A stretch of DNA of 64,000 nt, from assembly GCA_965218975.1 (NCBI GenBank), contig OZ244717.1, forward strand, positions 1,056,001-1,120,000, in the 5' to 3' direction. The notes below the pieces were generated by a model that made no database searches, was not told where the DNA came from, and saw only the letters and a program-made list of their open reading frames with translations. Shown here one piece after another: positions 1 to 64,000 of the stretch (positions are counted from its first letter, which is position 1; every line of letters starts with the position of its first letter). Source of the stretch: Candidatus Oxydemutatoraceae bacterium. Lineage in GTDB: Bacteria > Pseudomonadota > Gammaproteobacteria > Poriferisulfidales > Oxydemutatoraceae. The position numbers and the translations under genes were made by a program.

Positions 1-46
1 AATTAAGTAGCTGGTATTGTAGACCGAGCATATCAGTTGGTCTCCC

Positions 47-1760
47 GTTACAGTGCCAGATACATGTGGGATTCACGGCACGACTCAAAAAGGTAACCGA
101 TATGCAATATCAGCACATCGGCCACCGCATCAAATGTTTCTATATGAGCCAATTTTGCTTCAAAAATAGAGGCTCATGAACACAACGGCTCAACAGAAAT
201 ATGCTGCCCTCATTTTGGGAGGATGTAACTCCCGAACGCATTCAAGATCGGTCGCAGTACTTTGTACCGCTGGCGCCGGCGTTATCGCCGCACTGGCCTC
301 AGCGCCTTACATGATCGCGGCAAAGCGCCGCGTAAGAGGCGTCGGCGGATTGTCAGCAAAGTGCTTGTCGTCCATGACGAGACTTGGTTCTGTCAACAAG
401 CCCCAGCCCCGATGTCCTTGTCGGGTCGTTCACCGCTGAAAACCAATTGGTTTTCCGGGCGCGTCTCACCCATGACGGACGGCGGGAGTGAGTTTCAAGG
501 ACAGTTTGCCCGGCTCATCCGGGAATCACCCGTGATTGAGTAGTGGCTGACCTATCCCAAGTGTCCAAAAATGAACGCGCACATCGAGCGCTTCAACCGC
601 ACCGTCCAAGAAGATTGTATCGATCATGCAGAAGACCTGCTATTCGCCGATACGGAAGCATTCAATGACCGGTTATGAAACCGTTTTGTGTTTGTTGGCG
701 GATTTTCGGCAAAGTGCCTGTCATCCATGACGAGACTGGGTTCTGTCAATGAGCGCCAGCCCCGACGTCCTTGTCGGGTCGTTCACCGCTGAAAACCAAT
801 TGGTTTTCCGGGCGCGTCTCACCCATGACGAGACTGGGTTCTGTCAATGAGCGCCAGCCCCGACATCCTTGTCGGGTCGTTCGCCGCTGAAAACCGATCG
901 GTTTTCCGGGCGCGTCTCACCCTGCGCCAGGCTTATCCGAATCTCGGCAGCAGTAAAATCTTTGAGCTGATGAAACCGTTTTGTGTTTGTTGGCGGATTG
1001 TCGGCGGATTGTGCCGGATTGTCGGCAAAGTGCCTGTCATCCATGACGAGACTGGGTTCTGTCAATGAGCGCCAGCCCCGACGTCCTTGTCGGGTCGTTC
1101 ACCGCTGAAAACCAATTGGTTTTCCGGGCGCGTCTCACCCATGACGAGACTGGGTTCTGTCAATGAGCGCCAGCCCCGACGTCCTTGTCGGGTCGTTCGC
1201 CGCTGAAAACCGATCGGTTTTCCGGGCGCGTCTCACCCTGCGCCAGGCTTATCCGAATCTCGGCAGCAGTAAAATCTTTGAGCTGATGAAACCGTTTTGT
1301 GTTTGTTGGCGGATTGTCGGCGGATTGTGCCGGATTGTCGGCAAAGTGCCTGTCATCCATGACGAGACTGGGTTCTGTCAATGAGCGCCAGCCCCGATGT
1401 CCTTGTCGAGTCGTTCACCGCTGAAAACCAATTGGTTTTCCGGGCGCGTCTCATCCATGACGAGACTGGGTTCTGTCAATGAGCGCCAGCCCCGACGTCC
1501 TTGTCGGGTCGTTCACCGCTGAAAACCAATTGGTTTTCCGGGCGCGTCTCACCCATGACGAGACTGGGTTCTGTCAATGAGCGCCAGCCCCGACATCCTT
1601 GTCGGGTCGTTCGCCGCTGAAAACCGATCGGTTTTCAGCGGCGCGTCTCACGCTGCACCGTCCTCATGCCGGCAACGGACAGAAAGCACCGATCCGAATG
1701 TTACTGCCGAACGCTTCCCCTGAAGCCCTTCAAAAATCCCATTTAGGGTGGCATCGTACA
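47..1760 (+). mobile_element. Degraded IS481-family insertion sequence (fragmented transposase pseudogene)
   Basis: Transposase pieces in several frames: ATG at 102 (MQYQHIG), HTH RSTLYRWRRRYRRTGLSALHDRGKAPRKRR (~250-345), integrase core TDGGSEF...TYPKCPKMNAHIERFNRTVQEDCID (472-675, internal TAG at 541), LRQAYPNLGSSKIFELMKPFC (922 and 1238), C-terminal LHRPHAG...SHLGWHRT (1653-1760) ending in ACA. The left end is approximate (degenerate IR near 47-73). Confidence 0.7.
372..1651. repeat. Eight copies of a ~98-bp palindrome-rich unit, partly in a 316-bp higher-order repeat
   Basis: CCATGACGAGACT...GCGCGTCTCAC units start at 372, 725, 823, 1041, 1139, 1357, 1455 and 1553. Each has a cccgac-N6-gtcggg hairpin (mismatched in some copies) and a gaaaacc(aatt/gatc)ggttttc palindrome. 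Confidence 0.95.
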
Positions 1761-2050
1761 ATGCATTGGACACGTAATATATGATATGATATATTGATAT
1801 TGCAGCCTAAAAAAACACGCAACTATACCAACTGTACTATAAAATTGAAAGGTGTGTAACTAGACCTATAAAATTTTGAAACCGGAAGAGGCTATAGGCT
1901 ACTAAATTAGCAATCTAATTTGTTGAATTTTTGTAAACCGTCAATGCTAGCGATGCAGGGAGTTACTAAAGTGAAGTGCATATATATTGTTGGCGAATCT
2001 AGCGTTCGCCGTGCATAGGAAAGTTTTCATATGTTCTGTATGGTATATTC

Positions 2051-5000
2051 TTGATCACCTCCGCAATACGTTTGGGGTCTATGCGAGCTAAATTAACACA
2101 TGGGTTTTCTGTAAACCGGTATCGCTTGGCGTGGGCGCCAAAGCGTTTAGTAACATCTCTGCTATTACCTGTCATACTGTTTATTACGCTGGGAAGTTCA
2201 AGTTCGGTGCAGGCACAGACACCAACCGAGAATAGCCCGATTATCATAATGCATGGCGATCCCGTGTTAAGTGAGTACATAGAACTCATGGACGCGAGTA
2301 GTTTCAGGTCTGCAAATCAAGGTATTTTAGTTTTTCCGGAAGGTAGCACTATAACCAATGATGTTGTAGATGAAAACAGCACTGACGGAATTCGCACGAT
2401 TACAATCACAGTGGATGCTCCGACCCAAGCGCGTTACAGAAATGAGATTAGCGATATTTTCCTTGGTGTGGAAGAAACAGTTAATGTAGAGGAGCAAACT
2501 TTTCGTCGCAATGATAATGATGGTGAGTCTGGTTGCGATGAATCAGTTTGTAGGCTAATCTATGTTGCTATCAACAGTCAAGACGAGCTTGATAGCGCCC
2601 TTGTAAGTAGTGTTACGGGTCTGTTGCGTTCAATACATTATGCTCCGATAGATCAGGACCCCCCTTCATCGGTTACGCTCACGATCATGCTTGAACCGGA
2701 TGCTGCAAATGGTAGGAATAACACGATTGCGACTGCTGTTTATACGATTAATATCCGTAAGGATGATGATCCGACGCAAGTCAGATTCTTCAATGCTGCG
2801 GGTGAAGAACTTCACAACGATGACATTGACCCCAATCCGCTTGAAGTATTTGAAGGCGGTTTGCTGGTAAGATTTACGGTTGAGTTGGATGCGGTTGAGT
2901 TAGGCGAAGATATAAGCGCTAGAACGCCGTTAGAAGAAGACAATAGTTTTCGGCTTGATTCGAATCGGAGTATTGTTACGAATCCCATTCCTAACCCCTA
3001 CTCAACGATGACGGAGTCGTTTTTCCCCCGCAGTTTATCTATGTATGGAAATGAAAGATTAGGTAGGATTTTTTCACCTTCACAAAATGGGTTTTTATCT
3101 GATAACGGAGTGGTTCGGAGAGTAGAGTTTCGATTTGTACCGCACGTAAATAACTACGGCAGAGTGGAAATAAGAGGATTCGAAATACAAGGGAGTAACC
3201 GGACTACAATTACTTCTTCGGGCGGCGGCTTTGATATTGTAGTTAATCCTACCAATGATTTGCCTTTTTTCTCTTTCTTCATTCACTTGAGGACTATTCA
3301 AGGGATACACTTCGGAAGTGGGTTTGGTTTCAACTCTTCTATTATCAACTCTGCTAATATTAGGGTTTTTAAAGATCCGGGGCTTCTTTCATCTGCAGAT
3401 AATCCTGAAACTTATTTTTTAGGATTTGAGGAGGATGAAGGGCACTTTGATAGTTTTGGGGGGTTTGAAGAGAACTCAGAGGGAGAACAGATATTCAGAG
3501 CCGCAGCAGGCGTAAGATTTCTCTTATATCAAGGTATAAGTGAAGGGTTTCCCGCTGAAGGTACTATCGTATCAATCGAAGCGCTACCTGAGGAATGTCA
3601 AAGGCTATTGGACACTGTAACAATTCGCGGCGATGATATCATCCACCCTATAATACCACATAACCCAGAGCGCATTTTCGCTGAATATGAGATTATAGGT
3701 GAATTAAAAGCAGATGTTTCGGGCGAGTGTTTTATTCCGATTACGGTGCGCATAGTAGAAGGGGAAGGTGAGGCGAGTCAGGGCGAACCTGTCTATCCGC
3801 CTTACGTAGAGAACTTGATGTTTAAGGTGGTTGTGTTGCCTGTGCCGGACGCGCCTGTATTAACTGTTGCCGACTCTGCTTTTCCGCTAGTGGTTTCGGA
3901 CATTGACCTTGCTGCCGGTGAAGCGAACGGTGTCATAGGCGCGGGTAGGATTACAGTAAACGATCCCGACCAAGATATTGACGGGCAAGCGCTTAGCCGC
4001 GAGTCCTTTTTAAGTTTAAGCATCGGTCCTGTTAATCCGTTAGAGAATATCGACAATGCTGCAGTCGGATTTGCCGATGGCGACGGTTATGAGTCGGATG
4101 AAGCAAGTGGGGAACTGAGGCTAAACGGTGAAAGCATTGCAAGCATTGACGCTGAAGATTCTCAGATAACATTCACATTTGATCAAAGCACTATCAATTC
4201 AACTGCCACACTCAATGCAATCATTGCGCATCTGCAAGTCAGATACATCAACGGTGATTTTGGTCAAGAGACATCGCAAACGTTAACATTCTATGACGGC
4301 ACGTATACAGCCAGTGCGCAATTTAATGCGATTGGCAATAATCCGTTCGTAATAGAGCCTGCGGACACTCAACTACAGACGGCGTATGTGGAAAACAGCA
4401 CTGATAGTGTATCGGTAGTGCCGAATGGTATTGATATCCGGACCATTGGCGTTGATGTTGTCGGTACTGCGTCGGTTCGGATTTCAGTGTCGAACGCGAC
4501 GCAGACGCGCTACCGAGCAAATGATGGTGGTGTCGGTGATGACCGTATACCTTCGTTTTTGCAGGCGGGCAGCGGGTTTAATGTTGGGGACAGTGGCTTC
4601 ACTCAAAGTGATACGGTATGCGATCGTTCAGATGATGATTGTACAATCGCTTTTGTAGCGGCAGGAGGCGCGGCGACAACCGAACAAACGACAGCTTTAT
4701 TGCGGGCAATTCGTTTCAGCGCTCCGGGGGATGAGGATCCGAGGAGTTTCATCACTGTGAGGGTTGTGATAGTAGGTTTGGCGGCAAACATTTCAGGTAC
4801 CAACACGACTGAAAGTACCGCAACATATACGGTGACATATACGCTTCCGATTATGCAGCAGGAGGATCCGACGCAAGTTAGATTCTTCAATGCTGCGGGT
4901 GAACCTCACAACGATGACATTGACCCCAATCCGCTTGAAGTGTTTGAAGGCGGTTCGTCGGTCAGATTTACGGTTGAGTTGGATGCGGTTGAGTTAGGCG

Positions 5001-8000
5001 AAGATATAAGCGCTAGAACTCCATTAGAAGAAGACAATAGTTTTCGGCTTGATTTGAATCGGGAGATTGTTACGAATCCTAACCCTGACCCTTATTCAAC
5101 GATGACGGAGTCGTTTTTTTTCCTGCCATTTGAATATGGAAGAGGAGGGTTAGGTAGGATTTCGCAAGAGAGGTTTTTATCTGATGACGGAGTGGTTCGG
5201 CGGGTAGAGTTTGCGTTTAGACCGGCCCTACATAAGTACGGCAGAGTGGAAATAATAGGATTCGAAACGCAAGCGAATAACCTGATAGAGCTCGCTTCTT
5301 CAAGCGGCAGGTTTGATATTGTAGTCAATCCTACCAATGATCCGCCTTTTTTCGATATTTTTATTTTTCCGAGGACTGTTCAAGGGATAGACTTCGGAGG
5401 GGTGTCTGAGCGTGGTTCTAGTCCTACTGCTGCTCCTTCTTCTGATAATATTAGGTTTTTTAGAGATCCTAGTTCTTTGCCCGCAGATAATCCTGAGTTA
5501 TATTTTTTAGGATTTGAGGAAGATGAGGGAGACTTTGATAGTTTTGGGGTTCCCCTGCAGGCCCCTGCAGGCCTAGCATTTTTCTTATCTCAAGGTGATT
5601 TTGAAGGTCTCCCCGCCGAAGATGCCGTAACGGTGGGAGCGCTTCCTGAGGAGTGTGAAAGACTGTTCGATAGATTAGAGATCATCCGCAGGGATGATCT
5701 CTTCAGTAGCTTAGATCCTTCTGCCATGGATACACTTTCACCAAGAGTCCCTCGTTTTGCTGAATACAAGCTTATAGGTAGGTTAAAAGCAGATGCTTCG
5801 GGCGAGTGTTTTATTCCGATCACGGTGCGTATAGTAGAAGGGGAGGGTCAGGGCGAACCTACCTATCCGTCTTATGTAGAGAACTTGATGGTTAAGGCGG
5901 TTGTGTTGCCTGTGCCGGACGCGCCGGTCACACCGAACGCGCCTGTATTGACTGTTGCCGACTCTGCTTTTCCGCTAGTGGTTTCGGACATTGACCTTGC
6001 TGCCGATGAAGCGAGCAGTGTCATAGGTGCAGGCAAGATTACAGTGAACGATCCCGACCAAGATATTGACGGGCAAGCGCTTAGCCGCGAGTCCTTTTTA
6101 AGTTTAAGCATCGGTCCTGTTAATCCGTCAGAGAATATCGCCAATGCTGCAGTCGGATTTGCCGATGGCGACGGTTATGAGTCGGATGAAGTAAGTGGGG
6201 AACGGGAACTGAGGCTGAGGCTAAACGGTGAAAGCATTGCAAGCATTGTCGCTGAAAATTCTCGGATAACGTTTATGTTTGATCAAAGCATTATCAATTC
6301 AACTGCCACACTCAATGCAATCATTGAACGTCTGCAAGTCAGATACATCAACGGAGATTTTGTTCAAGAGACATCGCAAACGCTAACATTCTATGACGGC
6401 ATGTATACGGTGAGTGCGCAATTTAATGCAATCGGCAATAATCTGCTCATAATAGAGCCTGCGACTGCCGTCTTGCCGACAGAATACGAAGAAAATAGTG
6501 TGCTTGGCGTGTTGATTGTACCGAGTAATCTTGAAGTAAGGAACATTGACACCGACAACGACGGCATTAAGCATGATGTTGCGTCGGTTCGGGTTTCAGT
6601 GCCGAATGCAATGCAGATGCGCTACCGAACCGGATTCAACGGGACGCCAAATTTTCTGACGGCAGGCTCGACAGCGGAGGGTTTTTCAGAACCTGTCGGC
6701 GTCTGCGATGCCGATGAATGCTCTCTAGAGTTTCATGCGCCTGACGGTATGTCGGCGAGCCCTGAGCAAGCCGAAGCGCTATTGCGAGGGATAACTTTCA
6801 GTATGCCGGCGAATGAAGACCCGCGCGAGTTCACGATAATTACGATTGTGATAACAAGCAGCCCGACTGCGACTCTGAACGTTCCGATTCCTCAAGTCAT
6901 CGTAATGGCAACTTACACGCTGCCGATTATGCAGCAGGAGGACCCGACGCAAGTTAGATTCTTCAATGCTGCGGGTGAAGAACTTCACAACGATGACATT
7001 GACCCCAATCCGCTTGAAGTGTTTGAAGGCGGTTCGTCGGTCAGATTTACGGTTGAGTCGGATGCGGTTGAGTTAGGCGAAGATATGAGCGCTAGAACTC
7101 CATTAGGAGATGATAATAGTTTTCGGCTTGATTTGAATCGAGAGATTGCTACGAATCCCATTCCTAACCCCTACTCGACGATGACGGAGTTGTTTTTTCT
7201 CTCCGATTCATTTCCGTATGGGAGTGGAAGATTAGGTAGGATTTTGCAAGAGAGGTTTTTGTCTGATAACGGAGTGCTTCGGAGGGTAGAGTTTGGATTC
7301 ACACCGCGCGCAAATACATACGGCAGAGTGGAAATAAGAAGATTCGAAACGCAAGCGAATAACCTGGTAGAGCTCGCTTCTCCGGGTGGCGGTTTTGATA
7401 TTGTAGTCAATCCTACCAATGATCGGCCTTCTTTCGGTCTCTATATTTTAGAGAGGACCATCGGAGAAACGATCTTCGGAGGTCTGTCTCAGACAGATAT
7501 TTCTGATCGGATTAGGTTTTTTAGAGATCCGGGGCTTCTTTCATCTGCGGATAGAATTTATTTTTTAGGATTTGAAGAGAATGAAGGACACTTTGATAGT
7601 TTTGGGAGGTTTGAGGAGACCCCTGAGGGAGAACCATTATTCAGAGCTCCGGCAGGTCTAGTATTTATCGTAGGTCAAGGTGTAGAAGAAGGGGTGCCCG
7701 CCGAAGATGATGCCGTAACAGTCGGTGCGCTTCCTGAGGAGTGTGAAAGACTGTTCGATAGATTAGAGATCATCCGCGGGGATGGTCTCTTCAGTATCTT
7801 AGACCCTTCTGCTATGGATACATTTTCACTAATAGCCCCTCGTTTTGCTGAATACAAGCTTATAGGCGAGTTAAAAGCAGATGCTTCGGGCGAGTGTTTT
7901 ATTCCGATTACGGTGCGCATAGTAGAAGGGGAAGGTGAGGCGAGTCAGGGCGAGCCTGTCTATCCGCCTTATGTAGAGAACTTGATGTTTAAGGCGATTG

Positions 8001-9607
8001 TGTTGCCTGTGCCGAACGCGCCTGTATTGACTGTTGCCGACTCTGCTTTTCCGCTAGTGGTTTCGGACATTGACCTTGCTGCCGGTGAAGCGAGCGGTGT
8101 CATAGGCGCGGGTAGGATTACAGTAAACGATCCCGACCAAGATGTTGACGAGCAAGCGCTTAGCCGCGAGTCCTTTTTAAGTTTAAGCATCGGTCCTGTT
8201 AATCCGTTAGAGAATATCGACAATGCTGCAGTCGGATTTGCCGATGGCGACGGTTATGAGTCGGATGAAGCAAGTGGGGAACTGAGGCTAAACGATGAAA
8301 GCATTGCAAGCATTGTCGCTGAAGATTCTCGGATAACGTTTATGTTTGATCAAAGCACTATCAATTCAACCGCCACACTCAATGCAATCATTGAACGTCT
8401 GCAAGTCAGATACATCAACGGTGATTTTGGTCAAGAGACATCGCAAACGTTAACATTCTATGACGGCATGTATACGGTGAGTGCGCAATTTAATGCGATT
8501 GGCAATAATCTGCTCATAATAGAGCCTGCGACTGCCGTCTTGCTGACAGAATACGAAGAAAATAGTGTGCTTGGCGTGCCGATTGTACCGAGTAATCTTG
8601 AAGTAAGGAATATTGACACCGACAACGACGGCATTAAGCATGATGTTGCGTCGGTTCGGGTTTCAGTGCCGAATGCAATGCAGATGCGCTACCAAGCCGG
8701 ATTCAACGGGACGCCAAATTTTCTGACGGCAGGCTCGACAGCGGAGGGTTTTTCAGAACCTGCCGGCGTCTGCGATGCCGATGAATGCTCTCTAGAGTTT
8801 CATGCGCCTGACGGTATGCCGGCGAGCCCTGAGCAAGCCGAAGCGCTATTGCGAGGGATAACTTTCAGTATGCCGGCGAATGAAGACCCGCGCGAGTTCA
8901 CGACAATTACGATTGTGATAACAAGCAGCCCGACTGCGACTCTGAACGTTCCGATTCCTCAAGTCATCGTAATGGCAACTTACACGCTTCCGATTATCGT
9001 GCAGTTAAACACTCCGATAGTGATGGTGAACGAGTTGAGCATAGACAGTGTGGTTGTGTCTTGGAATGCGATTGAGAATGCGAGTAGTTATACGGTGACA
9101 GTGGCTACGGACGGAGACAGCACGACGGTTGAGACGGTATTAACATCGGAGACGCTTATAGATTTACAAGTGGATACGGCTTATACGGTGTCAGTGGTGG
9201 CGATGGCGGTTGGGTTTCTTGATAGTGAGGCGGGCGAAGTGACATTTGGTATATTGCCGGACGGGTCGGTTGTATTTTTGCCGGATCAGCCTAGCTTTGG
9301 TGTTATTCCGGGTATTAAGCGGTTAAGGGTAACATGGTTGCCGCCGGCGAATGATGGAGGACTGCCGATTCTAGGTTATAGAGTCATTTGGCGGGTGACG
9401 GCAGGTGGAGGCGAGATGTCCAATAATATTTCTGATCCGGCTATAATGGAGTACGAGATAGATTCTTTGACCAACGGAGTGACTTACACTGTTACGGTTG
9501 TTTCGGTAAACGAGCTTGGTGAGAGCCCCATTTTGAGGACTGTAAATGCGACCCCCAATGCTTTACGTTTGAGGGTACGAGTCTTTCTTCAGGGTGCGTT
9601 ACAGTAA
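2051..9607 (+). CDS. Giant repetitive exported/surface protein (adhesin-like), three ~690-aa internal repeats plus two C-terminal FN3 domains
   Basis: 2518-aa ORF (alternative ATG at 2081). Signal-peptide-like LLLPVILFITLGSSSSVQA-QT; repeats start with DPTQVRFFNAAG; FN3 motifs VVVSWNAIENASSYTVTV and VTWLPPANDGGLPILGY...LTNGVTYTVTVVSVN. Confidence 0.85.
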   Translation: MITSAIRLGSMRAKLTHGFSVNRYRLAWAPKRLVTSLLLPVILFITLGSSSSVQAQTPTENSPIIIMHGDPVLSEYIELMDASSFRSANQGILVFPEGSTITNDVVDENSTDGIRTITITVDAPTQARYRNEISDIFLGVEETVNVEEQTFRRNDNDGESGCDESVCRLIYVAINSQDELDSALVSSVTGLLRSIHYAPIDQDPPSSVTLTIMLEPDAANGRNNTIATAVYTINIRKDDDPTQVRFFNAAGEELHNDDIDPNPLEVFEGGLLVRFTVELDAVELGEDISARTPLEEDNSFRLDSNRSIVTNPIPNPYSTMTESFFPRSLSMYGNERLGRIFSPSQNGFLSDNGVVRRVEFRFVPHVNNYGRVEIRGFEIQGSNRTTITSSGGGFDIVVNPTNDLPFFSFFIHLRTIQGIHFGSGFGFNSSIINSANIRVFKDPGLLSSADNPETYFLGFEEDEGHFDSFGGFEENSEGEQIFRAAAGVRFLLYQGISEGFPAEGTIVSIEALPEECQRLLDTVTIRGDDIIHPIIPHNPERIFAEYEIIGELKADVSGECFIPITVRIVEGEGEASQGEPVYPPYVENLMFKVVVLPVPDAPVLTVADSAFPLVVSDIDLAAGEANGVIGAGRITVNDPDQDIDGQALSRESFLSLSIGPVNPLENIDNAAVGFADGDGYESDEASGELRLNGESIASIDAEDSQITFTFDQSTINSTATLNAIIAHLQVRYINGDFGQETSQTLTFYDGTYTASAQFNAIGNNPFVIEPADTQLQTAYVENSTDSVSVVPNGIDIRTIGVDVVGTASVRISVSNATQTRYRANDGGVGDDRIPSFLQAGSGFNVGDSGFTQSDTVCDRSDDDCTIAFVAAGGAATTEQTTALLRAIRFSAPGDEDPRSFITVRVVIVGLAANISGTNTTESTATYTVTYTLPIMQQEDPTQVRFFNAAGEPHNDDIDPNPLEVFEGGSSVRFTVELDAVELGEDISARTPLEEDNSFRLDLNREIVTNPNPDPYSTMTESFFFLPFEYGRGGLGRISQERFLSDDGVVRRVEFAFRPALHKYGRVEIIGFETQANNLIELASSSGRFDIVVNPTNDPPFFDIFIFPRTVQGIDFGGVSERGSSPTAAPSSDNIRFFRDPSSLPADNPELYFLGFEEDEGDFDSFGVPLQAPAGLAFFLSQGDFEGLPAEDAVTVGALPEECERLFDRLEIIRRDDLFSSLDPSAMDTLSPRVPRFAEYKLIGRLKADASGECFIPITVRIVEGEGQGEPTYPSYVENLMVKAVVLPVPDAPVTPNAPVLTVADSAFPLVVSDIDLAADEASSVIGAGKITVNDPDQDIDGQALSRESFLSLSIGPVNPSENIANAAVGFADGDGYESDEVSGERELRLRLNGESIASIVAENSRITFMFDQSIINSTATLNAIIERLQVRYINGDFVQETSQTLTFYDGMYTVSAQFNAIGNNLLIIEPATAVLPTEYEENSVLGVLIVPSNLEVRNIDTDNDGIKHDVASVRVSVPNAMQMRYRTGFNGTPNFLTAGSTAEGFSEPVGVCDADECSLEFHAPDGMSASPEQAEALLRGITFSMPANEDPREFTIITIVITSSPTATLNVPIPQVIVMATYTLPIMQQEDPTQVRFFNAAGEELHNDDIDPNPLEVFEGGSSVRFTVESDAVELGEDMSARTPLGDDNSFRLDLNREIATNPIPNPYSTMTELFFLSDSFPYGSGRLGRILQERFLSDNGVLRRVEFGFTPRANTYGRVEIRRFETQANNLVELASPGGGFDIVVNPTNDRPSFGLYILERTIGETIFGGLSQTDISDRIRFFRDPGLLSSADRIYFLGFEENEGHFDSFGRFEETPEGEPLFRAPAGLVFIVGQGVEEGVPAEDDAVTVGALPEECERLFDRLEIIRGDGLFSILDPSAMDTFSLIAPRFAEYKLIGELKADASGECFIPITVRIVEGEGEASQGEPVYPPYVENLMFKAIVLPVPNAPVLTVADSAFPLVVSDIDLAAGEASGVIGAGRITVNDPDQDVDEQALSRESFLSLSIGPVNPLENIDNAAVGFADGDGYESDEASGELRLNDESIASIVAEDSRITFMFDQSTINSTATLNAIIERLQVRYINGDFGQETSQTLTFYDGMYTVSAQFNAIGNNLLIIEPATAVLLTEYEENSVLGVPIVPSNLEVRNIDTDNDGIKHDVASVRVSVPNAMQMRYQAGFNGTPNFLTAGSTAEGFSEPAGVCDADECSLEFHAPDGMPASPEQAEALLRGITFSMPANEDPREFTTITIVITSSPTATLNVPIPQVIVMATYTLPIIVQLNTPIVMVNELSIDSVVVSWNAIENASSYTVTVATDGDSTTVETVLTSETLIDLQVDTAYTVSVVAMAVGFLDSEAGEVTFGILPDGSVVFLPDQPSFGVIPGIKRLRVTWLPPANDGGLPILGYRVIWRVTAGGGEMSNNISDPAIMEYEIDSLTNGVTYTVTVVSVNELGESPILRTVNATPNALRLRVRVFLQGALQ
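2768..8998 (+). repeat. Three tandem ~2.1-kb intragenic repeats
   Basis: GA(T/C)CCGACGCAAGT(C/T)AGATTCTTCAATGCTGCGGG at 2768, 4865 and 6941, followed by long near-identical blocks. Confidence 0.9.
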
Positions 9608-10221
9608 AACTAAATTGCTTACTTTTAGCCAATGCAAAAACCATTTTTGAATGAACTACGAAAAGAGAGAGCTCTTGTAAATATTTATTTGATCAAGTGA
9701 TAAGGATTATCGGGGGAATGCTAGGGCATTTGACTCATAGTACTGACAATGCTAAACAGCAAAACGGCTTAGGCATTCTCTCAGTAGAAATTTTTACGAT
9801 TATGTTCCGTTAGTATATCGACAAGATTTTGATCAATTAGATTTCTCAACTTTCTTTTACTCGCTGAGTTACATTCAAGCTGTGATCAAGCGAGTTCGGT
9901 TTGTTGTAAGTGATACGAGTTGAGTTTGTTGATAAACTGCTCATAAGTTGCATCCGAATTAACGAGTCGCTATTAATTAACGTTTCACACACTGACGGAT
10001 AATTGTTGCAGCGCCGATAAAGCCTACTACTTTCTACCACTGTACCGGTGCTTTTTATTCTGGCCGAATCCATTGCAAATTAGCGGAATTCCTTTATGAT
10101 GCTTCAATCATAAATGGGGATTACCGAGTCCTCATATAGAATGTTGCAATCAGTGCCGGCTTGGGGTATCTTTACTATAAAATTCATTAGATGCAAAGAT
10201 AAATGCTGGAGGTATAACATA

Positions 10222-12534
10222 ATGACAATCAGTACGAGAATTACCGCATCCGAAGGACATTCGGTACACCATTTGGTATGCCCTCATGATTGTCCGGATA
10301 CTTGTTCCATTTTAGTAACGCGCGACGATAAAACAGGGAAAGCAATTCGTATTCAAGGTGACCCGTCTCATCCGGTTACACGTGGTTATTTGTGTAACAA
10401 GGTTAACCATTATCTTGAGTTAGTTTATAACGAAAACCGAGTTATGTACCCGCATAAACGTATCGGCCTGAAAGGGCCCGGGGCAAAATTTGAGCGCTGT
10501 AGCTGGGACGAAGCACTGAATATCGTCACTAGTAAATTTAAAGAAACAATCAAAGAATACGGTTCCGAAGCAGTGCAACCTTATTCCTATTCGGGAACTT
10601 TGGGGATGATCGGTTATTGGGGGATGGATCAACGTTTTTGGAATAAAATGAATGCCGCGCGCTTAGAGCAATCAATCTGCATTTATGCAGCGATGTGGGC
10701 GGGTATCTACACCTATGGCGTGGCAAACGGACCCGCAATTCATGACGCTTGCGAAGAAGCGGAACTGATCATCCTTTGGGGCACTAATTTAGTCAGTACC
10801 GGAGTACACGCTATCCCCTTTGTTCAGAAAGCGCGTAAGCGCGGCGCTAAGCTAGTGGTCATTGACCCGCGTGTCACGCGGACGACCATGTTGGCGGATT
10901 GGCATATTCAGCCGCGCCCCGGTACGGATGGCGCGCTTGCGCTGGGAATGATGAAAGTAATTGTCGATGAAGGATTGCATGACATGGAGTTTTTGAAAGA
11001 ACAAACGTTGGGTTGGGAAGCTTTGTTGGAGAAGCGTTTACCGGAATATCCGCTTGAAAAAGTTGCCGATATCACCGGTTTGGATGCAGAGACGATTCGC
11101 AAACTAGCGCTGGAATATGCTGCGACCAAGAAGACATATATTCGCGCCAATTATGGCTTAAATCGCCATCAGAACGCGGGACAGATGTGCCGTTGCATTT
11201 TAATCTTACCGTGCATCACCGGCGCGTGGCGAGATAGTTGTGGCGGCGTTGCCTTCGGGACTTTAGAAGAAATGTGGCTAAAATTTCCGTTGGCTAAGTT
11301 GCAACGTCCCGATTTAGGTAACCGTGCCGAATCACGCATTGTGAATATGGTGCAGATCGGACGTGCGCTGACGGAAAATATCGGTGTGGACGGCAAACCA
11401 ATGGACCCGCCGATTAAGAACTTGTTCGTGTATAACTCCGACCCGGCCAACTGTGCGCCGAATACTAATAATGTGCGCAAGGGGTTGATGCGTGGCGATT
11501 TATTTGTTACGGTGCACGATACGTTTTGGACGGATACTTGTGATTATGCCGACATTGTGTTACCGGCGGATACGCAACTTGAACGCATGGACTTGCATGC
11601 CGCCTATGGGCACTATGTGTTTAGTATGAACAAACCGATTATTGAACCGCTTGGCGAGAGCGTCTGTAACGCTGAGTTATTCCGTATGATGGCAAAAAAA
11701 ATGGGCTATGTTGAAGAAGGGGATAATGCTTTTACTCAGACGGATGAAGAAATGATTCGCGAAATCATTGATGATAAGGATAATCCTTTGATGGAAGGTG
11801 TTACTTATGAAGATTTGGAGAAGAACGGTTGGGTAAAAGGAAAAGTAAATGCCGAGCGGCGCAATTACTTGAAAAATGGTTGGCCGACCGACAGTAAGAA
11901 AATTGAGATTTATTCCAAGACACTGGAAAATCAGGGGCAGGATCCTTTGCCAGTGCATCATCCCGAGATGGAAGGACAGGAAGATTATGAAACACGTAAG
12001 AAGTATCCATTGCAGGTATTAAGCAGCGCAACTCACCACTTCATTGGAGATTCGTTTCAGTCGGTGCCGCGTCTGAACGCAATGATGTCGCGACCGACGG
12101 TTGAGTTGAATACTGCGGATGCAATGGAGCGTGGGGTCAAGGACGGCGATTTGGTTCGCCTCTATAACGATCGTGGTGAAACTTATTGTCATGCGGTGAT
12201 TATTGATGGTCTGTTACCCGGAGTATGCTCAACGCAAAAACAGTTCAAAGGGAGCCATACTTTGGGTGGCGTCAACGCAAATGCGTTAAATACCGAAGTG
12301 CTGACTGATTTCGGTATGAGCCCATCATTCTATTCTGTGCTGGTACAAGCTGAAAAAGTTGATGATGCCGATCGGATGACCTTGCAGAAATGGCGTCAAA
12401 TCGGTGGTATTGACGGCTACATTAAGCAATGGCGGAATGATCCGCGCAACGCCAACATTGAAGCAAGCGATGAAGAGATCACTGAATTCGTCAAGGGGAA
12501 GTACCCCGAAGTATTTGAGGCGAGAGCAAGCTGA
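10222..12534 (+). CDS. Molybdopterin-dependent oxidoreductase (DMSO reductase/MopB superfamily) with N-terminal 4Fe-4S motif, cytoplasmic
   Basis: CPHDCPDTC...GYLCNK cluster motif, VVIDP, PGTDGALALG, YADIVLPA and a C-terminal molydop-binding domain (NTADAMERGVKDGDLVRLYNDRG). GGAGG RBS precedes ATG 10222; no twin-arginine leader seen. Confidence 0.9.
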   Translation: MTISTRITASEGHSVHHLVCPHDCPDTCSILVTRDDKTGKAIRIQGDPSHPVTRGYLCNKVNHYLELVYNENRVMYPHKRIGLKGPGAKFERCSWDEALNIVTSKFKETIKEYGSEAVQPYSYSGTLGMIGYWGMDQRFWNKMNAARLEQSICIYAAMWAGIYTYGVANGPAIHDACEEAELIILWGTNLVSTGVHAIPFVQKARKRGAKLVVIDPRVTRTTMLADWHIQPRPGTDGALALGMMKVIVDEGLHDMEFLKEQTLGWEALLEKRLPEYPLEKVADITGLDAETIRKLALEYAATKKTYIRANYGLNRHQNAGQMCRCILILPCITGAWRDSCGGVAFGTLEEMWLKFPLAKLQRPDLGNRAESRIVNMVQIGRALTENIGVDGKPMDPPIKNLFVYNSDPANCAPNTNNVRKGLMRGDLFVTVHDTFWTDTCDYADIVLPADTQLERMDLHAAYGHYVFSMNKPIIEPLGESVCNAELFRMMAKKMGYVEEGDNAFTQTDEEMIREIIDDKDNPLMEGVTYEDLEKNGWVKGKVNAERRNYLKNGWPTDSKKIEIYSKTLENQGQDPLPVHHPEMEGQEDYETRKKYPLQVLSSATHHFIGDSFQSVPRLNAMMSRPTVELNTADAMERGVKDGDLVRLYNDRGETYCHAVIIDGLLPGVCSTQKQFKGSHTLGGVNANALNTEVLTDFGMSPSFYSVLVQAEKVDDADRMTLQKWRQIGGIDGYIKQWRNDPRNANIEASDEEITEFVKGKYPEVFEARAS

Positions 12535-12605
12535 CTCTAAGCATGCCGAATCAATAGGTTTGTAGCACCTTTACTGTAACTGACTTAACAAGCAGGTGGC
12601 ATTTT

Positions 12606-13733
12606 ATGGTGGATTTTTCAAAGTTTAACGATCCTATTGCCGGCAATTTGGGTTCCACACCCACGGCTGATCCGACGATGTATAGTCGTCATGTCATCAT
12701 TCGCAAGGGAATCATTAAAAGTATTAGAAATCTTACTTATGATACTTATGAGCTCATTGTGAAATGTGAAGACGATCAAGGTGAGGTTTTAGAAAGAAAA
12801 GCCGGGCAATATGCGACACTAATGCCTGATTACTTGGATAAGCCTAGGTCTTATTCGTTTGCTCGGGCTCCCGAATGTGAGAAACCGGGCGAATATACTT
12901 TCTTTATTCGTTTGCTGCATGGCGGGTTATTCTCAGGGTGGCTATTTGAGGAAGATCGCACCAATCACCCGCTGACAATTAGCGGACCATTGGGCAACTT
13001 TGGTTTGGATGCATCGGACCGTACCATGCTATGTGTTGCAGGCGGTAGCGGCATGAGTGCGATTTTTGCAATTCTTGAGCATGCAGTTGAGCAACAAGTC
13101 AAGCGTGACGCTTATTTCTTTTATGGTGCGCGCACTCAAAAAGATCTCTATATGCTTGATGAATTACAAGATTTTGTTAAGCGATGGCACCTGAGTTATA
13201 AATTGGAATTTATTCCGGTACTTTCAGGCGACCCTGCCGCTAATAAAAGTTGGACGGGGGCGACCGGATTTGTGACTGATTATGTAGAGAAGGAGTATAT
13301 CCGGAATAAAAAAATTGACGTAGCGGATGCGGTCGCATATTTCTGCGGACCACCGCCGATGATTGATTTAGGTGTCGAGATGCTTTTGAATAAAGGGATG
13401 GATGTCAACGATATCCGGTATGATAAATTTGAGGACGCAAGTTCTCCCGTGCCTGTTATTGACAACTCAAAGTGTGTGTTATGCGATGAATGCCTGATGG
13501 TGAAACCGATCGATAAGTGCATTGTTGAAGTAATCGATTTGAATAATGGTAACGGCTCCGGCTATCGTCCGGTGATTCCGGCTCAAACGTCGGGTCTTTA
13601 TTATAATTCCTTATATATAGATGAGAGTGAATGCATTCGGTGCTACGCTTGCGTTGATGCATGCCCTGCCGATGCGATTAATCCAAATTATGCGAAAGAG
13701 TTAAAAACTTTACGTCGCAGCAGCGGCACTTAA
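12606..13733 (+). CDS. FAD/NAD(P)H-binding reductase (FNR/oxygenase-reductase family) fused to a C-terminal 4Fe-4S dicluster ferredoxin domain
   Basis: RSYSFA, GPLGNF, VAGGSGMS, FYGART and YFCGPPPMI motifs, then CVLCDECLMVKP and CIRCYACVDACP. Confidence 0.88.
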   Translation: MVDFSKFNDPIAGNLGSTPTADPTMYSRHVIIRKGIIKSIRNLTYDTYELIVKCEDDQGEVLERKAGQYATLMPDYLDKPRSYSFARAPECEKPGEYTFFIRLLHGGLFSGWLFEEDRTNHPLTISGPLGNFGLDASDRTMLCVAGGSGMSAIFAILEHAVEQQVKRDAYFFYGARTQKDLYMLDELQDFVKRWHLSYKLEFIPVLSGDPAANKSWTGATGFVTDYVEKEYIRNKKIDVADAVAYFCGPPPMIDLGVEMLLNKGMDVNDIRYDKFEDASSPVPVIDNSKCVLCDECLMVKPIDKCIVEVIDLNNGNGSGYRPVIPAQTSGLYYNSLYIDESECIRCYACVDACPADAINPNYAKELKTLRRSSGT

Positions 13734-13893
13734 AGTTAATAGTTTTCGGCATTTTACATCAGTTATTTTCTGTCGCGCATTTCTTAGCCCGAATGATTTT
13801 TACGTTTTGCTTGTTTTCTTTATTGAAAAACGGACGCGTTCTATATGCGCTGAAGTCAGTTGATATATAATCAATAAATAACTGATTAACGAT

Positions 13894-13970
13894 GCGCCCG
13901 TAGCTCAGTCGGATAGAGTACCTGGCTACGAACCAGGCGGTCGGGAGTTCGAATCTCTCCGGGCGCGCCA
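13894..13970 (+). tRNA. tRNA-Arg (anticodon ACG), copy 1
   Basis: GCGCCCG acceptor stem, TAGCTCAGTCGGATAGAGT D-arm, cctgg-ctACGaa-ccagg anticodon arm, GTTCGAATC T-loop, encoded CCA; 77 nt. Confidence 0.97.
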
Positions 13971-13984
13971 CCGATTACCATAAT

Positions 13985-13997
13985 AATCAAGCAGTTA
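13985..13997 (+). promoter_or_regulatory. IHF-consensus site just downstream of tRNA-Arg (also present in the duplicate)
   Basis: AATCAAGCAGTTA matches WATCAANNNNTTR exactly. Confidence 0.4.
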
Positions 13998-14159
13998 TTA
14001 CTCCGGGCAGTGGTCGCTTGCGGGCAGTGGTCGCTTGGAGTTTTTCTCTAAAGCTAGGTTTTGGTATTAAGGCAAATAGGTGCATACTGTAAGGTACAAA
14101 CACGTTATGTGTTACGATGTAAGAATATTGCCCCAATTCTTTAAAGGAGTTCTGATGTG

Positions 14160-17100
14160 ATGAAGATATGTTTCAAGTTTCTTCCTAATTTATATCTGCT
14201 TGCCGTATTGATTGCTTTAGCCTATGTTCCGCATGCCCATGCACAATCTGGTATTTGCGACCGTAACCTGCAGGTTCGAAATGCGATTCTCGACCGGCTT
14301 GGGCTTGACATGACCGCCTGTGCGGAGGTAACCGAGGACAATCTGAACTCCCTCGCCGGGGAGTTGACAGTGATGGGAACATTTCTCCCCTTGAATGAGG
14401 GGGACTTTGATAATCTTGGCTCTTTGAAAACGCTGAATTTTTTTGGCAATGAAGCAGTGAATCTACCTGCGGGTATATTTGATGCTCTTGACTCTTTGGA
14501 AACGCTGGATGTGTCGGACAATGGATTATCGAGTCTGCCTGCGGGTATATTTGATGCTCTTGACTCTTTGGAAACGCTGGATTTGACGTCCAATCGATTA
14601 TCGAGTCTGCCTGAGGGCATATTTAATAATCTTGGCTCTTTGGCAACGCTGAATTTGCAACTCAATCAATTATCGCGTCTGCCTGAGGGCATATTTAATA
14701 ATCTTGACTCTTTGGCAACGCTGATTTTGCGTGACAATCAATTATCGAGTTTGCCTGCGGGCATATTTGATAGTCTTGGCTCTTTGACAACGCTGAATTT
14801 GGAGAACAATGAATTATCGAGTCTGCCTGCGGGCATATTTAATAATCTTGACTCTTTGGCAACGCTGATTTTGCGTGACAATCAATTATCGAGTCTGCCT
14901 GCGGGTATATTCGAGCGCCTTACATCGCTTGAAACAATTGATTTGAGCGACAATCCCGGCACTGACTCCTTCAAACCGTCGGCGAATGCCGGATCCGACC
15001 GGACTACCACCGTCGGCGAAGTCGTTAGGCTGGACGCTACCGCCACCGATGGCGGTCCGTTTGGGAGCAACCTGAGTTTTGCGTGGTTGCAGGACGGAAG
15101 CGATAGCACGACTGTGACGCTGACCGGTGCCGCTACCGCCACACCCACGTTCACCGTGCCGGCGGACACGCCGGACGGGACCGTGTTTCAATTTGATCTG
15201 ACAGTGGTCGGCGGGAATAAGTTTGAGACTCTCAATGATTCGTCTCGACAGAGACTGACCGACAGCGACTCGGTGGCGGTAACGGCGATTGCAAGAGCGG
15301 GCTTTGGCATTTGCGATCGCACATCTCAGGTTCAAGAGGCGATTCTTGACGCACTTTTTCCGGACGTAGTAAGCTGTGCGGAAGTTACTACTACCCATCT
15401 GGAATCTATCATCAGCCTGGATCTTAGCTTTAGGAATATTTCTGAATTGGATTCAAATGATTTGAACGGGCTCACAGCGCTTTCAATGCTGCCACTAAGC
15501 AACAATCCTTCGTTGATGACTCTGCCCGCTGGCGTATTCGACGGTCTCAGTACGCTTAGCGAACTGTATCTGCAAAGCAACAACCTGACGACCCTAACCA
15601 CCGTTGTGTTTAACGACCTCACTGCGCTTGAAAGACTGGATCTGGGAGATAACGACCTGACGACCCTACCCGCCGGTGTGTTTGGTAGCCTCACCAGGCT
15701 TACAGAGTTGCGTCTGAATCAGAATAATCAGCTGACAATGCTGCCCGCCGGTGTGTTTGACAGCCTCATTGCGCTTAAAGAACTGGATCTGGGAGAGAAC
15801 AACCTGACGACCCTACCCGACGGTGTGTTTGACGGCCTCGCCAGGCTTGAACTGTTGTATCTGGATCAGACTCAGCTGACAATGCTGCCCGCCGGTGTGT
15901 TTGACAGCCTCACCATGCTTAGACTGTTGCATCTGGATGATAATCAGCTGGAAATGCTGCCCGACGACGTGTTCGAACCCCTAACATCATTGACTTCCAT
16001 CACTCTATTTAATAATCCCGGAAGTGAATCCTTCAAGCCGATAGCGAATGCCGGTCCCGACCGAATGGTTATTGTCGGTAATGAAGTTACGTTGGACGGC
16101 ACTGCTACCGACGGCGGTCCGTTCGGGAATAACATCGAATTTATGTGGTCGCAAACCACGGATGATGCTGTGTTAGTTAGTCTTACCAAGTCTAGGACCG
16201 CCAAGCCTATGTTTACTGTGCCGGGGAACACGCCGGTTGGAACGACGCTCCGATTCACCCTGAGAGTTACAGGCAAAGGTGAGACTGTGCATGGTCCAAA
16301 TGACCCGATGGATCACCTTACCACCCATGACGACGTGATAGTGACGGCTGCTGCACGCCCGAACGTAGCGCCGGAATTCACCGGTGCACCAAGTTTCGCG
16401 GTCAACGAAGGGCAGACGATAGTCGGCACGGTGACGGCTGAAGATGCGAATATAGAAGACGAGGTAACGTATTCAATTACCGGCGATGCGGATGATGCCT
16501 TGTTCACCATCGACTCGTCTTCGGGCGAGTTGAGTTTCGTCACTGCACCGGACTATGAGAATCCGGCGGGTATGGACAACGAGTACATGCTCACCGTGAC
16601 GGCGAGCGGCGGCACGGACGCTCGGGCGTTGACGACGACGCAAGCGATTACGGTGACGGTGCTTGATGTGGCTATGACGGTCACGCTTACGGCAGGTGAG
16701 CCAGTGGTAACGGAAGGCGAGTCGGCGGTGTTTACACTCAGCCGGACAGACGCGACGGATGCGCCGGCATTGACAGTGAACATTACGGTAGATGATTCCG
16801 ACGGAGCACTTGCGGCTGCGCCGCCTAATACGGTGACTTTTGATGCCGGTTCTGCGACGACAATACTTAGCCTCGCTACTGACGACGATATGCTTGATGA
16901 GCCCGATAGCATACTGACGGTTGACATCATTAGCATTAGCGGTGTGGGTTATGAGGACGTTTCTCGCGGACCAATTTCGGTAGTAGTTACCGACAATGAC
17001 GTTACGTTCATCGAAGAAATTGCGCCGGGCGGGCCAAATGGATTCATTGTTGATATCGGTGCTGCGGATTACGTTATTATTTCAGGCCGGCATAATGATG

Positions 17101-18704
17101 GGGCAAGGATTAACGCAGACGTTTTGCTGCCGAATATGTTTGGCTCTTCGTTGCGAACCTGTATTGTCTATGGTTTTCCGGAGAATGAACCGACGAACGT
17201 AGAGGAGTGCGATTCTTTGCACGGATCGTTGATAGAAGAGCCGATAGTTCAAGTGCCTGTGTTCGGTAGCGTATTGTACGGGGTTGATGTTGAAGACGAC
17301 GGGGGGGTGACTACTGTTCGGGAAAGTCTAAGGATTTATGTTGCACCGCCAACCGGATTTCCTTCCGAAGTGCGGTGGCGGCATTTTCCTGGCCCTGCAC
17401 CGATAGACATGCTTTTATTGACGTCGGATAATGATGGCGTGCCGGAATCAATTGACTTTGATTTTGAACTAGGGTCCGGCAAGCGAATGGTCGGTCCGAT
17501 AGATGTTTCTTTTGCAAAGGGGCGTAGCACGGTCAGTATAAGTTTATCGTCTGAGGAAAACGTTGTTCGACTTTCAAAAATTAATGGAGTTGCTTTTTCC
17601 GGTAGACGCGATGACGATTTGAGTATGGTCACCGAAGCGATGCTTCGTGACAACAAACTATTTTCGCTGGGCAATAATGAAATAGAGTTTGTTGGTGCGG
17701 AAGAATCGGATGAAAGCCCGATTGAGTCCGTCGAGCCCGTCGTTTCGCTGCCCGAGTTGGTCACATTTGATCAAGTAACCACAATCACGCTGACGGGCGA
17801 TTATATTGTTAATGTTTTCGCATACGCTACGGCGACAGCGACTTTCGATCAAGTGGGTATGTCCGAAGACGTTGTGAGGGGGGTGGTAATTGACATCAGC
17901 AATGATGATACTATCAGGAGTTTTGACAATCGGGGTATGGAGCGTATCATTTCGTTTGACGATGCGGATTTCAGCCCGCACATTTTTCAAGTGGAAATAT
18001 CCACCAACATGGAAGTGATAGCGACTATCAACGCACTCGGAGACGTTGCGACCGATTTAGGAAATGCTAGTACGGAGCAGCTTACACTAGCGACGCGTGG
18101 GGAATTGATGCCTGGTTTCTATGCTTACAAAAACGTTTTCAATCTCCCGCCGTTGCCGGACGGTCGCGAGGTTTCGGACCCGGAAATCGAGGTGTTTGAT
18201 TTCATAGTCACTGACTTCCCCGCTGGCGTTGCAACCATCGTGATTAAGTTGGTTGCTCCGACTCAGGAAGGATCGCTCTACTATAGATATCGTCGTTCGG
18301 AAGACGAGTTGACAGATGACTGGGTACCTTTTGAAGCGGGAGACATTGATAAGATTTTCAGTGCGCCTGCTCCATGCCCGAGTGCGCAAGCGAGTAGAGA
18401 AACGAATGCGAGTATCGGTCAAAGCGATTATGCGTGGCATTTAGCGTCTAGCGGCACTCGCGCAAGCGACCAATGTCTGATGCTTGAAATCGAAGACGGT
18501 TCGGTAAATGATGCCGATGGCAGAGTTAACGGGATTATATTTAGCACCGGCGCAAGTGTTGGCGTCGCTGATGATGGTGACACTGATGACGGTCGTCGTC
18601 GCGGCGGTGGTGGCGCCATCGGTTTATGGTGGCTACTTCTGCTCGTCGGCATAGTCTCCGGAGCTGCTGCGTTGAAGCGTCGAGATGAAGGTTTCAACCC
18701 TTGA
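14160..18704 (+). CDS. Leucine-rich-repeat surface protein A (2 LRR blocks, 2 PKD-like, cadherin, Calx-beta-like, GlyGly-CTERM anchor)
   Basis: Signal peptide ending AHA-QS; 24-aa repeats LxxLxLxxNxLxxLPxGxFxxLxx with GICDR...C caps; ANAG PKD-like domains; cadherin-like APDYENP; GGGGAIGLWWLLLLVG...KRR tail. AAGGAG RBS. The last codons come from the IS end. Confidence 0.88.
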   Translation: MKICFKFLPNLYLLAVLIALAYVPHAHAQSGICDRNLQVRNAILDRLGLDMTACAEVTEDNLNSLAGELTVMGTFLPLNEGDFDNLGSLKTLNFFGNEAVNLPAGIFDALDSLETLDVSDNGLSSLPAGIFDALDSLETLDLTSNRLSSLPEGIFNNLGSLATLNLQLNQLSRLPEGIFNNLDSLATLILRDNQLSSLPAGIFDSLGSLTTLNLENNELSSLPAGIFNNLDSLATLILRDNQLSSLPAGIFERLTSLETIDLSDNPGTDSFKPSANAGSDRTTTVGEVVRLDATATDGGPFGSNLSFAWLQDGSDSTTVTLTGAATATPTFTVPADTPDGTVFQFDLTVVGGNKFETLNDSSRQRLTDSDSVAVTAIARAGFGICDRTSQVQEAILDALFPDVVSCAEVTTTHLESIISLDLSFRNISELDSNDLNGLTALSMLPLSNNPSLMTLPAGVFDGLSTLSELYLQSNNLTTLTTVVFNDLTALERLDLGDNDLTTLPAGVFGSLTRLTELRLNQNNQLTMLPAGVFDSLIALKELDLGENNLTTLPDGVFDGLARLELLYLDQTQLTMLPAGVFDSLTMLRLLHLDDNQLEMLPDDVFEPLTSLTSITLFNNPGSESFKPIANAGPDRMVIVGNEVTLDGTATDGGPFGNNIEFMWSQTTDDAVLVSLTKSRTAKPMFTVPGNTPVGTTLRFTLRVTGKGETVHGPNDPMDHLTTHDDVIVTAAARPNVAPEFTGAPSFAVNEGQTIVGTVTAEDANIEDEVTYSITGDADDALFTIDSSSGELSFVTAPDYENPAGMDNEYMLTVTASGGTDARALTTTQAITVTVLDVAMTVTLTAGEPVVTEGESAVFTLSRTDATDAPALTVNITVDDSDGALAAAPPNTVTFDAGSATTILSLATDDDMLDEPDSILTVDIISISGVGYEDVSRGPISVVVTDNDVTFIEEIAPGGPNGFIVDIGAADYVIISGRHNDGARINADVLLPNMFGSSLRTCIVYGFPENEPTNVEECDSLHGSLIEEPIVQVPVFGSVLYGVDVEDDGGVTTVRESLRIYVAPPTGFPSEVRWRHFPGPAPIDMLLLTSDNDGVPESIDFDFELGSGKRMVGPIDVSFAKGRSTVSISLSSEENVVRLSKINGVAFSGRRDDDLSMVTEAMLRDNKLFSLGNNEIEFVGAEESDESPIESVEPVVSLPELVTFDQVTTITLTGDYIVNVFAYATATATFDQVGMSEDVVRGVVIDISNDDTIRSFDNRGMERIISFDDADFSPHIFQVEISTNMEVIATINALGDVATDLGNASTEQLTLATRGELMPGFYAYKNVFNLPPLPDGREVSDPEIEVFDFIVTDFPAGVATIVIKLVAPTQEGSLYYRYRRSEDELTDDWVPFEAGDIDKIFSAPAPCPSAQASRETNASIGQSDYAWHLASSGTRASDQCLMLEIEDGSVNDADGRVNGIIFSTGASVGVADDGDTDDGRRRGGGGAIGLWWLLLLVGIVSGAAALKRRDEGFNP

Positions 18705-20627
18705 CTTCGTAGGTTTTGGCTCGTAAGTGATTGCCCAGGAATGATTGTGCCATTGCCCTCATGATTCTCAAGGGCACTACATTACGGTGTTGTTTGTAGC
18801 CCTCCGCGCTCAGCTTCCCCCAGGACGTGACTTGTCGGGAAGCGGGAACGGAGCTTCGTTCCATTTCAGGCCAACACTACGGTAAGATCCTATTGGCGTC
18901 CGCGCTCGCGCGGCTCGGCATCGCATACCGCTTCTGTGTGTCGGTACGTACCAAGATGCTCAACTGCAAGGTGTCGAGCTCGCGCCGGATCCGTTCCGCG
19001 CTCATCGGGAAGCCCAGTGCCTTAAGCCGCCGGCGCAGCTGCTGCAAACAGCAGAAGGCCATGTAGCAGATCGCAATATGTGCCTGGATACGCCGCGGCT
19101 TCCAGTGAAAGATCGGGCGGATGCAAAGGTCATGCTTGTTGGTGCGAAAGCAATGTTCTACTTTCCACAACCGGCGGTACTGCGACAGCAACTCCTTCGG
19201 TGCCGTCTCCTCGTTGCCGTGCGCGATGATTGCGCGCAGGCCGTCCCAACGCGCCGCATCGGCCACCTTGGTCACATCAATCTTAACCCGGCCCTTTGCA
19301 GGGAAGCTTAAGTAACAGGCATAGCCGCGCGACACGAAACCTGCCGGGCGCTCGCTGCGTTGATACTTCCGGCGCAACTGTGCCAATATGCGTTCGCGAA
19401 CTTCCCGGTCCTTGCGCGCGCGCCGGCGCGAATAGGTGACTATGATCCGCCGACCTTCGTGGCGAATCATCCGGTAACGCAGGTCCTGCGTTTTGAGCCA
19501 GCCTTGATCGTCTGCTGCACTGAGCGCCTGCAGCTTGATCTTGGCCGGGGCCGACTTGAGACGATAGCCGAGCACATAGGCCAAGCCCTGCTCCTGCAGG
19601 AATGTTTGGTTCTCACGGCTCAGCATCGCCGCATCGGCCACTACTGTAAATACAGCACCCGGATGTCGCTGTTGCAGGGTTGTCACTGCCTGCATCAAGG
19701 TCTTGCCCTCAAAGGTGTTGCCCGGCAACAGTGCGTAGTCCACCGGCAGACCGTCGCAGGTCGTCATCAGTGCCAGCAACACCTGGCAGCGGTGCGGTTT
19801 GCCGTCCTTGCTGTAGCCCTTTGCGCGCAACGGGTCCTCTTGCTCGCTCTCGAAGTACAGGGTCGTGCAATCAAAGAAGAACACTTTGAGGGGCTGATCA
19901 TACAACTTCTGTGCCGCCTGATGAGACTGTTCCCGGATGCGCGCAATCACCGCCTCCTCAAGGTGGTCCATAGTCTGGTAAACCCGGTCGAGATTGAGCG
20001 AAACGCCGCCGCTTCGTTCCAATCCGCACACCGTGTCACGCTTGCTCTGCGGCTGCGCGATACGCGCCGGCACCAGCTCGCGCAGAATGCGGTTGGCTGC
20101 CGTACGCCGTGCACCCAACACCTGGTTCCAACCCAGGTGCGAATAAATTTGCGTGAACGCCTCGCGCACCCCAAGCATCAGCCGCATCTCCTCACGGCAT
20201 TCGGCAAGATCTACTCCGAAGCGCGCCAGACGTGGTGCCAGCCGCGCCTCAGCTGCGAGATCCGCGTACTGCTTCGGTGTGAACAGCGACTGTTGTGCTG
20301 TACCAGCTTGGCGCAGCTCTTCCAAGGTGACCTCGCCGAGCTTGCGCAAAGATGCAAGCTGCTCGGGACTGTCGGCAGTGCCGATATGCCGCACCACACG
20401 CTGACGGGGACCATCGGCAGTGCGCACGGAACGTACAATCTGCAAGCGAGTGCGGCCATGTTCGGGATCATATTTTTCACGCAGGTACATAGACCCGAAT
20501 GATAACCCAAAACAAAAGTGAAAACAAGTCTGGGGGCACTACAATGGATTTTTCGGCGGCGCCCGGATAACCCTATGATAATAAAAGATTTATTTTTTGC
20601 CCAAAGGTCAAAACCTACGAAGTCAAG
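18700..20627 (-). mobile_element. IS1634-family insertion sequence, copy 1
   Basis: Terminal inverted repeats CTTGACTTCGTAGGTTTTG / CAAAACCTACGAAGTCAAG enclosing a DDE transposase. Confidence 0.92.
18877..20490 (-). CDS. IS1634-family transposase, 1-bp insertion near the 3' end truncating the C-terminus
   Basis: FFDCTTLYFE, GYSKDGK, VVADAAM, YRRLWKVEHCFR...IRPIFHW...IQAHIAIC. Relative to copy 2, an extra T (ggatcTtaccg) changes ANRIYRSV... to ANRILP*. Confidence 0.88.
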   Translation of the reverse strand: MYLREKYDPEHGRTRLQIVRSVRTADGPRQRVVRHIGTADSPEQLASLRKLGEVTLEELRQAGTAQQSLFTPKQYADLAAEARLAPRLARFGVDLAECREEMRLMLGVREAFTQIYSHLGWNQVLGARRTAANRILRELVPARIAQPQSKRDTVCGLERSGGVSLNLDRVYQTMDHLEEAVIARIREQSHQAAQKLYDQPLKVFFFDCTTLYFESEQEDPLRAKGYSKDGKPHRCQVLLALMTTCDGLPVDYALLPGNTFEGKTLMQAVTTLQQRHPGAVFTVVADAAMLSRENQTFLQEQGLAYVLGYRLKSAPAKIKLQALSAADDQGWLKTQDLRYRMIRHEGRRIIVTYSRRRARKDREVRERILAQLRRKYQRSERPAGFVSRGYACYLSFPAKGRVKIDVTKVADAARWDGLRAIIAHGNEETAPKELLSQYRRLWKVEHCFRTNKHDLCIRPIFHWKPRRIQAHIAICYMAFCCLQQLRRRLKALGFPMSAERIRRELDTLQLSILVRTDTQKRYAMPSRASADANRILP

Positions 20628-21564
20628 AAAAGCCGGGCAATATGCGACACTAATGCCTGATTACTTGGATAAGCCTAGGTCTTATTCGTTTGCTCGGGCT
20701 CCCGAATGTGAGAAACCGGGCGAATATACTTTCTTTATTCGTTTGCTGCATGGCGGGTTATTCTCAGGGTGGCTATTTGAGGAAGATCGCACCAATCACC
20801 CGCTGACAATTAGCGGACCATTGGGCAACTTTGGTTTGGATGCATCGGACCGTACCATGCTATGTGTTGCAGGCGGTAGCGGCATGAGTGCGATTTTTGC
20901 AATTCTTGAGCATGCAGTTGAGCAACAAGTCAAGCGTGACGCTTATTTCTTTTATGGTGCGCGCACTCAAAAAGATCTCTATATGCTTGATGAATTACAA
21001 GATTTTGTTAAGCGATGGCACCTGAGTTATAAATTGGAATTTATTCCGGTACTTTCAGGCGACCCTGCCGCTAATAAAAGTTGGACGGGGGCGACCGGAT
21101 TTGTGACTGATTATGTGGAGATGGAGTATATCCGGAATAAAAAAATTGACGTGGCGGATGCGGTCGCATATTTCTGCGGACCACCGCCGATGATTGATTT
21201 AGGTGTCGAGATGCTTTTGAATAAAGGGATGGATGTCAACGATATCCGGTATGATAAATTTGAGGATGCAAGTTCTCCCGTGCCTGTTATTGACAACTCA
21301 AAGTGTGTGTTATGCGATGAATGCCTGATGGTGAAACCGATCGATAAGTGCATTGTTGAAGTAATCGATTTGAATAATGGTAACGGCTCCGGCTATCGTC
21401 CGGTGATTCCGGCTCAAACGTCGGGTCTTTATTATAATTCCTTATATATAGATGAGAGTGAATGCATTCGGTGCTACGCTTGCGTTGATGCATGCCCTGC
21501 CGATGCGATTAATCCAAATTATGCGAAAGAGTTAAAAACTTTACGTCGCAGCAGCGGCACTTAA
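20628..21564 (+). pseudogene. 5'-truncated duplicate of the FNR-ferredoxin reductase, in frame with an IS-end-derived leader (ORF 20518-21564)
   Basis: Near-identical to 12797-13733 (a few SNPs, one K to M). It lacks the first ~64 codons of the original. Confidence 0.8.
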
Positions 21565-21724
21565 AGTTAATAGTTTTCGGCATTTTACATCAGTTATTTT
21601 CTGTCGCGCATTTCTTAGCCCGAATGATTTTTACGTTTTGCTTGTTTTCTTTATTGAAAAACGGACGCGTTCTATATGCGCTGAAGTCAGTTGATATATA
21701 ATCAATAAATAACTGATTAACGAT

Positions 21725-21801
21725 GCGCCCGTAGCTCAGTCGGATAGAGTACCTGGCTACGAACCAGGCGGTCGGGAGTTCGAATCTCTCCGGGCGCGCC
21801 A
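21725..21801 (+). tRNA. tRNA-Arg (anticodon ACG), copy 2
   Basis: Identical to 13894-13970. Confidence 0.97.
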
Positions 21802-21990
21802 CCGATTACCATAATAATCAAGCAGTTATTACTCCGGGCAGTGGTCGCTTGCGGGCAGTGGTCGCTTGGAGTTTTTCTCTAAAGCTAGGTTTTGGTATTA
21901 AGGCAAATAGGTGCATACTGTAGGGTACAAACACGTTATGTGTTACGATGTAAAAATATTGCCCCAATTCTTTAAAGGAGTTCTGATGTA

Positions 21991-24900
21991 ATGAAAATGT
22001 GTTTCAAGTTTCTTCCTAATTTATATCTGCTTGCCGTATTGATTGCTTTAGCCTATGTTCCGCATGCCCATGCACAATCTGGTATTTGCGACCGTAACAT
22101 GCGGGTTCAAAATGCGATTCTCGACCAGCTTGCCGACATAGACGACTGTGCGGAGGTAACCGAGGACAATCTGAACTCCCTCGCCGGGGAGTTGACAGTG
22201 ATGGGAACATTTCTCCCCTTGAATGAGGGGGACTTTGATAATCTTGGCTCTTTGACAACGCTGAATTTGAGGAACAATGAATTATCGAGTCTGCCTGCGA
22301 ACATATTTGATGCTCTTGGCTCTTTGGAAACGCTGAATTTGTTGGGCAATGGTGAAATACCGAATCTACCTGAGGGCATATTTGATGAACTTGACTCTTT
22401 GACAACGCTGAATTTGGCGGGCAATGGATTTTTGAGTCTGTCTGCGGGTATATTTAATAATCTTGGCTCTTTGACAACGCTGAGTTTGAGGAACGAGAAT
22501 TTTTCGAGTCTGCCTGCGGGTATATTTGATGCTCTTGGCTCTTTGACAACGCTGAATTTGGAGAACAATTTTTTATCGAGTCTGCCTGCGGGCATATTTA
22601 ATAATCTTGACTCTTTGACAACGCTGAATTTGTCGAAAAATCTTTTAACGCTGTATTTGGAGAACAATGAATTATCGAGTCTGCCTGCGGGTATATTCGA
22701 GCGCCTCACATCGCTTGAAACAATTGATTTGCGCGACAATCCCGGCAGTAACTCCTTCAAACCGTTGGCGAATGCCGGATCCGACCTGACTATCACCGTC
22801 GGCGAAGTCGTTAGGCTGGACGCTACCGCCACCGATGGCGGTCCGTTTGGGAGCAACCTGAGTTTTGCGTGGTTGCAGGACGGAAGCGATAGCACGACTG
22901 TGACGCTGACCGATGCCGCTACCGCCACACCCACGTTCACCGTGCCGGCGGACACGCCGGACGGGACCGTGTTTCAATTTGATCTGACAGTGGTCGGCGG
23001 GAATAAGTTTGGGACTCTTGATGATTCGTCTCAACAGAGACTGACCGACAGCGACTCGGTGGCGGTAACGGCTGTTGTAATACCGCCTGGCGCGCCGACG
23101 ACTTTGACGGCAACGCCGGGTAACGGGCAGGTAGAATTGGAGTGGGCGCCGCCGGGAGATATCGGCGGTAGCGCGATCACGCATTATGAATATCGGCAGA
23201 GAACCACTGGCGAAGATTTCGGTTCATGGACGGATATTCCGGACGGCGATGATGATGCGGATAGTGACGCCGGCAACGAGACGCGTTCTACAGTCACTAG
23301 TCTGACGAACGGCATCGCATACACCTTTCAAGTGCGCGCAGTCAGCGCCGGCGGGGGCCCAGGCGAGGCAACCGACGAAGTAACGGCGATTGCAGGAATG
23401 GGCTTGGGCATTTGCGATCGTACACGGCAGGTTCAAGAGGCGATTCTCGACCGGCTTGGGCTTGACATGACCGTGACCGCCTGTGCGGAGGTAACCGAGG
23501 ACAATCTGAACACCCTCGCCGGGGGGTTGGACTTTTCTCTAGAAGGAATTACCGCCCTGAAGGAGGGGGACTTTGATGATCTTGACTCTTTGACAACGTT
23601 GAATTTGCGGGGCAACTCTAGAAATCATTTGTCGAGTCTGCCTGCGGATATATTTGATGATCTTACCTCTTTGACAACGCTGGATTTGGGTTTCAATCGA
23701 TTATCGAGTCTGCCTGCGAGTCTGCCTCCGGGCATATTTGATGATCTTGACTCTTTGGAAACGCTGGATTTGACGTTCAATCTATTATCGAGTCTGCCTC
23801 CGGGCATATTTGATGCTCTTGACTCTTTGGAAACGCTGCTTTTGTTGAACAATGAAATATCGAGTCTGCCTGAGGACATATTTAATAGTCTTGGCTCTTT
23901 GACAACGCTGAATTTGCAACTCAATCAATTATCGCGTCTGCCTGAGGGCATATTTAATAATCTTGACTCTTTGGCAACGCTGATTTTGCGTGACAATCAA
24001 TTATCGAGTTTGCCTGCGGGCATATTTGATAGTCTTGGCTCTTTGACAACGCTGAATTTGCGTGGCAATCAATTATCGCGTCTGCCTGAGGGCATATTTA
24101 ATAATCTTGACTCTTTGGCAACGCTGATTTTGCGTGACAATCGATTATCGAGTTTGCCTGCGGGCATATTCGAGCGCCTCACATCGCTTAAAACAATTGA
24201 TTTGCGCGACAATCCCGGCACTGACTCCTTCATACCGTCGGCGAATGCCGGATCCGATCGGACCGCCGCCCCCGACGAAGTCGTTATGCTGGACGCTACC
24301 GCTACCGACGGCGGTCCGTTCGGGAGCAACCTGAGTTTTGCGTGGTTGCAGGACGGAAGCGATAGCACGACTGTGACGTTGACCGGCGCCGCTACCGCCA
24401 CGCCCACGTTCACCGTGCCGGTGGGCACGCCGCTGGACGGGATCGTGTTTCGATTTGATCTGACAGTGGTCGGCGGGAATAAGTTTGGGACTCTTGATGA
24501 TTCCTCTCGACGGAGACTGACCGACGACAGCGCCTCGGTGGAGGTAACGGTTGGAATACCGCCCGGCGCGCCGATGTTTTTGACAGCAACGTCGGGCAAG
24601 GGGCAGGTAGGATTGGAGTGGATGTCGCCGGGCGGTATCGGCAGCACAATCACGCATTATGAATATCGGCAGAGAACCACTGGCGAAGATTTCGGTTCAT
24701 GGACGGATATTCCGGACGGCGATGATGCGAATAGTGACGCCGGCAACGAGACGCGTTATACAGTCACTAGTCTGACGAACGGCATCGCATACACCTTTCA
24801 AGTGCGCGCAGTCAGCGCCGCGGGCCCAGGCGAGGCAACCGACGAAGTAACGGCGATTGCAGGAATGGGCTTGGGCATTTGCGATCGTACACGGCAGGTT

Positions 24901-27771
24901 CAAGAGGGGATTCTCAGCGAGCTTTCCGATGCAACCGACTGTGCGGTGGTAGCCGATACCGATCTGAACTCTATCATTGAGCTGGATCTGGCCGGAACTG
25001 AAATTACCGCCCTGAAGGTAGGAGACTTTGCCGGACTCGCTACGATGACGACGCTGAATCTGAGCTTTAATGAACTATCGAGTTTGCCCGCTGGCGTATT
25101 CGATGGTCTCAGCACGCTTGAACGTCTATATATGCAAAAAATCGGCCTGACGACCCTGACAGAAAGTGTGTTTAACGACCTCACTGCACTTAAAGAACTG
25201 GATCTGGTAGAGAACAAACTGACAACCCTGCCCGGCGGTGTGTTTGACAGCACCACCATGCTTAATCGGTTGTATCTGAATGATAATCAGTTGGAAATGC
25301 TGCCCGACGACGTGTTCGAGCGCTTAACATCATTGGATTTCATCACTCTATTCCGTAATCCCGACAGTGAATCCTTCAAACCGATGGCAAATGCCGGTCC
25401 CGACCGAGAGGTTATTGCCGGTGACAGAGTTACGTTGGAGTTGGACGGCACTGCTACCGACGGCGGTCCGTTCGGGAATAACATTGAATTTTCTTGGTCG
25501 CGCGACGATCTTTTGGATACAGAGGGGCTTACCAAGTGGACAACCGCCAGGCCTATGTTTATTGTGCCGGGGAACACGCCGGTTGGAACGACGCTCCGAC
25601 TCACCCTGACGGTTAGAGGCAAAGGTGAGACTGCACCTCGATTCGATGACCCGAGAGGTCACCTTACCGACCGTACCACATTGACAGTGACGGTTCTACC
25701 CCGGCCTAAGATATCAATCATGCTGCCACCCGGTGGGGAGTCGGTGGTGGAAGGGGAACCTGCGGTGTTCATACTGAACCGGACGGAGTCGGCAAATACG
25801 GCGCTGACGGTGAATATTAAGGTGATTAGGACGGTTTTTGACTCGGCGCCGCCCAGTACGGTGACTGCGGTGCTTGTGGTGCCGCCTGATACGGTGACTT
25901 TTGATGCCGGTTCTGCGACGACAATACTTAGCCTCGCTACTGACGACGATATGCTTGATGAGCCCGATAGCATACTGACGGTTGACATCATTAGCGGTGC
26001 GGGTTATGAGGACGTTTCTCGCGAACCAATTTCGGTAGTAGTTACCGACAATGACGTTACGTTCATCGAAGAAATTGCGCCGGGCGGGCCAAATGGATTC
26101 ATTGTTGATATCGGTGCTGCGGATTACGTTATTATTTCAGGCCGGCATAATGATGGGGCAAGGATTAACGCAGACGTTTTGCTGCCGGATATGTTTGGCT
26201 CTTCGTTGCGAACCTGTATTGTCTATGGTTTTCCGGAGAATGAACCGACGAACGCAGAGGAGTGCGATTCTTTGCACGGATCGTTGATAGAAGAGCCGAT
26301 AGTTCAAGTGCCTGTGTTCGGTAGCGTATTGTACGGGGTTGATGTTGAAGACGACGGGGGGGTGACTACTGTTCGGGAAAGTCTAAGGATTTATGTTGCA
26401 CCGCCAACCGGATTTCCTTCCGAAGTGCGGTGGCGGCATTTTCCTGGCCCTGCACCGATAGACATGCTTTTATTGACGTCGGATAATGATGGCGTGCCGG
26501 AATCAATTGACTTTGATTTTGAACTAGGGTCCGGCAAGCGAATGGTCGGTCCGATAGATGTTTCTTTTGCAAAGGGGCGTAGCACGGTCAGTATAAGTTT
26601 ATTGCCTGAGGAAAACGTTGTTCGACTTTCAAAAATTAATGGAGTTGCTTTTTCCGGTAGACGCGATGACGATTTGAGTATGGTCACCGAAGCGATGCTT
26701 CGTGACAACAAACTATTTTCGCTGGGCAATAATGAAATAGAGTTTGTTGATGCGAAAGAACCGGATGAAAGCCCGATTGAGTCCGTCGAGCCCGTCGTTT
26801 CGCTGCCCGAGTTGGTCACGTTTGATCAAGTAACCACAATCACGCTGACGGGCGATTATATTGTTAATGTTTTCGCATACGCTACGGCGACAGCGACTTT
26901 CGATCAAGTGGGTATGTCCGAAGACGTTGTGAGGGGGGTGGTAATTGACATCAGCAATGATGATACTATCAGGAGTTTTGACAATCGGGGTATGGAGCGT
27001 ATCATTTCGTTTGACGATGCGGATTTCAGCCCGCACATTTTTCAAGTGGAAATATCCACCAACATGGAAGTGATAGCGACTATCAACGCACTCGGAGACG
27101 TTGCGACCGATTTAGGAAATGCTAGTACGGAGCAGCTTACACTAACGACGCGTGGGGAATTGCTGCCTGGTTTCTATGCTTACAAAAACGTTTTCAATCT
27201 CCCGCCGTTGCCGGACGGTCGCGAGGTTTCGGACCCGGAAATCGAGGTGTTTGATTTCATAGTCACTGACTTCCCCGCCGGCGTTGCAACTATCGTAATT
27301 GAGTTGGCTGCTCCGACTCAGGAAGGATCACTCTACTATAGATATCGTCGTTCGGAAGATGATTCGACAGATGACTGGGTACCTTTTGAAGCGGGAGACA
27401 TTGATAAGATTTTCAGTGCACCTGCTCCATGCCCGAGTGCGCAAGCGAGTAGAGAAACGAATGCGGGTGGCAGTCAAAACGATTATGCGTGGTATTTAGC
27501 GTCTAGCGGCACTCGCGCAAACGACCAATGTCTGATGCTTGAAATTGAAGACGGTTCGGTAAATGATGCCGATGGCAGAGTTAACGGGATTATATTTAGC
27601 ACCGGCGCAAGTGTTGGCGTCGCTGATGATGGTGTCACTGATGACGGTCATCGTCGCGGCGGTAGTGGCGCCATCGGTTTATGGTGGCTACTTCTGCTCG
27701 TCGGCATAGTCTCTGGAGCTGCTGCGTTGAAGCGTCGAGATGAAGGTTTCAACCGACGATTTTTACCTTAA
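21991..27771 (+). CDS. Leucine-rich-repeat surface protein B (3 LRR blocks, 3 PKD-like, 2 FN3, Calx-beta-like, GlyGly-CTERM anchor)
   Basis: 1926 aa. Nearly the same signal peptide and near-identical C-terminal ~600 aa as protein A; FN3 motif LEWAPPGDIGGSAITHYEY...LTNGIAYTFQVRAV twice; GGSGAIGLWWLLLLVG...KRR tail. Confidence 0.88.
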   Translation: MKMCFKFLPNLYLLAVLIALAYVPHAHAQSGICDRNMRVQNAILDQLADIDDCAEVTEDNLNSLAGELTVMGTFLPLNEGDFDNLGSLTTLNLRNNELSSLPANIFDALGSLETLNLLGNGEIPNLPEGIFDELDSLTTLNLAGNGFLSLSAGIFNNLGSLTTLSLRNENFSSLPAGIFDALGSLTTLNLENNFLSSLPAGIFNNLDSLTTLNLSKNLLTLYLENNELSSLPAGIFERLTSLETIDLRDNPGSNSFKPLANAGSDLTITVGEVVRLDATATDGGPFGSNLSFAWLQDGSDSTTVTLTDAATATPTFTVPADTPDGTVFQFDLTVVGGNKFGTLDDSSQQRLTDSDSVAVTAVVIPPGAPTTLTATPGNGQVELEWAPPGDIGGSAITHYEYRQRTTGEDFGSWTDIPDGDDDADSDAGNETRSTVTSLTNGIAYTFQVRAVSAGGGPGEATDEVTAIAGMGLGICDRTRQVQEAILDRLGLDMTVTACAEVTEDNLNTLAGGLDFSLEGITALKEGDFDDLDSLTTLNLRGNSRNHLSSLPADIFDDLTSLTTLDLGFNRLSSLPASLPPGIFDDLDSLETLDLTFNLLSSLPPGIFDALDSLETLLLLNNEISSLPEDIFNSLGSLTTLNLQLNQLSRLPEGIFNNLDSLATLILRDNQLSSLPAGIFDSLGSLTTLNLRGNQLSRLPEGIFNNLDSLATLILRDNRLSSLPAGIFERLTSLKTIDLRDNPGTDSFIPSANAGSDRTAAPDEVVMLDATATDGGPFGSNLSFAWLQDGSDSTTVTLTGAATATPTFTVPVGTPLDGIVFRFDLTVVGGNKFGTLDDSSRRRLTDDSASVEVTVGIPPGAPMFLTATSGKGQVGLEWMSPGGIGSTITHYEYRQRTTGEDFGSWTDIPDGDDANSDAGNETRYTVTSLTNGIAYTFQVRAVSAAGPGEATDEVTAIAGMGLGICDRTRQVQEGILSELSDATDCAVVADTDLNSIIELDLAGTEITALKVGDFAGLATMTTLNLSFNELSSLPAGVFDGLSTLERLYMQKIGLTTLTESVFNDLTALKELDLVENKLTTLPGGVFDSTTMLNRLYLNDNQLEMLPDDVFERLTSLDFITLFRNPDSESFKPMANAGPDREVIAGDRVTLELDGTATDGGPFGNNIEFSWSRDDLLDTEGLTKWTTARPMFIVPGNTPVGTTLRLTLTVRGKGETAPRFDDPRGHLTDRTTLTVTVLPRPKISIMLPPGGESVVEGEPAVFILNRTESANTALTVNIKVIRTVFDSAPPSTVTAVLVVPPDTVTFDAGSATTILSLATDDDMLDEPDSILTVDIISGAGYEDVSREPISVVVTDNDVTFIEEIAPGGPNGFIVDIGAADYVIISGRHNDGARINADVLLPDMFGSSLRTCIVYGFPENEPTNAEECDSLHGSLIEEPIVQVPVFGSVLYGVDVEDDGGVTTVRESLRIYVAPPTGFPSEVRWRHFPGPAPIDMLLLTSDNDGVPESIDFDFELGSGKRMVGPIDVSFAKGRSTVSISLLPEENVVRLSKINGVAFSGRRDDDLSMVTEAMLRDNKLFSLGNNEIEFVDAKEPDESPIESVEPVVSLPELVTFDQVTTITLTGDYIVNVFAYATATATFDQVGMSEDVVRGVVIDISNDDTIRSFDNRGMERIISFDDADFSPHIFQVEISTNMEVIATINALGDVATDLGNASTEQLTLTTRGELLPGFYAYKNVFNLPPLPDGREVSDPEIEVFDFIVTDFPAGVATIVIELAAPTQEGSLYYRYRRSEDDSTDDWVPFEAGDIDKIFSAPAPCPSAQASRETNAGGSQNDYAWYLASSGTRANDQCLMLEIEDGSVNDADGRVNGIIFSTGASVGVADDGVTDDGHRRGGSGAIGLWWLLLLVGIVSGAAALKRRDEGFNRRFLP

Positions 27772-28151
27772 AAATTGCTGTCGGTTCGTTCGCCTTTTTA
27801 TTGATTCAAAACAAATAAGTATGGGGATCTCGGACTAAACTTCACGTGCTGACTTTGTTGAGCGGATAGGTGGTAGTATTCGGCAACGTTATCAGCGCGA
27901 CGATGACATTAAAAATTAATGCTAATGCTTTTGTAAGGCAAGCGCTGCCGGATAACCCGTATGCAGATTATGCACACTAGACCGATTAGTTTGGAAAATC
28001 TACAGCAGTGATGAGAAAAATGCGCAGATAAGCATGATCAAGTGCTAATAAGATGAGGAGGGTATAAATAGTTAGCTTTGCTGCCGGCTACGCGGGAAAT
28101 GACGAAGCGCGGGAGCGGTATAACAAAAACGGAGTGGGGTAAAATGCTCAA

Positions 28152-30713
28152 ATGGCTCTGAAGAAATCCCAACTCTACTCCTCGTTATGGAAAAGCTGCG
28201 ACGAGTTGCGCGGCGGCATGGATGCCTCGCAGTACAAGGACTATGTCCTGACGCTGCTGTTTATGAAGTACGTTTCGGATAAACATGCCGGCAATCCCAA
28301 AGCGCTTATTAAAGTGCCGCCCGGCGGCAGTTTTTCCGACATGGTAAAGCTCAAGGGCGACAAGGAGATCGGCGACAAGATCAACAAGATCATTGGCCGG
28401 CTTGCCGAGACTAACGACCTCAAAGGCGTCATTGACCAAGCCGACTTCAACGACGAGAGCAAGCTCGGCACAGGCAAGGAAATGCAAGACCGGCTCTCGA
28501 AGCTGATCGCCATATTCAATGGCCTCGACTTCCGCGCCAACCGCGTCGAGGGCGACGACCTCTTAGGCGACGCCTACGAATACTTGATGCGGCATTTTGC
28601 TACCGAGTCGGGTAAAAGCAAGGGGCAATTCTACACACCGGCAGAAGTTTCGCGCATCATGGCGAAGGTGGTCGGCATTGGCCCGGATACTCAACAGGAC
28701 AGAACTATATACGACCCGACCTGCGGCTCCGGTTCGTTGCTGCTGAAGGCTGCGGATGAAGCACCGCGCGGCATTACCGTTTACGGCCAGGAGATGGACA
28801 ACGCCACCTATGCGCTTGCGCGGATGAATATGATCCTACATGGCCACGAGACCGCCGACCTTTGGCACGGCAACACCTTGGCCGCTCCGTACTTCAAGAA
28901 CAAGAACTCGGACGACCGTCTCAAGACCTTTGACTTTGCCGTCGCCAATCCGCCCTTCTCGACCAAAGCTTGGTCCAATGGCTTTGATCCGGCTAACGAC
29001 GAGTTTGGGCGTTTTACCTGCGGCGTTCCACCGGAGAAGAATGGGGACTATGCCTTTCTTTTACATCTGATCGCGTCGCTTAATAGCAAGGGCAAGGGCG
29101 CGATTATTCTGCCGCACGGCGTGCTGTTTCGTGGCAACAAGGAGGCGGGCATCCGCAAGAATCTCATTCGGTATGGCTTCATCAAGGGTATCATCGGCCT
29201 GCCGGCTAACCTGTTTTACGGCACCGGCATTCCCGCCTGCATTCTGGTCCTCGACAAAGAAAACGCTCGTGCCCGCAGCGGCATCTTTATGATAAACGCG
29301 AGCAAAGGCTTTCTCAAAGACGGCAACAAAAATCGCCTGCGCGCGCAGGACATCCACCGGATCGTCGATGTGTTCAACCGGCCGACAGAGTTGCCACGCT
29401 ATTCCCGCATGGTACCGGTGGCTGAGATCGCTAGCCCGGCCAACGACTACAATCTGAACATCCCGCGCTACATTGATTCCGGCGAACCGGAAGACCTGCA
29501 CGACCTCAACGCGCATCTGCGCGGCGGCATTCCCAATAGCGACCTTGACGCGCTCGGCGCTTATTGGGATGTCTTCCCCTCGCTGCGCCAAGCGTTGTTT
29601 GTTGGCAATGGTCGCTCAGGTTACAGCGAGGTTCGCGTTGAGACACCGCAAGTGAAAGCCGTCATCCTCGATCATGGGGCATTCAAGTCGTACGAGGCGC
29701 AGGTTGCGACCGTTCTCGACGGTTGGCGCAAGGCGCACGAACCGATGCTCAAGAGACTTGAAATAAATACCAATCCCAAGGAAATCATCCGCATCTTGGC
29801 AGAAGATCTGCTGAAGAGGTTTGCCGACTTACCGCTACTTGACTCGTACGACATGTACCAGCGACTGATGGACTATTGGGACGAGGCGATGCAGGACGAC
29901 ATGTATCTTATTACCGCGGACGGTTGGGGCGAGGCTGCCAAGCCACGCAGGATCGTTGCGGACAAGAGGATCAAGGAGATACCGGATCTCACTATCAAGC
30001 GCAGGAAGTACAAGATGGACCTGATTCCCCCGCAGCTGATCGTCGCGCGCTACTTTGCCGATGAACAAGCCGCCGTTGAGGCGCTACAGGACGAGCAGGG
30101 GGCCGTTGCCTGCGAGTTGGAGGAATTCGTCGAAGAACATGGTGCCGACGAGGGCGCGCTCAACGGTCTTGGGAGGAAGAGTGGTATCACCAAGGGTGAT
30201 GCGCAGCGGCGCGTCATCCAACTTAAGGAAGCCATCCTGAAGATATACCCCGAAGGAACACCAGAGCACAATCAGGCGAGGCTTATAAAGAAAACCACCT
30301 TTGGGGTTCATGACTGGATCAAGAACGTCATAGACGAAGAAGGACTATTCGAGGAACTGGACATTCTTTACGATTATCTCCAACTCATGGATCACGAGAA
30401 AAGCCGGAAGAATGTGTACAAACAAGCGGTAGATGCGTTGCTCACGTTGATAATCGAGAAGTACGCCCAACTCGCCGAAGCTGAGATCAAGACGCTTGTG
30501 GTTGAAGACAAGTGGTTTACGAGCATCCGGGTGGCGATTGAGGATGAGGTACAGCGGCTAGCCCAGCAGCTCGCCGGGCGTGTGAAGGAGCTGGAAGAGC
30601 GCTACGCCCGTCCGCTGCCCGAGTTGGAGCGGGAAGCGGAGGCATTTGGCGGGAAGGTTGAGGGGCACTTGAAGCGGATGGGGTTGACGGTAGACCGCGG
30701 AACGGTGCGATGA
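28152..30713 (+). CDS. hsdM: Type I restriction-modification methyltransferase subunit M
   Basis: LWKSCDELRGGMDASQYKDY, GQFYTP, YDPTCGSGSLL, ANPPF (m6A motif IV), PHGVLFRG, YNLNIPRY. Confidence 0.96.
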   Translation: MALKKSQLYSSLWKSCDELRGGMDASQYKDYVLTLLFMKYVSDKHAGNPKALIKVPPGGSFSDMVKLKGDKEIGDKINKIIGRLAETNDLKGVIDQADFNDESKLGTGKEMQDRLSKLIAIFNGLDFRANRVEGDDLLGDAYEYLMRHFATESGKSKGQFYTPAEVSRIMAKVVGIGPDTQQDRTIYDPTCGSGSLLLKAADEAPRGITVYGQEMDNATYALARMNMILHGHETADLWHGNTLAAPYFKNKNSDDRLKTFDFAVANPPFSTKAWSNGFDPANDEFGRFTCGVPPEKNGDYAFLLHLIASLNSKGKGAIILPHGVLFRGNKEAGIRKNLIRYGFIKGIIGLPANLFYGTGIPACILVLDKENARARSGIFMINASKGFLKDGNKNRLRAQDIHRIVDVFNRPTELPRYSRMVPVAEIASPANDYNLNIPRYIDSGEPEDLHDLNAHLRGGIPNSDLDALGAYWDVFPSLRQALFVGNGRSGYSEVRVETPQVKAVILDHGAFKSYEAQVATVLDGWRKAHEPMLKRLEINTNPKEIIRILAEDLLKRFADLPLLDSYDMYQRLMDYWDEAMQDDMYLITADGWGEAAKPRRIVADKRIKEIPDLTIKRRKYKMDLIPPQLIVARYFADEQAAVEALQDEQGAVACELEEFVEEHGADEGALNGLGRKSGITKGDAQRRVIQLKEAILKIYPEGTPEHNQARLIKKTTFGVHDWIKNVIDEEGLFEELDILYDYLQLMDHEKSRKNVYKQAVDALLTLIIEKYAQLAEAEIKTLVVEDKWFTSIRVAIEDEVQRLAQQLAGRVKELEERYARPLPELEREAEAFGGKVEGHLKRMGLTVDRGTVR

Positions 30714-31963
30714 AACGTTCGGAGCTTCTCGAACTGATAACCAGCGGCGAGAACTCCGGAGTAGAGTTCAAGCGGGATGATTTACGTTCGGAGCAACTGG
30801 TGCGGGAGGTGGTGGCGCTCGCCAACTTTCAAGGAGGACGCGTTCTGCTCGGAGTGGAGGACGACGGCGTCATCACCGGCATACAGAGAGACGATCTCGA
30901 ACAGTGGGTGATGGATTCCGTGTTTGGGCGCATGGTGCATCCGGTGATGCTGCCGTTCTACGAGGAAGTTCTTATAGATGATACACGCCGCGTCGCGGTT
31001 GTTACTGTTACGCAAGGCGCTACCAAACCCTATGTCGTTCGGTATCGCGGCAGAGAAGACATCTACATACGGATCGGCAGTACCTCTCGGCTGGCCTCGC
31101 GCGAGCAGCAGGCGCGGCTTTTTGCTTCCGGCGGATTGATTCACACGGAGCTACTGCCCGTTTCCGGCAGTGGCCTGTGCGATTTGAGTCGGGAACGGCT
31201 GGCGGACTACCTCACTGCCATCGTCGGCGATCGGGAAGTGCCGGCGACCGATGAGGCGTGGAACGAGCGGCTTTGCGCGCTGGGATTTATGGTTGAGCGA
31301 AAAGACGGTCCGCCCGCCTGTACGATTGCCGGATTGATCCTGTTCGGTTATCGGCCGCGTCGCCTGTTGCGCCATGCCGGCATCCGTTGGATGTGCTTTG
31401 AGGGTGAGGAGAAAACCTACGATGCCCTTGACGATCAAGTGATTGAAGGGCCGCTTGTCGATTTTTGGCAGGTGCTGTCGGGGGGTCGTGAACTGGTGGA
31501 GAAAGGGCTGATTGAACGCCTTGCCGATGCGATGCGGCCGTTCGTATCCGAGGAGGCTGGCCAAGTAGAAGAGTCTATGCGCCGGGAACGACGCTGGCAC
31601 TATCCGCCGGAAGCGCTGCGCGAAGGCGTTGTCAATGCGCTGACACATCGGGACTGGACACGGTACGAGGAAATTGAGGTGGTTCGTTATGCGGACCGAA
31701 TAGAGATACTCAGCCCTGGCGCGCTGCAAAACGGCATGACGGTTGAAAAGATGATCGCTGGTCAGCGGGTTCCGCGCAATCTGCTCATCTCCGAGACGTT
31801 GCGGGACTACAGCTACTCCGATGCACGTGGCATGGGGGTGCGGCACAAGATCATTCCGTTGATGCGGGCGCACAACGGCGTTGACCCGGAGTTTGAAGCG
31901 ACGGAGGACTACTTGCGGTTGACGCTGCGCCGAGGCTCAGCGCGAAGGCTGAGGGGCGATTGA
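30710..31963 (+). CDS. Schlafen/AlbA_2 domain plus HATPase_c_4 (RecG C-terminal-like) ATP-binding protein
   Basis: GENSGVEFK...VVALANFQGGRVLLGVEDDG; REGVVNALTHRDW; SPGAL; RGMGV. Confidence 0.82.
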   Translation: MKRSELLELITSGENSGVEFKRDDLRSEQLVREVVALANFQGGRVLLGVEDDGVITGIQRDDLEQWVMDSVFGRMVHPVMLPFYEEVLIDDTRRVAVVTVTQGATKPYVVRYRGREDIYIRIGSTSRLASREQQARLFASGGLIHTELLPVSGSGLCDLSRERLADYLTAIVGDREVPATDEAWNERLCALGFMVERKDGPPACTIAGLILFGYRPRRLLRHAGIRWMCFEGEEKTYDALDDQVIEGPLVDFWQVLSGGRELVEKGLIERLADAMRPFVSEEAGQVEESMRRERRWHYPPEALREGVVNALTHRDWTRYEEIEVVRYADRIEILSPGALQNGMTVEKMIAGQRVPRNLLISETLRDYSYSDARGMGVRHKIIPLMRAHNGVDPEFEATEDYLRLTLRRGSARRLRGD

Positions 31964-31982
31964 AGTGGATGGGGATTTTGCT

Positions 31983-33121
31983 ATGAGTCGAAAATTCGAT
32001 TTTGAGAATCTCGTGGAGTTGTGTCGGCGAACCCACGAGGAAACACAACGCTCGGCGGCGCGAGCCGTCGACTGCTCACTTGTAGTGCGAAACTATTTGT
32101 GTTTGGCTGGTATATCGTCGAGTATGAACAGCATGGCGCGGATAGGGCGGAATACGGCAGTCAACTCTTGGCCAAGATCGCCAGTCGCCTGCAAAGGATC
32201 GGGATAAAGGGCAGTTCGGTGACCCGTCTGAAGCTCTACCGACGTTTCTACCAGAAGCAGAAGGAAATTGGTCCGACACTGTCGGCCCAATTGGCATCCT
32301 TAGCGTCCGTTGACGGAACTCCTGCAATTCGACCGACAGTGTCAGACGAATCGATTCCCTTGGAAAACACAATTGTTCTGCTCAAAGATCGGTTCTCCCT
32401 CGGCTGGTCCCACTATGTCACCCTTCTGACCATCGACAATCCCGAGGAGCGCCGCTTCTACGAGCTTGAGGCCGCGGGCAACGGTTGGAGTGTGCGCGAG
32501 TTGGAACGGCAGATTGCCAGCTCCCTATACGAGCGGCTCGCACTCAGCCGCGACAAGGAGGAAGTTCGTCGACTTGCCGGCGAGGGACAGGTGGTCGAGA
32601 AAGCATCAGACCTAATCAAGAACCCGCTGGTGCTGGAGTTTCTCGATTTGGCGGAAAAGCCAGCCTATTCCGAGAGCGAACTGGAAACTGCGATCATTAA
32701 CCGGCTTCAGCACTTCTTGCTGGAGTTGGGCAAGGGATTTCTGTTCGAGGCGCGGCAGAAGCGGTTTACTTTCGACAACAGTCATTTCCGCGTAGATCTC
32801 GTTTTCTACAACCGGCTACTGCGCTGCTATGTTCTGATTGACCTCAAACGCGGCGAATTGACCCATCAGGACTTGGGCCAGATGCAGATGTACGTCAACT
32901 ACTTTGACCGCTATGTGAAGACTGACGACGAACTTCCGACCATCGGTATTATGCTCTGTGGCCGCAAGAACGATGCCGTGGTTGAGCTGACGCTACCGGA
33001 AGAAGCCAATATCTACGCATCGAAATACCAGCTCTATCTGCCGTCTAAACAGGAACTTGTAGCCCAACTGGAGAGCATCCAGAGAGAGTTGAACTATCAG
33101 GAAGGCGAGGACGATGAATAG
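31983..33121 (+). pseudogene. YhcG/DUF1016 PD-(D/E)xK nuclease-like protein, frameshifted near codon 40
   Basis: MSRKFDFENL...AARAVDCSLVVRNYL in one frame continues as FGWYIVEYEQ...LGWSHY...LLELGKGF...DLVFYN...LIDLK...GQMQMYVNY in another; extra TG in TTGTGTTT at ~32097-32104. Confidence 0.8.
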
Positions 33122-34379
33122 CGAGCAAGGGACAATGGGCAGTGCCCTTGGAAATAGACGCCGTGTGCTAGCGGAAGAAGTGCCAGTGGGTTACAAGCGG
33201 ACTGAGGTGGGGGTGATTCCGGAAGATTGGATAGTACGGCCTCTCAGTTCATGCCTGAGTTGTGCTCCCGGGTACGGAATCAATGCGGCCGCCGTTCCGT
33301 ATGACGACAGATTGCCGACTTACTTACGAATTACAGACATCAGCGAGGATTGTCGATTTCGGCCTTCTCCACGGGTCTCTGTCAGGAATTCAAGTGTGCC
33401 GATGTTCTTCCTCAGGGAGGGAGATTTAGTTTTTGCCCGTACAGGAGCAAGCGTAGGTAAATCGTACCGCTACAAAAAAAAAGATGGACCGTTGGTTTTT
33501 GCAGGATTCCTTATCCGTATAAGCCCAGATCCTGAGAAGCTTGAACCAGCCTTTTTGGCATACTGCGTTCAGTCAGGACGTTATTGGGAATGGGTCGCAA
33601 CTATGTCGATCCGAAGCGGTCAACCGGGAATCAATGGACAAGAATACGCTATGTTCCAGATCCCGTTCCCACCCATTTCCGAACAACGCGCCATTGCCGA
33701 GGTCTTGTCGGATGTGGATGGGCTGCTCGCGGCGTTGGAGGCGCTAATCGCCAAGAAGCGGGCCATCAAACAGGCCGCCATGCAGCAACTCCTCACCGGC
33801 AAGACCCGCCTGCCGGGGTTTAGTGGGGAGTGGAAGACGCAGAGCTTGGGCAGTCTTGCGCGGATCAAAACTGGCACACGAAACAATGAAGACAAAGTCC
33901 GGGGCGGTCGGTATCCGTTTTATGTGCGTTCTAATGAAGTCGAACGCATCAACTCCTATTCGTACGACTGCGAGGCCATACTCGTACCAGGAGAGGGACG
34001 AATCGGAGAAATCTTTCACTACGTTAGGGGGCGGTTTGACATACATCAGAGGGTGTATTCAATTTCTCATTTCGTGCCGACCGTCTGCGCCAAGTTTCTT
34101 TACTTATTCATGATGAAGAACTTCGGAGCTTGGGCGCTGCAGAACACCGTCAAAGCCACTGTGGACTCTCTTCGCCTCCCGACCTTTCAGAAATTTGAAA
34201 TGCATATCCCATCGAGTGCTATTGAGCAAATCGCCATTTCCGCTGTCCTCTCGGACATTGAAGCCGACATCGTCGCGCTGGAGCGCCGCCTCGCCAAAAT
34301 CCTAGCCATCAAGCAAGGCATGATGCAGCAACTCCTAACTGGCCAAGTCCGGCTGGTCAAATCAAGGGAGGGTCAATGA
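33114..34379 (+). CDS. hsdS: Type I restriction-modification specificity subunit S
   Basis: GYKRTEVGVIPEDW, two TRDs each followed by the conserved EQRAIA...AIKQxxMQQLLTG helix. Confidence 0.95.
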   Translation: MNSEQGTMGSALGNRRRVLAEEVPVGYKRTEVGVIPEDWIVRPLSSCLSCAPGYGINAAAVPYDDRLPTYLRITDISEDCRFRPSPRVSVRNSSVPMFFLREGDLVFARTGASVGKSYRYKKKDGPLVFAGFLIRISPDPEKLEPAFLAYCVQSGRYWEWVATMSIRSGQPGINGQEYAMFQIPFPPISEQRAIAEVLSDVDGLLAALEALIAKKRAIKQAAMQQLLTGKTRLPGFSGEWKTQSLGSLARIKTGTRNNEDKVRGGRYPFYVRSNEVERINSYSYDCEAILVPGEGRIGEIFHYVRGRFDIHQRVYSISHFVPTVCAKFLYLFMMKNFGAWALQNTVKATVDSLRLPTFQKFEMHIPSSAIEQIAISAVLSDIEADIVALERRLAKILAIKQGMMQQLLTGQVRLVKSREGQ

Positions 34380-36967
34380 TGTCTGATGTGCGACAGGAAA
34401 TTCGTAGCTGGCTTCACCAGCAACAGGATTGGCTGCAGCTAGCGGCTGAGAAACTGTTGTCGTTGGGAAGCTTGACCGAAGCCGATATCGAATTCATCGC
34501 CGAGCATCTGAAGACTCCTGCCGGGCAAGAGGTAACTAGCCACCGAAATTTCGACGGCCTGAACGGACCAACTGATTCGGAAGCTGGGCTTTGCCTCATC
34601 GAAATTGGAGAGATTGCGGGAATCGAAAACTTGGTTCCTGGTAGTCCACTCACCTTTGGCGAAGGGAACCTCTCAGTAATCTTTGGAAGCAACGGTTCCG
34701 GCAAATCCGGCTATACGCGTATTCTCAAGAGCGCCTGCGGAAAACCCCAAGCAAAGACGCTGCAGTCAAACGTATTCAAGTCTCCGCCCGAGAAGCAACA
34801 ATGCACGATCAGGTACAGGCTATCAGGAACAGATCGGTCCATTGTGTGGATGGCGAACAACACACCTATCGACGAAATTAGAGCCGTCGATATCTTCGAC
34901 GCAGATGCAGACACCCTATACCTACGCCAAGAAACGGAAGCTTCCTACACCCCACCATCAGTAGCACTGTTCAGGTCATTGGCGACTGTTTGTGATCGGG
35001 TCAAAGCGAGGCTTCAAGAAGAGCAGAATCGTCTTGTCAGCGCGTTGCCCACGCTTCCTCCTGGATTTACAGACACAGTCGTTGCGACCGCCTATGCGTC
35101 TTTGAATCCAGACATCGATAAGGTCACGTTCCAGCTACTTACCGGCTGGACCGAAAATAACCAGAACACCATGGGTCAACTGGAGACACGCCTCCGGACC
35201 GCTGATCCAGCAGCGTTGGCGCAAGAGAAACGAAATACGAAATTTCAACTCGAACAATTCGCAACACAGTTGAGAAATGCGGTAACCGCCGTTAGCCCAG
35301 AACAGTTGGAAACCATTTGCAATGCGCGTACAAAGGCACAGACAAAGCGGCAGATTGCCATAGAGTCGGCCCAAGTAGAATTGGCCCAGCTCGATGGCAT
35401 AGGATCCAACACATGGGAGGCTCTCTGGCGCGCCGCCCGAGAGTACTCGCAATTGGCCTATCCGGGGCAGGATTTTCCGGTGACCGATAACGATGCACGG
35501 TGTGTGTTGTGTCATCAGTTGCTGACCAAGAAAGCGCCGCAACGCCTTCATGATTTCGAGGCGTTTGTACAGGGCAAGGTTGAGGCCGAAGCGCAGGAAG
35601 CTGAACATGCCCACAGGACGATGCTGGACAACCTACCCGGCATAATGAATCAGGAAGACATTCGCACACGATGCGAGGCGGCTGGTTTGACCGAAAACGG
35701 CTGGCCAGAGAGATTTAGGGCTGTGTGGGCAAGGGTCTCAAAGGCGCGCGAGTGTCTCCTGGATGGCGAGTCGAAAGAAAAAGCAGTCGCTGTAGAGGCC
35801 CCGGACGAAATCCTTAGTGAGTTGGCGCGACGCGCCAAGGAAATAGAGTGCAAGGCGAAACAGTATGATGATGACGCGAAGAAGTTTGATCGGAACATGG
35901 TTCAGAGCAAAAACCTGCATCTAGAAGCCCGACGCTGGACGAGTCAACAAGCTGGTGCCATCGAAACTGAGATCAACCGCCAAAAGAAAGTGAAGGCGTA
36001 TGAAGGTTGGAAGAATCTGGCAAACTCATTTGGTATCTCCCGGCAGGCCGGGAAGATCGCTGCGCGTGTCATCACGCAAGCGTATGTCGACCGGTTCAAC
36101 GGGGAACTTGCAAAGCTTGGCGCTTCACAAATCAGGGTCGAGTTAGTTAAGTCACGAACACGGAAGGGGAAAGCACTTCACCGTTTGCGTCTCAAAGATG
36201 TTCAAAGTGGCCGTCAAGACTTTCCGGAAGTGGTTCTGAGCGGAGGGGAACGCCGTATTGTCTCGCTGGCGGCGTTCCTGGCGGATGTCGCAGAAAAACC
36301 CTACGCCGCCCCATTTATCTTCGACGACCCTATTTCTTCTCTGGATCAAGACTTCGAGTGGCTCGTGGCTACGCGGCTTGTGCAGCTTGCAAAAGAACGT
36401 CAGGTTATCGTATTCACGCACAGGCTCTCTCTCTATGGTGCAATGGAGGATGCTGCAAAAAAGGTTGGCGACGTTTGGAGGAACAAACATCTACACCAAC
36501 TCTGCATTGAATCCTTTTCGGGGGTTGCAGGCCACCCGGCAGATGAAGCTGTTTGGAATACCAACACCAAGAAAGCCAACAACATCTTGTTGGATCGCCT
36601 TGGTCAGGCTAGAAACGCTGGCCGATCAGGCGGAGATAGCGAATACAAAGCCCTAGCGCAAGGAATTTGCACGGATTTCCGAAAACTCCTGGAGCGAACG
36701 GTCGAAGATGATCTTTTGAACCAGATCGTAAGACGCCATCGGAAAAGTATCACTACCGACAATCGGCTTGCGTCTCTCGCGCATATCACCCCTAAAGACT
36801 GCAAGTTCATCGATGACTTGATGACCAAGTACTCACGCTACGAACACAGTCAATCATCGGAAACGCCGAGCTTCCTACCCGAGGAGCCTGCACTACGTTC
36901 AGACCTGGAAGCGCTCAAGGACTGGCGCGAGAAATTCAGGAAGCAGTCAAACAAAATCGGCGCATGA
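34376..36967 (+). CDS. ABC/SMC-type AAA ATPase with zinc hook, RloC/PrrC-like putative anticodon nuclease
   Basis: Walker A GSNGSGKSG, coiled coil with central CVLC, LSGGE signature, FIFDDP Walker B, VFTH H-loop, C-terminal DFRKLLE...SRYEH HEPN-like region. It lies directly after hsdS. Confidence 0.65.
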   Translation: MMSDVRQEIRSWLHQQQDWLQLAAEKLLSLGSLTEADIEFIAEHLKTPAGQEVTSHRNFDGLNGPTDSEAGLCLIEIGEIAGIENLVPGSPLTFGEGNLSVIFGSNGSGKSGYTRILKSACGKPQAKTLQSNVFKSPPEKQQCTIRYRLSGTDRSIVWMANNTPIDEIRAVDIFDADADTLYLRQETEASYTPPSVALFRSLATVCDRVKARLQEEQNRLVSALPTLPPGFTDTVVATAYASLNPDIDKVTFQLLTGWTENNQNTMGQLETRLRTADPAALAQEKRNTKFQLEQFATQLRNAVTAVSPEQLETICNARTKAQTKRQIAIESAQVELAQLDGIGSNTWEALWRAAREYSQLAYPGQDFPVTDNDARCVLCHQLLTKKAPQRLHDFEAFVQGKVEAEAQEAEHAHRTMLDNLPGIMNQEDIRTRCEAAGLTENGWPERFRAVWARVSKARECLLDGESKEKAVAVEAPDEILSELARRAKEIECKAKQYDDDAKKFDRNMVQSKNLHLEARRWTSQQAGAIETEINRQKKVKAYEGWKNLANSFGISRQAGKIAARVITQAYVDRFNGELAKLGASQIRVELVKSRTRKGKALHRLRLKDVQSGRQDFPEVVLSGGERRIVSLAAFLADVAEKPYAAPFIFDDPISSLDQDFEWLVATRLVQLAKERQVIVFTHRLSLYGAMEDAAKKVGDVWRNKHLHQLCIESFSGVAGHPADEAVWNTNTKKANNILLDRLGQARNAGRSGGDSEYKALAQGICTDFRKLLERTVEDDLLNQIVRRHRKSITTDNRLASLAHITPKDCKFIDDLMTKYSRYEHSQSSETPSFLPEEPALRSDLEALKDWREKFRKQSNKIGA

Positions 36968-37275
36968 ACGAAGACCAGAACATCGAGTGGAAAACGTCCT
37001 GGCGAGACGAATATTTCAAATGGATTTGTGGATTCGCCAACGCTCAGGGCGGCGTGCTGGAGGTCGGCAAGAACGACAAGGGCGAAGTGGTCGGCGTAAA
37101 GAATGTGTTGCGGCTCCTCGAAGAAATACCCAACAAGGCGCTGGCGCTGCTCGGCATCGTCGTGGACGTGAACCTTAAATCGGAGGATGGCGGAGAGTAC
37201 ATTGAAATCGTGGTTGAACCCCACCCGAATCCCATCAGTTACAAAGGAAGAATTTACTATCGAAGCGGCAGCACC

Positions 37276-37598
37276 AAACAAGTGCTCAAGGGGGCCGCGC
37301 TGAGCCGTTTCCTGCTGAAGAAATATGGAAGAACCTGGGACGATGCGCCCTTGCCGAGCATCCGCCTCAAGGACCTGGACAGGCACGCGCTGAACAGCTT
37401 CCGCCGCCGCGGTGCGGAAACGAAACGCTTGCCAAAGGACATCCTGAAGGAATCCGACGGCGAGGTGATTGAGCGGCTTCAGTTGCGGGAAGCGGATTCG
37501 CTGAAGCGGGCGGCGGTACTCCTGTTTCATCCAAGGCCGCATCGGTTCGTGATGGGAGCTTACGTGAAGATCGGCTATTTCCGGGGTTCTGAACTGCT
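37276..37598. repeat. 323-bp direct repeat (left copy; right copy 39511-39833) flanking IS1634 copy 2
   Basis: AAACAAGTGCTCAAGG...GGTTCTGAACTGCT occurs immediately before and immediately after the IS. Confidence 0.95.
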
Positions 37599-39510
37599 CT
37601 TGACTTCGTAGGTTTTGACCTTTGGGCAAAAAATAAATCCTTTATTATCATAGGGTTACCCGGACGCTGCCGAAAAACCCTATTGTAGTGCCTCCAGGCT
37701 TGTTTTATCTTGGATTTTGGGTTATCATTCGGGTCTATGTACTTGCGTGAAAAATATGATCCCGAACGTGGCCGCACTCGCTTGCAGATCGTGCGCTCCG
37801 TGCGCACTGCCGATGGTCCGCGTCAGCGTGTGGTTCGGCATATCGGCGCTGCCGACAGTCCCGAGCAGCTTGCATCTTTGCGCAAGCTCGGCGAGGTCAC
37901 CTTGGAAGAGCTGCGCCAAGCCGGTACAGCACAACAGTCGCTGTTCACACCGAAGCAGTACGCGGATCTCGCAGCTGAGGCACGGCACGCACCGCGTTTG
38001 GCGCGCTTCGGGGTAGATCTTGCCGAATGCCGTGAGGAGATGCGGCTGATGCTTGGGGTGCGCGAGGCGTTCACGCAGATTTATTCGCACTTGGGTTGGA
38101 ACCAGGTGTTGGGGGCGCGGCGCACAGTAGCGAACCGCATCCTGCGCGAGCTGGTACTGGCGCGTATCGCGCAGCCGCAGAGCAAGCGCGCTACGGTGTG
38201 CGAGCTCGAACGAAGCGGCGTTTCGCTCAATCTCGACCGGGTTTACCAGACTATGGATCACCTTGAGGAGGCGGTGATCGCACGCATCCGGGAACAGTCT
38301 CATCAGGCGGCACAGAAGTTGTATGATCAGCCCCTCAAGGTGTTCTTCTTTGATTGCACGACCCTGTACTTCGAGAGCGAGCAAGAGGACCCGTTGCGCG
38401 CGAAAGGTTATAGTAAGGACGGCAAGCCGCACCGCTGCCAGGTGTTACTGGCACTGATGACGACCTGCGACGGTCTGCCGGTGGACTACGCACTGTTGCC
38501 GGGCAACACCTTTGAGGGCAAAACCTTGATGCAGGCAGTGACAAGTCTGCAACAGAGACATCCGGGTGCTGTATTTACAGTAGTGGCCGATGCGGCGATG
38601 CTGAGCCGTGAGAACCAGACATTCCTGCAGGAGCAGGGCTTGGCCTATGTGCTCGGCTATCGTCTCAAGTCGGCCCCGGCCAAGATCAAGCTGCAGGCCC
38701 TCAGTGCAGCAGACGATCAAGGCTGGCTCAAAACGCAGGACCTGCGTTACCGGATGATTCGCCACGAAGGCCGGCGGATCATAGTCACCTATTCACGCCG
38801 GCGCGCGCGCAAGGATCAAGAAGTTCGGGAACGCATATTGTCACAGTTGCGCCGGAAGTATCAACGCAGCGAGCGCCCGGCAGGTTTCGTGGCGCGCGGC
38901 TATGCCTGTTACTTAAGCTTCCCCGCAAAGGGCCGGGTTAAGATTGATGCGGCCAAGGTGGCCGATGCGGCGCGTTGGGACGGCCTGCGCGCAATCATCG
39001 CACACGGCAACGAGGAGATGGCGCCAAAGGAATTGCTGTCGCAGTACCGTCGGTTGTGGGAAGTAGAACATTGCTTTCGCACTAACAAGCATGACCTTTG
39101 CATCCGCCCGATCTTTCACTGGAAGCCGCGGCGTATCCAGGCGCACATTGCGATCTGCTATATGGCCTTCTGCTGCTTGCAGCAGCTGCGCCGGCGGCTC
39201 AAAGCGCTGGGCTTCCCGATGAGCGCGGAGCGGATCCGGCGCGAGCTCGACACCTTGCAGTTGAGCATCTTGGTACGTACCGACACACAGAAGCGGTATG
39301 CGATGCCGAGCCGCGCGAGCGCAGACGCCAACAGGATCTACCGTAGTGTCGGCCTGAAATGGAACGAAGCTCCGTTCCCGCTTCCCGACAAGTCACGCCC
39401 TGGGGGAAGCTGAGCGCGGAGGGCTACAAACAACACCGTAATGTAGTGCCCTTGAGAATCCTGAAGGCAATAATATCAATCACTTACGAGACAAAACCTA
39501 CGAAGTCAAG
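37599..39510 (+). mobile_element. IS1634-family insertion sequence, copy 2
   Basis: TIRs CTTGACTTCGTAGGTTTTG / CAAAACCTACGAAGTCAAG; closely related to copy 1 but in the opposite orientation. Confidence 0.93.
37737..39413 (+). CDS. IS1634-family transposase (apparently intact)
   Basis: MYLREKYD start as in copy 1; DDE motifs FFDCTT, VVADAAM, WEVEHCFR. Confidence 0.9.
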   Translation: MYLREKYDPERGRTRLQIVRSVRTADGPRQRVVRHIGAADSPEQLASLRKLGEVTLEELRQAGTAQQSLFTPKQYADLAAEARHAPRLARFGVDLAECREEMRLMLGVREAFTQIYSHLGWNQVLGARRTVANRILRELVLARIAQPQSKRATVCELERSGVSLNLDRVYQTMDHLEEAVIARIREQSHQAAQKLYDQPLKVFFFDCTTLYFESEQEDPLRAKGYSKDGKPHRCQVLLALMTTCDGLPVDYALLPGNTFEGKTLMQAVTSLQQRHPGAVFTVVADAAMLSRENQTFLQEQGLAYVLGYRLKSAPAKIKLQALSAADDQGWLKTQDLRYRMIRHEGRRIIVTYSRRRARKDQEVRERILSQLRRKYQRSERPAGFVARGYACYLSFPAKGRVKIDAAKVADAARWDGLRAIIAHGNEEMAPKELLSQYRRLWEVEHCFRTNKHDLCIRPIFHWKPRRIQAHIAICYMAFCCLQQLRRRLKALGFPMSAERIRRELDTLQLSILVRTDTQKRYAMPSRASADANRIYRSVGLKWNEAPFPLPDKSRPGGS

Positions 39511-40890
39511 AAACAAGTGCTCAAGGGGGCCGCGCTGAGCCGTTTCCTGCTGAAGAAATATGGAAGAACCTGGGACGATGCGCCCTTGCCGAGCATCCGC
39601 CTCAAGGACCTGGACAGGCACGCGCTGAACAGCTTCCGCCGCCGCGGTGCGGAAACGAAACGCTTGCCAAAGGACATCCTGAAGGAATCCGACGGCGAGG
39701 TGATTGAGCGGCTTCAGTTGCGGGAAGCGGATTCGCTGAAGCGGGCGGCGGTACTCCTGTTTCATCCAAGGCCGCATCGGTTCGTGATGGGAGCTTACGT
39801 GAAGATCGGCTATTTCCGGGGTTCTGAACTGCTGTATCAGGACGTTGTTGAAGGCAGCTTGTTTTCGCAGGTTGATCGGACAATGGACTTGCTTTATTCC
39901 AAGTACATGCGGGCGTAGATTTCTTACGACGGCGTTTACCGGGTGGAAACCTTCCCGGTGCCGAGCGAAGCCATGCGCGAGGCGGTAATCAACGCCGTCA
40001 TCCACCGGGATTACGCCAGTCCCACCACGATTCAGATTCGTGTATGCGACGACCGCATCATGATGTGGAACGCCGCGCAGTTGCCACCAGAATGGGGCGC
40101 GGTTGGTCTTGACGGGGAGCGGCCGTCCAACCCACACAACTCGCGCATCGCCTACGCGTTCTTCCGGGCCGGGATGATGGAGGCGTGGGGGCGCGGCATT
40201 CGCCGAATTACGGATGTTTGCGCGGAGGCCGGCAACCCCGCGCCCGCGTGGGAATTGGAACCAACCGGTGGACTTTGGGTGAGATTCCCGTTTTCGGCCG
40301 CCTACTGTGAGGCCGATGCCGTTGCAAGCAGGCGCTTTGGCGGCGACACCGGATCGGATGCAAAACGCGAACGGGACGGCTCCGGCGGGATCGATGGTGG
40401 AAAAAGACTTCAGGAAAATCTTGGGGAAGAAACCAAGGAAGAAACTGAAACTATCCAAGAAATCCAAACCACTACCGAAGAAACTATCCAAGAAGCCCTC
40501 CCTACTACCCGAGAAACTACCCAAGAAAGAATCCTGGCCTTACTCCGCGCCGAACCGGAGATCACTCAGCGTATTCTGGCGGAACGTATCGGCATTACGC
40601 GGGCAGGCGTTAAGTACCACATAACTAAATTGCGGGCCTCTGGAACCATCCGGCATGTGGGAGCCACCAAGTCGGGCCGCTGGAAAGTGCTGAAGTAAGC
40701 GCTTTATCGTCGACAAGCACTCCGAGCTGATTGAACTCGCCGAAGACTTGGGTATCCAGACCTTCACCGAAATATTGGATCTGGCGCAGTCCCTGGCAGC
40801 CGACCCGAATTGCTGGTACGAGTACAAGGCGGAGAATCAGGATGTAGGTGAGTCGACCAGAGCGAAGCGCAGGCTCAAATGCACTTGTGT

Positions 40891-41868
40891 TCAATATCCG
40901 CGCAGTTTGCGCACAGCACGGGGCGTTCGGCCCGAGTAATCGGCATTCTGCCAAGACTTCAGTCTGGTGATAACCTTGGACGCATCGTCCTTGCTCGACA
41001 CATGTTCGCCGTCTAGTATCTCCCACTCGGCTTCGAAACGGTCGATTTCGAGTTCGTCGCACAGACCATCGATGTAAGCGGACTGCCGCTCCGTTTCCGG
41101 CTCAAGCTTTGCGGGCATGGCAGCGCCCTCCTTGGTCGACGCCATTCGCATCACGGCCAGCGTAGTCGCGATGTCACCTCGCGCCGTATGCTCATCTTTC
41201 GTTCTAACCCTCAGCAGTTCCGCGATATCCGCTAACCTATGCCTACCGCCTGGCATCCCTTGTCTGAATGCGCCAAGCAGACCCGTGAACCTACTATTGT
41301 CGGATTCCAGTCCATGCTTCGCCGTTGTCTGATTAAGCATCCGCGCATCGAACTCAGCGTTCCAAGCCAACACAGTGTTCGCACCCTCAAGAAGTGCTTT
41401 GAGTTCAGGCCATTTCCTCGCAAAATCCGACGCGTTCAATTCCTTTAGGCGCTCACGTGTCAGACCATTCACTCTGGATGCACCTCGTGTAAACCGAGCT
41501 CCTTTCGGTAGCATGAAGTAGGAGTGAAAGCGTTGCGCGCCGGTCGTATCGCAGACTGCGGCTTCCACGACAATCGCATTTTCATTCAGGCCTGTTGTCT
41601 CGACATCAATGATTAGTACATCGCGTCGATCCAATAGATTGCGTAAGACTAAATCCAGCGGCGCGCTCTTGCGCCCCGTCGTCTGTGACGTTTTCTTGCC
41701 TGATGATCTGGCAGGGGCGGATGTTGGTTTGCTCCTTTTGCGCAGTTTTCGAAAAAGCCATACAGTCGCAGATATCGAGAATGCCGCCCATGCAGCCGTA
41801 CCAGAATCGGCGCCGAAGACTACGAAGCTAACCCATACGAGGACCAGAGTTGCAATTGCGATTTTCAT
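40891..41868 (-). CDS. DEDDh 3'-5' exonuclease (DnaQ-like) with N-terminal membrane anchor
   Basis: IIDVETTG (ExoI), AWNAEFD (ExoII), HTARGD (ExoIII); two hydrophobic N-terminal segments followed by a basic linker. GGAGG-type RBS upstream. Confidence 0.82.
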   Translation of the reverse strand: MKIAIATLVLVWVSFVVFGADSGTAAWAAFSISATVWLFRKLRKRSKPTSAPARSSGKKTSQTTGRKSAPLDLVLRNLLDRRDVLIIDVETTGLNENAIVVEAAVCDTTGAQRFHSYFMLPKGARFTRGASRVNGLTRERLKELNASDFARKWPELKALLEGANTVLAWNAEFDARMLNQTTAKHGLESDNSRFTGLLGAFRQGMPGGRHRLADIAELLRVRTKDEHTARGDIATTLAVMRMASTKEGAAMPAKLEPETERQSAYIDGLCDELEIDRFEAEWEILDGEHVSSKDDASKVITRLKSWQNADYSGRTPRAVRKLRGY

Positions 41869-42022
41869 GCTCGAACCCCCTCCGTTCTCGCGGAGTATTT
41901 CTTGTTTGAGTCAACCTATCCCTGCTTGACTCCAGAAATCGAAACAGAAGAGATGCACCAACCGCACCGACTCGGCGCCCGGGCATCATAATACGGACTT
42001 CAGGCAGCCATCGGCGTAAGCG

Positions 42023-44020
42023 ATGATTCCTCTCCGCATCTTCATAAGCAGCGTGCAGAGCGAGTTCGCGCGGGAGCGCGAGGCCTTGCGCGCCTATCTG
42101 CGCGAAGACCCGATGATGCGGCGGTTCTTCGAGGTGTTCCTGTTCGAGGACGTCCCGGCGACAGACCGGCGCCCCGATGAGCTTTACCTGGACGAAGTTG
42201 AACGGTGCGATCTCTATGTGGGGCTGTTCGGAAAGGATTACGGGGCCGAAGACGACACGGGGATGTCGCCGACGGAGCGGGAGTTCGACCGCGCCACGGC
42301 GCTTGGCAAGCATCGCCTGATTTTCCTGAAGGCCGTGCATTCTGGTGTTCGGCATCCGAAAATGCGATCGTTGATCGGCAAGGCGCAAGGCAGGCTGATC
42401 CGAAAGCAATTCAACACTCGGGCGGAGTTGTTGGCCAGCTTATACGCGGCATTGGTGGAGTTCCTTGAAGGCAAGGAACTGCTGCGCTTCGAGCCGTTTG
42501 ACGCGACGCCTTGTGAGGGGGCCACGCTTGATGATCTCGATGCTGCACGGATGACCCGGTTCATCCGCACGGCCCGCAGAATTAGACAGTTTCCACTGGA
42601 CGAAGACACTCCGCCGGAGGACTTGCTCAAGCATCTGAACCTGTTGAACAAAGGGCGGCTGAGCAATGCCGCCGTGTTGCTGTTTGGTAAAGCGCCGCAA
42701 CGGTTTCTAATCTCGTCCGAGATCAAGTGCGCCCACTTCCACGGCACGGAAGTTGCCAAGCCTATTCCCTCCTATCAGGTCTACAAGGGAACGGTGTTTG
42801 ATCTGGTGGATCAGGCGGTGGACTTCGTATTGAGCAAGATCGCGTTGTCGATAGGCACGCGGGCGAAGAGCGTTGAAGTCCCGACAGCCTATGAGATTCC
42901 GAAGGAGGTAGTGACCGAGGCTATCGTAAACGCGGTGGTCCATCGCGACTACACAGATAACAGCAGCGTGCAGGTGATGCTCTTCGCGGACCGGTTGGAT
43001 GTGATGAATACGGGCCGACTGCCGCCGCCGCTGACTGTAGAGAAACTACGCGTTGCGCACGAGTCGTTGCCCGGCAATCCCCTGCTGGCAGATTCCATGT
43101 ACTTTGCCAGGTACATTGAAAAGATGGGAACGGGAACGGTGGATATGATCAAGCGCTGTGTGGCGGCCGGTCTGCCGGAGCCAGAGTTCGTTGCCAGCGG
43201 GGGCTTTGTCGCGACCGTACGGCGGCCGCGGAGTCATGCCTGCACTGTGACGGCGTATTGCGGCCGCGAGCCGCTGGCTGATGTCAACATACTGGCACTG
43301 TTTCCCGACAGAACCTGGAAGCGCTCAAGAACCGACGAACATGGAGAGGCACATATCGAACTGCATTCCCTCCATCTGCCTATGACGGTGTTCGCGGCTG
43401 CGGCGGGCTTTGCCGCATGCACAGAGTACGGCTGGACACCCTTAGAACAAGCACTCTCGCTGGAACTTAATTCGTTAAATGACGGCGGCGCGGTTATCTT
43501 CCCCAATGCGACCGGCTACCTCCCTAGGCTTGAAGGTAGATTGAATCCTATTCGGGATACCCATGGCCGCACCTATCTTTATGCTTCAAACATCTCCATC
43601 AACGACGGCCAACCGCAACCGGTTCACTTCGTCCTTGGCGAGGAACTGCGCCTCACTGACGCTGACGGGAACGAACTTCTGGCACGCGTTGTTGACATCG
43701 TAGGTCGGTCAGCGCTGATAGAGTATCGTGCGACTCGGGCTTCATCGGTAACACGGCCAGAGTCACGGCCAGAGTCACTGGAGGCGAAGGTGCTAAGCCT
43801 GTTGGCCGTAGGGCCGATGTCGAAGACCGAGTTGTCCAGGAACTTAGGGCAGAAGAAAATCTCCGGGCAACTCAACAAGGTCGTTCGGCTGCTTGTGACT
43901 GAACGGTTGATTGAGTACACGCTGCCGGACAAACCTCGCAGTCGGCTGCAAAAATATCAGCTGACGGACAAGGGGCGCGCCGCTGTTGAAAACATCAGAA
44001 CAGAAGGCACAGAATCATGA
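42023..44020 (+). CDS. DUF4062 N-terminal domain plus HATPase_c_4 and C-terminal winged helix protein
   Basis: RIFISSVQSEF...CDLYVGLFGKDYG...SPTEREF; EAIVNAVVHRDY; IEKMGTG; IEYTLPDKPRSRLQKYQLT. Confidence 0.78.
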   Translation: MIPLRIFISSVQSEFAREREALRAYLREDPMMRRFFEVFLFEDVPATDRRPDELYLDEVERCDLYVGLFGKDYGAEDDTGMSPTEREFDRATALGKHRLIFLKAVHSGVRHPKMRSLIGKAQGRLIRKQFNTRAELLASLYAALVEFLEGKELLRFEPFDATPCEGATLDDLDAARMTRFIRTARRIRQFPLDEDTPPEDLLKHLNLLNKGRLSNAAVLLFGKAPQRFLISSEIKCAHFHGTEVAKPIPSYQVYKGTVFDLVDQAVDFVLSKIALSIGTRAKSVEVPTAYEIPKEVVTEAIVNAVVHRDYTDNSSVQVMLFADRLDVMNTGRLPPPLTVEKLRVAHESLPGNPLLADSMYFARYIEKMGTGTVDMIKRCVAAGLPEPEFVASGGFVATVRRPRSHACTVTAYCGREPLADVNILALFPDRTWKRSRTDEHGEAHIELHSLHLPMTVFAAAAGFAACTEYGWTPLEQALSLELNSLNDGGAVIFPNATGYLPRLEGRLNPIRDTHGRTYLYASNISINDGQPQPVHFVLGEELRLTDADGNELLARVVDIVGRSALIEYRATRASSVTRPESRPESLEAKVLSLLAVGPMSKTELSRNLGQKKISGQLNKVVRLLVTERLIEYTLPDKPRSRLQKYQLTDKGRAAVENIRTEGTES

Positions 44021-44351
44021 GCACCGTCGGAGAACGAGAAATCCGCACGCAACAGCGTGTCGTCAAGTTCTTCCGTGACGCGCTCGGCTATGTCTATCTC
44101 GGTAACCGGAAGGACCGCTCCGACAACCGCAATGTCGAGAAAGACCGGGTTGCCGACCGACTCAAACGCCAAGGGTACAGAGATAAAATCATCGGCAAGG
44201 TGCTGTTTGAGCCGAACAAGGCAACGACGCTTGGCAGCAATAAGAATCTCTACGATGCCAGTTGTGAGGTCTATGGTCTGCCGCGCTATGGCGTGACCGA
44301 GACACCGGAGAAGTACTGGTTGCATTGGAAGGAAGCCGATACAAGACCCGC
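44017..44351 (+). pseudogene. hsdR 5' fragment 1 with internal deletion
   Basis: MSTVGEREIRTQQRVVKFFRDALGY...KNLYDA...RYGV joined directly to ETPEKYWLHWKEAD; homologous to the start of the HsdR at 47588. Confidence 0.85.
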
Positions 44352-44417
44352 GCCGTCAAGCAGGGCATGATGCAGCAGCTTCTCACCGGGCGGGTAAGGC
44401 TGGTCAAATCGGAGTAG
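44352..44417 (+). pseudogene. Orphan hsdS 3' tail
   Basis: Translates AVKQGMMQQLLTGRVRLVKSE*, matching the hsdS end AIKQGMMQQLLTGQVRLVKSREGQ* (34305-34379). Confidence 0.85.
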
Positions 44418-44419
44418 TC

Positions 44420-44905
44420 ATGGCGGTAACGTACTTAGACCAAAAGATCGATTCGTTGGTACAAGAACGCAAGCCCGCATCTGCCGATTGGCGCAATCGG
44501 ATTCGGCTAAAACCTAAGCGGGGACCCCTATGGCAGTCGCAACTGGATCTGACCGGTGATGCAGGTAGTGAGTTCCGTTTGATCTTTAGGCAGAACAAGA
44601 TCAACCTGCTCGACTTCTCGGTCATCCTGGCTGTTCGAGTTCCGGAGTCGAATCAGATATTCCGCCTCCGGCGTTACAATGGCAAGAGTCACGAACACAC
44701 CAACCATATTGAAGCCATCACATTTTATGATTTCCACATTCATGTTGCGGCGGAGCGGTATCAGGAGTACGGAACACGAGAGGATGCCTACGCCGAGCCG
44801 ACTGATCGTTACGGCGACTTCCAATGCGCTCTTCGCTGCCTAATTGACGATGCGAATCTCAAAGTTCCGCCTGAATCGCAGGGTGACCTTTTCGAGGAGC
44901 GCTAA
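44420..44905 (+). CDS. Hypothetical protein with His-rich motif (LRRYNG..HEHTN...FHIH), partner of the next gene
   Basis: 161-aa ORF directly abutting the downstream DUF1828-like gene. Confidence 0.7.
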   Translation: MAVTYLDQKIDSLVQERKPASADWRNRIRLKPKRGPLWQSQLDLTGDAGSEFRLIFRQNKINLLDFSVILAVRVPESNQIFRLRRYNGKSHEHTNHIEAITFYDFHIHVAAERYQEYGTREDAYAEPTDRYGDFQCALRCLIDDANLKVPPESQGDLFEER

Positions 44906-45685
44906 GTGATGTCCGCCGAGACCATAGAACGAGATTTCCACCGGAAGGTTTCGGCGAAGGTTCGGTTAGCGGCCGAGGGTATGGAACGCTTCCGCGTGTT
45001 TACTCCGTTCCTGTTCGAGGACGGTGATCACTTAACCATTGTCCTGAAGAAAGAGGGCCCTCGGTGGGTATTGTCCGATGAGGCGCACACATACATGCAC
45101 CTAACCTATGACGTTGATGAAAGGGAGCTTCACAGCGGAACACGCCAGAAGATCATATCAAACGCATTGTCCATGTTCCAGATCGAGGACCGGGATGGCG
45201 AGTTGGTACTCGATGTTCCGGATGAGCGTTACGGAGACGCCCTTTATTCCTTCATACAGGGGCTTCTCAAAATCTCCGACGTATCCTACCTGTCACGGGA
45301 ACGGGTTCGGTCCACGTTTATGGAGGATTTTCGGGCACTGCTGAGTGATGCTGTCTCGGAAAAGCGCAGAAGTTTCGACTGGAGCGACCCCAGACATGAC
45401 CCTAAAGGGATTTACACTGTGGACTGCCGAATCAACGGCATGCACCGGCCACTTTTTGTTCACGCCCTTGCGAGTGACGATAGGACCCGCGACGCTACGA
45501 TAACGCTGCACCAGTTCGAGAAGTGGGGGATTCGGTTCCGGTCCCTGGCCATCTTCGAGGATCAGGAGTCGATCAATCGCAAGGTGCTGGCACGCTTCAG
45601 CGACGTCTGCGAGAAGCAGTTCTCCAGCCTTACCGCGAACCGTGAAAGGATCGCGTATTTTCTGGATGAACGCATCTCGGGATGA
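44906..45685 (+). CDS. DUF1828-like protein
   Basis: [16 protein letters not shown]...[10 protein letters not shown]-terminal pattern; GAGGAG RBS. Confidence 0.65.
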
Positions 45686-45724
45686 GACGTATCTGACCTT
45701 GACGTTGAGAAGATGCGCCTCACC

Positions 45725-45980
45725 CGCTGGTTGAGACGTTAGGGTCACGGCGACAAGATCATCAACAAGGCATTGTGCGAGATGGATAAGGCAGTAGCGT
45801 TCGGTGGCAGTAAGAACCTTCACGATGCCAATTGCGAGACCTACAGCCTGCTCCGCTATGATACGATCGAGACACCGGAGAAGTACTGGCTGCGTTGGAA
45901 GGAAGCCGAGGCCGCCTCGGATGCTAGCGACAACCCGTTACTCCGTGAACTGGGGTAGCTTTGCGACAAGGAGCGGCTTT
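45725..45980 (+). pseudogene. hsdR 5' fragment 2 with the same internal deletion and stop codons
   Basis: WLRR*GHGDKIINKAL...KNLHDANCETYSLLRY joined to IETPEKYWLRWKEA...LLRELG*LCDKERL. Confidence 0.82.
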
Positions 45981-46014
45981 TCAAACCTGAAACTCTGGGA
46001 AAAAAGATGACGAC

Positions 46015-47595
46015 ATGAGCGAGAGTCAGAACATAGAATGGAAAAAGACGTGGCGGGACGAATACCTAAAATGGATCTGCGGCTTCACCAATGCTCAGGG
46101 CGGCGTACTGGAAATCGGCAAGAATGACCGGGGTGAAGTGGTCGGAGTGAAGGGTATTCTCCAGCTGCTTGAGGAGACCCCCAATAAGGTGCAGGCATTG
46201 CTCAGCATCGTGGTTGACGTGAACTTGAAGTCGGAAGACGGTAGGGAATATCTGGAAATCGCGGTTGATCCTTATCCGAATCCAATCAGCTACAAAGGCG
46301 AATTTCACTATCGAAGCGGCAGCACCAAGCAGGTGCTCAGAGGTGCGGCGCTTAGCCGTTTCCTGTTGCAGAAATATGGCCGAACGTGGGACGATGCACC
46401 CCTGCCGGGTGTCGGCCTCAAGGACTTGGACAGTCGTGTCTTTGATAGGTTTCGCCGGCGGGGCGCCGACAGTGAACGCTTGCCGCGAGACATCTTGGAC
46501 GAATCCAATGAGAGAGTGATCGAAAGGCTGCAACTGCGAGAGGCGAGTTTCCTGAGACGCGCCGCGGTACTGCTTTTTCACCCAGCGCCGGACCGGTTCG
46601 TGATGGAAGCCTATGTGAAGATCGGCTATTTCCGCGGTTCGGAGCTGTTGTATCAGGATGTTGTCGAAGGCGACTTGTTCACTCAGGTCGATCGGACGAT
46701 GGACTTGCTGTACACAAAGTACACGAAAGCATTGATTTCCTACGACGGCGTTTACCGTGTGGAGACTTTTCCCGTGCCGCGCGAAGCTATGCGCGAAGCG
46801 GTGATCAACGCCATTATTCACCGGGACTACGCTAGTCCCACCACGATTCAGATTCGCGTGTACGACGATCGGGTCGCGATCTGGAACGCGGTGCAGTTGC
46901 CGCCTGAATGGACCGCTGCCGGTCAACGTACTGGGGAATTTTCGTCAAAGCCGTACAACCCACGGATTGCTTACGCATTCTTCCGAGCCGGAATGATTGA
47001 AGCTTGGGGACGAGGCATCCGGCGAATCGTGGAAATGTGCAAGGAGGCCGGCAATCCCACGCCAAAGTGGGAATTGGAACCGGGTGGTGACGGTTTATGG
47101 TTGAAGCTTCCATTCTCTGCCGCGTATCAAGTGGCCGATTCTCTTGTTGGCAGTGTCGCTACCCCCAAGACTACCTCAAAGACTACCCAGGAACGAATCC
47201 TGGTCTTACTCAAAGCTGAGCCTGAGCTCACCCGGCGTATGCTCGCCGAACGTGTTGGCCTTACGCCGAATGGGCTTAAGTATCACTTGAATAAGCTGCG
47301 TGCTGCCGGAGCCATCCGGCATGTCGGACCGACCAGAACAGGTCGCTGGGAGGTGCTGACTACCCCAAAGACTACCCAAAAAACTAGCCAAGAACAAGAG
47401 AAAACTAGGGAGAAAATTTTGGCCATGATTGCCGCTGATCCCTCAATTACTACGGCAGAGCTGGCGAACCGACTCGGAATCACGTCAAAGGGCATTGAGT
47501 GGCAGATCAGCAAGCTGAAACAAACGGGCATTCTTAAACGAATTGGGCCCGCCAAGGGCGGTCATTGGAAAGTGGTGGAAACAAAGGATGAGTAA
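46015..47595 (+). CDS. Schlafen/AlbA_2-HATPase_c_4 protein with two C-terminal HTH domains (intact paralog of 36964-40698)
   Basis: ESQNIEWK...CGFTNAQGG; REAVINAIIHRDY; IEAWGRG; two HTH units ending GRWEVL and GHWKVV. Confidence 0.85.
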   Translation: MSESQNIEWKKTWRDEYLKWICGFTNAQGGVLEIGKNDRGEVVGVKGILQLLEETPNKVQALLSIVVDVNLKSEDGREYLEIAVDPYPNPISYKGEFHYRSGSTKQVLRGAALSRFLLQKYGRTWDDAPLPGVGLKDLDSRVFDRFRRRGADSERLPRDILDESNERVIERLQLREASFLRRAAVLLFHPAPDRFVMEAYVKIGYFRGSELLYQDVVEGDLFTQVDRTMDLLYTKYTKALISYDGVYRVETFPVPREAMREAVINAIIHRDYASPTTIQIRVYDDRVAIWNAVQLPPEWTAAGQRTGEFSSKPYNPRIAYAFFRAGMIEAWGRGIRRIVEMCKEAGNPTPKWELEPGGDGLWLKLPFSAAYQVADSLVGSVATPKTTSKTTQERILVLLKAEPELTRRMLAERVGLTPNGLKYHLNKLRAAGAIRHVGPTRTGRWEVLTTPKTTQKTSQEQEKTREKILAMIAADPSITTAELANRLGITSKGIEWQISKLKQTGILKRIGPAKGGHWKVVETKDE

Positions 47596-50500
47596 GGTCG
47601 GCCAGCGGGAAATCCAAACCCAGCAAGAGGTAGTTGCCTTCTTCCGGGACACGCTCGGCTACAGGTATCTCGGTCACTGGCAGGACCGGTTCGGCAACTG
47701 CAACGTCGAGATAGGGCTGGTTGAAGACTGGCTTAAGCGCCAGGGGTGCAGCGATAAGATCATCGAAAAGGCGCTACTCGAGCTGAATAAGGTAGCGGGG
47801 TTCGGTGACGGTAAGAACCTCTACGATGCCAATCACGAGACCTACAGCCTGCTTCGTTACGGTGTGAAGGTGCAGCCGAACGTGGGCGAAAGAAACGAGA
47901 CGGTCTGGCTGATTGATTGGAAGGACCCCGCCAACAACGACTTCGCCGTCGCCGAAGAGGTGACGGTTATCGGCGAGAATAACAAGCGACCCGATCTCGT
48001 GCTCTACGTCAACGGCATTGCCTTGGGGGTGCTGGAACTAAAGCGCTCGACAGTGTCGGTGACCGAGGGCATCCGCCAGAACCTCGACAGCCAAAAGAAG
48101 GAATTCATCCAGTCATTTTTCGCCACCGTGCAGCTCGTGATGGCGGGCAACGACACCGAGGGCCTGCGCTACGGCGTGATCGGGACGTCGGAGAAATACT
48201 GGCTGCACTGGAAGGAAGCCGATGCCGACCCGGGCGCCAGCGATAAATCGCTGCTGCTCCGCGAGCTGGGGCAGCTCTGCCGCAAGGAGCGGCTGCTGGA
48301 GATCATCCACGATTTCGTCGTCTTTGATACGGGTACCAAAAAGATCTGCCGCCACAACCAGTACTTCGGCGTGAAGGCGGCGCAGGCCCGCGTGGAGCAC
48401 CGCGAGGGCGGCATCGTCTGGCATACCCAAGGCAGCGGCAAGAGCCTGACCATGGTCTGGCTGGCCAAGTGGATCCGCGAGCACGTCACAGACGCTCGGG
48501 TACTACTCATCACCGATCGCACCGAACTGGACGAGCAGATCGAGAAGGTCTTCAAGGGCGTCAGCGAGGACCTCCATCGCACGGAAAGCGGTGCCGACTT
48601 GGTGCGTGTGCTCAACACCAGCGACGAATGGCTGATCGCTTCGCTAATCCACAAGTTCGGCGCGTCCGAAGAAGGCGACGTCGATAAATTCGTCGAGGAC
48701 ATTCGCAGCCACCTGCCCAAAGACTTCCGCGCCAAGGGCGATATCTTCGTCTTCGTAGATGAGTGCCACCGCACTCAGTCCGGCAAGCTCCACGACGCGA
48801 TGAAGGCGCTGCTGCCGGGAGCCATGCTGATCGGTTTCACCGGAACGCCTTTGCTCAAGAGCGACAAGCGACAGAGCATCGAAACCTTCGGGCCGTACAT
48901 CCACACCTATAAGTACGAAGAGGCAGTGAGAGACCGCGTAGTGCTGGACTTGCGCTACGAGGCGCGCGACATTGATCAGAACATCACCTCGCAGACCAAG
49001 ATTGATCAGTGGTTTGATCTGAAGACTTGTGGACTGGCCGATGTGGCTAAGGCCCGGCTTAAGCAGCGTTGGGGCACGATGCGGAGGGTCCTGAGCGCGC
49101 GCGAACGGTTGGAAAAAATTGTCGCTGATATTCTGCTCGACATGGAGACGCGCGACCGTCTCAAGAGCGGCCGCGGCAACGCCATGCTTGTATCCGACAG
49201 CATCTACTCGGCCTGCCGTTTCTTCGAGAGGTTTCAGGAGCACGGTCTGGCGGGAAAATGTGCCATCGTCACTTCATACAGACCGGCCTGTTCGGACATC
49301 AAGGGAGAAGAAACAGGAGAAGGACTCACCGAGAAGCTGCTGCAGTACTACACCTATCGGAAGATGCTCGCCGTGCACTTCAACGAGCCGGAAGAAACGG
49401 CGATGCACAAGGTCAATACCTTCGAGAAGGAGGTGAAGAGGCGCTTCGTTAAGGAACCAGGGCAGATGAATCTTTTGATCGTGGTAGATAAGCTGCTGAC
49501 CGGTTTCGACGCTCCTCCGGCAACCTATCTCTACATCGACAAGCACATGCAGGACCACGGCTTGTTCCAGGCGATCTGTCGGGTGAACCGCCTCGACGGT
49601 GAAGACAAAGAATACGGCTATATCATTGACTACAAGGATCTGTTCCGGTCGCTTGAGAGATCAATCAAGGACTACACCGGCGAAGCATTCGACGGCTACG
49701 ACAAGGCTGACGTAGAGGGGCTGTTGAAGGACCGACTCCGGCAGGGCCGGAAACAGCTGGAGGGGGCACGCGAGGAAATCAAAGATCTGTGCGAGTTAGT
49801 TGAGCCACCGTACGACATGGAGGCCTATCTGCGTTTTTTCTGCGCGGCCGAAAGCGGCAATGTTCGACAGCTCAAGGAGAACGAACCCAAGCGGGTTAAG
49901 TTGTACAAGCGGAGTGCAGCTTTCCTACGCGCCTATGCCAACTTGGCCAACGAGATGCGCGAGGCCGGCTATTCCGATGCTGAGACTCAGGAGATCAAAG
50001 CCGAAGTGGACCACTACGAGAAGGTTCGCCAGGAGGTCAAGTTGGCCAGTGGCGACTACATTGATCTGAAGGTGTACGAGCCAGCCATGCGTCACCTGCT
50101 CGATACGTACATTCGCGCCGAAGAGAGCGAGCAGCTATCGAAATTCGACGATCTGACGCTTGTGCAACTGATTGTCGAGCAAGGCGAACAGGCGCTCGAT
50201 TCGCTTCCCGAGGGCATCCGCAAGAGCCAAAGCGCGAAAGCTGAGACAATTGAAAACAACGTCCGGCGGTTCATCATCGACAAGATGGCGGTCAACCCAA
50301 AATATTACGAGAAGATGTCGGAGCTGCTGGAAGCCTTGATCCGGCAACGCAAGCAAGAGGCGATTGACTACAAGAAATATCTGGCGCAGATCGTCAGTCT
50401 GATCGGAAAGATCAGCCGGCCGGAGACCCAAGCATCCTATCCTCCGCGCATCAACAGCCCGGCATTGAGAGCGCTTTTCGATAACTTAGATGGCTTAAAG

Positions 50501-50740
50501 GAGCGGGATTTGGCAGTACGAGAGCCAAAAGCAGATTTTGGCGCTGAGCCGGACGCGGACCTCAGAGAGGCGATGGCGCTTGCCTTGGATTGCGCCATCC
50601 GCCTGAAAAAAAAGGCGGACTGGCGGGGCAACAGGCTCAAGGAACGCGAGATCCTCAACGTCATCGAGTCGGAACTCGACGGCGACGAGAGCCTTGCAAA
50701 AGCGATATTCGAGATCGTGAAGGCGCAGGGTGACTACTAA
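47588..50740 (+). CDS. hsdR: Type I restriction endonuclease subunit R
   Basis: RPDLVLYVNG...VLELK nuclease motif, WHTQGSGKS, VDECHR, GFTGTP, LLTGFDAP, FQAICRVNR. ATG overlaps the upstream stop. Confidence 0.96.
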   Translation: MSKVGQREIQTQQEVVAFFRDTLGYRYLGHWQDRFGNCNVEIGLVEDWLKRQGCSDKIIEKALLELNKVAGFGDGKNLYDANHETYSLLRYGVKVQPNVGERNETVWLIDWKDPANNDFAVAEEVTVIGENNKRPDLVLYVNGIALGVLELKRSTVSVTEGIRQNLDSQKKEFIQSFFATVQLVMAGNDTEGLRYGVIGTSEKYWLHWKEADADPGASDKSLLLRELGQLCRKERLLEIIHDFVVFDTGTKKICRHNQYFGVKAAQARVEHREGGIVWHTQGSGKSLTMVWLAKWIREHVTDARVLLITDRTELDEQIEKVFKGVSEDLHRTESGADLVRVLNTSDEWLIASLIHKFGASEEGDVDKFVEDIRSHLPKDFRAKGDIFVFVDECHRTQSGKLHDAMKALLPGAMLIGFTGTPLLKSDKRQSIETFGPYIHTYKYEEAVRDRVVLDLRYEARDIDQNITSQTKIDQWFDLKTCGLADVAKARLKQRWGTMRRVLSARERLEKIVADILLDMETRDRLKSGRGNAMLVSDSIYSACRFFERFQEHGLAGKCAIVTSYRPACSDIKGEETGEGLTEKLLQYYTYRKMLAVHFNEPEETAMHKVNTFEKEVKRRFVKEPGQMNLLIVVDKLLTGFDAPPATYLYIDKHMQDHGLFQAICRVNRLDGEDKEYGYIIDYKDLFRSLERSIKDYTGEAFDGYDKADVEGLLKDRLRQGRKQLEGAREEIKDLCELVEPPYDMEAYLRFFCAAESGNVRQLKENEPKRVKLYKRSAAFLRAYANLANEMREAGYSDAETQEIKAEVDHYEKVRQEVKLASGDYIDLKVYEPAMRHLLDTYIRAEESEQLSKFDDLTLVQLIVEQGEQALDSLPEGIRKSQSAKAETIENNVRRFIIDKMAVNPKYYEKMSELLEALIRQRKQEAIDYKKYLAQIVSLIGKISRPETQASYPPRINSPALRALFDNLDGLKERDLAVREPKADFGAEPDADLREAMALALDCAIRLKKKADWRGNRLKEREILNVIESELDGDESLAKAIFEIVKAQGDY

Positions 50741-51464
50741 GGTTAGGCGTTACCGCATTGATATACGCGGGATACCGGTAGAGGTCGTCCGCAAGGACAT
50801 CAAGAACCTCTACATAGGCGTGTATCCGCCGAGCGGTCGGGTGCGGGTGGCCGCACCGCTGCGGCTCGACGATGATCCTGTGCGGCTAGCCGTTATTTTG
50901 CGCTTGGGGTGGATTCGCCGGAAGCGGGCCGAATTCGCAAAACAGGCTCGCCAGTCCCGACGCGAGTTTGTGACCGGTGAGAGCCATTACTTTCGGGGCC
51001 GGCGCTATCGACTCGATGTGATTGAGCGCGACGGCCCCCCGGCGGTTCGTCTGCTTCGCAACACAAAGATGTCGTTGCAGGTCCGCCCGGGCACCGACCG
51101 GGACGCGAAGGAGGCGATTCTAGAGCGATGGTACCGCCGTCAGCTCCGTGACCAGCTGCCGGAACTATGCGGCAAATGGGCGCGGAAAATCAATGTGACG
51201 GTTGATGAGGTACGAATCAAAAAAATGAAGACCCTTTGGGGTTCGTGTAATATCGAAGCCAAGCGCATCTGGCTAAATCTCGAATTGGCAAAGAAACCGC
51301 CCGCGTGTCTCGAATACATCCTGGTGCATGAAATGGTTCATTTTCTAGAACGTCACCACAATGAGCGTTTTCGTGAACTAATGGATGTGTTGATGCCTAC
51401 GTGGCGATCGGTCAAGGATACGTTGAATCAGGCGCCGTTGAGTCATAAAGACTGGCGTTATTGA
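50730..51464 (+). CDS. M48/YgjP (DUF45)-like metal-dependent hydrolase, commonly linked to type I RM
   Basis: MKTLWGSC, EYILVHEMVH (HExxH), HNERF. Confidence 0.88.
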   Translation: MTTKVRRYRIDIRGIPVEVVRKDIKNLYIGVYPPSGRVRVAAPLRLDDDPVRLAVILRLGWIRRKRAEFAKQARQSRREFVTGESHYFRGRRYRLDVIERDGPPAVRLLRNTKMSLQVRPGTDRDAKEAILERWYRRQLRDQLPELCGKWARKINVTVDEVRIKKMKTLWGSCNIEAKRIWLNLELAKKPPACLEYILVHEMVHFLERHHNERFRELMDVLMPTWRSVKDTLNQAPLSHKDWRY

Positions 51465-51874
51465 TAAAATAGAATCTTCAGCAGCAATTCTCAGAGGCTT
51501 AGAGAATTGAGCTAGCTATGAAATCAATTTTGTAAATAGAGTACCCGGAGCGGTTTCTTCTCGACCGCCATCCGATTAAAGCAACATGCTACAATAGGCG
51601 AGCCTTATACAAGGCTTTGGTTTCCAACAAAAATACTTAGTATATTTATTGTATATGTGAGCTATACATCCGGCGTCAGCCGTAGCGATAAATTATATTG
51701 TGCATGATTTTTGCAGGACTCACTAATGAATCGTTGGGTATTGTTAGCAAAATGAGTAACGAGTATTCCGCGCATTCACTGTTTCAATATAAAAAGTTAG
51801 CGACTAAAATTCGTAACCGCAATCGGATAGCCGAGAGTTTGAATCTCTTAAGGTTTGCCATCGGAATTTTTTCT

Positions 51875-54060
51875 ATGTTGTTGTGCGGTACATTTGATAA
51901 CAAATCCTCTCTTATTATCGGATTTTTCATTTTGCTGTTGTCTGCGGTGGCTTGTAGCGAAGAAAATGAACGCATTGTAGTTACCGGAAAACGCTTGGAG
52001 CGAGACACCGTCTCAGTGCAACCAATCCACGCAACGAGTGATGTTGCTGCATTCATGCATAGCATTCCAGGCGGCGGAGTTAACCTGAATGGTTCCTTGA
52101 GCGGGCTACCGCAATATCGCGGTATGTTTGGTCCCCGTCTGGGTTTTCGTGTCGAATAAAATGCATATTGCTCCGGCAGGACCGGGGTGGATGGATCCGC
52201 CATTGCATTACGTGCCGACGCCTTTGCTTGATAAGATTGAAGTAAAGCGCGGGGCGACGTCGGTAAGTCATGGTTTCGGTATTGGCGGTTATGTCGATGC
52301 TAAGTTGAAAACCAGTGAGTTTTCTACCGGTGAAAATTTTACCTCGCAAGGTAGTTTTGATTGGATGGGGCACTCGGTTGATGAAGGTTATAATGCCGGG
52401 CTAATGTGGGAATTAGCTAACCGTCGGCATCGCTTCCATTTGTTCGCCGCCCGCGACGAAGGGGATGATAGAGAATCGGGCAGCGGTGATGTCGGTAATA
52501 CCGAATACGAGCGCGATACATTTGGATTCGGTTACGGTTTCCGAAAGGAGCAAAATCATTTTTCACTGAATTATCAACGCACGAACACTGGCGAATCGGG
52601 GGTGCCGGTTCTGCCGATGGACATTCGTTTTTACCATGCGGATTTAAGTAACTTTTCTTATACGACACGGTGGGCGGAGTATGTTGTGGATTTATTTTTT
52701 GCCCGTAAGGAAATTGAACATGAGATGAGTAACTATCATATGCGTACTGCGCCTGATTTTGACAACTTACCGATTCCGGACAATCAAAAACTGCCGCCTT
52801 TCCGCGGTACGGACCGTCGTTATGCCAAAACTGTTACCGACGGCAGTGACATTTTCTTCAAGTTCAAGAGACCGCTTGTGCACGGAAGTTTGAAATGGGG
52901 CGTTGAAAGCTACAGTGACGACTATGGTATGACAGTTTTCGATCCGGATGTTTCGCTTTTCTATATCAATAATTTAAGCGATATAAGTGTGGATAAATTG
53001 AGTGTCTTTACCGAGTGGTCAGGGATGATCAGTCCGAGTTGGGAATTGACGACAGGAGCACGTTACACACACGTGCGTACTTCGAGCGGTCGGGTTGATG
53101 CTTTTCCTGCGGTTCTTGCGGACCGTGGAGTAATTAATCCGGTAACCGATAATGTGCGACAGCTGCGTGATCGCTTCAACGCTTCGGATAGAAGTAAATA
53201 CGACGATAATATCGATGTGGCGGTGGGACTGGAGTACTATTTTGACAAGCAATTAAAAGTTTTGATGAATATATCGCGCAAAACACGTTCTCCCGATTAT
53301 GTTGAGCGTTATCTGTGGATTCCGTTGGAGATTAATCCCGGCTTGGGCGACGGTAGTAACTACGTTGGAGGTCCGGGCTTGGACCCCGAGATATCTCATG
53401 GACTGGAATTTGGTTTTGAATGGCGCAATGCCGGGGCATATTTTTCTCCGCGTATCTATCATCGCCGGATAGATGATTATATTCAAGGTGTCAATGCAGC
53501 CGATGCAAGCGTTATTGCAGTCAGCAATTTGGCTAATGGCGACCCGAGCCCTAAGAAATTTGCCAATGTCGATGCGGAAATCTATGGAATTGACGCCGAG
53601 TTCGGTTATCAGTTCAGTACCGATTGGCGTTTGGATGGTTTGTTCGGTTTAGTGCGTGGTCGGCGGCGTGACATTAGCGACAATCTATTTCGGATTATGC
53701 CGCCGAAGCTAGCATTTACCGTAACCCGCGTATTTGGATATGGGAGTGTAGGCTCGGAAACGGTTATGGTTGATGAACAGGACCACCTTGCGTGCAATTT
53801 GTTGGACGCGGACAACTTAGGTGGTAATTTAGATGCTGATGCAACTCCCGGCTATATGCTGTTTAATCTTCGCGCATCATATCAATTGCAAGGAGAGGAA
53901 AATATTTTGTTAGTCGGCGGGATTGATAATATATTAGATCCGTTATTATCGTGATCATGTCGCAGGCTTTAATCGTGTTAGCGGCAGCGATGTTAAAGCG
54001 GGTGAGAAAATCCCGGGTTCGGGGCGCAACTTTTATTTGAATCTGCAGTACGAATGGTAG
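51875..54060 (+). pseudogene. TonB-dependent receptor (OprC-like, possibly copper) with two frameshifts
   Basis: Signal peptide plus IVVTG TonB-box-like segment and plug (QYRGM) in one frame; shift near 52155 to GPGWMDPPLHY...HEMSNYHMR barrel; second shift near 53945 to YRDHVAG...PGSGRNFYLNLQYEW* ending at 54060. Confidence 0.8.
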
Positions 54061-54845
54061 CCATTGAAGATATAAGTTCGCGCCTGCCGGTTGCACTTTT
54101 TATTGTTTGCGCGAGCATTGCTCCGATCGCATTTTCCGACTCGTTGGGTACCGCAATGGAGACCGTAATAGAAAATGCTGCCGATAATACTGAATCCCAA
54201 GAACAAATTAATCAACTAGATGATGAAACACAGCGGATGTTTTCCGAATACCGAACGGTACTGGAGAAAAATCGTCGGTTAGAGGGCTATCTGATACAGC
54301 TAAAAATGTTACTAGAGGATCAGAATCAGGAAATTGCGCGCAAAGAAAGAGAGATTGCCGGCGTGAAAAATTTTGAGCGGGAGATGTTGCCTATGTTGAA
54401 CCGAATGATTATGGGATTAGAGAAGGTGATTGAAAATGATGTACCATTTTTGCCTGATGAACGTGCTGAAAGAGTAGCAAAACTTAATAAAATGATGGTT
54501 GCGTCCGACATCAATGTGGCGGAAAAATTCCGCAGGGTCATTGAGGCATATCAAGTCGAAAGCGATTATGGGAATACTATGGAAACTTATCGCGGTAGTA
54601 TTAGCACATCATCTGATAATAAAGTTGTTGACTTTCTTCGTGTCGGTAGAAATGTTTTTCTCTATCAATCACTTGACGGCAACGAGCATGGGGTGTGGGA
54701 TGCGCGCACACGTCAGTGGCAGACTCTTGACGGCCGTTATCGTACGGCGATACAAGAGGCTATCATGATTGCGCGTAAGCAAGCGGCGCCCAATTTATTG
54801 ATTTTACCGGTACAAGCAGTGCCGTTATCAGGGGAGGCACCGTGA
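54054..54845 (+). CDS. DUF3450 family periplasmic coiled-coil protein (TtpB-like)
   Basis: SQEQINQLDDET, DVPFLPDER, EKFRRVIEAYQVESDYG, FLRVGR; first gene of the TonB operon. Confidence 0.82.
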   Translation: MVAIEDISSRLPVALFIVCASIAPIAFSDSLGTAMETVIENAADNTESQEQINQLDDETQRMFSEYRTVLEKNRRLEGYLIQLKMLLEDQNQEIARKEREIAGVKNFEREMLPMLNRMIMGLEKVIENDVPFLPDERAERVAKLNKMMVASDINVAEKFRRVIEAYQVESDYGNTMETYRGSISTSSDNKVVDFLRVGRNVFLYQSLDGNEHGVWDARTRQWQTLDGRYRTAIQEAIMIARKQAAPNLLILPVQAVPLSGEAP

Positions 54846-56200
54846 GACTACGCTATCGACAGTATTTATTGTCGGCATTACTTTTGAGCGTTTTGTGCTT
54901 CTGTCAAGCGTTTGCTCAAGAAGCATCTCCTCCGTTCAATAAATTATTAAATGAAGTACGCCGAATGGTAGATGCGGATAAGCAGACAAATCGCTTGCGC
55001 GAACAAGAGTTTTTACAACGCCGTGACCGACAGCACAAACTTCTGAAAGAAGCAAAAGAAAAATTGCAGGCTTTGCAGGCGAGGAGCGTCGCTTGGGAAG
55101 AACAGTTTGACCAAAACGAAGCACAAATTTCCAAACTTAAAAGCATTTATCGGCAGCGCGTTGGGGATTTCGACGAGCTGTCGGGTTTGATGGGGCAATT
55201 TGTTACCGGTCTGCATGCACAATTGACTAATTCGATGGTTAGCGTTCATATTCCTAATTGGCGGAATCGGGTGGATGCTTTGCAAAAAAAACAAGAATTA
55301 CCTCATGTTGACGATATTGAAAATTTGTGGAGATTATTTCTCGAATACATTGCCGTGCAAGGGCAATCGGTGCGTTTTCAAAGTCAAGTGTTGGAACCGA
55401 ATGGTAGCGTCGCATTGCATGAGGTGGTTAGTATTGGCCCGTTTACTGCAATTGCCGACGGGAAGTTTCTTGAGTACTTGCCTGAAGTCGAGCAGTTTAC
55501 ACAACTTGCTCGCCAGCCGGATTCACGCTACCTCTCATCTGCCGCCAAATATGTTTCGGCGAACGAAAGCTTTGTTGCCGCGCCTTTAGACCCTTCGCGC
55601 GGGGTCTTGTTGTCATTATTAATCGGTACTCCGACGCTTGAGGAGCGGCTACGGCAGGGTGGTTGGGTCGGTTATTTGATTTTGCTAATCGGAGGTGTCG
55701 GTTTGTTTGTCGGAGCTTGGCGTATTGTTGCGCTAAAAAAATTGAACCGCGGCATTCAACGACAAATGCATCAGCTTGAACAAACCGGCAATAATCCGTT
55801 GGCGCGTTTGTTTGCTGTATACCGCCAAAACAAACAAGCGACTATCCAAACATTGGAACTAAAGTTAGATGACGCCGTTATCAAGGAACTGCCCGACTTA
55901 GAAAGAGGTTTAAGCCTGCTAAAAGTGTTTGCCGTTATTGCGCCGTTATTAGGTTTGCTAGGCACTGTTACCGGCATGTTGGAAACTTTTCAGGCAATCA
56001 CTTTATTTGGCACCGGCGATCCTAAATTGATGGCGGGCGGTATCAGTCATGCGTTGGTTACGACTGCGATGGGATTGATGGTGGCGATACCCATCTTATT
56101 GTTGCATACGTACGTGTTATCGCAAAGTCGCACCATTCGCGAAATTTTGCAGGAGCAGAGTGTGGGTTTGATGGCAACACATGTAGAAAAACAGACGTGA
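54842..56200 (+). CDS. Long MotA/TolQ/ExbB family protein (TtpC-like)
   Basis: N-terminal coiled coil, DPSRG, C-terminal APLLGLLGTVTGM...MAGGISHALVTTAMGL. Confidence 0.88.
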   Translation: MRLRYRQYLLSALLLSVLCFCQAFAQEASPPFNKLLNEVRRMVDADKQTNRLREQEFLQRRDRQHKLLKEAKEKLQALQARSVAWEEQFDQNEAQISKLKSIYRQRVGDFDELSGLMGQFVTGLHAQLTNSMVSVHIPNWRNRVDALQKKQELPHVDDIENLWRLFLEYIAVQGQSVRFQSQVLEPNGSVALHEVVSIGPFTAIADGKFLEYLPEVEQFTQLARQPDSRYLSSAAKYVSANESFVAAPLDPSRGVLLSLLIGTPTLEERLRQGGWVGYLILLIGGVGLFVGAWRIVALKKLNRGIQRQMHQLEQTGNNPLARLFAVYRQNKQATIQTLELKLDDAVIKELPDLERGLSLLKVFAVIAPLLGLLGTVTGMLETFQAITLFGTGDPKLMAGGISHALVTTAMGLMVAIPILLLHTYVLSQSRTIREILQEQSVGLMATHVEKQT

Positions 56201-56203
56201 CAT

Positions 56204-56701
56204 TTGGCGATGTCTGATTTTTTTGCGAGTGGTGGTCAGGTACTTGGTATTATTTTAGTTACTACGTTTGTTATGTGGTTTTTAATAGTTGAGCGTTATT
56301 GGTACTTTTTCTTTCAGAAGGGTGATGCGGTCAATAAAATTCTTATACGATGGGCGGCGATGTCTGATGCGGACACGTGGCGATTGCGCATGATTCGCGC
56401 TTGTTATATTTCACAATTCAAACAACAGGTGACTATGCGAATCGGTTGGATTAAAGTTTTGATTACGGTGAGCATGCTGTTAGGGCTGTTGGGTACGATT
56501 GTCGGCATGATTGATGTATTTGAAGGCATGATGCTAACGCAAGCAAGCGATGTGCGAGTGTTGGCGGCCGGTGTGTCGCGGACGGTGATTCCGGCGATGG
56601 CGGGTTTGGTTGCTGCTCTGTCCGGATTATATTTTTCTTTTCAGCTGGAGCAATCCGCATCGCGTGAAGTTCAAAAACTGGCAGACAAATTGACGGTGTA
56701 G
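56204..56701 (+). CDS. exbB: ExbB/TolQ family proton channel protein
   Basis: LIVERYW, LLGLLGTIVGMIDVF, AAGVSRTVIPAMAGL. Confidence 0.85.
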   Translation: MAMSDFFASGGQVLGIILVTTFVMWFLIVERYWYFFFQKGDAVNKILIRWAAMSDADTWRLRMIRACYISQFKQQVTMRIGWIKVLITVSMLLGLLGTIVGMIDVFEGMMLTQASDVRVLAAGVSRTVIPAMAGLVAALSGLYFSFQLEQSASREVQKLADKLTV

Positions 56702-56702
56702 A

Positions 56703-57110
56703 ATGATACGACGTCGCATTCGACATAACGAGGATGACAGCGCTGAAATTAATATCACGCCGCTGCTTGATATTGTTTTCATTATGCTGATTTTCTTTAT
56801 TGTGACCGCAAGCTTTGTTAAGGAATCCGGTATTGAAGTGAATCGTCCGAATGCGCAAACGGTAGTAACGCAGGAATCGGCAGTAATTTTTATCGCAATA
56901 GATGCGAATGATGAAATCTGGATTGATCGTCGGATAGTTGATTTGCGTGCGGTACGTGCGAATGTTGAGCGTTTACGTCTGGAAAACCCTCAAGGCACGG
57001 TCGTTATACAAGCGGATAAGCGATCAAGTAACGGCGCCTTAGTCGGGATTATGGATCAGGTGCGGCTAGCGGGAGTTGAGAGAATTGCAATTGCCGCAAC
57101 AGAGAAGTGA
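56703..57110 (+). CDS. exbD: Biopolymer transport protein ExbD
   Basis: EINITPLLDIVFIMLIFFIVTASF; VVIQADK. Confidence 0.93.
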   Translation: MIRRRIRHNEDDSAEINITPLLDIVFIMLIFFIVTASFVKESGIEVNRPNAQTVVTQESAVIFIAIDANDEIWIDRRIVDLRAVRANVERLRLENPQGTVVIQADKRSSNGALVGIMDQVRLAGVERIAIAATEK

Positions 57111-57724
57111 GCGGTCACGCTACAGCTCGTTATCTGATTGCCTTGCTATCCGCGCTGGCAATTACTTACGGTTTATTTTTTATTATGTTTCAGTTAACAA
57201 GAGGGGATAGTTACGACCTTGTGTTGCCGAACTATGATTCCTTGCGGATTGATTTTATCCGACTTCAGGAGAAAAAGGAGGAAGTTGAGCAAAAAAGACA
57301 TTTACCGGAAAAACCAAAATTTACTCAACGACCGGCGTTACCGGATTTCCCGCGACAGAACATTTTGCCGCCATCGCGGTTGGAGATGCTTCCTTTACAT
57401 TTGCCCGAATTGCCACGGTTAAATAGCGGTTTAAACCTCGGCAGCATAGGTAGCGCCGATATTACCCCCTTATATCGTGCTCAACCGATTTATCCGCTGC
57501 GGGCTCAAAGTCGCGGAATTGAAGGATGGGTCAAAGTTGAGTTTTCTATCGATAAATCCGGTAATGTAGTTAATCCGCATGTGGTTGATGCACAACCCGA
57601 AGGTATCTTTGAGCGCGCCGCTCTAAAAGCAATATCGCGGTGGCGTTATCAACCGCGGATAATCAATGGCGTCGCCGTTATGCGTGATCAAGTGCGAGTC
57701 ATGATTGAGTTTAAGCTGGAGTAG
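57107..57724 (+). CDS. tonB: Energy transducer TonB
   Basis: N-terminal TM, Pro-rich linker, PIYPLRAQSRGIEGWVKVEFSID...FERAALKAISRWRYQP. Confidence 0.92.
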   Translation: MSGHATARYLIALLSALAITYGLFFIMFQLTRGDSYDLVLPNYDSLRIDFIRLQEKKEEVEQKRHLPEKPKFTQRPALPDFPRQNILPPSRLEMLPLHLPELPRLNSGLNLGSIGSADITPLYRAQPIYPLRAQSRGIEGWVKVEFSIDKSGNVVNPHVVDAQPEGIFERAALKAISRWRYQPRIINGVAVMRDQVRVMIEFKLE

Positions 57725-57727
57725 TGA

Positions 57728-58999
57728 ATGCGGGGGGGGTATGCGGTATGGTTGATTGTGTTATGGATAGCGGTGACGGATGTTGATGCGCGTAGTAAAT
57801 TTGTTTCCGAATCGGTTTATCGTAGTGTAACAGAAGCCGATCAACTGATCGCCAAAAATCGTGAAACGGAAGCGTTGGGTAAGCTACAAAGGCTTCTGAA
57901 AAGAAACACACTGAAAGATTATGAACGTAGTGTGATTTATCGTGTGATCGGCATTATATATACTAATCTTGGGAAGGATGTCGAAGCTACTGATTATTTC
58001 GAACGGGTTTTACGCGATGCGCAGCTGTCCGAGACTTTATTGCGCCGGACCCGTCATCATTTAGCGCATGTTTATGTACAGCAGGAAAATTATGCAGCTG
58101 TTCTGACTCTTTTGTCGCCCGTGATACAGTCGCAGCAAGAACCGACCGCGCAAGAGTCGTTTTTTCTCGCCTTTGCTTACTTCGAGCTTGAGCAAACGGA
58201 ACAGTCTTTGTTATGGGCGGAACGCGCTCTAAAGTTAATGAATGAAATGAAGCCTCCCGAGCATTATTTAAGCCTCGCTATCAACTCCAATTTGACACAC
58301 AAACATTACTCGCGTGCAGCGGAATTATTGGATCGGGTCGTGTATCACTATCCTAATCGTTCGGGATACTGGCGTCAGCTTGTCGCGGTACGATTGGAGT
58401 TAGATGATGAAGCGCGAGCGCTTGCGGCAATGGAACTGGGATATTTGCAAGGTGTGTTAGTTGAAACCCATGATCTGAAAAGATTGGCAAACCTGTATTT
58501 GCAGCAGAATCTACCTTATCAATCGGCACGTATTTTTCAGAAATTACTACGTGGCGGTAATGATGAGGATTATCGTTTACACGAATGGTTGGCTATGGCA
58601 TTGAGACAAGCGCGTGAATATGCTTCGGCCATTCCGTATTTGGTTAAAGCAGCGGAGATATCGGGTGATGGAAAATTATTTCTGTATCTGGCACATTTGT
58701 ATGCCGAGCAGGAAGATTGGACGGCAGCGCTGCAAGCGGTATCTCAGGCTATTGATAAAAATAACCTTCCAAATTCGGCGGATGCACGTCTTCTACAAGG
58801 AATTATTCAGGTGCAGTTAAATCAATTTGACAGCGCCGAGCAGAATTTTCTCTATTGCTTGGGTTTTGATAAAAATCGAAAACAAGCGCTACGGTGGTTG
58901 GAGTCGTTGAGCAATATGCGGGCGAGTAGAAGCCAATGGACAGACTCTCAACGAGGGAGATCAAATACCACTCTAAAGCCTAGAATTGGCGAGCGGTAA
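57728..58999 (+). CDS. Tetratricopeptide-repeat protein (TtpD-like)
   Basis: Signal-like N-terminus and repeated TPR-like helices; last gene of the TonB operon. Confidence 0.8.
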   Translation: MRGGYAVWLIVLWIAVTDVDARSKFVSESVYRSVTEADQLIAKNRETEALGKLQRLLKRNTLKDYERSVIYRVIGIIYTNLGKDVEATDYFERVLRDAQLSETLLRRTRHHLAHVYVQQENYAAVLTLLSPVIQSQQEPTAQESFFLAFAYFELEQTEQSLLWAERALKLMNEMKPPEHYLSLAINSNLTHKHYSRAAELLDRVVYHYPNRSGYWRQLVAVRLELDDEARALAAMELGYLQGVLVETHDLKRLANLYLQQNLPYQSARIFQKLLRGGNDEDYRLHEWLAMALRQAREYASAIPYLVKAAEISGDGKLFLYLAHLYAEQEDWTAALQAVSQAIDKNNLPNSADARLLQGIIQVQLNQFDSAEQNFLYCLGFDKNRKQALRWLESLSNMRASRSQWTDSQRGRSNTTLKPRIGER

Positions 59000-60522
59000 T
59001 GCGGTGATACATAGTTATTGAAATCAACGCGAGCAGTTTGTTCGGTCGGAAACAGATAATTACCGCCTTTGGTTATAATTGCATAGCTGCCGTCTACAGT
59101 GGTAACGCTTTGCGTCCATTCGGATACATTTCCGCCCATATCGGCGATTTGTTTCAGTGTAACGTCAATCGGATTACTGCCGGGAGCTTGTAGCCCCGAC
59201 GGAGATGCTTCGTTGTACATTTGATTGCCCCAGGGGTAGATATACTTGCCCCGGTTCGAAGCAATGATTGCCCACTCTTCTGCTGAGAGTAGTCTTCCTC
59301 CGGCCCATTTAGCGAAAGCGTACGCCGACCACCAGTCAATGTTCGTGACCGGTTGCACGGGTTTTTGCATTTGTTGTGCCCAATCAGGCGGACGATAACT
59401 GTGCTCTTGAGGCTGATTTTCATCACCGTATAGCCCAAGTTTAGCGAACCAATCATTCAGAAAATGATCATATTGTTGACGTGTGACTTCATAGCGCATT
59501 ACATGTAATGACGTCTCTCCTGAAGTTTTTTGTTGGTTAAAAATTCGTTCGATCGTATCAATTTGTTTACGTGGAAGTTTCGCTAAAAAAATTGAGATTC
59601 TGGAATCTTCCGGGATTCCGACAGAATAACTGCCGCGACCGATTTTTGCGGTATTGATAGGGATGCGCCATGGTGTTCGTTTGATTTTTCTGTTGTAAAC
59701 ACAGCGAAATCCGACATAAGGAGAGCGATAAGAGGGCGGTGCGGTGCGATAGAATACATTCAGGTTATAAACTTCACGCGGATCATTAAAGGCATTGCCT
59801 CCGACAATTGCCGGTTCCAAAGGGGTATCCGAATTCGTTGCCCACTCCGAAACATTATTTCCCGCCATGCCGTAGATTCGCTTAGGTGTTGCGATTTCTT
59901 TATGCGCTTTGCATTTTTGTGCCGCATTCAGCAGCGGGTCTAAATATGGCAAACCCTCTGTCTGGAATGTGTCTCCCCAGGGGTACAAACGATTTTGTTT
60001 ACCGGCAGCGGCAGCAATCCACTCGGTTTCAAAGGGCAGGCGTCCGCCGGCAGCACGACAGTAGGCGTAGGCGTCGTAATATGTCACACCGTTCGCCGGT
60101 GCGTTTGTTTTCCCGCTGATCAGATGTTTTCTGGTATTACTTTCATAACGCCATTGAATGGGTTGGGTCGGTGCGGCAATATTTTTCTTTTTAACAAGTT
60201 GCTGCCAACGAGCAAATTTATAAAAATCACCTTGTCGCACTTCGCAACGATCAATGTACAGCGGACGTTGAATATTCACTGTGCGTTCTCCTCGTTTAAG
60301 CACATGGTCAAACGAGCGAATATAAGCAAATGATTTAAGGTTTTTTAACAGTACCGTATCAAAGCGTTTGCCTGTGGAATCATGTCTGTCGCGAATGACG
60401 GTGGCGATTTCAACCGTATCGAAATCATACGTCAGCGGATAAAGTCTCAGCGCTGAGGTGCCCGCTAAAGAGAGAACTATCGCGATTAATAGAGTGTTGA
60501 TGAGATGGGAGTTTTTTCTCAC
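58948..60522 (-). CDS. Membrane-anchored protein with two FGE-sulfatase (SUMF1) domains
   Basis: Twice: EV(R/T)...P(A/V)xxxxxxxAYA(Y/F)...GGRL...EW...YPWG...GN(N)VSEW...YRSP..GFR. GTG at 60522 overlaps the upstream TGA (GTGA); the ORF track start 60597 is probably too far upstream. Confidence 0.85.
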   Translation of the reverse strand: MRKNSHLINTLLIAIVLSLAGTSALRLYPLTYDFDTVEIATVIRDRHDSTGKRFDTVLLKNLKSFAYIRSFDHVLKRGERTVNIQRPLYIDRCEVRQGDFYKFARWQQLVKKKNIAAPTQPIQWRYESNTRKHLISGKTNAPANGVTYYDAYAYCRAAGGRLPFETEWIAAAAGKQNRLYPWGDTFQTEGLPYLDPLLNAAQKCKAHKEIATPKRIYGMAGNNVSEWATNSDTPLEPAIVGGNAFNDPREVYNLNVFYRTAPPSYRSPYVGFRCVYNRKIKRTPWRIPINTAKIGRGSYSVGIPEDSRISIFLAKLPRKQIDTIERIFNQQKTSGETSLHVMRYEVTRQQYDHFLNDWFAKLGLYGDENQPQEHSYRPPDWAQQMQKPVQPVTNIDWWSAYAFAKWAGGRLLSAEEWAIIASNRGKYIYPWGNQMYNEASPSGLQAPGSNPIDVTLKQIADMGGNVSEWTQSVTTVDGSYAIITKGGNYLFPTEQTARVDFNNYVSPHYRSPILGFRVVFDLPR

Positions 60523-62282
60523 GCTGTTTTTCTGCCCCGGCGCAATACTCCTAATAATATCAGTGCGGTAATCAGTCCGTAAAACAATATTTGCCATCTT
60601 TCCTGACGAAATGGCAATATCCGATAGTCCGTTACAATTCTGAGATTAGATATTTTGAGTGCGTTTTCTGCGGATGGGATGAGCAGGTTATCTTCATCCA
60701 CCGCGGCATAAATAAACGCGGTGACAAAATCATCAAGCATCGGACTGACCAAGGTTACGACACGCCAACGAAATGTTTCGGGGCTGGCTTGTTGTGGCGG
60801 CATTAATATTAGCATGTCTTCCAACAGTGGCAACCTCAAGCCTTGATAAATCTCCGGATACAGGCTTAAGCGGCTGGTTATCTCGATTTCAGCAGGCAAG
60901 TCATAGAAGTCGGATTGATTCGGGTCGTTGATTAACGCGGCATTTTGAATGCGCTGATTGACTGCTGCCGATAAAATTCTGCCGGTGATGCTTGTATCAG
61001 TTTGTGTATTGACAAACAATGTTGCTTTTTTTTGCTCGGGAATATTTTGCACAGCGGCGCTGAGCCTTGCAAAGAATTCTTTCTCTTCCTGAGAAAAGAC
61101 TAATGAAAGGTTTGAGATGCGCTGCAAAATATCGCGGTTAAAGTTGTAGTTCGCCAATTTTGAAGTATCGGTACCGTTATCCGATGCGTTTTGCACTTCT
61201 TGCATGAAATCAAATAGCGCCGGGAGTATGGTTTTGAAGTCAACGACCGGATGCTTGCTGAAAAGTGATATTTGCTCCTTTCTTGATTGTAAGTCGGTAC
61301 TGTTAGGATCGGCGCTGCGAAAGCGGCTAAGCGTTGTTTGTTTGCGTTGTCGCGATTTACTGCCCGACATGTTTTCTTTTATCATTTGTGCCAGCGCATT
61401 AAAAACCAAATCGCTTTCTTTCTGTGTCGGATTCTTTTTCTCGCCTGATCCGGGCAAGTCGGTCGGTTCGGTAATTTCCGAAGTGCCGTTGCCGGTATCA
61501 AATGCCAAGTCGTTGTAAGGATAGTTTTCGTCGCCGATCGGTGTTGAGAGTAAAGTGGCTTGTTGAGGAATCATGCTTTGATTTTCATCAGTTAATTCTT
61601 TTAGGGTTTGATCGAAATTATCGGATGTATCTGCAATATTATTACCGCTTTGTTTCTCACTATTATTCTTTTCGTCAGTTTCATCAGGATCGTCTTTGTC
61701 ATCAAAATTTCCTTCTTGCGCAATATCATTTCCTTCGCTGCGGCTCTTTTTTTGTTTATCCGAGCCAGCTGAAAAGTGCCAGTGACGCGGCGAATGATTA
61801 TGAGATTTGAGAATTGACATCACGATATAAAACAGTCTGATACTATAGATATCAATGCGCATACGCAATAATTGCGCTTTTGTCAGACTACGGATATATT
61901 TGTCAAAGCGATTATTTTGTAATAAAAGTTCATGGCGAGGGATTCTTTTCCCGGTGTAATAGTTTTGAATATAGCCATCGTGCAATTCAATAATCGGCAT
62001 CCGCGCATGCTGAGGATTACGATCAAGCGGCGAAGTGTTATAGTCGTGTAACCGTGTCGGCGGGCTATTAGGCAGTGTGTTCATTACAACCGAATGAGCG
62101 ATTTCACGGCTTAATAGTACGGAAACGTCCTCTACTTGTTCAAGTTGTTCTTGTTCCTGTTCATGCTTGATGAAGATTGTGACGACAATCATAATGATGA
62201 TGATGGCAACGCTGTTAGCAAGAATGTCAGCGAGTGCAACACCGGCAAAGCCTGGGAATAAACTATGTTGTCGCGGATTCAT
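60519..62282 (-). CDS. Hypothetical membrane protein, N-terminal TM with Asp (ExbD/MotB-like), acidic disordered linker, C-terminal TM
   Basis: ALADILANSVAIIIIMIVVTIF; C-terminal ILFYGLITALILLGVLRR. Confidence 0.7.
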   Translation of the reverse strand: MNPRQHSLFPGFAGVALADILANSVAIIIIMIVVTIFIKHEQEQEQLEQVEDVSVLLSREIAHSVVMNTLPNSPPTRLHDYNTSPLDRNPQHARMPIIELHDGYIQNYYTGKRIPRHELLLQNNRFDKYIRSLTKAQLLRMRIDIYSIRLFYIVMSILKSHNHSPRHWHFSAGSDKQKKSRSEGNDIAQEGNFDDKDDPDETDEKNNSEKQSGNNIADTSDNFDQTLKELTDENQSMIPQQATLLSTPIGDENYPYNDLAFDTGNGTSEITEPTDLPGSGEKKNPTQKESDLVFNALAQMIKENMSGSKSRQRKQTTLSRFRSADPNSTDLQSRKEQISLFSKHPVVDFKTILPALFDFMQEVQNASDNGTDTSKLANYNFNRDILQRISNLSLVFSQEEKEFFARLSAAVQNIPEQKKATLFVNTQTDTSITGRILSAAVNQRIQNAALINDPNQSDFYDLPAEIEITSRLSLYPEIYQGLRLPLLEDMLILMPPQQASPETFRWRVVTLVSPMLDDFVTAFIYAAVDEDNLLIPSAENALKISNLRIVTDYRILPFRQERWQILFYGLITALILLGVLRRGRKTA

Positions 62283-62287
62283 TCCGG

Positions 62288-62800
62288 TTATTTAATAACT
62301 TTCTCTATGTAAGCCGGAATATCATCCAGTGAAACCGATTTCAACAGTTCATTGTTTGCGATGATCCAGCCGATGTGCAGTAGCCGATTAGGCATAATTT
62401 CCAACATACAGTTTCGTGCCTCCGCCATGGTCGTTACACTACCTTCCAATAAGGCAAAAATTAATTGCTGTCGCTTGGCGTTGTAAATTTTTCCGGCATA
62501 TTTGACAAAGGGGCTGTTTGGCAAACAGATTTCGCCTTGCGGTATGGTTTCATTGGTTTCTATAATGCGCAGTTTGTTAGGAAAAGTGATCACCGTGTAG
62601 CCGGAACCGCTGACTCCCCAGTTTACTTTATATAGTCCTTCTTCCGAGCTTGCCTCCAATCGCTCAAGCAAAGTGGCTTGCGAGAGGACATTGATAATTA
62701 AAAATAAAACGAGTAGAAGCGCGAAGATTCCGCCAAAGATTTCAACCATAGGCGCGTTGTTTTCTTTCTGATCATTGAGGGAATCGTGATCTTTTTTCAT
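62288..62800 (-). CDS. Hypothetical single-TM protein with acidic residue in the TM (ExbD/MotB-like)
   Basis: PMVEIFGGIFALLLVLFLII; coupled to the upstream gene by an ATGA overlap. Confidence 0.7.
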   Translation of the reverse strand: MKKDHDSLNDQKENNAPMVEIFGGIFALLLVLFLIINVLSQATLLERLEASSEEGLYKVNWGVSGSGYTVITFPNKLRIIETNETIPQGEICLPNSPFVKYAGKIYNAKRQQLIFALLEGSVTTMAEARNCMLEIMPNRLLHIGWIIANNELLKSVSLDDIPAYIEKVIK

Positions 62801-63834
62801 GAGGCATTGAGCGGCATACTACGGATGTGATTTTCATAATCAATGAGCAAGCTATCTTCCCAGCGCTGTAAAGTCGTTTGTAACAACATCAGCAAAACAC
62901 TTAGCGATAGTGCAATCAATGTGGTATCAAATGCAATCCCTAAAGGCGAGATAGCTTTACCTAGCTCGGACGAAAGCTGGCCAAAATTTTGTTGGGTATT
63001 AATAATGTTTTGAATGCCGTCCGCCGCCAATGAAATTCCCAGAACTGTGCCTATGAAACCTAGTATTGGGATTGCCCAATTAATGTAGCGCGGGATGATA
63101 TAAAAGTCGGCGGATTTTTTCCATAGCAGGTCGATATAATGTTCCGGCGAAGTGGCGCCAGTGGCCTGTAGATTTTGGTAATATGTCTGTATCAACACCG
63201 ATTTCTGTGATACCGTGTTACCCGCAATCAGCTTACCTTCGCGCCAAAGAATATAAGCTTTGTTAACAACCATCAATAATCCCCAGCAGAACAGGAATAC
63301 CGTTAGCGGCGGAATGATGCCGCGATTCAAGAACTTACCGGCGATCCAATTCCATGAGGGATGGTTCAGTTGTAGATAATGAATACTCAGCAAAGCGTAG
63401 GTTGCAATTGTGATTGACATGATGAAGGTAAGTGTCGGCGGCGGCCCCGAAAAAAATACTGTCAGCTTATTCGTTACCGAGTCCTTGCGTTTAGAAATAT
63501 TTGTTTGACTTGATAACAAATATAAAATGTACAGGGCTGAAGTTGCCAGTAACAAAGGAATTGATTTTTCAACTTGTACGTTGGTGCCGCCTAATAGCGG
63601 GGCTAACGCCTGCCAAGAAATTATGGCGCTAATAATGATTAACAATGAGATGCTCGACTGTTCAACGAGTTTTACCGGCTGTTGCTTGAATACATTTTGT
63701 ATTGCCATCAAAATGGCAACGATAATTAAGCCTGCTATCAAACCATATCCAATCGGCAGAGATAGTAGATAAGCAAGACTCGTTCCGGTCAAGGCAAATA
63801 AGGCGGAGGATACGAGAGTGATTGTAAGATTCAT
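62797..63834 (-). CDS. MotA/TolQ/ExbB proton channel family protein with extra N-terminal TM helices
   Basis: WAIPILGFIGTVLGIS...LGIAFDTTLIAL motif. Confidence 0.85.
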   Translation of the reverse strand: MNLTITLVSSALFALTGTSLAYLLSLPIGYGLIAGLIIVAILMAIQNVFKQQPVKLVEQSSISLLIIISAIISWQALAPLLGGTNVQVEKSIPLLLATSALYILYLLSSQTNISKRKDSVTNKLTVFFSGPPPTLTFIMSITIATYALLSIHYLQLNHPSWNWIAGKFLNRGIIPPLTVFLFCWGLLMVVNKAYILWREGKLIAGNTVSQKSVLIQTYYQNLQATGATSPEHYIDLLWKKSADFYIIPRYINWAIPILGFIGTVLGISLAADGIQNIINTQQNFGQLSSELGKAISPLGIAFDTTLIALSLSVLLMLLQTTLQRWEDSLLIDYENHIRSMPLNAS

Positions 63835-64000
63835 AACTTCTGATGGTCGGTGAATGACTAAATAACTTAAACGTGCATTATTTATATGGGTTAAGCTGGT
63901 AATAGCTCAAGCTTATCATGACAATAAAGTTTGAATTATAGAATATATTCGCGTTAATGAAACAGCTAGAACAGATAGTGCTTTCTGAAAAAATTACTTT

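Follow-up and report, generated by a model that had tools for sequence, protein, structure and literature searches.

An insertion sequence (IS) of the IS1634 family lies at the junction of a multi-kilobase direct duplication in the genome of an uncultured gammaproteobacterium, the sole member of its genus among the genomes compared. The element abuts both duplication breakpoints to within 3 nt, which rules out coincidence and ties the IS mechanistically to the duplication. Tentatively, and with slightly less than even confidence, the 5.9-kb arms are explained here as an old, extreme target-site duplication from one insertion of an IS1634-family element. The IS clade demonstrably makes long, variable target duplications that are clean up to approximately 1.1 kb, and we infer that the 5.9-kb repeat arose like the shorter ones. 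Positions given below refer, unless genome positions are named, to the window, that is, the whole stretch of DNA that was analysed (64,000 nucleotides).

The Duplicated Segment and Its Junction

Two direct arms flank the IS. The left arm (12797-18699, forward strand; 5903 bp) comprises the 3' 937 nt of a reductase gene, a tRNA-Arg gene and LRR gene 1, and the right arm (20628-27754, forward strand; 7127 bp) comprises a 5'-truncated copy of the reductase gene, a tRNA-Arg gene and LRR gene 2, both arms having been delimited by BLAST and alignment. In BLAST of the arms, the right IS flank (20628; alignment from 20625) resumes at 12797 (12794), and the left IS flank stops at 18699, matching 27754. 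The IS end and positions 12794-12796 have AAG in common, which leaves the right junction uncertain by 3 nt; save for this ambiguity at the right end, the direct arms abut both IS ends with nothing between. No IS is present at the outer edges (12797 and 27755), and apart from the element itself the window contains one match to the IS, a second copy referred to as IS copy 2 (37599-39510). The absence of outer IS copies excludes the textbook unequal crossover through an IS-segment-IS-segment-IS arrangement. An earlier note on this DNA had described the restart at 12797, the correspondence of 18699 with 27754 and the IS-free outer boundaries, and BLAST of the arms and of the IS confirmed each of these features.

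IS copy 2 represents the ordinary form of this junction geometry. This copy, located by BLAST on the forward strand, is 1912 bp long, contains an intact ORF for a 567-aa transposase (37710-39413) and is flanked by a perfect, abutting 323-bp direct repeat (37276-37598 and 39511-39833), in agreement with the same geometry and repeat length reported for it in the earlier note.

The left edge of the duplication cuts the gene of an FAD/NAD-binding, 4Fe-4S reductase (12606-13733, forward strand), which is intact, spans the left outer boundary and was recognized through ORF and domain searches and synteny in relatives; its partner, a molybdopterin oxidoreductase, is encoded at 10114-12534. Consequently, the right arm opens with a second reductase copy (20628-21564, forward strand) that lacks the first 191 nt and has 4 mismatches to the intact copy. 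Each arm also contains one of two identical tRNA-Arg(ACG) genes (copy 1, 13894-13970; copy 2, 21725-21801; both on the forward strand). LRR gene 1 (14157-18704, forward strand) encodes 1515 aa, arranged as a signal peptide, two LRR modules, a cadherin-like domain, a choice-of-anchor-U-like tail and a C-terminal hydrophobic helix with KRR. LRR gene 2 (21991-27771, forward strand; 1926 aa) shares this architecture and has three LRR modules plus fn3 domains, and its native stop lies 17 nt past the right outer boundary. Because the right edge falls 17 nt before the LRR gene stop, LRR gene 1 runs 5 nt into the IS, where it meets its stop codon; one residue takes the place of the native last 5, and the hydrophobic helix and KRR cluster are retained.

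The junction element (18700-20627, reverse strand) is a member of the IS1634 family. It is 1928 bp long, carries 19-bp perfect terminal inverted repeats (CTTGACTTCGTAGGTTTTG) and belongs, according to BLAST and the IS alignment, to the older of two IS sub-clades. Its transposase ORF (18877-20490, reverse strand; 537 aa) is 97% identical over 535 aa to the intact 567-aa ORF of IS copy 2 and is without the last ~24 residues. The encoded protein scores 327.7 bits against the NCBIfam model NF033559 (IS1634 family; cut-off 100), its residues 28-536 corresponding to profile positions 1-476 of 483, and matches Pfam DDE_Tnp_1 (2.4e-13). Across the genome, the IS ends read CTTGACTT... in a 19-nt perfect inverted repeat, and element length ranges from 1911 to 1928 bp. 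The family criteria given in the accessible part of De Palmenaer (2008) are a length of 1500-2000 bp and terminal inverted repeats of the form C-----YT, and both the length and the terminal-inverted-repeat form of the genome's IS fit them. The transposase carries the pentapeptide QLSIL at residues 516-520 of 567. According to the available sections of one report, an Acidiphilium IS1634-family transposase binds the beta sliding clamp via a C-terminal QLxLF-like motif (PMC4549789); QLSIL resembles this motif in sequence only, and replication-linked targeting would be a lead rather than a result.

Divergence between the Arms

Similarity between the two arms changes markedly along their length. 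In a global alignment, the region 12797-14000 shows 4 mismatches in ~1200 nt (99.7% alike), and 5 further mismatches lie just upstream of the LRR gene and at its start. The first LRR module (14400-14990) is ~81-85% alike. Collinearity of the two genes is partial in between. Within LRR gene 1, the segment 14457-15056 finds its best match in the second module of gene 2 (92%), the segment 15523-16347 is 78-82% alike between the genes, and the counterpart of 16348-16829 is absent from gene 2. The stretch 16257-16856, with no match in gene 2, is ~87% alike to paralogues elsewhere in the genome. The tail of the arm (16913-18699) shows 34 mismatches and one 6-nt indel (~98% alike), and LRR gene 2 has an additional internal module of 1.47 kb (families D16 and D17). 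Expressed as divergence, the arms differ by 0.3-0.5% in the reductase/tRNA part and by 1.9% in the tail.

A centre that is 80% alike next to an edge that is 99.7% alike cannot be accounted for by point mutation alone, and the centre cannot have diverged in place. No donor more than 88% alike to the diverged LRR centre was found elsewhere in the genome, and under a target-duplication model at least one allele replacement must therefore have followed. Examined for a single origin, arms whose ends are 98-99.7% alike and whose centre is 78-82% alike or without counterpart fit target duplication only on that condition. The earlier note had described a duplication that copied a tRNA and a giant LRR gene. 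The arms are indeed direct and both genes are doubled, but the arms are not plain copies of each other, given the low similarity or non-collinearity of the LRR centre.

Target Repeats of the IS Clade

The genome holds 15 near-full copies of the IS and ~9 fragments. Abutting direct repeats, 100% identical, flank 10 of the 15 near-full copies and measure 23, 29, 32, 67, 77, 116, 323, 433, 543 (with a 36-nt offset) and 618 bp. Four further copies have no repeat or one of at most 7 bp, and the fifteenth is the junction copy. An identity matrix resolves a young clade, at least 96.9% alike with closest pairs at 99.4-99.9%, which includes all ten repeat-flanked copies, and an older trio at genome positions 883, 1074700 (the junction copy) and 1328090, whose members are 97.5-97.9% alike, i.e., 2.1-2.5% apart. 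When the 300-bp flanks of the four repeat-less copies were searched against the genome by BLAST, no exchange partners emerged, and this search thus gives no direct indication that IS copies have recombined with each other in the genome. None of the 9 partial IS fragments shows the junction geometry. Two LRR-family tails located 210-226 bp from IS left-end fragments were considered as new examples and rejected as copies of one older unit.

The IS was not found in any of the 18 other genomes of the family (18/18; E <= 1e-30). An empty or single-copy allele was found neither in these 18 genomes, which belong to other genera, nor in JGI metagenome contigs, among which 46 nt of left-flank sequence found no match. 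Related elements were collected in a protein-guided scan that covered a single genome for each species and returned 77 loci in long-read MAGs with the labels Amylibacter, Ruegeria, Paracoccaceae and Alphaproteobacteria; five loci without a terminal-repeat pair by pattern were left out, and the remainder represents 85 unique copies. The transposases of these relatives are 52-57% identical to that of the genome's IS, and their terminal inverted repeats are of the same type.

Simple abutting repeats (>=97% identity) occur in 73 of the 85 relative copies, spanning 13-1110 bp plus one case of 3769 bp (locus L118). According to BLAST, the remaining 12 copies include 10 with rearranged, offset, imperfect or locus-end-cut repeats and 2 with none. 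Among the irregular cases are repeats of 1029 bp at 99.9% (L154), 1085 bp with the right arm offset by 234 bp (L121), 1330 bp in a complex region (L092), 1842 bp with an offset (L123) and 2038 bp with a 1.35-kb deletion in one arm (L105). L118, apart from the junction repeat the sole case longer than 3 kb, was downgraded as a second multi-kilobase example: the contig stops within its right arm, another repeat present in ~40 copies makes up the first 584 bp, and most of the 3769 bp recurs a third time on a different contig. The earlier note had assigned the element to a type known for long variable repeats and had proposed a census of its copies with their flanking-repeat lengths; the 10 of 15 copies in this genome with repeats of 23-618 bp, together with the 73 of 85 relative copies, bear that assignment out.

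The lengths of the clean repeats (n=82; 72 from relatives and 10 from this genome) follow a lognormal-like distribution with a median of 152 bp, a standard deviation of 0.49 log10 units and a maximum of 1110 bp (Shapiro p=0.10). On this fit, a repeat of 5903 bp has z=3.2, corresponding to p ~6e-4 per insertion and ~5% among 83 copies, and is 5.3 times as long as the longest clean repeat. The addition of nine rearranged cases and L118 (n=92) extends the length tail beyond 1 kb, with a median of 190 bp (Shapiro p=0.60) and 5903 bp at z=2.8, and Pareto-tail estimates predict 0.1-0.9 events as long as 5903 bp among 93 copies. The junction repeat thus lies outside the clean range of the element; the rearranged cases reach 2038 and 3769 bp. 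The true tail of repeat lengths is probably heavier than the observed one, because the genome encodes RecA, long perfect repeats around an IS should be lost faster than short ones and the sampled copies are survivors.

Sequence preferences at the ends of the repeats were apparent at 79 sites. With a slash marking the repeat boundary, the repeat start reads T-S/A-R-A, with A at +1 in 64/79, and the repeat end reads the reverse complement, T-Y-T/S-A, with T at -1 in 67/79. The mirrored half-site motif at both repeat ends implies that each IS end joins its own half-site at a variable distance, the two half-sites being mirrored just as in an ordinary short duplication. The junction site matches the motif in part, with G/AAA at the start and ACC/GA at the end. 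It is a real possibility, though at somewhat less than even odds, that the two ends choose their half-sites independently, so that duplication length would be open-ended and roughly lognormal and one insertion could duplicate whole genes.

Genomic Context

In one relative (G004), the tRNA-Arg gene is directly followed by orthologues (45% and 48% identity) of the window genes 54054-54845 and 54842-56200, which identifies ~13971-54000 of the window as a variable island. This island contains the LRR genes, a type I restriction-modification methylase (28152-30713) and IS copy 2, and its G+C content is higher at 28-51 kb. Island integration at tRNA-Arg was considered as a cause of the duplication and rejected, as the duplicated stretch takes in 937 nt of the reductase gene upstream and the island does not end in a partial tRNA repeat.

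Elsewhere in the genome, many multi-kilobase tandem duplications of surface-protein genes occur without a junction IS, including an array with a 4.6-kb period at 937-987 kb. Because such duplications are common without it, the IS is not needed for the expansion of that family, and the proposal of the earlier note that the element drives surface-protein family expansion is correspondingly weak. The frequency of these IS-free duplications also counts against the target-duplication reading of the junction.

Origin of the Duplication

The arrangement could be an assembly artefact if the assembler had passed through the IS from one single-copy strain into another. The genome is most likely a metagenome-assembled chromosome, its closest records being MAGs, and the arms differ as strain alleles do. 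In addition, one contig of run X1 crosses 12797 unbroken as a mosaic of arm-1 and arm-2 letters; nothing is drawn from this contig, since bubble popping could make it. Such an artefact is nevertheless very unlikely. The genome is one contig of 2,081,000 bp (47.7% G+C) that is 99.44% complete and 0.08% contaminated, and the structure was compared with Logan contigs of four runs, which may be the assembly's source sample, so that the comparison serves as an assembly check and not as independent replication. In run X2, the left flank has a depth of 161, the right flank 144 and an arm-1-specific contig (15257-15747) 132, whereas the contigs common to both arms have depths of 336 (20625-21771), 316 and 298. 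The shared contigs are thus ~2x as deep as the flanks, whereas two single-copy strains would give 1:1, which argues against a two-strain chimera. In the same run, a contig end falls at 12823 and contig starts fall at 20625 and 27725, in each case 30 nt over a breakpoint, as expected in k = 31 graphs if the X-arm, IS-arm, arm-IS and arm-Y junctions of an X-arm-IS-arm-Y structure all exist. The whole stretch is spanned by none of the contigs listed. A hybrid contig in run X1 joins 25570-25888 to 16828-18223, and run X5, at a depth of 2-7 too thin for copy number, shows other LRR module joints; these odd joints are signs only that the LRR gene varies in the population.

If the structure is real, it could also have arisen when two lineages with differently placed insertions of the IS recombined, the alternative that the earlier note had raised. 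Single insertions in the same orientation at 12797 (in the reductase gene) and at 18699/27754 (before the LRR stop) would have been combined by one crossover in the IS and one in the right flank, producing X-seg(A)-IS-seg(B)-Y with the arms as two alleles. This route, the main rival and a serious one, yields exactly the geometry of a target duplication, and it explains a 99.7% housekeeping part next to a 78-82% or non-collinear LRR centre without extra events and hence more cheaply. Copies of the IS clade cluster, at least 14 of the 77 relative loci having a second same-orientation copy within 10 kb, and the LRR gene varies between samples, as seen in the X1 hybrid contig and the X5 module joints. 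We nonetheless regard this origin as less likely than a target duplication: the IS must have inserted twice independently, at sites 5.9 kb apart and with suitable order and orientation, and must then have served as a crossover point; the clade already makes long duplications unaided; and neither parental form was seen, with none of the 24 listed of 195 loose ends at 12797 or 27755. Amplification followed by clean-up, in which unequal sister exchange gives IS-seg-IS-seg-IS and both outer ISs are then lost precisely via their own flanking repeats, would draw on same-orientation IS pairs a few kilobases apart, which are common in relatives, and on long flanking repeats that may permit precise IS loss. 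IS1634-associated 13-kb and 8-kb tandem repeats appear in the available part of a report on Mycoplasma mycoides PG1 (PMC1798306). This scenario is, however, very unlikely, as it requires four events, the 5.9-kb repeat, which is the least stable, must outlast outer ISs with much shorter repeats, and no outer IS or solo remnant was found in the window.

Target-site duplication by a single insertion is the reading favoured here. The IS would insert once, its two ends joining the target ~5.9 kb apart and not the usual tens to hundreds of bases, and repair synthesis would copy the stretch between the two joints, leaving the IS between two copies of the segment. The two IS ends may act uncoupled, which would fit the mirrored half-sites: single ends would be transferred one after the other, either into a looped target or into two sister duplexes, and strand-displacement synthesis starting at the target 3' ends would then copy the duplex between them. 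Later changes to the arms would comprise point changes, the gain of the 1.47-kb module in gene 2 and a central allele replacement in one LRR gene. The event would be old, given that the IS belongs to the older sub-clade, its transposase is without the C-terminal end and the arms have diverged; the divergence of the old-clade IS copies (2.1-2.5%) is consistent in age with that of the arms (0.3-0.5% and 1.9%).

Two further observations count against the single-insertion reading. The ordinary repeats in this genome are all 100% identical, whereas the 5.9-kb arms are not, and a perfect repeat of 5.9 kb is expected to be unstable in a genome that encodes RecA, barring selection for it. The claim of the earlier note that the element generates gene-scale target duplications thus holds insofar as the clade makes long repeats and the IS is tied to the duplication, but a length at z=3.2 and the divergence of the arms weigh on the other side.

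Significance and Comparison with Known Systems

Together, this genome and four related MAGs provide ~90 natural insertions of one IS clade. Their smooth, lognormal repeat lengths, from 13 bp to more than 1 kb, and their mirrored half-site motif offer a basis for building a mechanism. Should the 5.9-kb case represent the tail of this process, genes can be duplicated by a single transposition event; the additional tRNA and the additional surface protein, of a host-interaction type, would then be free to diverge, as happened here. Transposition would then be a direct mechanism of gene duplication, here of a tRNA and a 4.5-kb surface-protein gene, beyond supplying homology for recombination. If lineage recombination is true instead, within-population IS polymorphism builds duplications that mimic target duplications, which calls for caution in readings of MAGs.

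Long, variable direct repeats have been known for IS1634 and IS1549 since the late 1990s. The IS described here resembles these elements in that it belongs to the same family by transposase model, has one DDE transposase ORF of ~560 aa in a ~1.9-kb element, has terminal inverted repeats that begin with C and is flanked by repeats whose length varies from copy to copy. It differs from them in its host, an uncultured gammaproteobacterium, with relatives in marine alphaproteobacterial MAGs, and in its repeats, which are clean to 1110 bp, rearranged at 1-2 kb and 5.9 kb long at the junction. In the accessible portions of the literature, the flanking repeats of long-repeat elements range from 8 to 514 bp; relative to that published maximum, the junction repeat is ~ten times as long, and it spans whole genes. 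Among the papers listed in a literature search, none described a kilobase-scale target duplication by a bacterial IS. In contrast, ISPfe2 (Paracoccus), ISGka5 (Geobacillus) and the Acidiphilium element, which belong to the same family, made 6-bp duplications in the transpositions described in the parts of the reports available (PMC3281130; PMC8024623; PMC4549789), and the clade studied here almost never makes such duplications.

Multi-kilobase direct duplications with an IS at the junction have been described in other bacteria. At the arn operon of E. coli B, an IS-flanked duplication is attributed, in the accessible text, to unequal exchange between two copies of IS1 (PMC11253626). In M. mycoides PG1, a 13-kb repeat described as 'flanked by' IS1634 came and went within ~86 generations, and 8-kb triplicates are stated to 'harbor' IS1634, in the sections of the report at hand (PMC1798306). 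The duplication at the arn operon and the 13-kb PG1 repeat share with the present locus, as far as those sections describe them, a multi-kilobase direct duplication with an IS at its junction, and IS1634-linked multi-kilobase duplication is, on the same source, not new as such (PMC1798306). The unequal-exchange route differs in that it leaves an IS at both outer ends, and none is present at the junction locus here. In maize, alternative transposition of Ac/Ds on sister chromatids makes tandem direct duplications. The likeness to the present case is that one event, with two ends acting at separated sites, results in a duplication with the element at its junction; the difference is that Ac/Ds is a eukaryotic hAT element and that two element copies or sister chromatids are involved.

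Variable island downstream of tRNA-Arg

The region at window positions 13971-54000 is a variable island bounded by tRNA-Arg and exbB-like genes. It carries both LRR genes (window 14157-18704 and 21991-27771), a type I R-M methylase (28152-30713) and IS copy 2 (37599-39510), and its G+C content is 54-59% across window 28 to 51 kb. In a relative's genome, G004, the orthologues of window 54054-54845 and 54842-56200 directly follow the tRNA. A search of the far end of the island revealed no partial tRNA repeat.

The tRNA-Arg gene occurs once in each arm of the direct duplication (window 13893-13970 and 21724-21801). Contigs from three public runs (X1, X2, and X4) contain a tandem form, with tRNA-Arg starting again 8 letters after its end. 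This form, present at a depth of 50-96 in these contigs, is absent from the assembly and possibly derives from another organism. The genome of another relative, G008, harbors three partial tRNA-Arg repeats spaced about 190 bp apart.

Architecture and rearrangement of the LRR genes

The C-terminal 200 residues of both LRR proteins (window 26,9xx-27,771 and 17,9xx-18,704) share an organization consisting of a choice-of-anchor U domain, a glycine run, a hydrophobic helix, and a KRR sequence. The domain (NF041766) scores 33.1 bits in LRR gene 2, against a cut-off of 32, and 24.2 bits in LRR gene 1. These tails resemble a C-terminal sorting signal, putatively of the GlyGly-CTERM type.

The LRR modules are hybrid or otherwise arranged in contigs from two public runs. 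A contig of run X1 joins window 25570-25888 to 16828-18223, and contigs of run X5 fuse position 14365 to 25002 and position 25056 to 23717. These arrangements suggest that the two copies have exchanged sequence or that the LRR gene is shuffled at the strain level.

Duplications elsewhere in the genome

Many further multi-kilobase duplications are present in the genome, and their junctions lack an IS. Outside the window, modules of surface-protein genes form very long tandem arrays at genome positions 937,000-987,000 (period about 4.6 kb, 88-95% identity) and 742,373-751,661 (repeats with a period of about 350 bp spanning 9 kb). A head-to-tail duplication of 2.95 kb with 95% identity (genome 690,584-696,493) stops 168 bp short of an IS copy (genome 696,661-698,572), which itself lacks a flanking repeat.

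Target selection and transposase features of the IS clade

The target motif was compiled over 79 insertion sites, comprising the alphaproteobacterial loci L091-L167 and the genome copies. Its half-sites are mirrored: the sequence reads T-S|A-R-A where the flanking repeat begins and T-Y-T|S-A where it stops. On the left side, a T immediately adjoins the IS in 74 of 85 copies; on the right side, an A does so in 67 of 85. Either the real IS termini extend one base further, or a separate target preference belongs to each end. The Amylibacter MAG that holds one of these loci (L118, genome G041) also contains another kind of repeat, about 584 bp long and with ~40 occurrences at 100% identity, which probably represents the terminus of some other mobile element.

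The transposase of IS copy 2 (window 37710-39413) carries QLSIL at residues 516-520. This sequence is retained in the transposase of the junction copy (window 18700-20627), from which the last ~24 residues are missing. QLSIL resembles QLxLF, the beta-clamp-binding consensus whose importance was demonstrated for another IS1634-family transposase (PMC4549789).

Follow-up and report, generated by a model that had tools for sequence, protein, structure and literature searches.

Tandem LRR surface-protein genes joined by an insertion sequence combine near-identical flanks with mosaic repeat blocks

VLR genes of lampreys and hagfish are incomplete in the germline, and partial LRR cassettes beside them are copied in to complete them; the assembly is linked to an AID/APOBEC-like cytidine deaminase, and the receptors differ between cells of one clone or individual. 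In pilE/pilS, vlsE and tprK, antigenic variation proceeds by gene conversion from silent cassettes, and the Listeria internalins and plant R-gene clusters are LRR families driven by recombination. Eukaryote-like repeat proteins (LRR, cadherin and FN3) are known from host-associated bacteria (e.g., PMC3909097 and PMC6506613). Recombination-driven evolution of an LRR surface-protein family is described for Leishmania PSA (PMC2584048). "Unflanked" (non-canonical) IS-associated tandem duplications are described by Yelin and Kishony (2026, PMC13423834) as recent amplifications that arose when E. coli and Acinetobacter evolved in the laboratory under drug selection, with a model that leans on replicative IS1, and merodiploids of S. 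pneumoniae bordered by IS-derived repeats are reported to form through transformation (PMC3784515).

Here, two tandem LRR genes (A and B) of Candidatus Oxydemutatoraceae bacterium were analyzed in a 64,000-nt stretch of contig OZ244717.1 (the window). As in the cases described in PMC13423834, the two ends of one IS connect loci that a single-copy map would place far apart, the segment is present on either side, and the outer borders carry no IS; unlike those cases, the locus lies in a natural genome, its two copies have since diverged and recombined, and the element is of the DDE_Tnp_1 type. With Leishmania PSA, as described in the cited report, and with the internalins and R genes, the locus shares multigene LRR arrays, repeat-number change, conversion or mosaic alleles, and raised dN/dS on the LRR face, but it belongs to another lineage, carries several cap-LRR-PKD-FN3 super-modules on a stalk with a putative rhombosortase-type anchor, and consists of IS-joined tandem copies. 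The likeness to VLRs lies in 24-residue "typical" LRRs, a concave face that varies and an invariant stalk carrying a variable tip; however, A and B are complete, with neither an incomplete germline gene nor a flanking library of partial cassettes, and they lack a Cys-rich LRRCT, the array running into a PKD-like domain. As in pilE/pilS, vlsE and tprK, short conversion tracts alter a surface protein with constant ends, but promoterless donors feeding a single expression site are absent, and both partners are full genes. The likeness to the eukaryote-like repeat proteins of host-associated bacteria lies in the domain repertoire and its strong expansion in a small genome; unlike work on those proteins, this analysis focuses on the recombination history of one pair.

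An IS-joined duplication with near-identical flanks

In map order, the locus consists of one copy of the segment (12797-18699), an IS (18700-20627) and a second copy (20628-27754).

12606..13733, plus strand: intact FAD/NAD/4Fe-4S reductase gene, 375 aa (Pfam NAD_binding_1, Fer4, FAD_binding_6)
12797..18699, plus strand: duplication copy 1, made of the 3' reductase part, tRNA-Arg and gene A (blastn, alignments)
13894..13970, plus strand: tRNA-Arg(ACG), copy 1 (ARAGORN)
18700..20627, minus strand: IS element of 1.93 kb, exactly at the copy junction (Pfam DDE_Tnp_1, alignments)
20628..21564, plus strand: second reductase copy, 5'-truncated, at the start of copy 2 (alignment)
21725..21801, plus strand: tRNA-Arg(ACG), copy 2 (ARAGORN)

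The copies were delimited by blastn and alignments. The 3' part of the reductase gene from about 12797 lies inside copy 1, whose left border is uncertain by a few nucleotides (12794-12801), and gene B continues into unique downstream sequence at 27755. A single IS lies between the copies, and the borders of the duplication are sharp. The outer borders of the duplicated region carry no IS, the reductase gene being uninterrupted upstream of 12797, and the nearest next IS copy within the window lies at about 37600-39510. The element has terminal inverted repeats of about 19 nt and a DDE_Tnp_1 transposase at 18877-20490 on the minus strand. The genome contains 12 further full-length copies (94.1-97.3% identical), the ends of which match the junction IS, with one copy differing by a single letter. 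The junction IS is complete because its ends are common to these relatives. None of the other 12 copies shows a consistent target-site duplication, so the missing one at the junction is no argument. The IS junction also creates the last codons and the stop of gene A, the tail of which is thereby shortened. A single complete IS at the junction and none at the outer borders correspond to an unflanked IS-associated tandem duplication, and the A/B pair probably arose as one.

The initial annotation, made from the sequence alone, had described the reductase, tRNA, signal peptide and C-terminal ~600 aa as near-identical between the copies, and the alignments bear this out. The left flanks are 99.6% identical (6 differences in 1363 nt), with identity at 936 of 940 nt in the reductase part, 160 of 160 in the reductase-tRNA spacer, 77 of 77 in tRNA-Arg(ACG), 184 of 186 in the tRNA-to-start spacer and 84 of 87 in the signal-peptide codons. 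Over 1879 C-terminal columns, A and B are 98.1% identical (1838 matches, 35 mismatches and one 6-nt indel). The initial annotation also counted a promoter among the shared parts; the upstream spacers are nearly identical, but a sigma-70 consensus scan upstream of A (13700-14300) returned 0 sites, and a scan for a terminator-like site after gene B found none.

14160..18704, plus strand: gene A, 1514 aa from the ATG, with a GTG at 14157 (ORF, Pfam, alignment)
14244..15284, plus strand: A super-module 1, with N-cap, 7 LRR units, LRRCT and PKD-like domain and no FN3 behind (alignments, tract analysis)
15306..16346, plus strand: A super-module 2 (A2), with type II PKD (alignments)
16392..16664, plus strand: cadherin domain, in A only (Pfam, genome blastn)
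16821..18699, plus strand: near-constant C-terminal region of A, with the second half of the Calx-like domain, the stalk, a choice-of-anchor U-like part and the sorting tail
21991..27771, plus strand: gene B, 1926 aa, with a sorting tail that has its native end (ORF, Pfam)
22075..23072, plus strand: B super-module 1, with FN3 behind, to about 23376
23407..24550, plus strand: B super-module 2 (B2), with FN3 behind (Pfam aa 860-954, 24568-24852)
24874..25692, plus strand: B super-module 3 (B3), with type II PKD, about 3 LRR units shorter than A2
25882..27754, plus strand: near-constant C-terminal region of B (alignment)

Gene A encodes, in order, a signal peptide, two cap-LRR-PKD super-modules, one cadherin and one Calx-like domain, the ~600-aa stalk and a Gly-run/hydrophobic/basic tail, whereas in gene B the signal peptide is followed by super-modules 1 and 2, each with an FN3 domain behind, super-module 3, the Calx-like domain, the stalk and the sorting tail. 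The proposed contrast of two LRR blocks plus cadherin in A with three LRR blocks plus two FN3 domains in B agrees with Pfam and with the number of GICDR-type N-caps (two in A and three in B). LRR_8 scored 247.8 bits in A and 268.7 bits in B (cut-off, 27). Cadherin reached 37.7 bits in A (cut-off, 28.8; aa 746-836) and had no Pfam match in B, whereas fn3 reached 66.5 bits over two stretches in B (cut-off, 25) and had no Pfam match in A. Genome blastn placed the A cadherin at ~82-91% identity to dozens of repeats in the giant ORFs of the genome. B super-module 1 holds an out-of-register, 33-residue hybrid LRR unit.

The repeats belong to the "typical" 24-residue LRR class, 16 of the 19 recognized type-I units being exactly 24 aa long. 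The best PDB sequence matches were LRRTM, LRRC15, LGR4 and VLR, and VLR-A, VLR-B and repebodies appeared among the matches at E values of 1e-33 to 1e-55. An AlphaFold model from the single sequence of A residues 30-376 gave an LRR solenoid with pLDDT mostly 70-94 at residues ~50-230 and strands every 24 residues; the cap and PKD-like domain were modelled at pLDDT <50, and the LRR part alone is confident. NCBIfam matches to LRR-bearing type III effectors (XopAC, XopL, SlrP) were rejected; they lie far under cut-off (e.g., 123 versus 450 bits) and reflect the common repeat only. The stalk is common to five genes of the genome, and the Gly-run/hydrophobic/basic C-terminal tail is seen in A, B and 8 of 14 ORFs of at least 1400 aa. 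No GlyGly-CTERM model was found in an NCBIfam scan at E up to 0.1; the genome encodes a rhombosortase (TIGR03902, 141.8 bits against a cut-off of 84; G000:43033-43494). Variability falls at the x positions of LxxLxLxxNxL, and variable receptors on a constant stalk and anchor, as first proposed, is a fair description. A and B are tandem paralogues of a modular, LRR-tipped protein, probably an adhesin or a ligand-binding protein, for which we infer surface display and an adhesin function.

Mosaic repeat blocks and uneven divergence

Block 1 of gene A is composed of B1-like and B2-like tracts, with exact tracts lying amid a background of 80-88% identity.

14644..14801, plus strand: 158-nt tract identical to B block 2 (23903-24060)

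Positions 14318-14427 match B block 1 (22146-22255) exactly over 110 nt, and the PKD of A block 1 shares exact tracts of 119 and 98 nt with that of B block 1. Site by site, similarity along A block 1 changes from B2-like to B1-like at about 14885. A cap patch at ~14272-14310 sides with B block 2 at 7 consecutive ungapped informative sites, within a stretch whose sites mostly agree with B block 1 (34 sites against 9). The run length of the cap patch was reached in 8 of 200000 shuffles; when the differing columns were permuted on each tract's own diagonal, the 110-nt run was reached in 1 of 200000 and the 158-nt run in 3 (P of ~1e-5). The patchwork noticed by the initial annotation, which included the cap patch and a match of ~14645-14800 to ~23905-24060, is thus real, the latter being the exact 158-nt tract. 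B super-module 2 is the apparent partner of LRR units 4-7 of A. Exact tracts within B measure 51-86 nt.

A2 and B3 are positional counterparts but only ~78-86% identical in nucleotides, and their alignment diagonals shift by 147 and 72 nt, which corresponds to whole repeat units gained or lost in register. Module ancestry is discordant in B3, the PKD of which is nearest to A2 (80.3%), whereas its cap is nearest to paralogues P1/P2 (80.0%) and not to A2 (65-67%).

Synonymous divergence between the copies is highly uneven. The dS values are 0.0034 for the front part of the C-terminal region, 0.015 for the reductase copies, 0.02 for the A1/B1 PKD, 0.055 for the C-terminal end, 0.139 for the A1/B2 PKD and 0.33 for A2/B3, a span of ~100-fold along the gene (C-terminal front against A2/B3, Fisher P of 2e-22). 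The divergence is therefore neither uniform nor uniformly old, contrary to the outcome that the initial annotation had named as speaking against its proposal, and a model of uniform divergence is rejected. The dN/dS ratios (0.6-3.1) are near or above 1 with small counts, at which diversifying and relaxed selection are inseparable. The exact tracts, the donor switch, the in-register unit changes, the hybrid unit and the uneven dS all support the proposed gene conversion or shuffling between LRR units and also between whole modules. The proposal that this was fast holds in a relative sense only, and the tracts are no older than the divergence of the flanks.

Origin of the pair and alternative explanations

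The pair is best explained as an IS-joined duplication whose middles were reshuffled by ordinary homologous recombination rather than by programmed assembly, a reading to which, as a whole, a probability of about 0.68 is assigned. A single IS copy would have connected gene A, at its end, with an internal position of the reductase gene. The mosaic would then have arisen as the numerous similar 72-nt LRR units, and larger modules too, underwent RecA-type homologous recombination, with short gene-conversion tracts exchanged between A and B and within B, and with unequal crossing-over adding or removing whole repeat units and whole domains. FN3 may have been lost from A, and A may have acquired its cadherin-Calx piece from the giant cadherin-repeat genes. 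In addition, either the flanks have kept being homogenized or the last super-module was brought in as part of an older, divergent allele. The result would be two receptors that look expressed and differ in the binding tip but not in the stalk. We infer this recombination pathway and the direction of each transfer, the directions being unpolarized.

Genome-wide blastn found the best matches to the LRR blocks outside A and B within giant ORFs, at 74-90% identity, and those to the most diverged parts (A units 1-3, A2 and B3) reach only 78-89%. These parts therefore have no in-genome donor, and intragenomic conversion alone is insufficient. This favors the possibility that A and B were alternative alleles of one hypervariable locus in different strains, brought into tandem via IS copies, for example after DNA uptake, the mosaic then being mostly population-level allelic recombination and less an exchange between resident copies. 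The tiny divergence of the left flanks against a dS of 0.33 in A2/B3 and the single junction IS with IS-free outer borders would also fit, and the transformation merodiploids described for S. pneumoniae (PMC3784515) provide a precedent. However, the exact tracts shared by A and B (110-158 nt) and those within B (51-86 nt) point to exchange among resident modules too. A second strain genome was found neither in the protein database nor among genome_contigs or metagenome_contigs. Stalk relatives in the protein database numbered 7 matches among 7999 candidates scored, the best beyond the window's own two being 37% identical; genome_contigs gave two loci (37-41% identical over at most 59 residues) and metagenome_contigs one (39% over 46 residues), none usable as an allele. 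The nearest homologue of full architecture, a 1499-aa open frame with both LRR and stalk in genome G004, is uninformative on the ancestral single-copy state because neither tRNA-Arg nor the reductase-tRNA-gene order was seen in the surrounding 20 kb, where ORFs are unannotated. Some relatives carry dozens of LRR super-module blocks.

Five other samples (X1-X5) bear on the same alternative through assembled short-read contigs of mixed samples, in which no read spans a whole gene, contig depth and continuity are weak evidence and depths are not copy numbers. The differences between the A and B flanks vary between samples; X1 contigs that are otherwise of A type show the letters of B at 13322, 13436 and 17200, and on one X1 contig B-specific 25570-25888 continues into a C-terminus of A type. 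Contigs of X2 and X4 end at 12823, whereas an X1 contig runs unbroken across 12794-12824, although X1 has A-specific and B-specific pieces (depths of 27 and 19-22, with 35 in the flank). This is a hint that some strains may lack the duplication, which would favor capture of an allele. In X2, by contrast, the shared flanks are single contigs with depths of 336, 311 and 316, against 161, 132 and 144 in the unique parts, which fits two resident copies. Overall, allele capture appears unlikely, though less so than the other alternatives to the IS-joined, recombining duplication.

Assembly is difficult for 72-nt repeats that are 80-100% identical and for a near-duplicate of 8 kb, and the runs contain only 0.70-0.79 of the words sampled from the query stretch; the repeat order in A and/or B, or the duplication itself, could thus be misassembled. 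However, the genome is a single 2.08-Mb contig that carries far longer repeat genes (ORFs up to 19552 aa), and neither reading frame is broken along its 1514 (A) or 1926 (B) codons. Contigs of X1 and X2 reproduce the PKD-to-cap junction specific to A, from 15257 on, with 0 other letters and those of X4 with 5, B-specific stretches and the end of B have exact matches among independent short-read contigs, and no joints within LRR blocks are listed for X1, X2 or X4. The X2 contigs also break at the expected duplication border and have about double depth in the shared parts. An assembly artefact is accordingly very improbable.

Still less credence is given to programmed diversification, in which, inside a single clone, a VLR-like or silent-cassette system would frequently copy LRR cassettes to the site of expression. 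The 24-residue repeats with VLR-A, VLR-B and repebodies among the PDB matches, the variability at concave-face positions and the short exact tracts, which look like conversion patches, are compatible with such a system, to which one frame-broken-looking paralogous LRR locus could serve as a silent donor. A low-depth X5 contig shows another unit order, but its joints (14365 to 25002; 25056 to 23717) were discounted as unreliable, with sides of 27-32 letters and a depth of ~6; bins lacking contig cover were likewise left out of the evidence. Both genes are complete ORFs with signal peptides and identical upstream regions. The suggested search for silent LRR donor cassettes by genome blastn and motif scan gave no library; LRR units occur at only six loci, all within long open frames, with no isolated cassette, and the arrangement of one expression locus with highly similar, promoterless, truncated donors is absent in both searches. 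The in-genome paralogues are 65-89% identical to the tracts and thus too diverged to be recent donors. RVT_1 had 0 matches in the 99.44%-complete genome, with a control matching in 3 of 14 genomes, so that a diversity-generating retroelement, which needs a reverse transcriptase with a template repeat near its variable gene, is not supported; apart from the IS, an ordinary element in many copies, no mobile function lies nearby. As a mechanism, the initial comparison to lamprey VLR assembly therefore fails. Finally, an old, uniformly diverged duplication with flanks conserved by selection alone, for which the plausible constraint on stalk and tRNA could be cited, can be dismissed since synonymous divergence itself is ~100-fold uneven, the non-coding spacers together are identical at 344 of 346 nt, and the truncated, presumably functionless reductase copy has kept 936 of 940 nt.

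Implications for LRR surface proteins

No new mechanism is indicated. The locus combines three known processes in a clean natural example, namely, an unflanked single-IS duplication, patchy conversion and unequal crossing-over in LRR arrays, and gain and loss of modules, and the single-IS duplication has lasted for a time in which the two copies could diverge. As a defined locus (12-28.5 kb of the window), it is suited to measuring rates of repeat exchange in nature. Giant surface proteins make up ~9% of the 2-Mb genome, and the pair indicates how such a small genome can combine a single conserved stalk and anchor with two LRR binding tips that differ. A more speculative and rather doubtful extension is that the IS-joined pair and the other LRR super-module genes of the lineage form a standing generator of recombinational diversity without dedicated enzymes. 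If so, conversion would be frequent among expressed paralogues as well as across strains, holding the stalk, anchor and regulatory flank homogeneous while continually creating new LRR tips; cells of one population would display different receptors, and the system would serve bacteria, at the level of the population, as a functional counterpart of combinatorial LRR receptor repertoires.

Structure of the duplicated segment

The two LRR surface-protein genes, A and B, lie in two copies of one segment, which nucleotide comparison placed with sharp borders at 12794/12797-18699 and 20625/20628-27754. Both are preceded by a tRNA gene and by a reductase gene encoding FAD/NAD and 4Fe-4S domains, and a complete insertion sequence (IS) separates the copies.

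Features of the A/B region
13894-13970: tRNA-Arg(ACG) upstream of A
14157 (GTG) or 14160 (ATG)-18704, + strand: gene A, ORF of 1515 aa from the GTG or 1514 aa from the ATG
18700-20627: complete IS between the copies, ~1.93 kb, inverted ends of ~19 nt
18877-20490, - strand: DDE_Tnp_1 transposase gene between A and B
21725-21801: tRNA-Arg(ACG) upstream of B
21991-27771, + strand: gene B, ORF of 1926 aa

The second copy begins within the reductase gene, so the reductase of B is 5'-truncated. The right border of the first copy falls four codons short of the LRR gene's native end, and the last codon and stop of gene A come from the IS end. The source genome, G000 (one contig, C1, of 2.081 Mb; 99.44% complete), contains 12 other full-length copies of this IS with identities of 94.1 to 97.3%, whose ends are those of the junction IS save one letter in one copy; no IS was found at the outer borders of the duplicated region. 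The same architecture is seen in the "unflanked, non-canonical" IS-associated tandem duplications of laboratory-evolved bacteria, as described in PMC13423834, and we infer a corresponding route for the duplication at the A/B locus. A further copy of the IS (transposase frame 37710-39413) lies 3' of gene B in the region 28152-51000, which has a G+C content of 0.52 to 0.60 versus ~0.45 and carries defense-type genes encoding a type I restriction-modification methylase and specificity subunit, Schlafen/AlbA_2, a YhcG/DUF1016 nuclease, an AAA_13/SMC-like ATPase, and a DUF4062 protein.

Both LRR products have a signal peptide, LRR tips, Ig-like/FN3/cadherin/Calx-like spacers, and a ~600-aa stalk. 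Their construction unit is a super-module (SM) in which a two-Cys N-cap leads into 24-residue LRRs with an LRRCT-like end, and a PKD/Ig-like domain comes next; in most cases FN3 follows. As marked by GICDR-type N-caps, A has two LRR blocks, in the order SM-A1 (without FN3), SM-A2, cadherin, Calx-like domain, and stalk, whereas B has three, in the order SM-B1 plus FN3, SM-B2 plus FN3, SM-B3, Calx-like domain, and stalk; Pfam matched Cadherin only in A and fn3 (two stretches) only in B. Besides A and B, three giant ORFs of G000 contain the full stalk (52 to 53% amino acid identity), for a total of five genes. A choice-of-anchor-U match in B is barely over the cutoff (33.1 versus 32 bits). Fourteen ORFs reach 1400 aa or more (longest, 19552 aa at genome positions 928220-986875) and together make up 9.3% of the 2.08-Mb genome; 8 of them have a Gly-run/hydrophobic/basic C-terminal tail. 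G000 also has a rhombosortase gene (genome positions 43033-43494; 141.8 bits versus a cutoff of 84), and the GlyGly-CTERM model returned no match for the LRR proteins. We infer that the A and B products are displayed on the surface and act as adhesins. Two open frames of ~2500 aa (window 2051-9607 and G000:C1:880580-888220) have C-terminal FN3 and share similar hydrophobic/Arg-rich ends, in contrast to the LRR genes with their Gly-run tail; beyond fn3 and a sub-threshold SAD_SRA, they had no Pfam match.

Mosaic middles and unequal segment ages

The initial annotation had described near-identical flanks around differing middles, and the comparison bore out both. At the sole indel of the constant C-terminal region (16928-16933), A has two copies of a 6-nt tandem repeat against one in B and thereby gains two residues.

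Segment-by-segment comparison of A and B (dS and dN, Nei-Gojobori estimates)
Reductase part: 936/940 nt identical; dS 0.015, dN 0.0014, dN/dS 0.09
Reductase-tRNA spacer: 160/160 identical
tRNA: 77/77 identical
tRNA-to-start spacer: 184/186 identical
Signal-peptide codons: 84/87 nt identical
C-terminal region: 1879 columns, 1838 matches, 35 mismatches, one 6-nt indel
C-terminal region, first 1.24 kb: dS 0.0034 (1 synonymous difference), dN 0.0107 (10 non-synonymous), dN/dS 3.11
C-terminal region, last 0.64 kb: dS 0.055, dN 0.034, dN/dS 0.61
A1/B1 PKD: dS 0.02, dN 0.035, dN/dS 1.75
A1/B2 PKD: dS 0.139, dN 0.065, dN/dS 0.47
A2/B3: dS 0.33, dN 0.27, dN/dS 0.81

Gene A was painted in 72-nt windows against B and the whole genome. 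Its upstream region and signal peptide agree with B on the main diagonal, followed by a short B2-like cap patch (~14272-14310), 110 nt exactly matching B1 (14318-14427), units 1 to 3 (~14430-14600) with a best match anywhere in the genome of only 84 to 89%, and 158 nt (14644-14801) exactly matching B2 (23903-24060). The units beyond remain B2-like to ~14884, and from ~14885 the LRRCT and PKD are B1-like (96.7% to B1 versus 92.2% to B2) and include identical stretches of 119 and 98 nt. In 200000 shuffles of the differing columns on the respective diagonals, the A1/B2 and A1/B1 exact runs were equaled 3 times and once, respectively, and the cap run of seven B2-type sites was equaled in 8/200000 shuffles of informative sites, which indicates that the proposed patchwork of A block 1 is real and not due to chance.

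In the rest of the middle, the positional counterparts SM-A2 and SM-B3 are only ~78 to 86% identical (LRRCT plus PKD, 80.3%), and A2 is longer by about three LRR units, with diagonal shifts of 147 and 72 nt. The B3 cap is nearest to P1/P2, LRR paralogues elsewhere in G000 (80.0% versus 65 to 67% to A2), but the B3 PKD is nearest to A2, so the module ancestries disagree. The stretch ~16330-16820 of A (cadherin and the first half of the Calx-like domain) has no B counterpart and is ~82 to 91% identical to dozens of repeats in giant ORFs of G000. High identity restarts abruptly at 16821/25882, within the Calx-like domain and off any domain border, which resembles a homologous-recombination breakpoint more than a clean "cassette" exchange. 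Within B, exact runs of 51 to 86 nt recur in both FN3-plus-cap stretches, and a 33-residue hybrid unit in B1 is a scar left by out-of-register exchange.

Synonymous differences are distributed very unequally between the C-terminal front and A2/B3 (Fisher P = 2e-22) and between the two halves of the C-terminal region (P = 0.001). Segment ages within this one gene pair are thus very different (dS 0.0034 to 0.33), which cannot be explained without recombination and is incompatible with one old duplication that diverged evenly. Together with the exact tracts, this sustains the suggested gene conversion or shuffling; the picture of a variable tip on a constant stalk likewise holds. The deeply diverged parts could be either remnants of an old duplication whose flanks undergo homogenization or an import of another strain's allele. 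The dN/dS of the surface protein (0.5 to 3.1, versus 0.09 for the reductase) is based on small counts and fits relaxed or diversifying selection; the 10-versus-1 contrast in the C-terminal front has a P of 0.47. In the 16 type-I units whose length is exactly 24 aa, variability is concentrated at positions 5, 8, 10, 11, and 13, which correspond to x in LxxLxLxxNxL; positions 2, 19, 23, and 24 also show raised variability.

The locus in other samples

The stretch is present in five runs of two studies as short assembled contigs, and four runs were compared. The A PKD-to-cap-2 junction from 15257 was recovered in X1 (501 nt) and X2 (491 nt) without a single differing letter and in X4 (544 nt) with 5, B-specific sequence in X1 (24965-25336) and X4 (22670-23023), and the B end into downstream DNA (27725-28221) in all three; the contig pieces listed for these runs included no joints within LRR blocks. 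Flank positions separating A from B differ between samples: X1 has B-type letters at 13322 and 13436 and A-type letters at 13286 and 13291, and its C-terminal contig is A-type but with the B letter at 17200 and joined to B-specific 25570-25888. In X2, the depths of shared flanks, assembled as single contigs (336, 311, 316, and 298), are ~2x those of unique parts (161, 132, and 144), which, although contig depths are not copy numbers, fits two resident copies identical in their flanks. Contigs of X2 and X4 end at 12823, as the duplication border predicts, and the X1 contig continues across. These contig patterns fit ongoing homogenization between copies and also strain differences in having the duplication.

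One-codon (3-nt) indels in gene B at 24432, 24720, and 25501 are polymorphic within and between runs, the 24432 deletion in X1 accounting for 26.7 of 44.9 depth. In X1, X2, and X4 contigs, the tRNA-Arg end is rejoined to its own start with 8 letters between (13893-13970, 21724-21801), suggesting that the sampled material contains a head-to-tail tRNA-Arg array, whether in this organism or a different one.

Probable ordinary exchange and family expansion

The assembly mechanism like that of lamprey VLRs put forward in the initial annotation is wrong or at least unsupported. The A/B LRRs belong to the animal-type 24-residue class and their PDB sequence matches include VLRs, but the likeness lies in the repeat and not in the assembly mechanism. 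LRR units occur at only six places in G000, namely A, B, two stretches in a 7845-aa ORF, an 872-aa open frame at 739.8-742.4 kb, and a single unit in a 5254-aa ORF; a scan for silent donors found no isolated promoterless LRR cassettes. The in-genome paralogues, 61 to 89% identical to the A/B modules, are too distant for recent donors. No reverse transcriptase was found in G000 by a search that was positive in 3/14 control genomes.

Within the 7845-aa ORF (G000:C1:716347-727200), a ~5.4-kb block with two LRR super-modules occurs as two tandem copies, with caps at 716347 and 721780. Identity between the copies is 100% in the cap/FN3 stretches compared and 99.7% in the PKD stretch, marking a very recent internal duplication. 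At G000:C1:739769-754032, a paralogous LRR/Calx/stalk gene apparently lies in four successive open frames (872, 252, 1217, and 1669 aa) and is possibly a pseudogene; part of an IS was matched immediately upstream (738614-739002).

The most likely history of A and B is that a tandem duplication joined by the IS would have come first and that ordinary homologous exchange among repeats would have followed. The cap-LRR-PKD super-module was found in 16/41 related genomes including G000 (12/18 within the same family), with 68, 69, and 53 matches in the relatives G001, G016, and G018, respectively, which indicates that expansion of this module family is a trait of the lineage.
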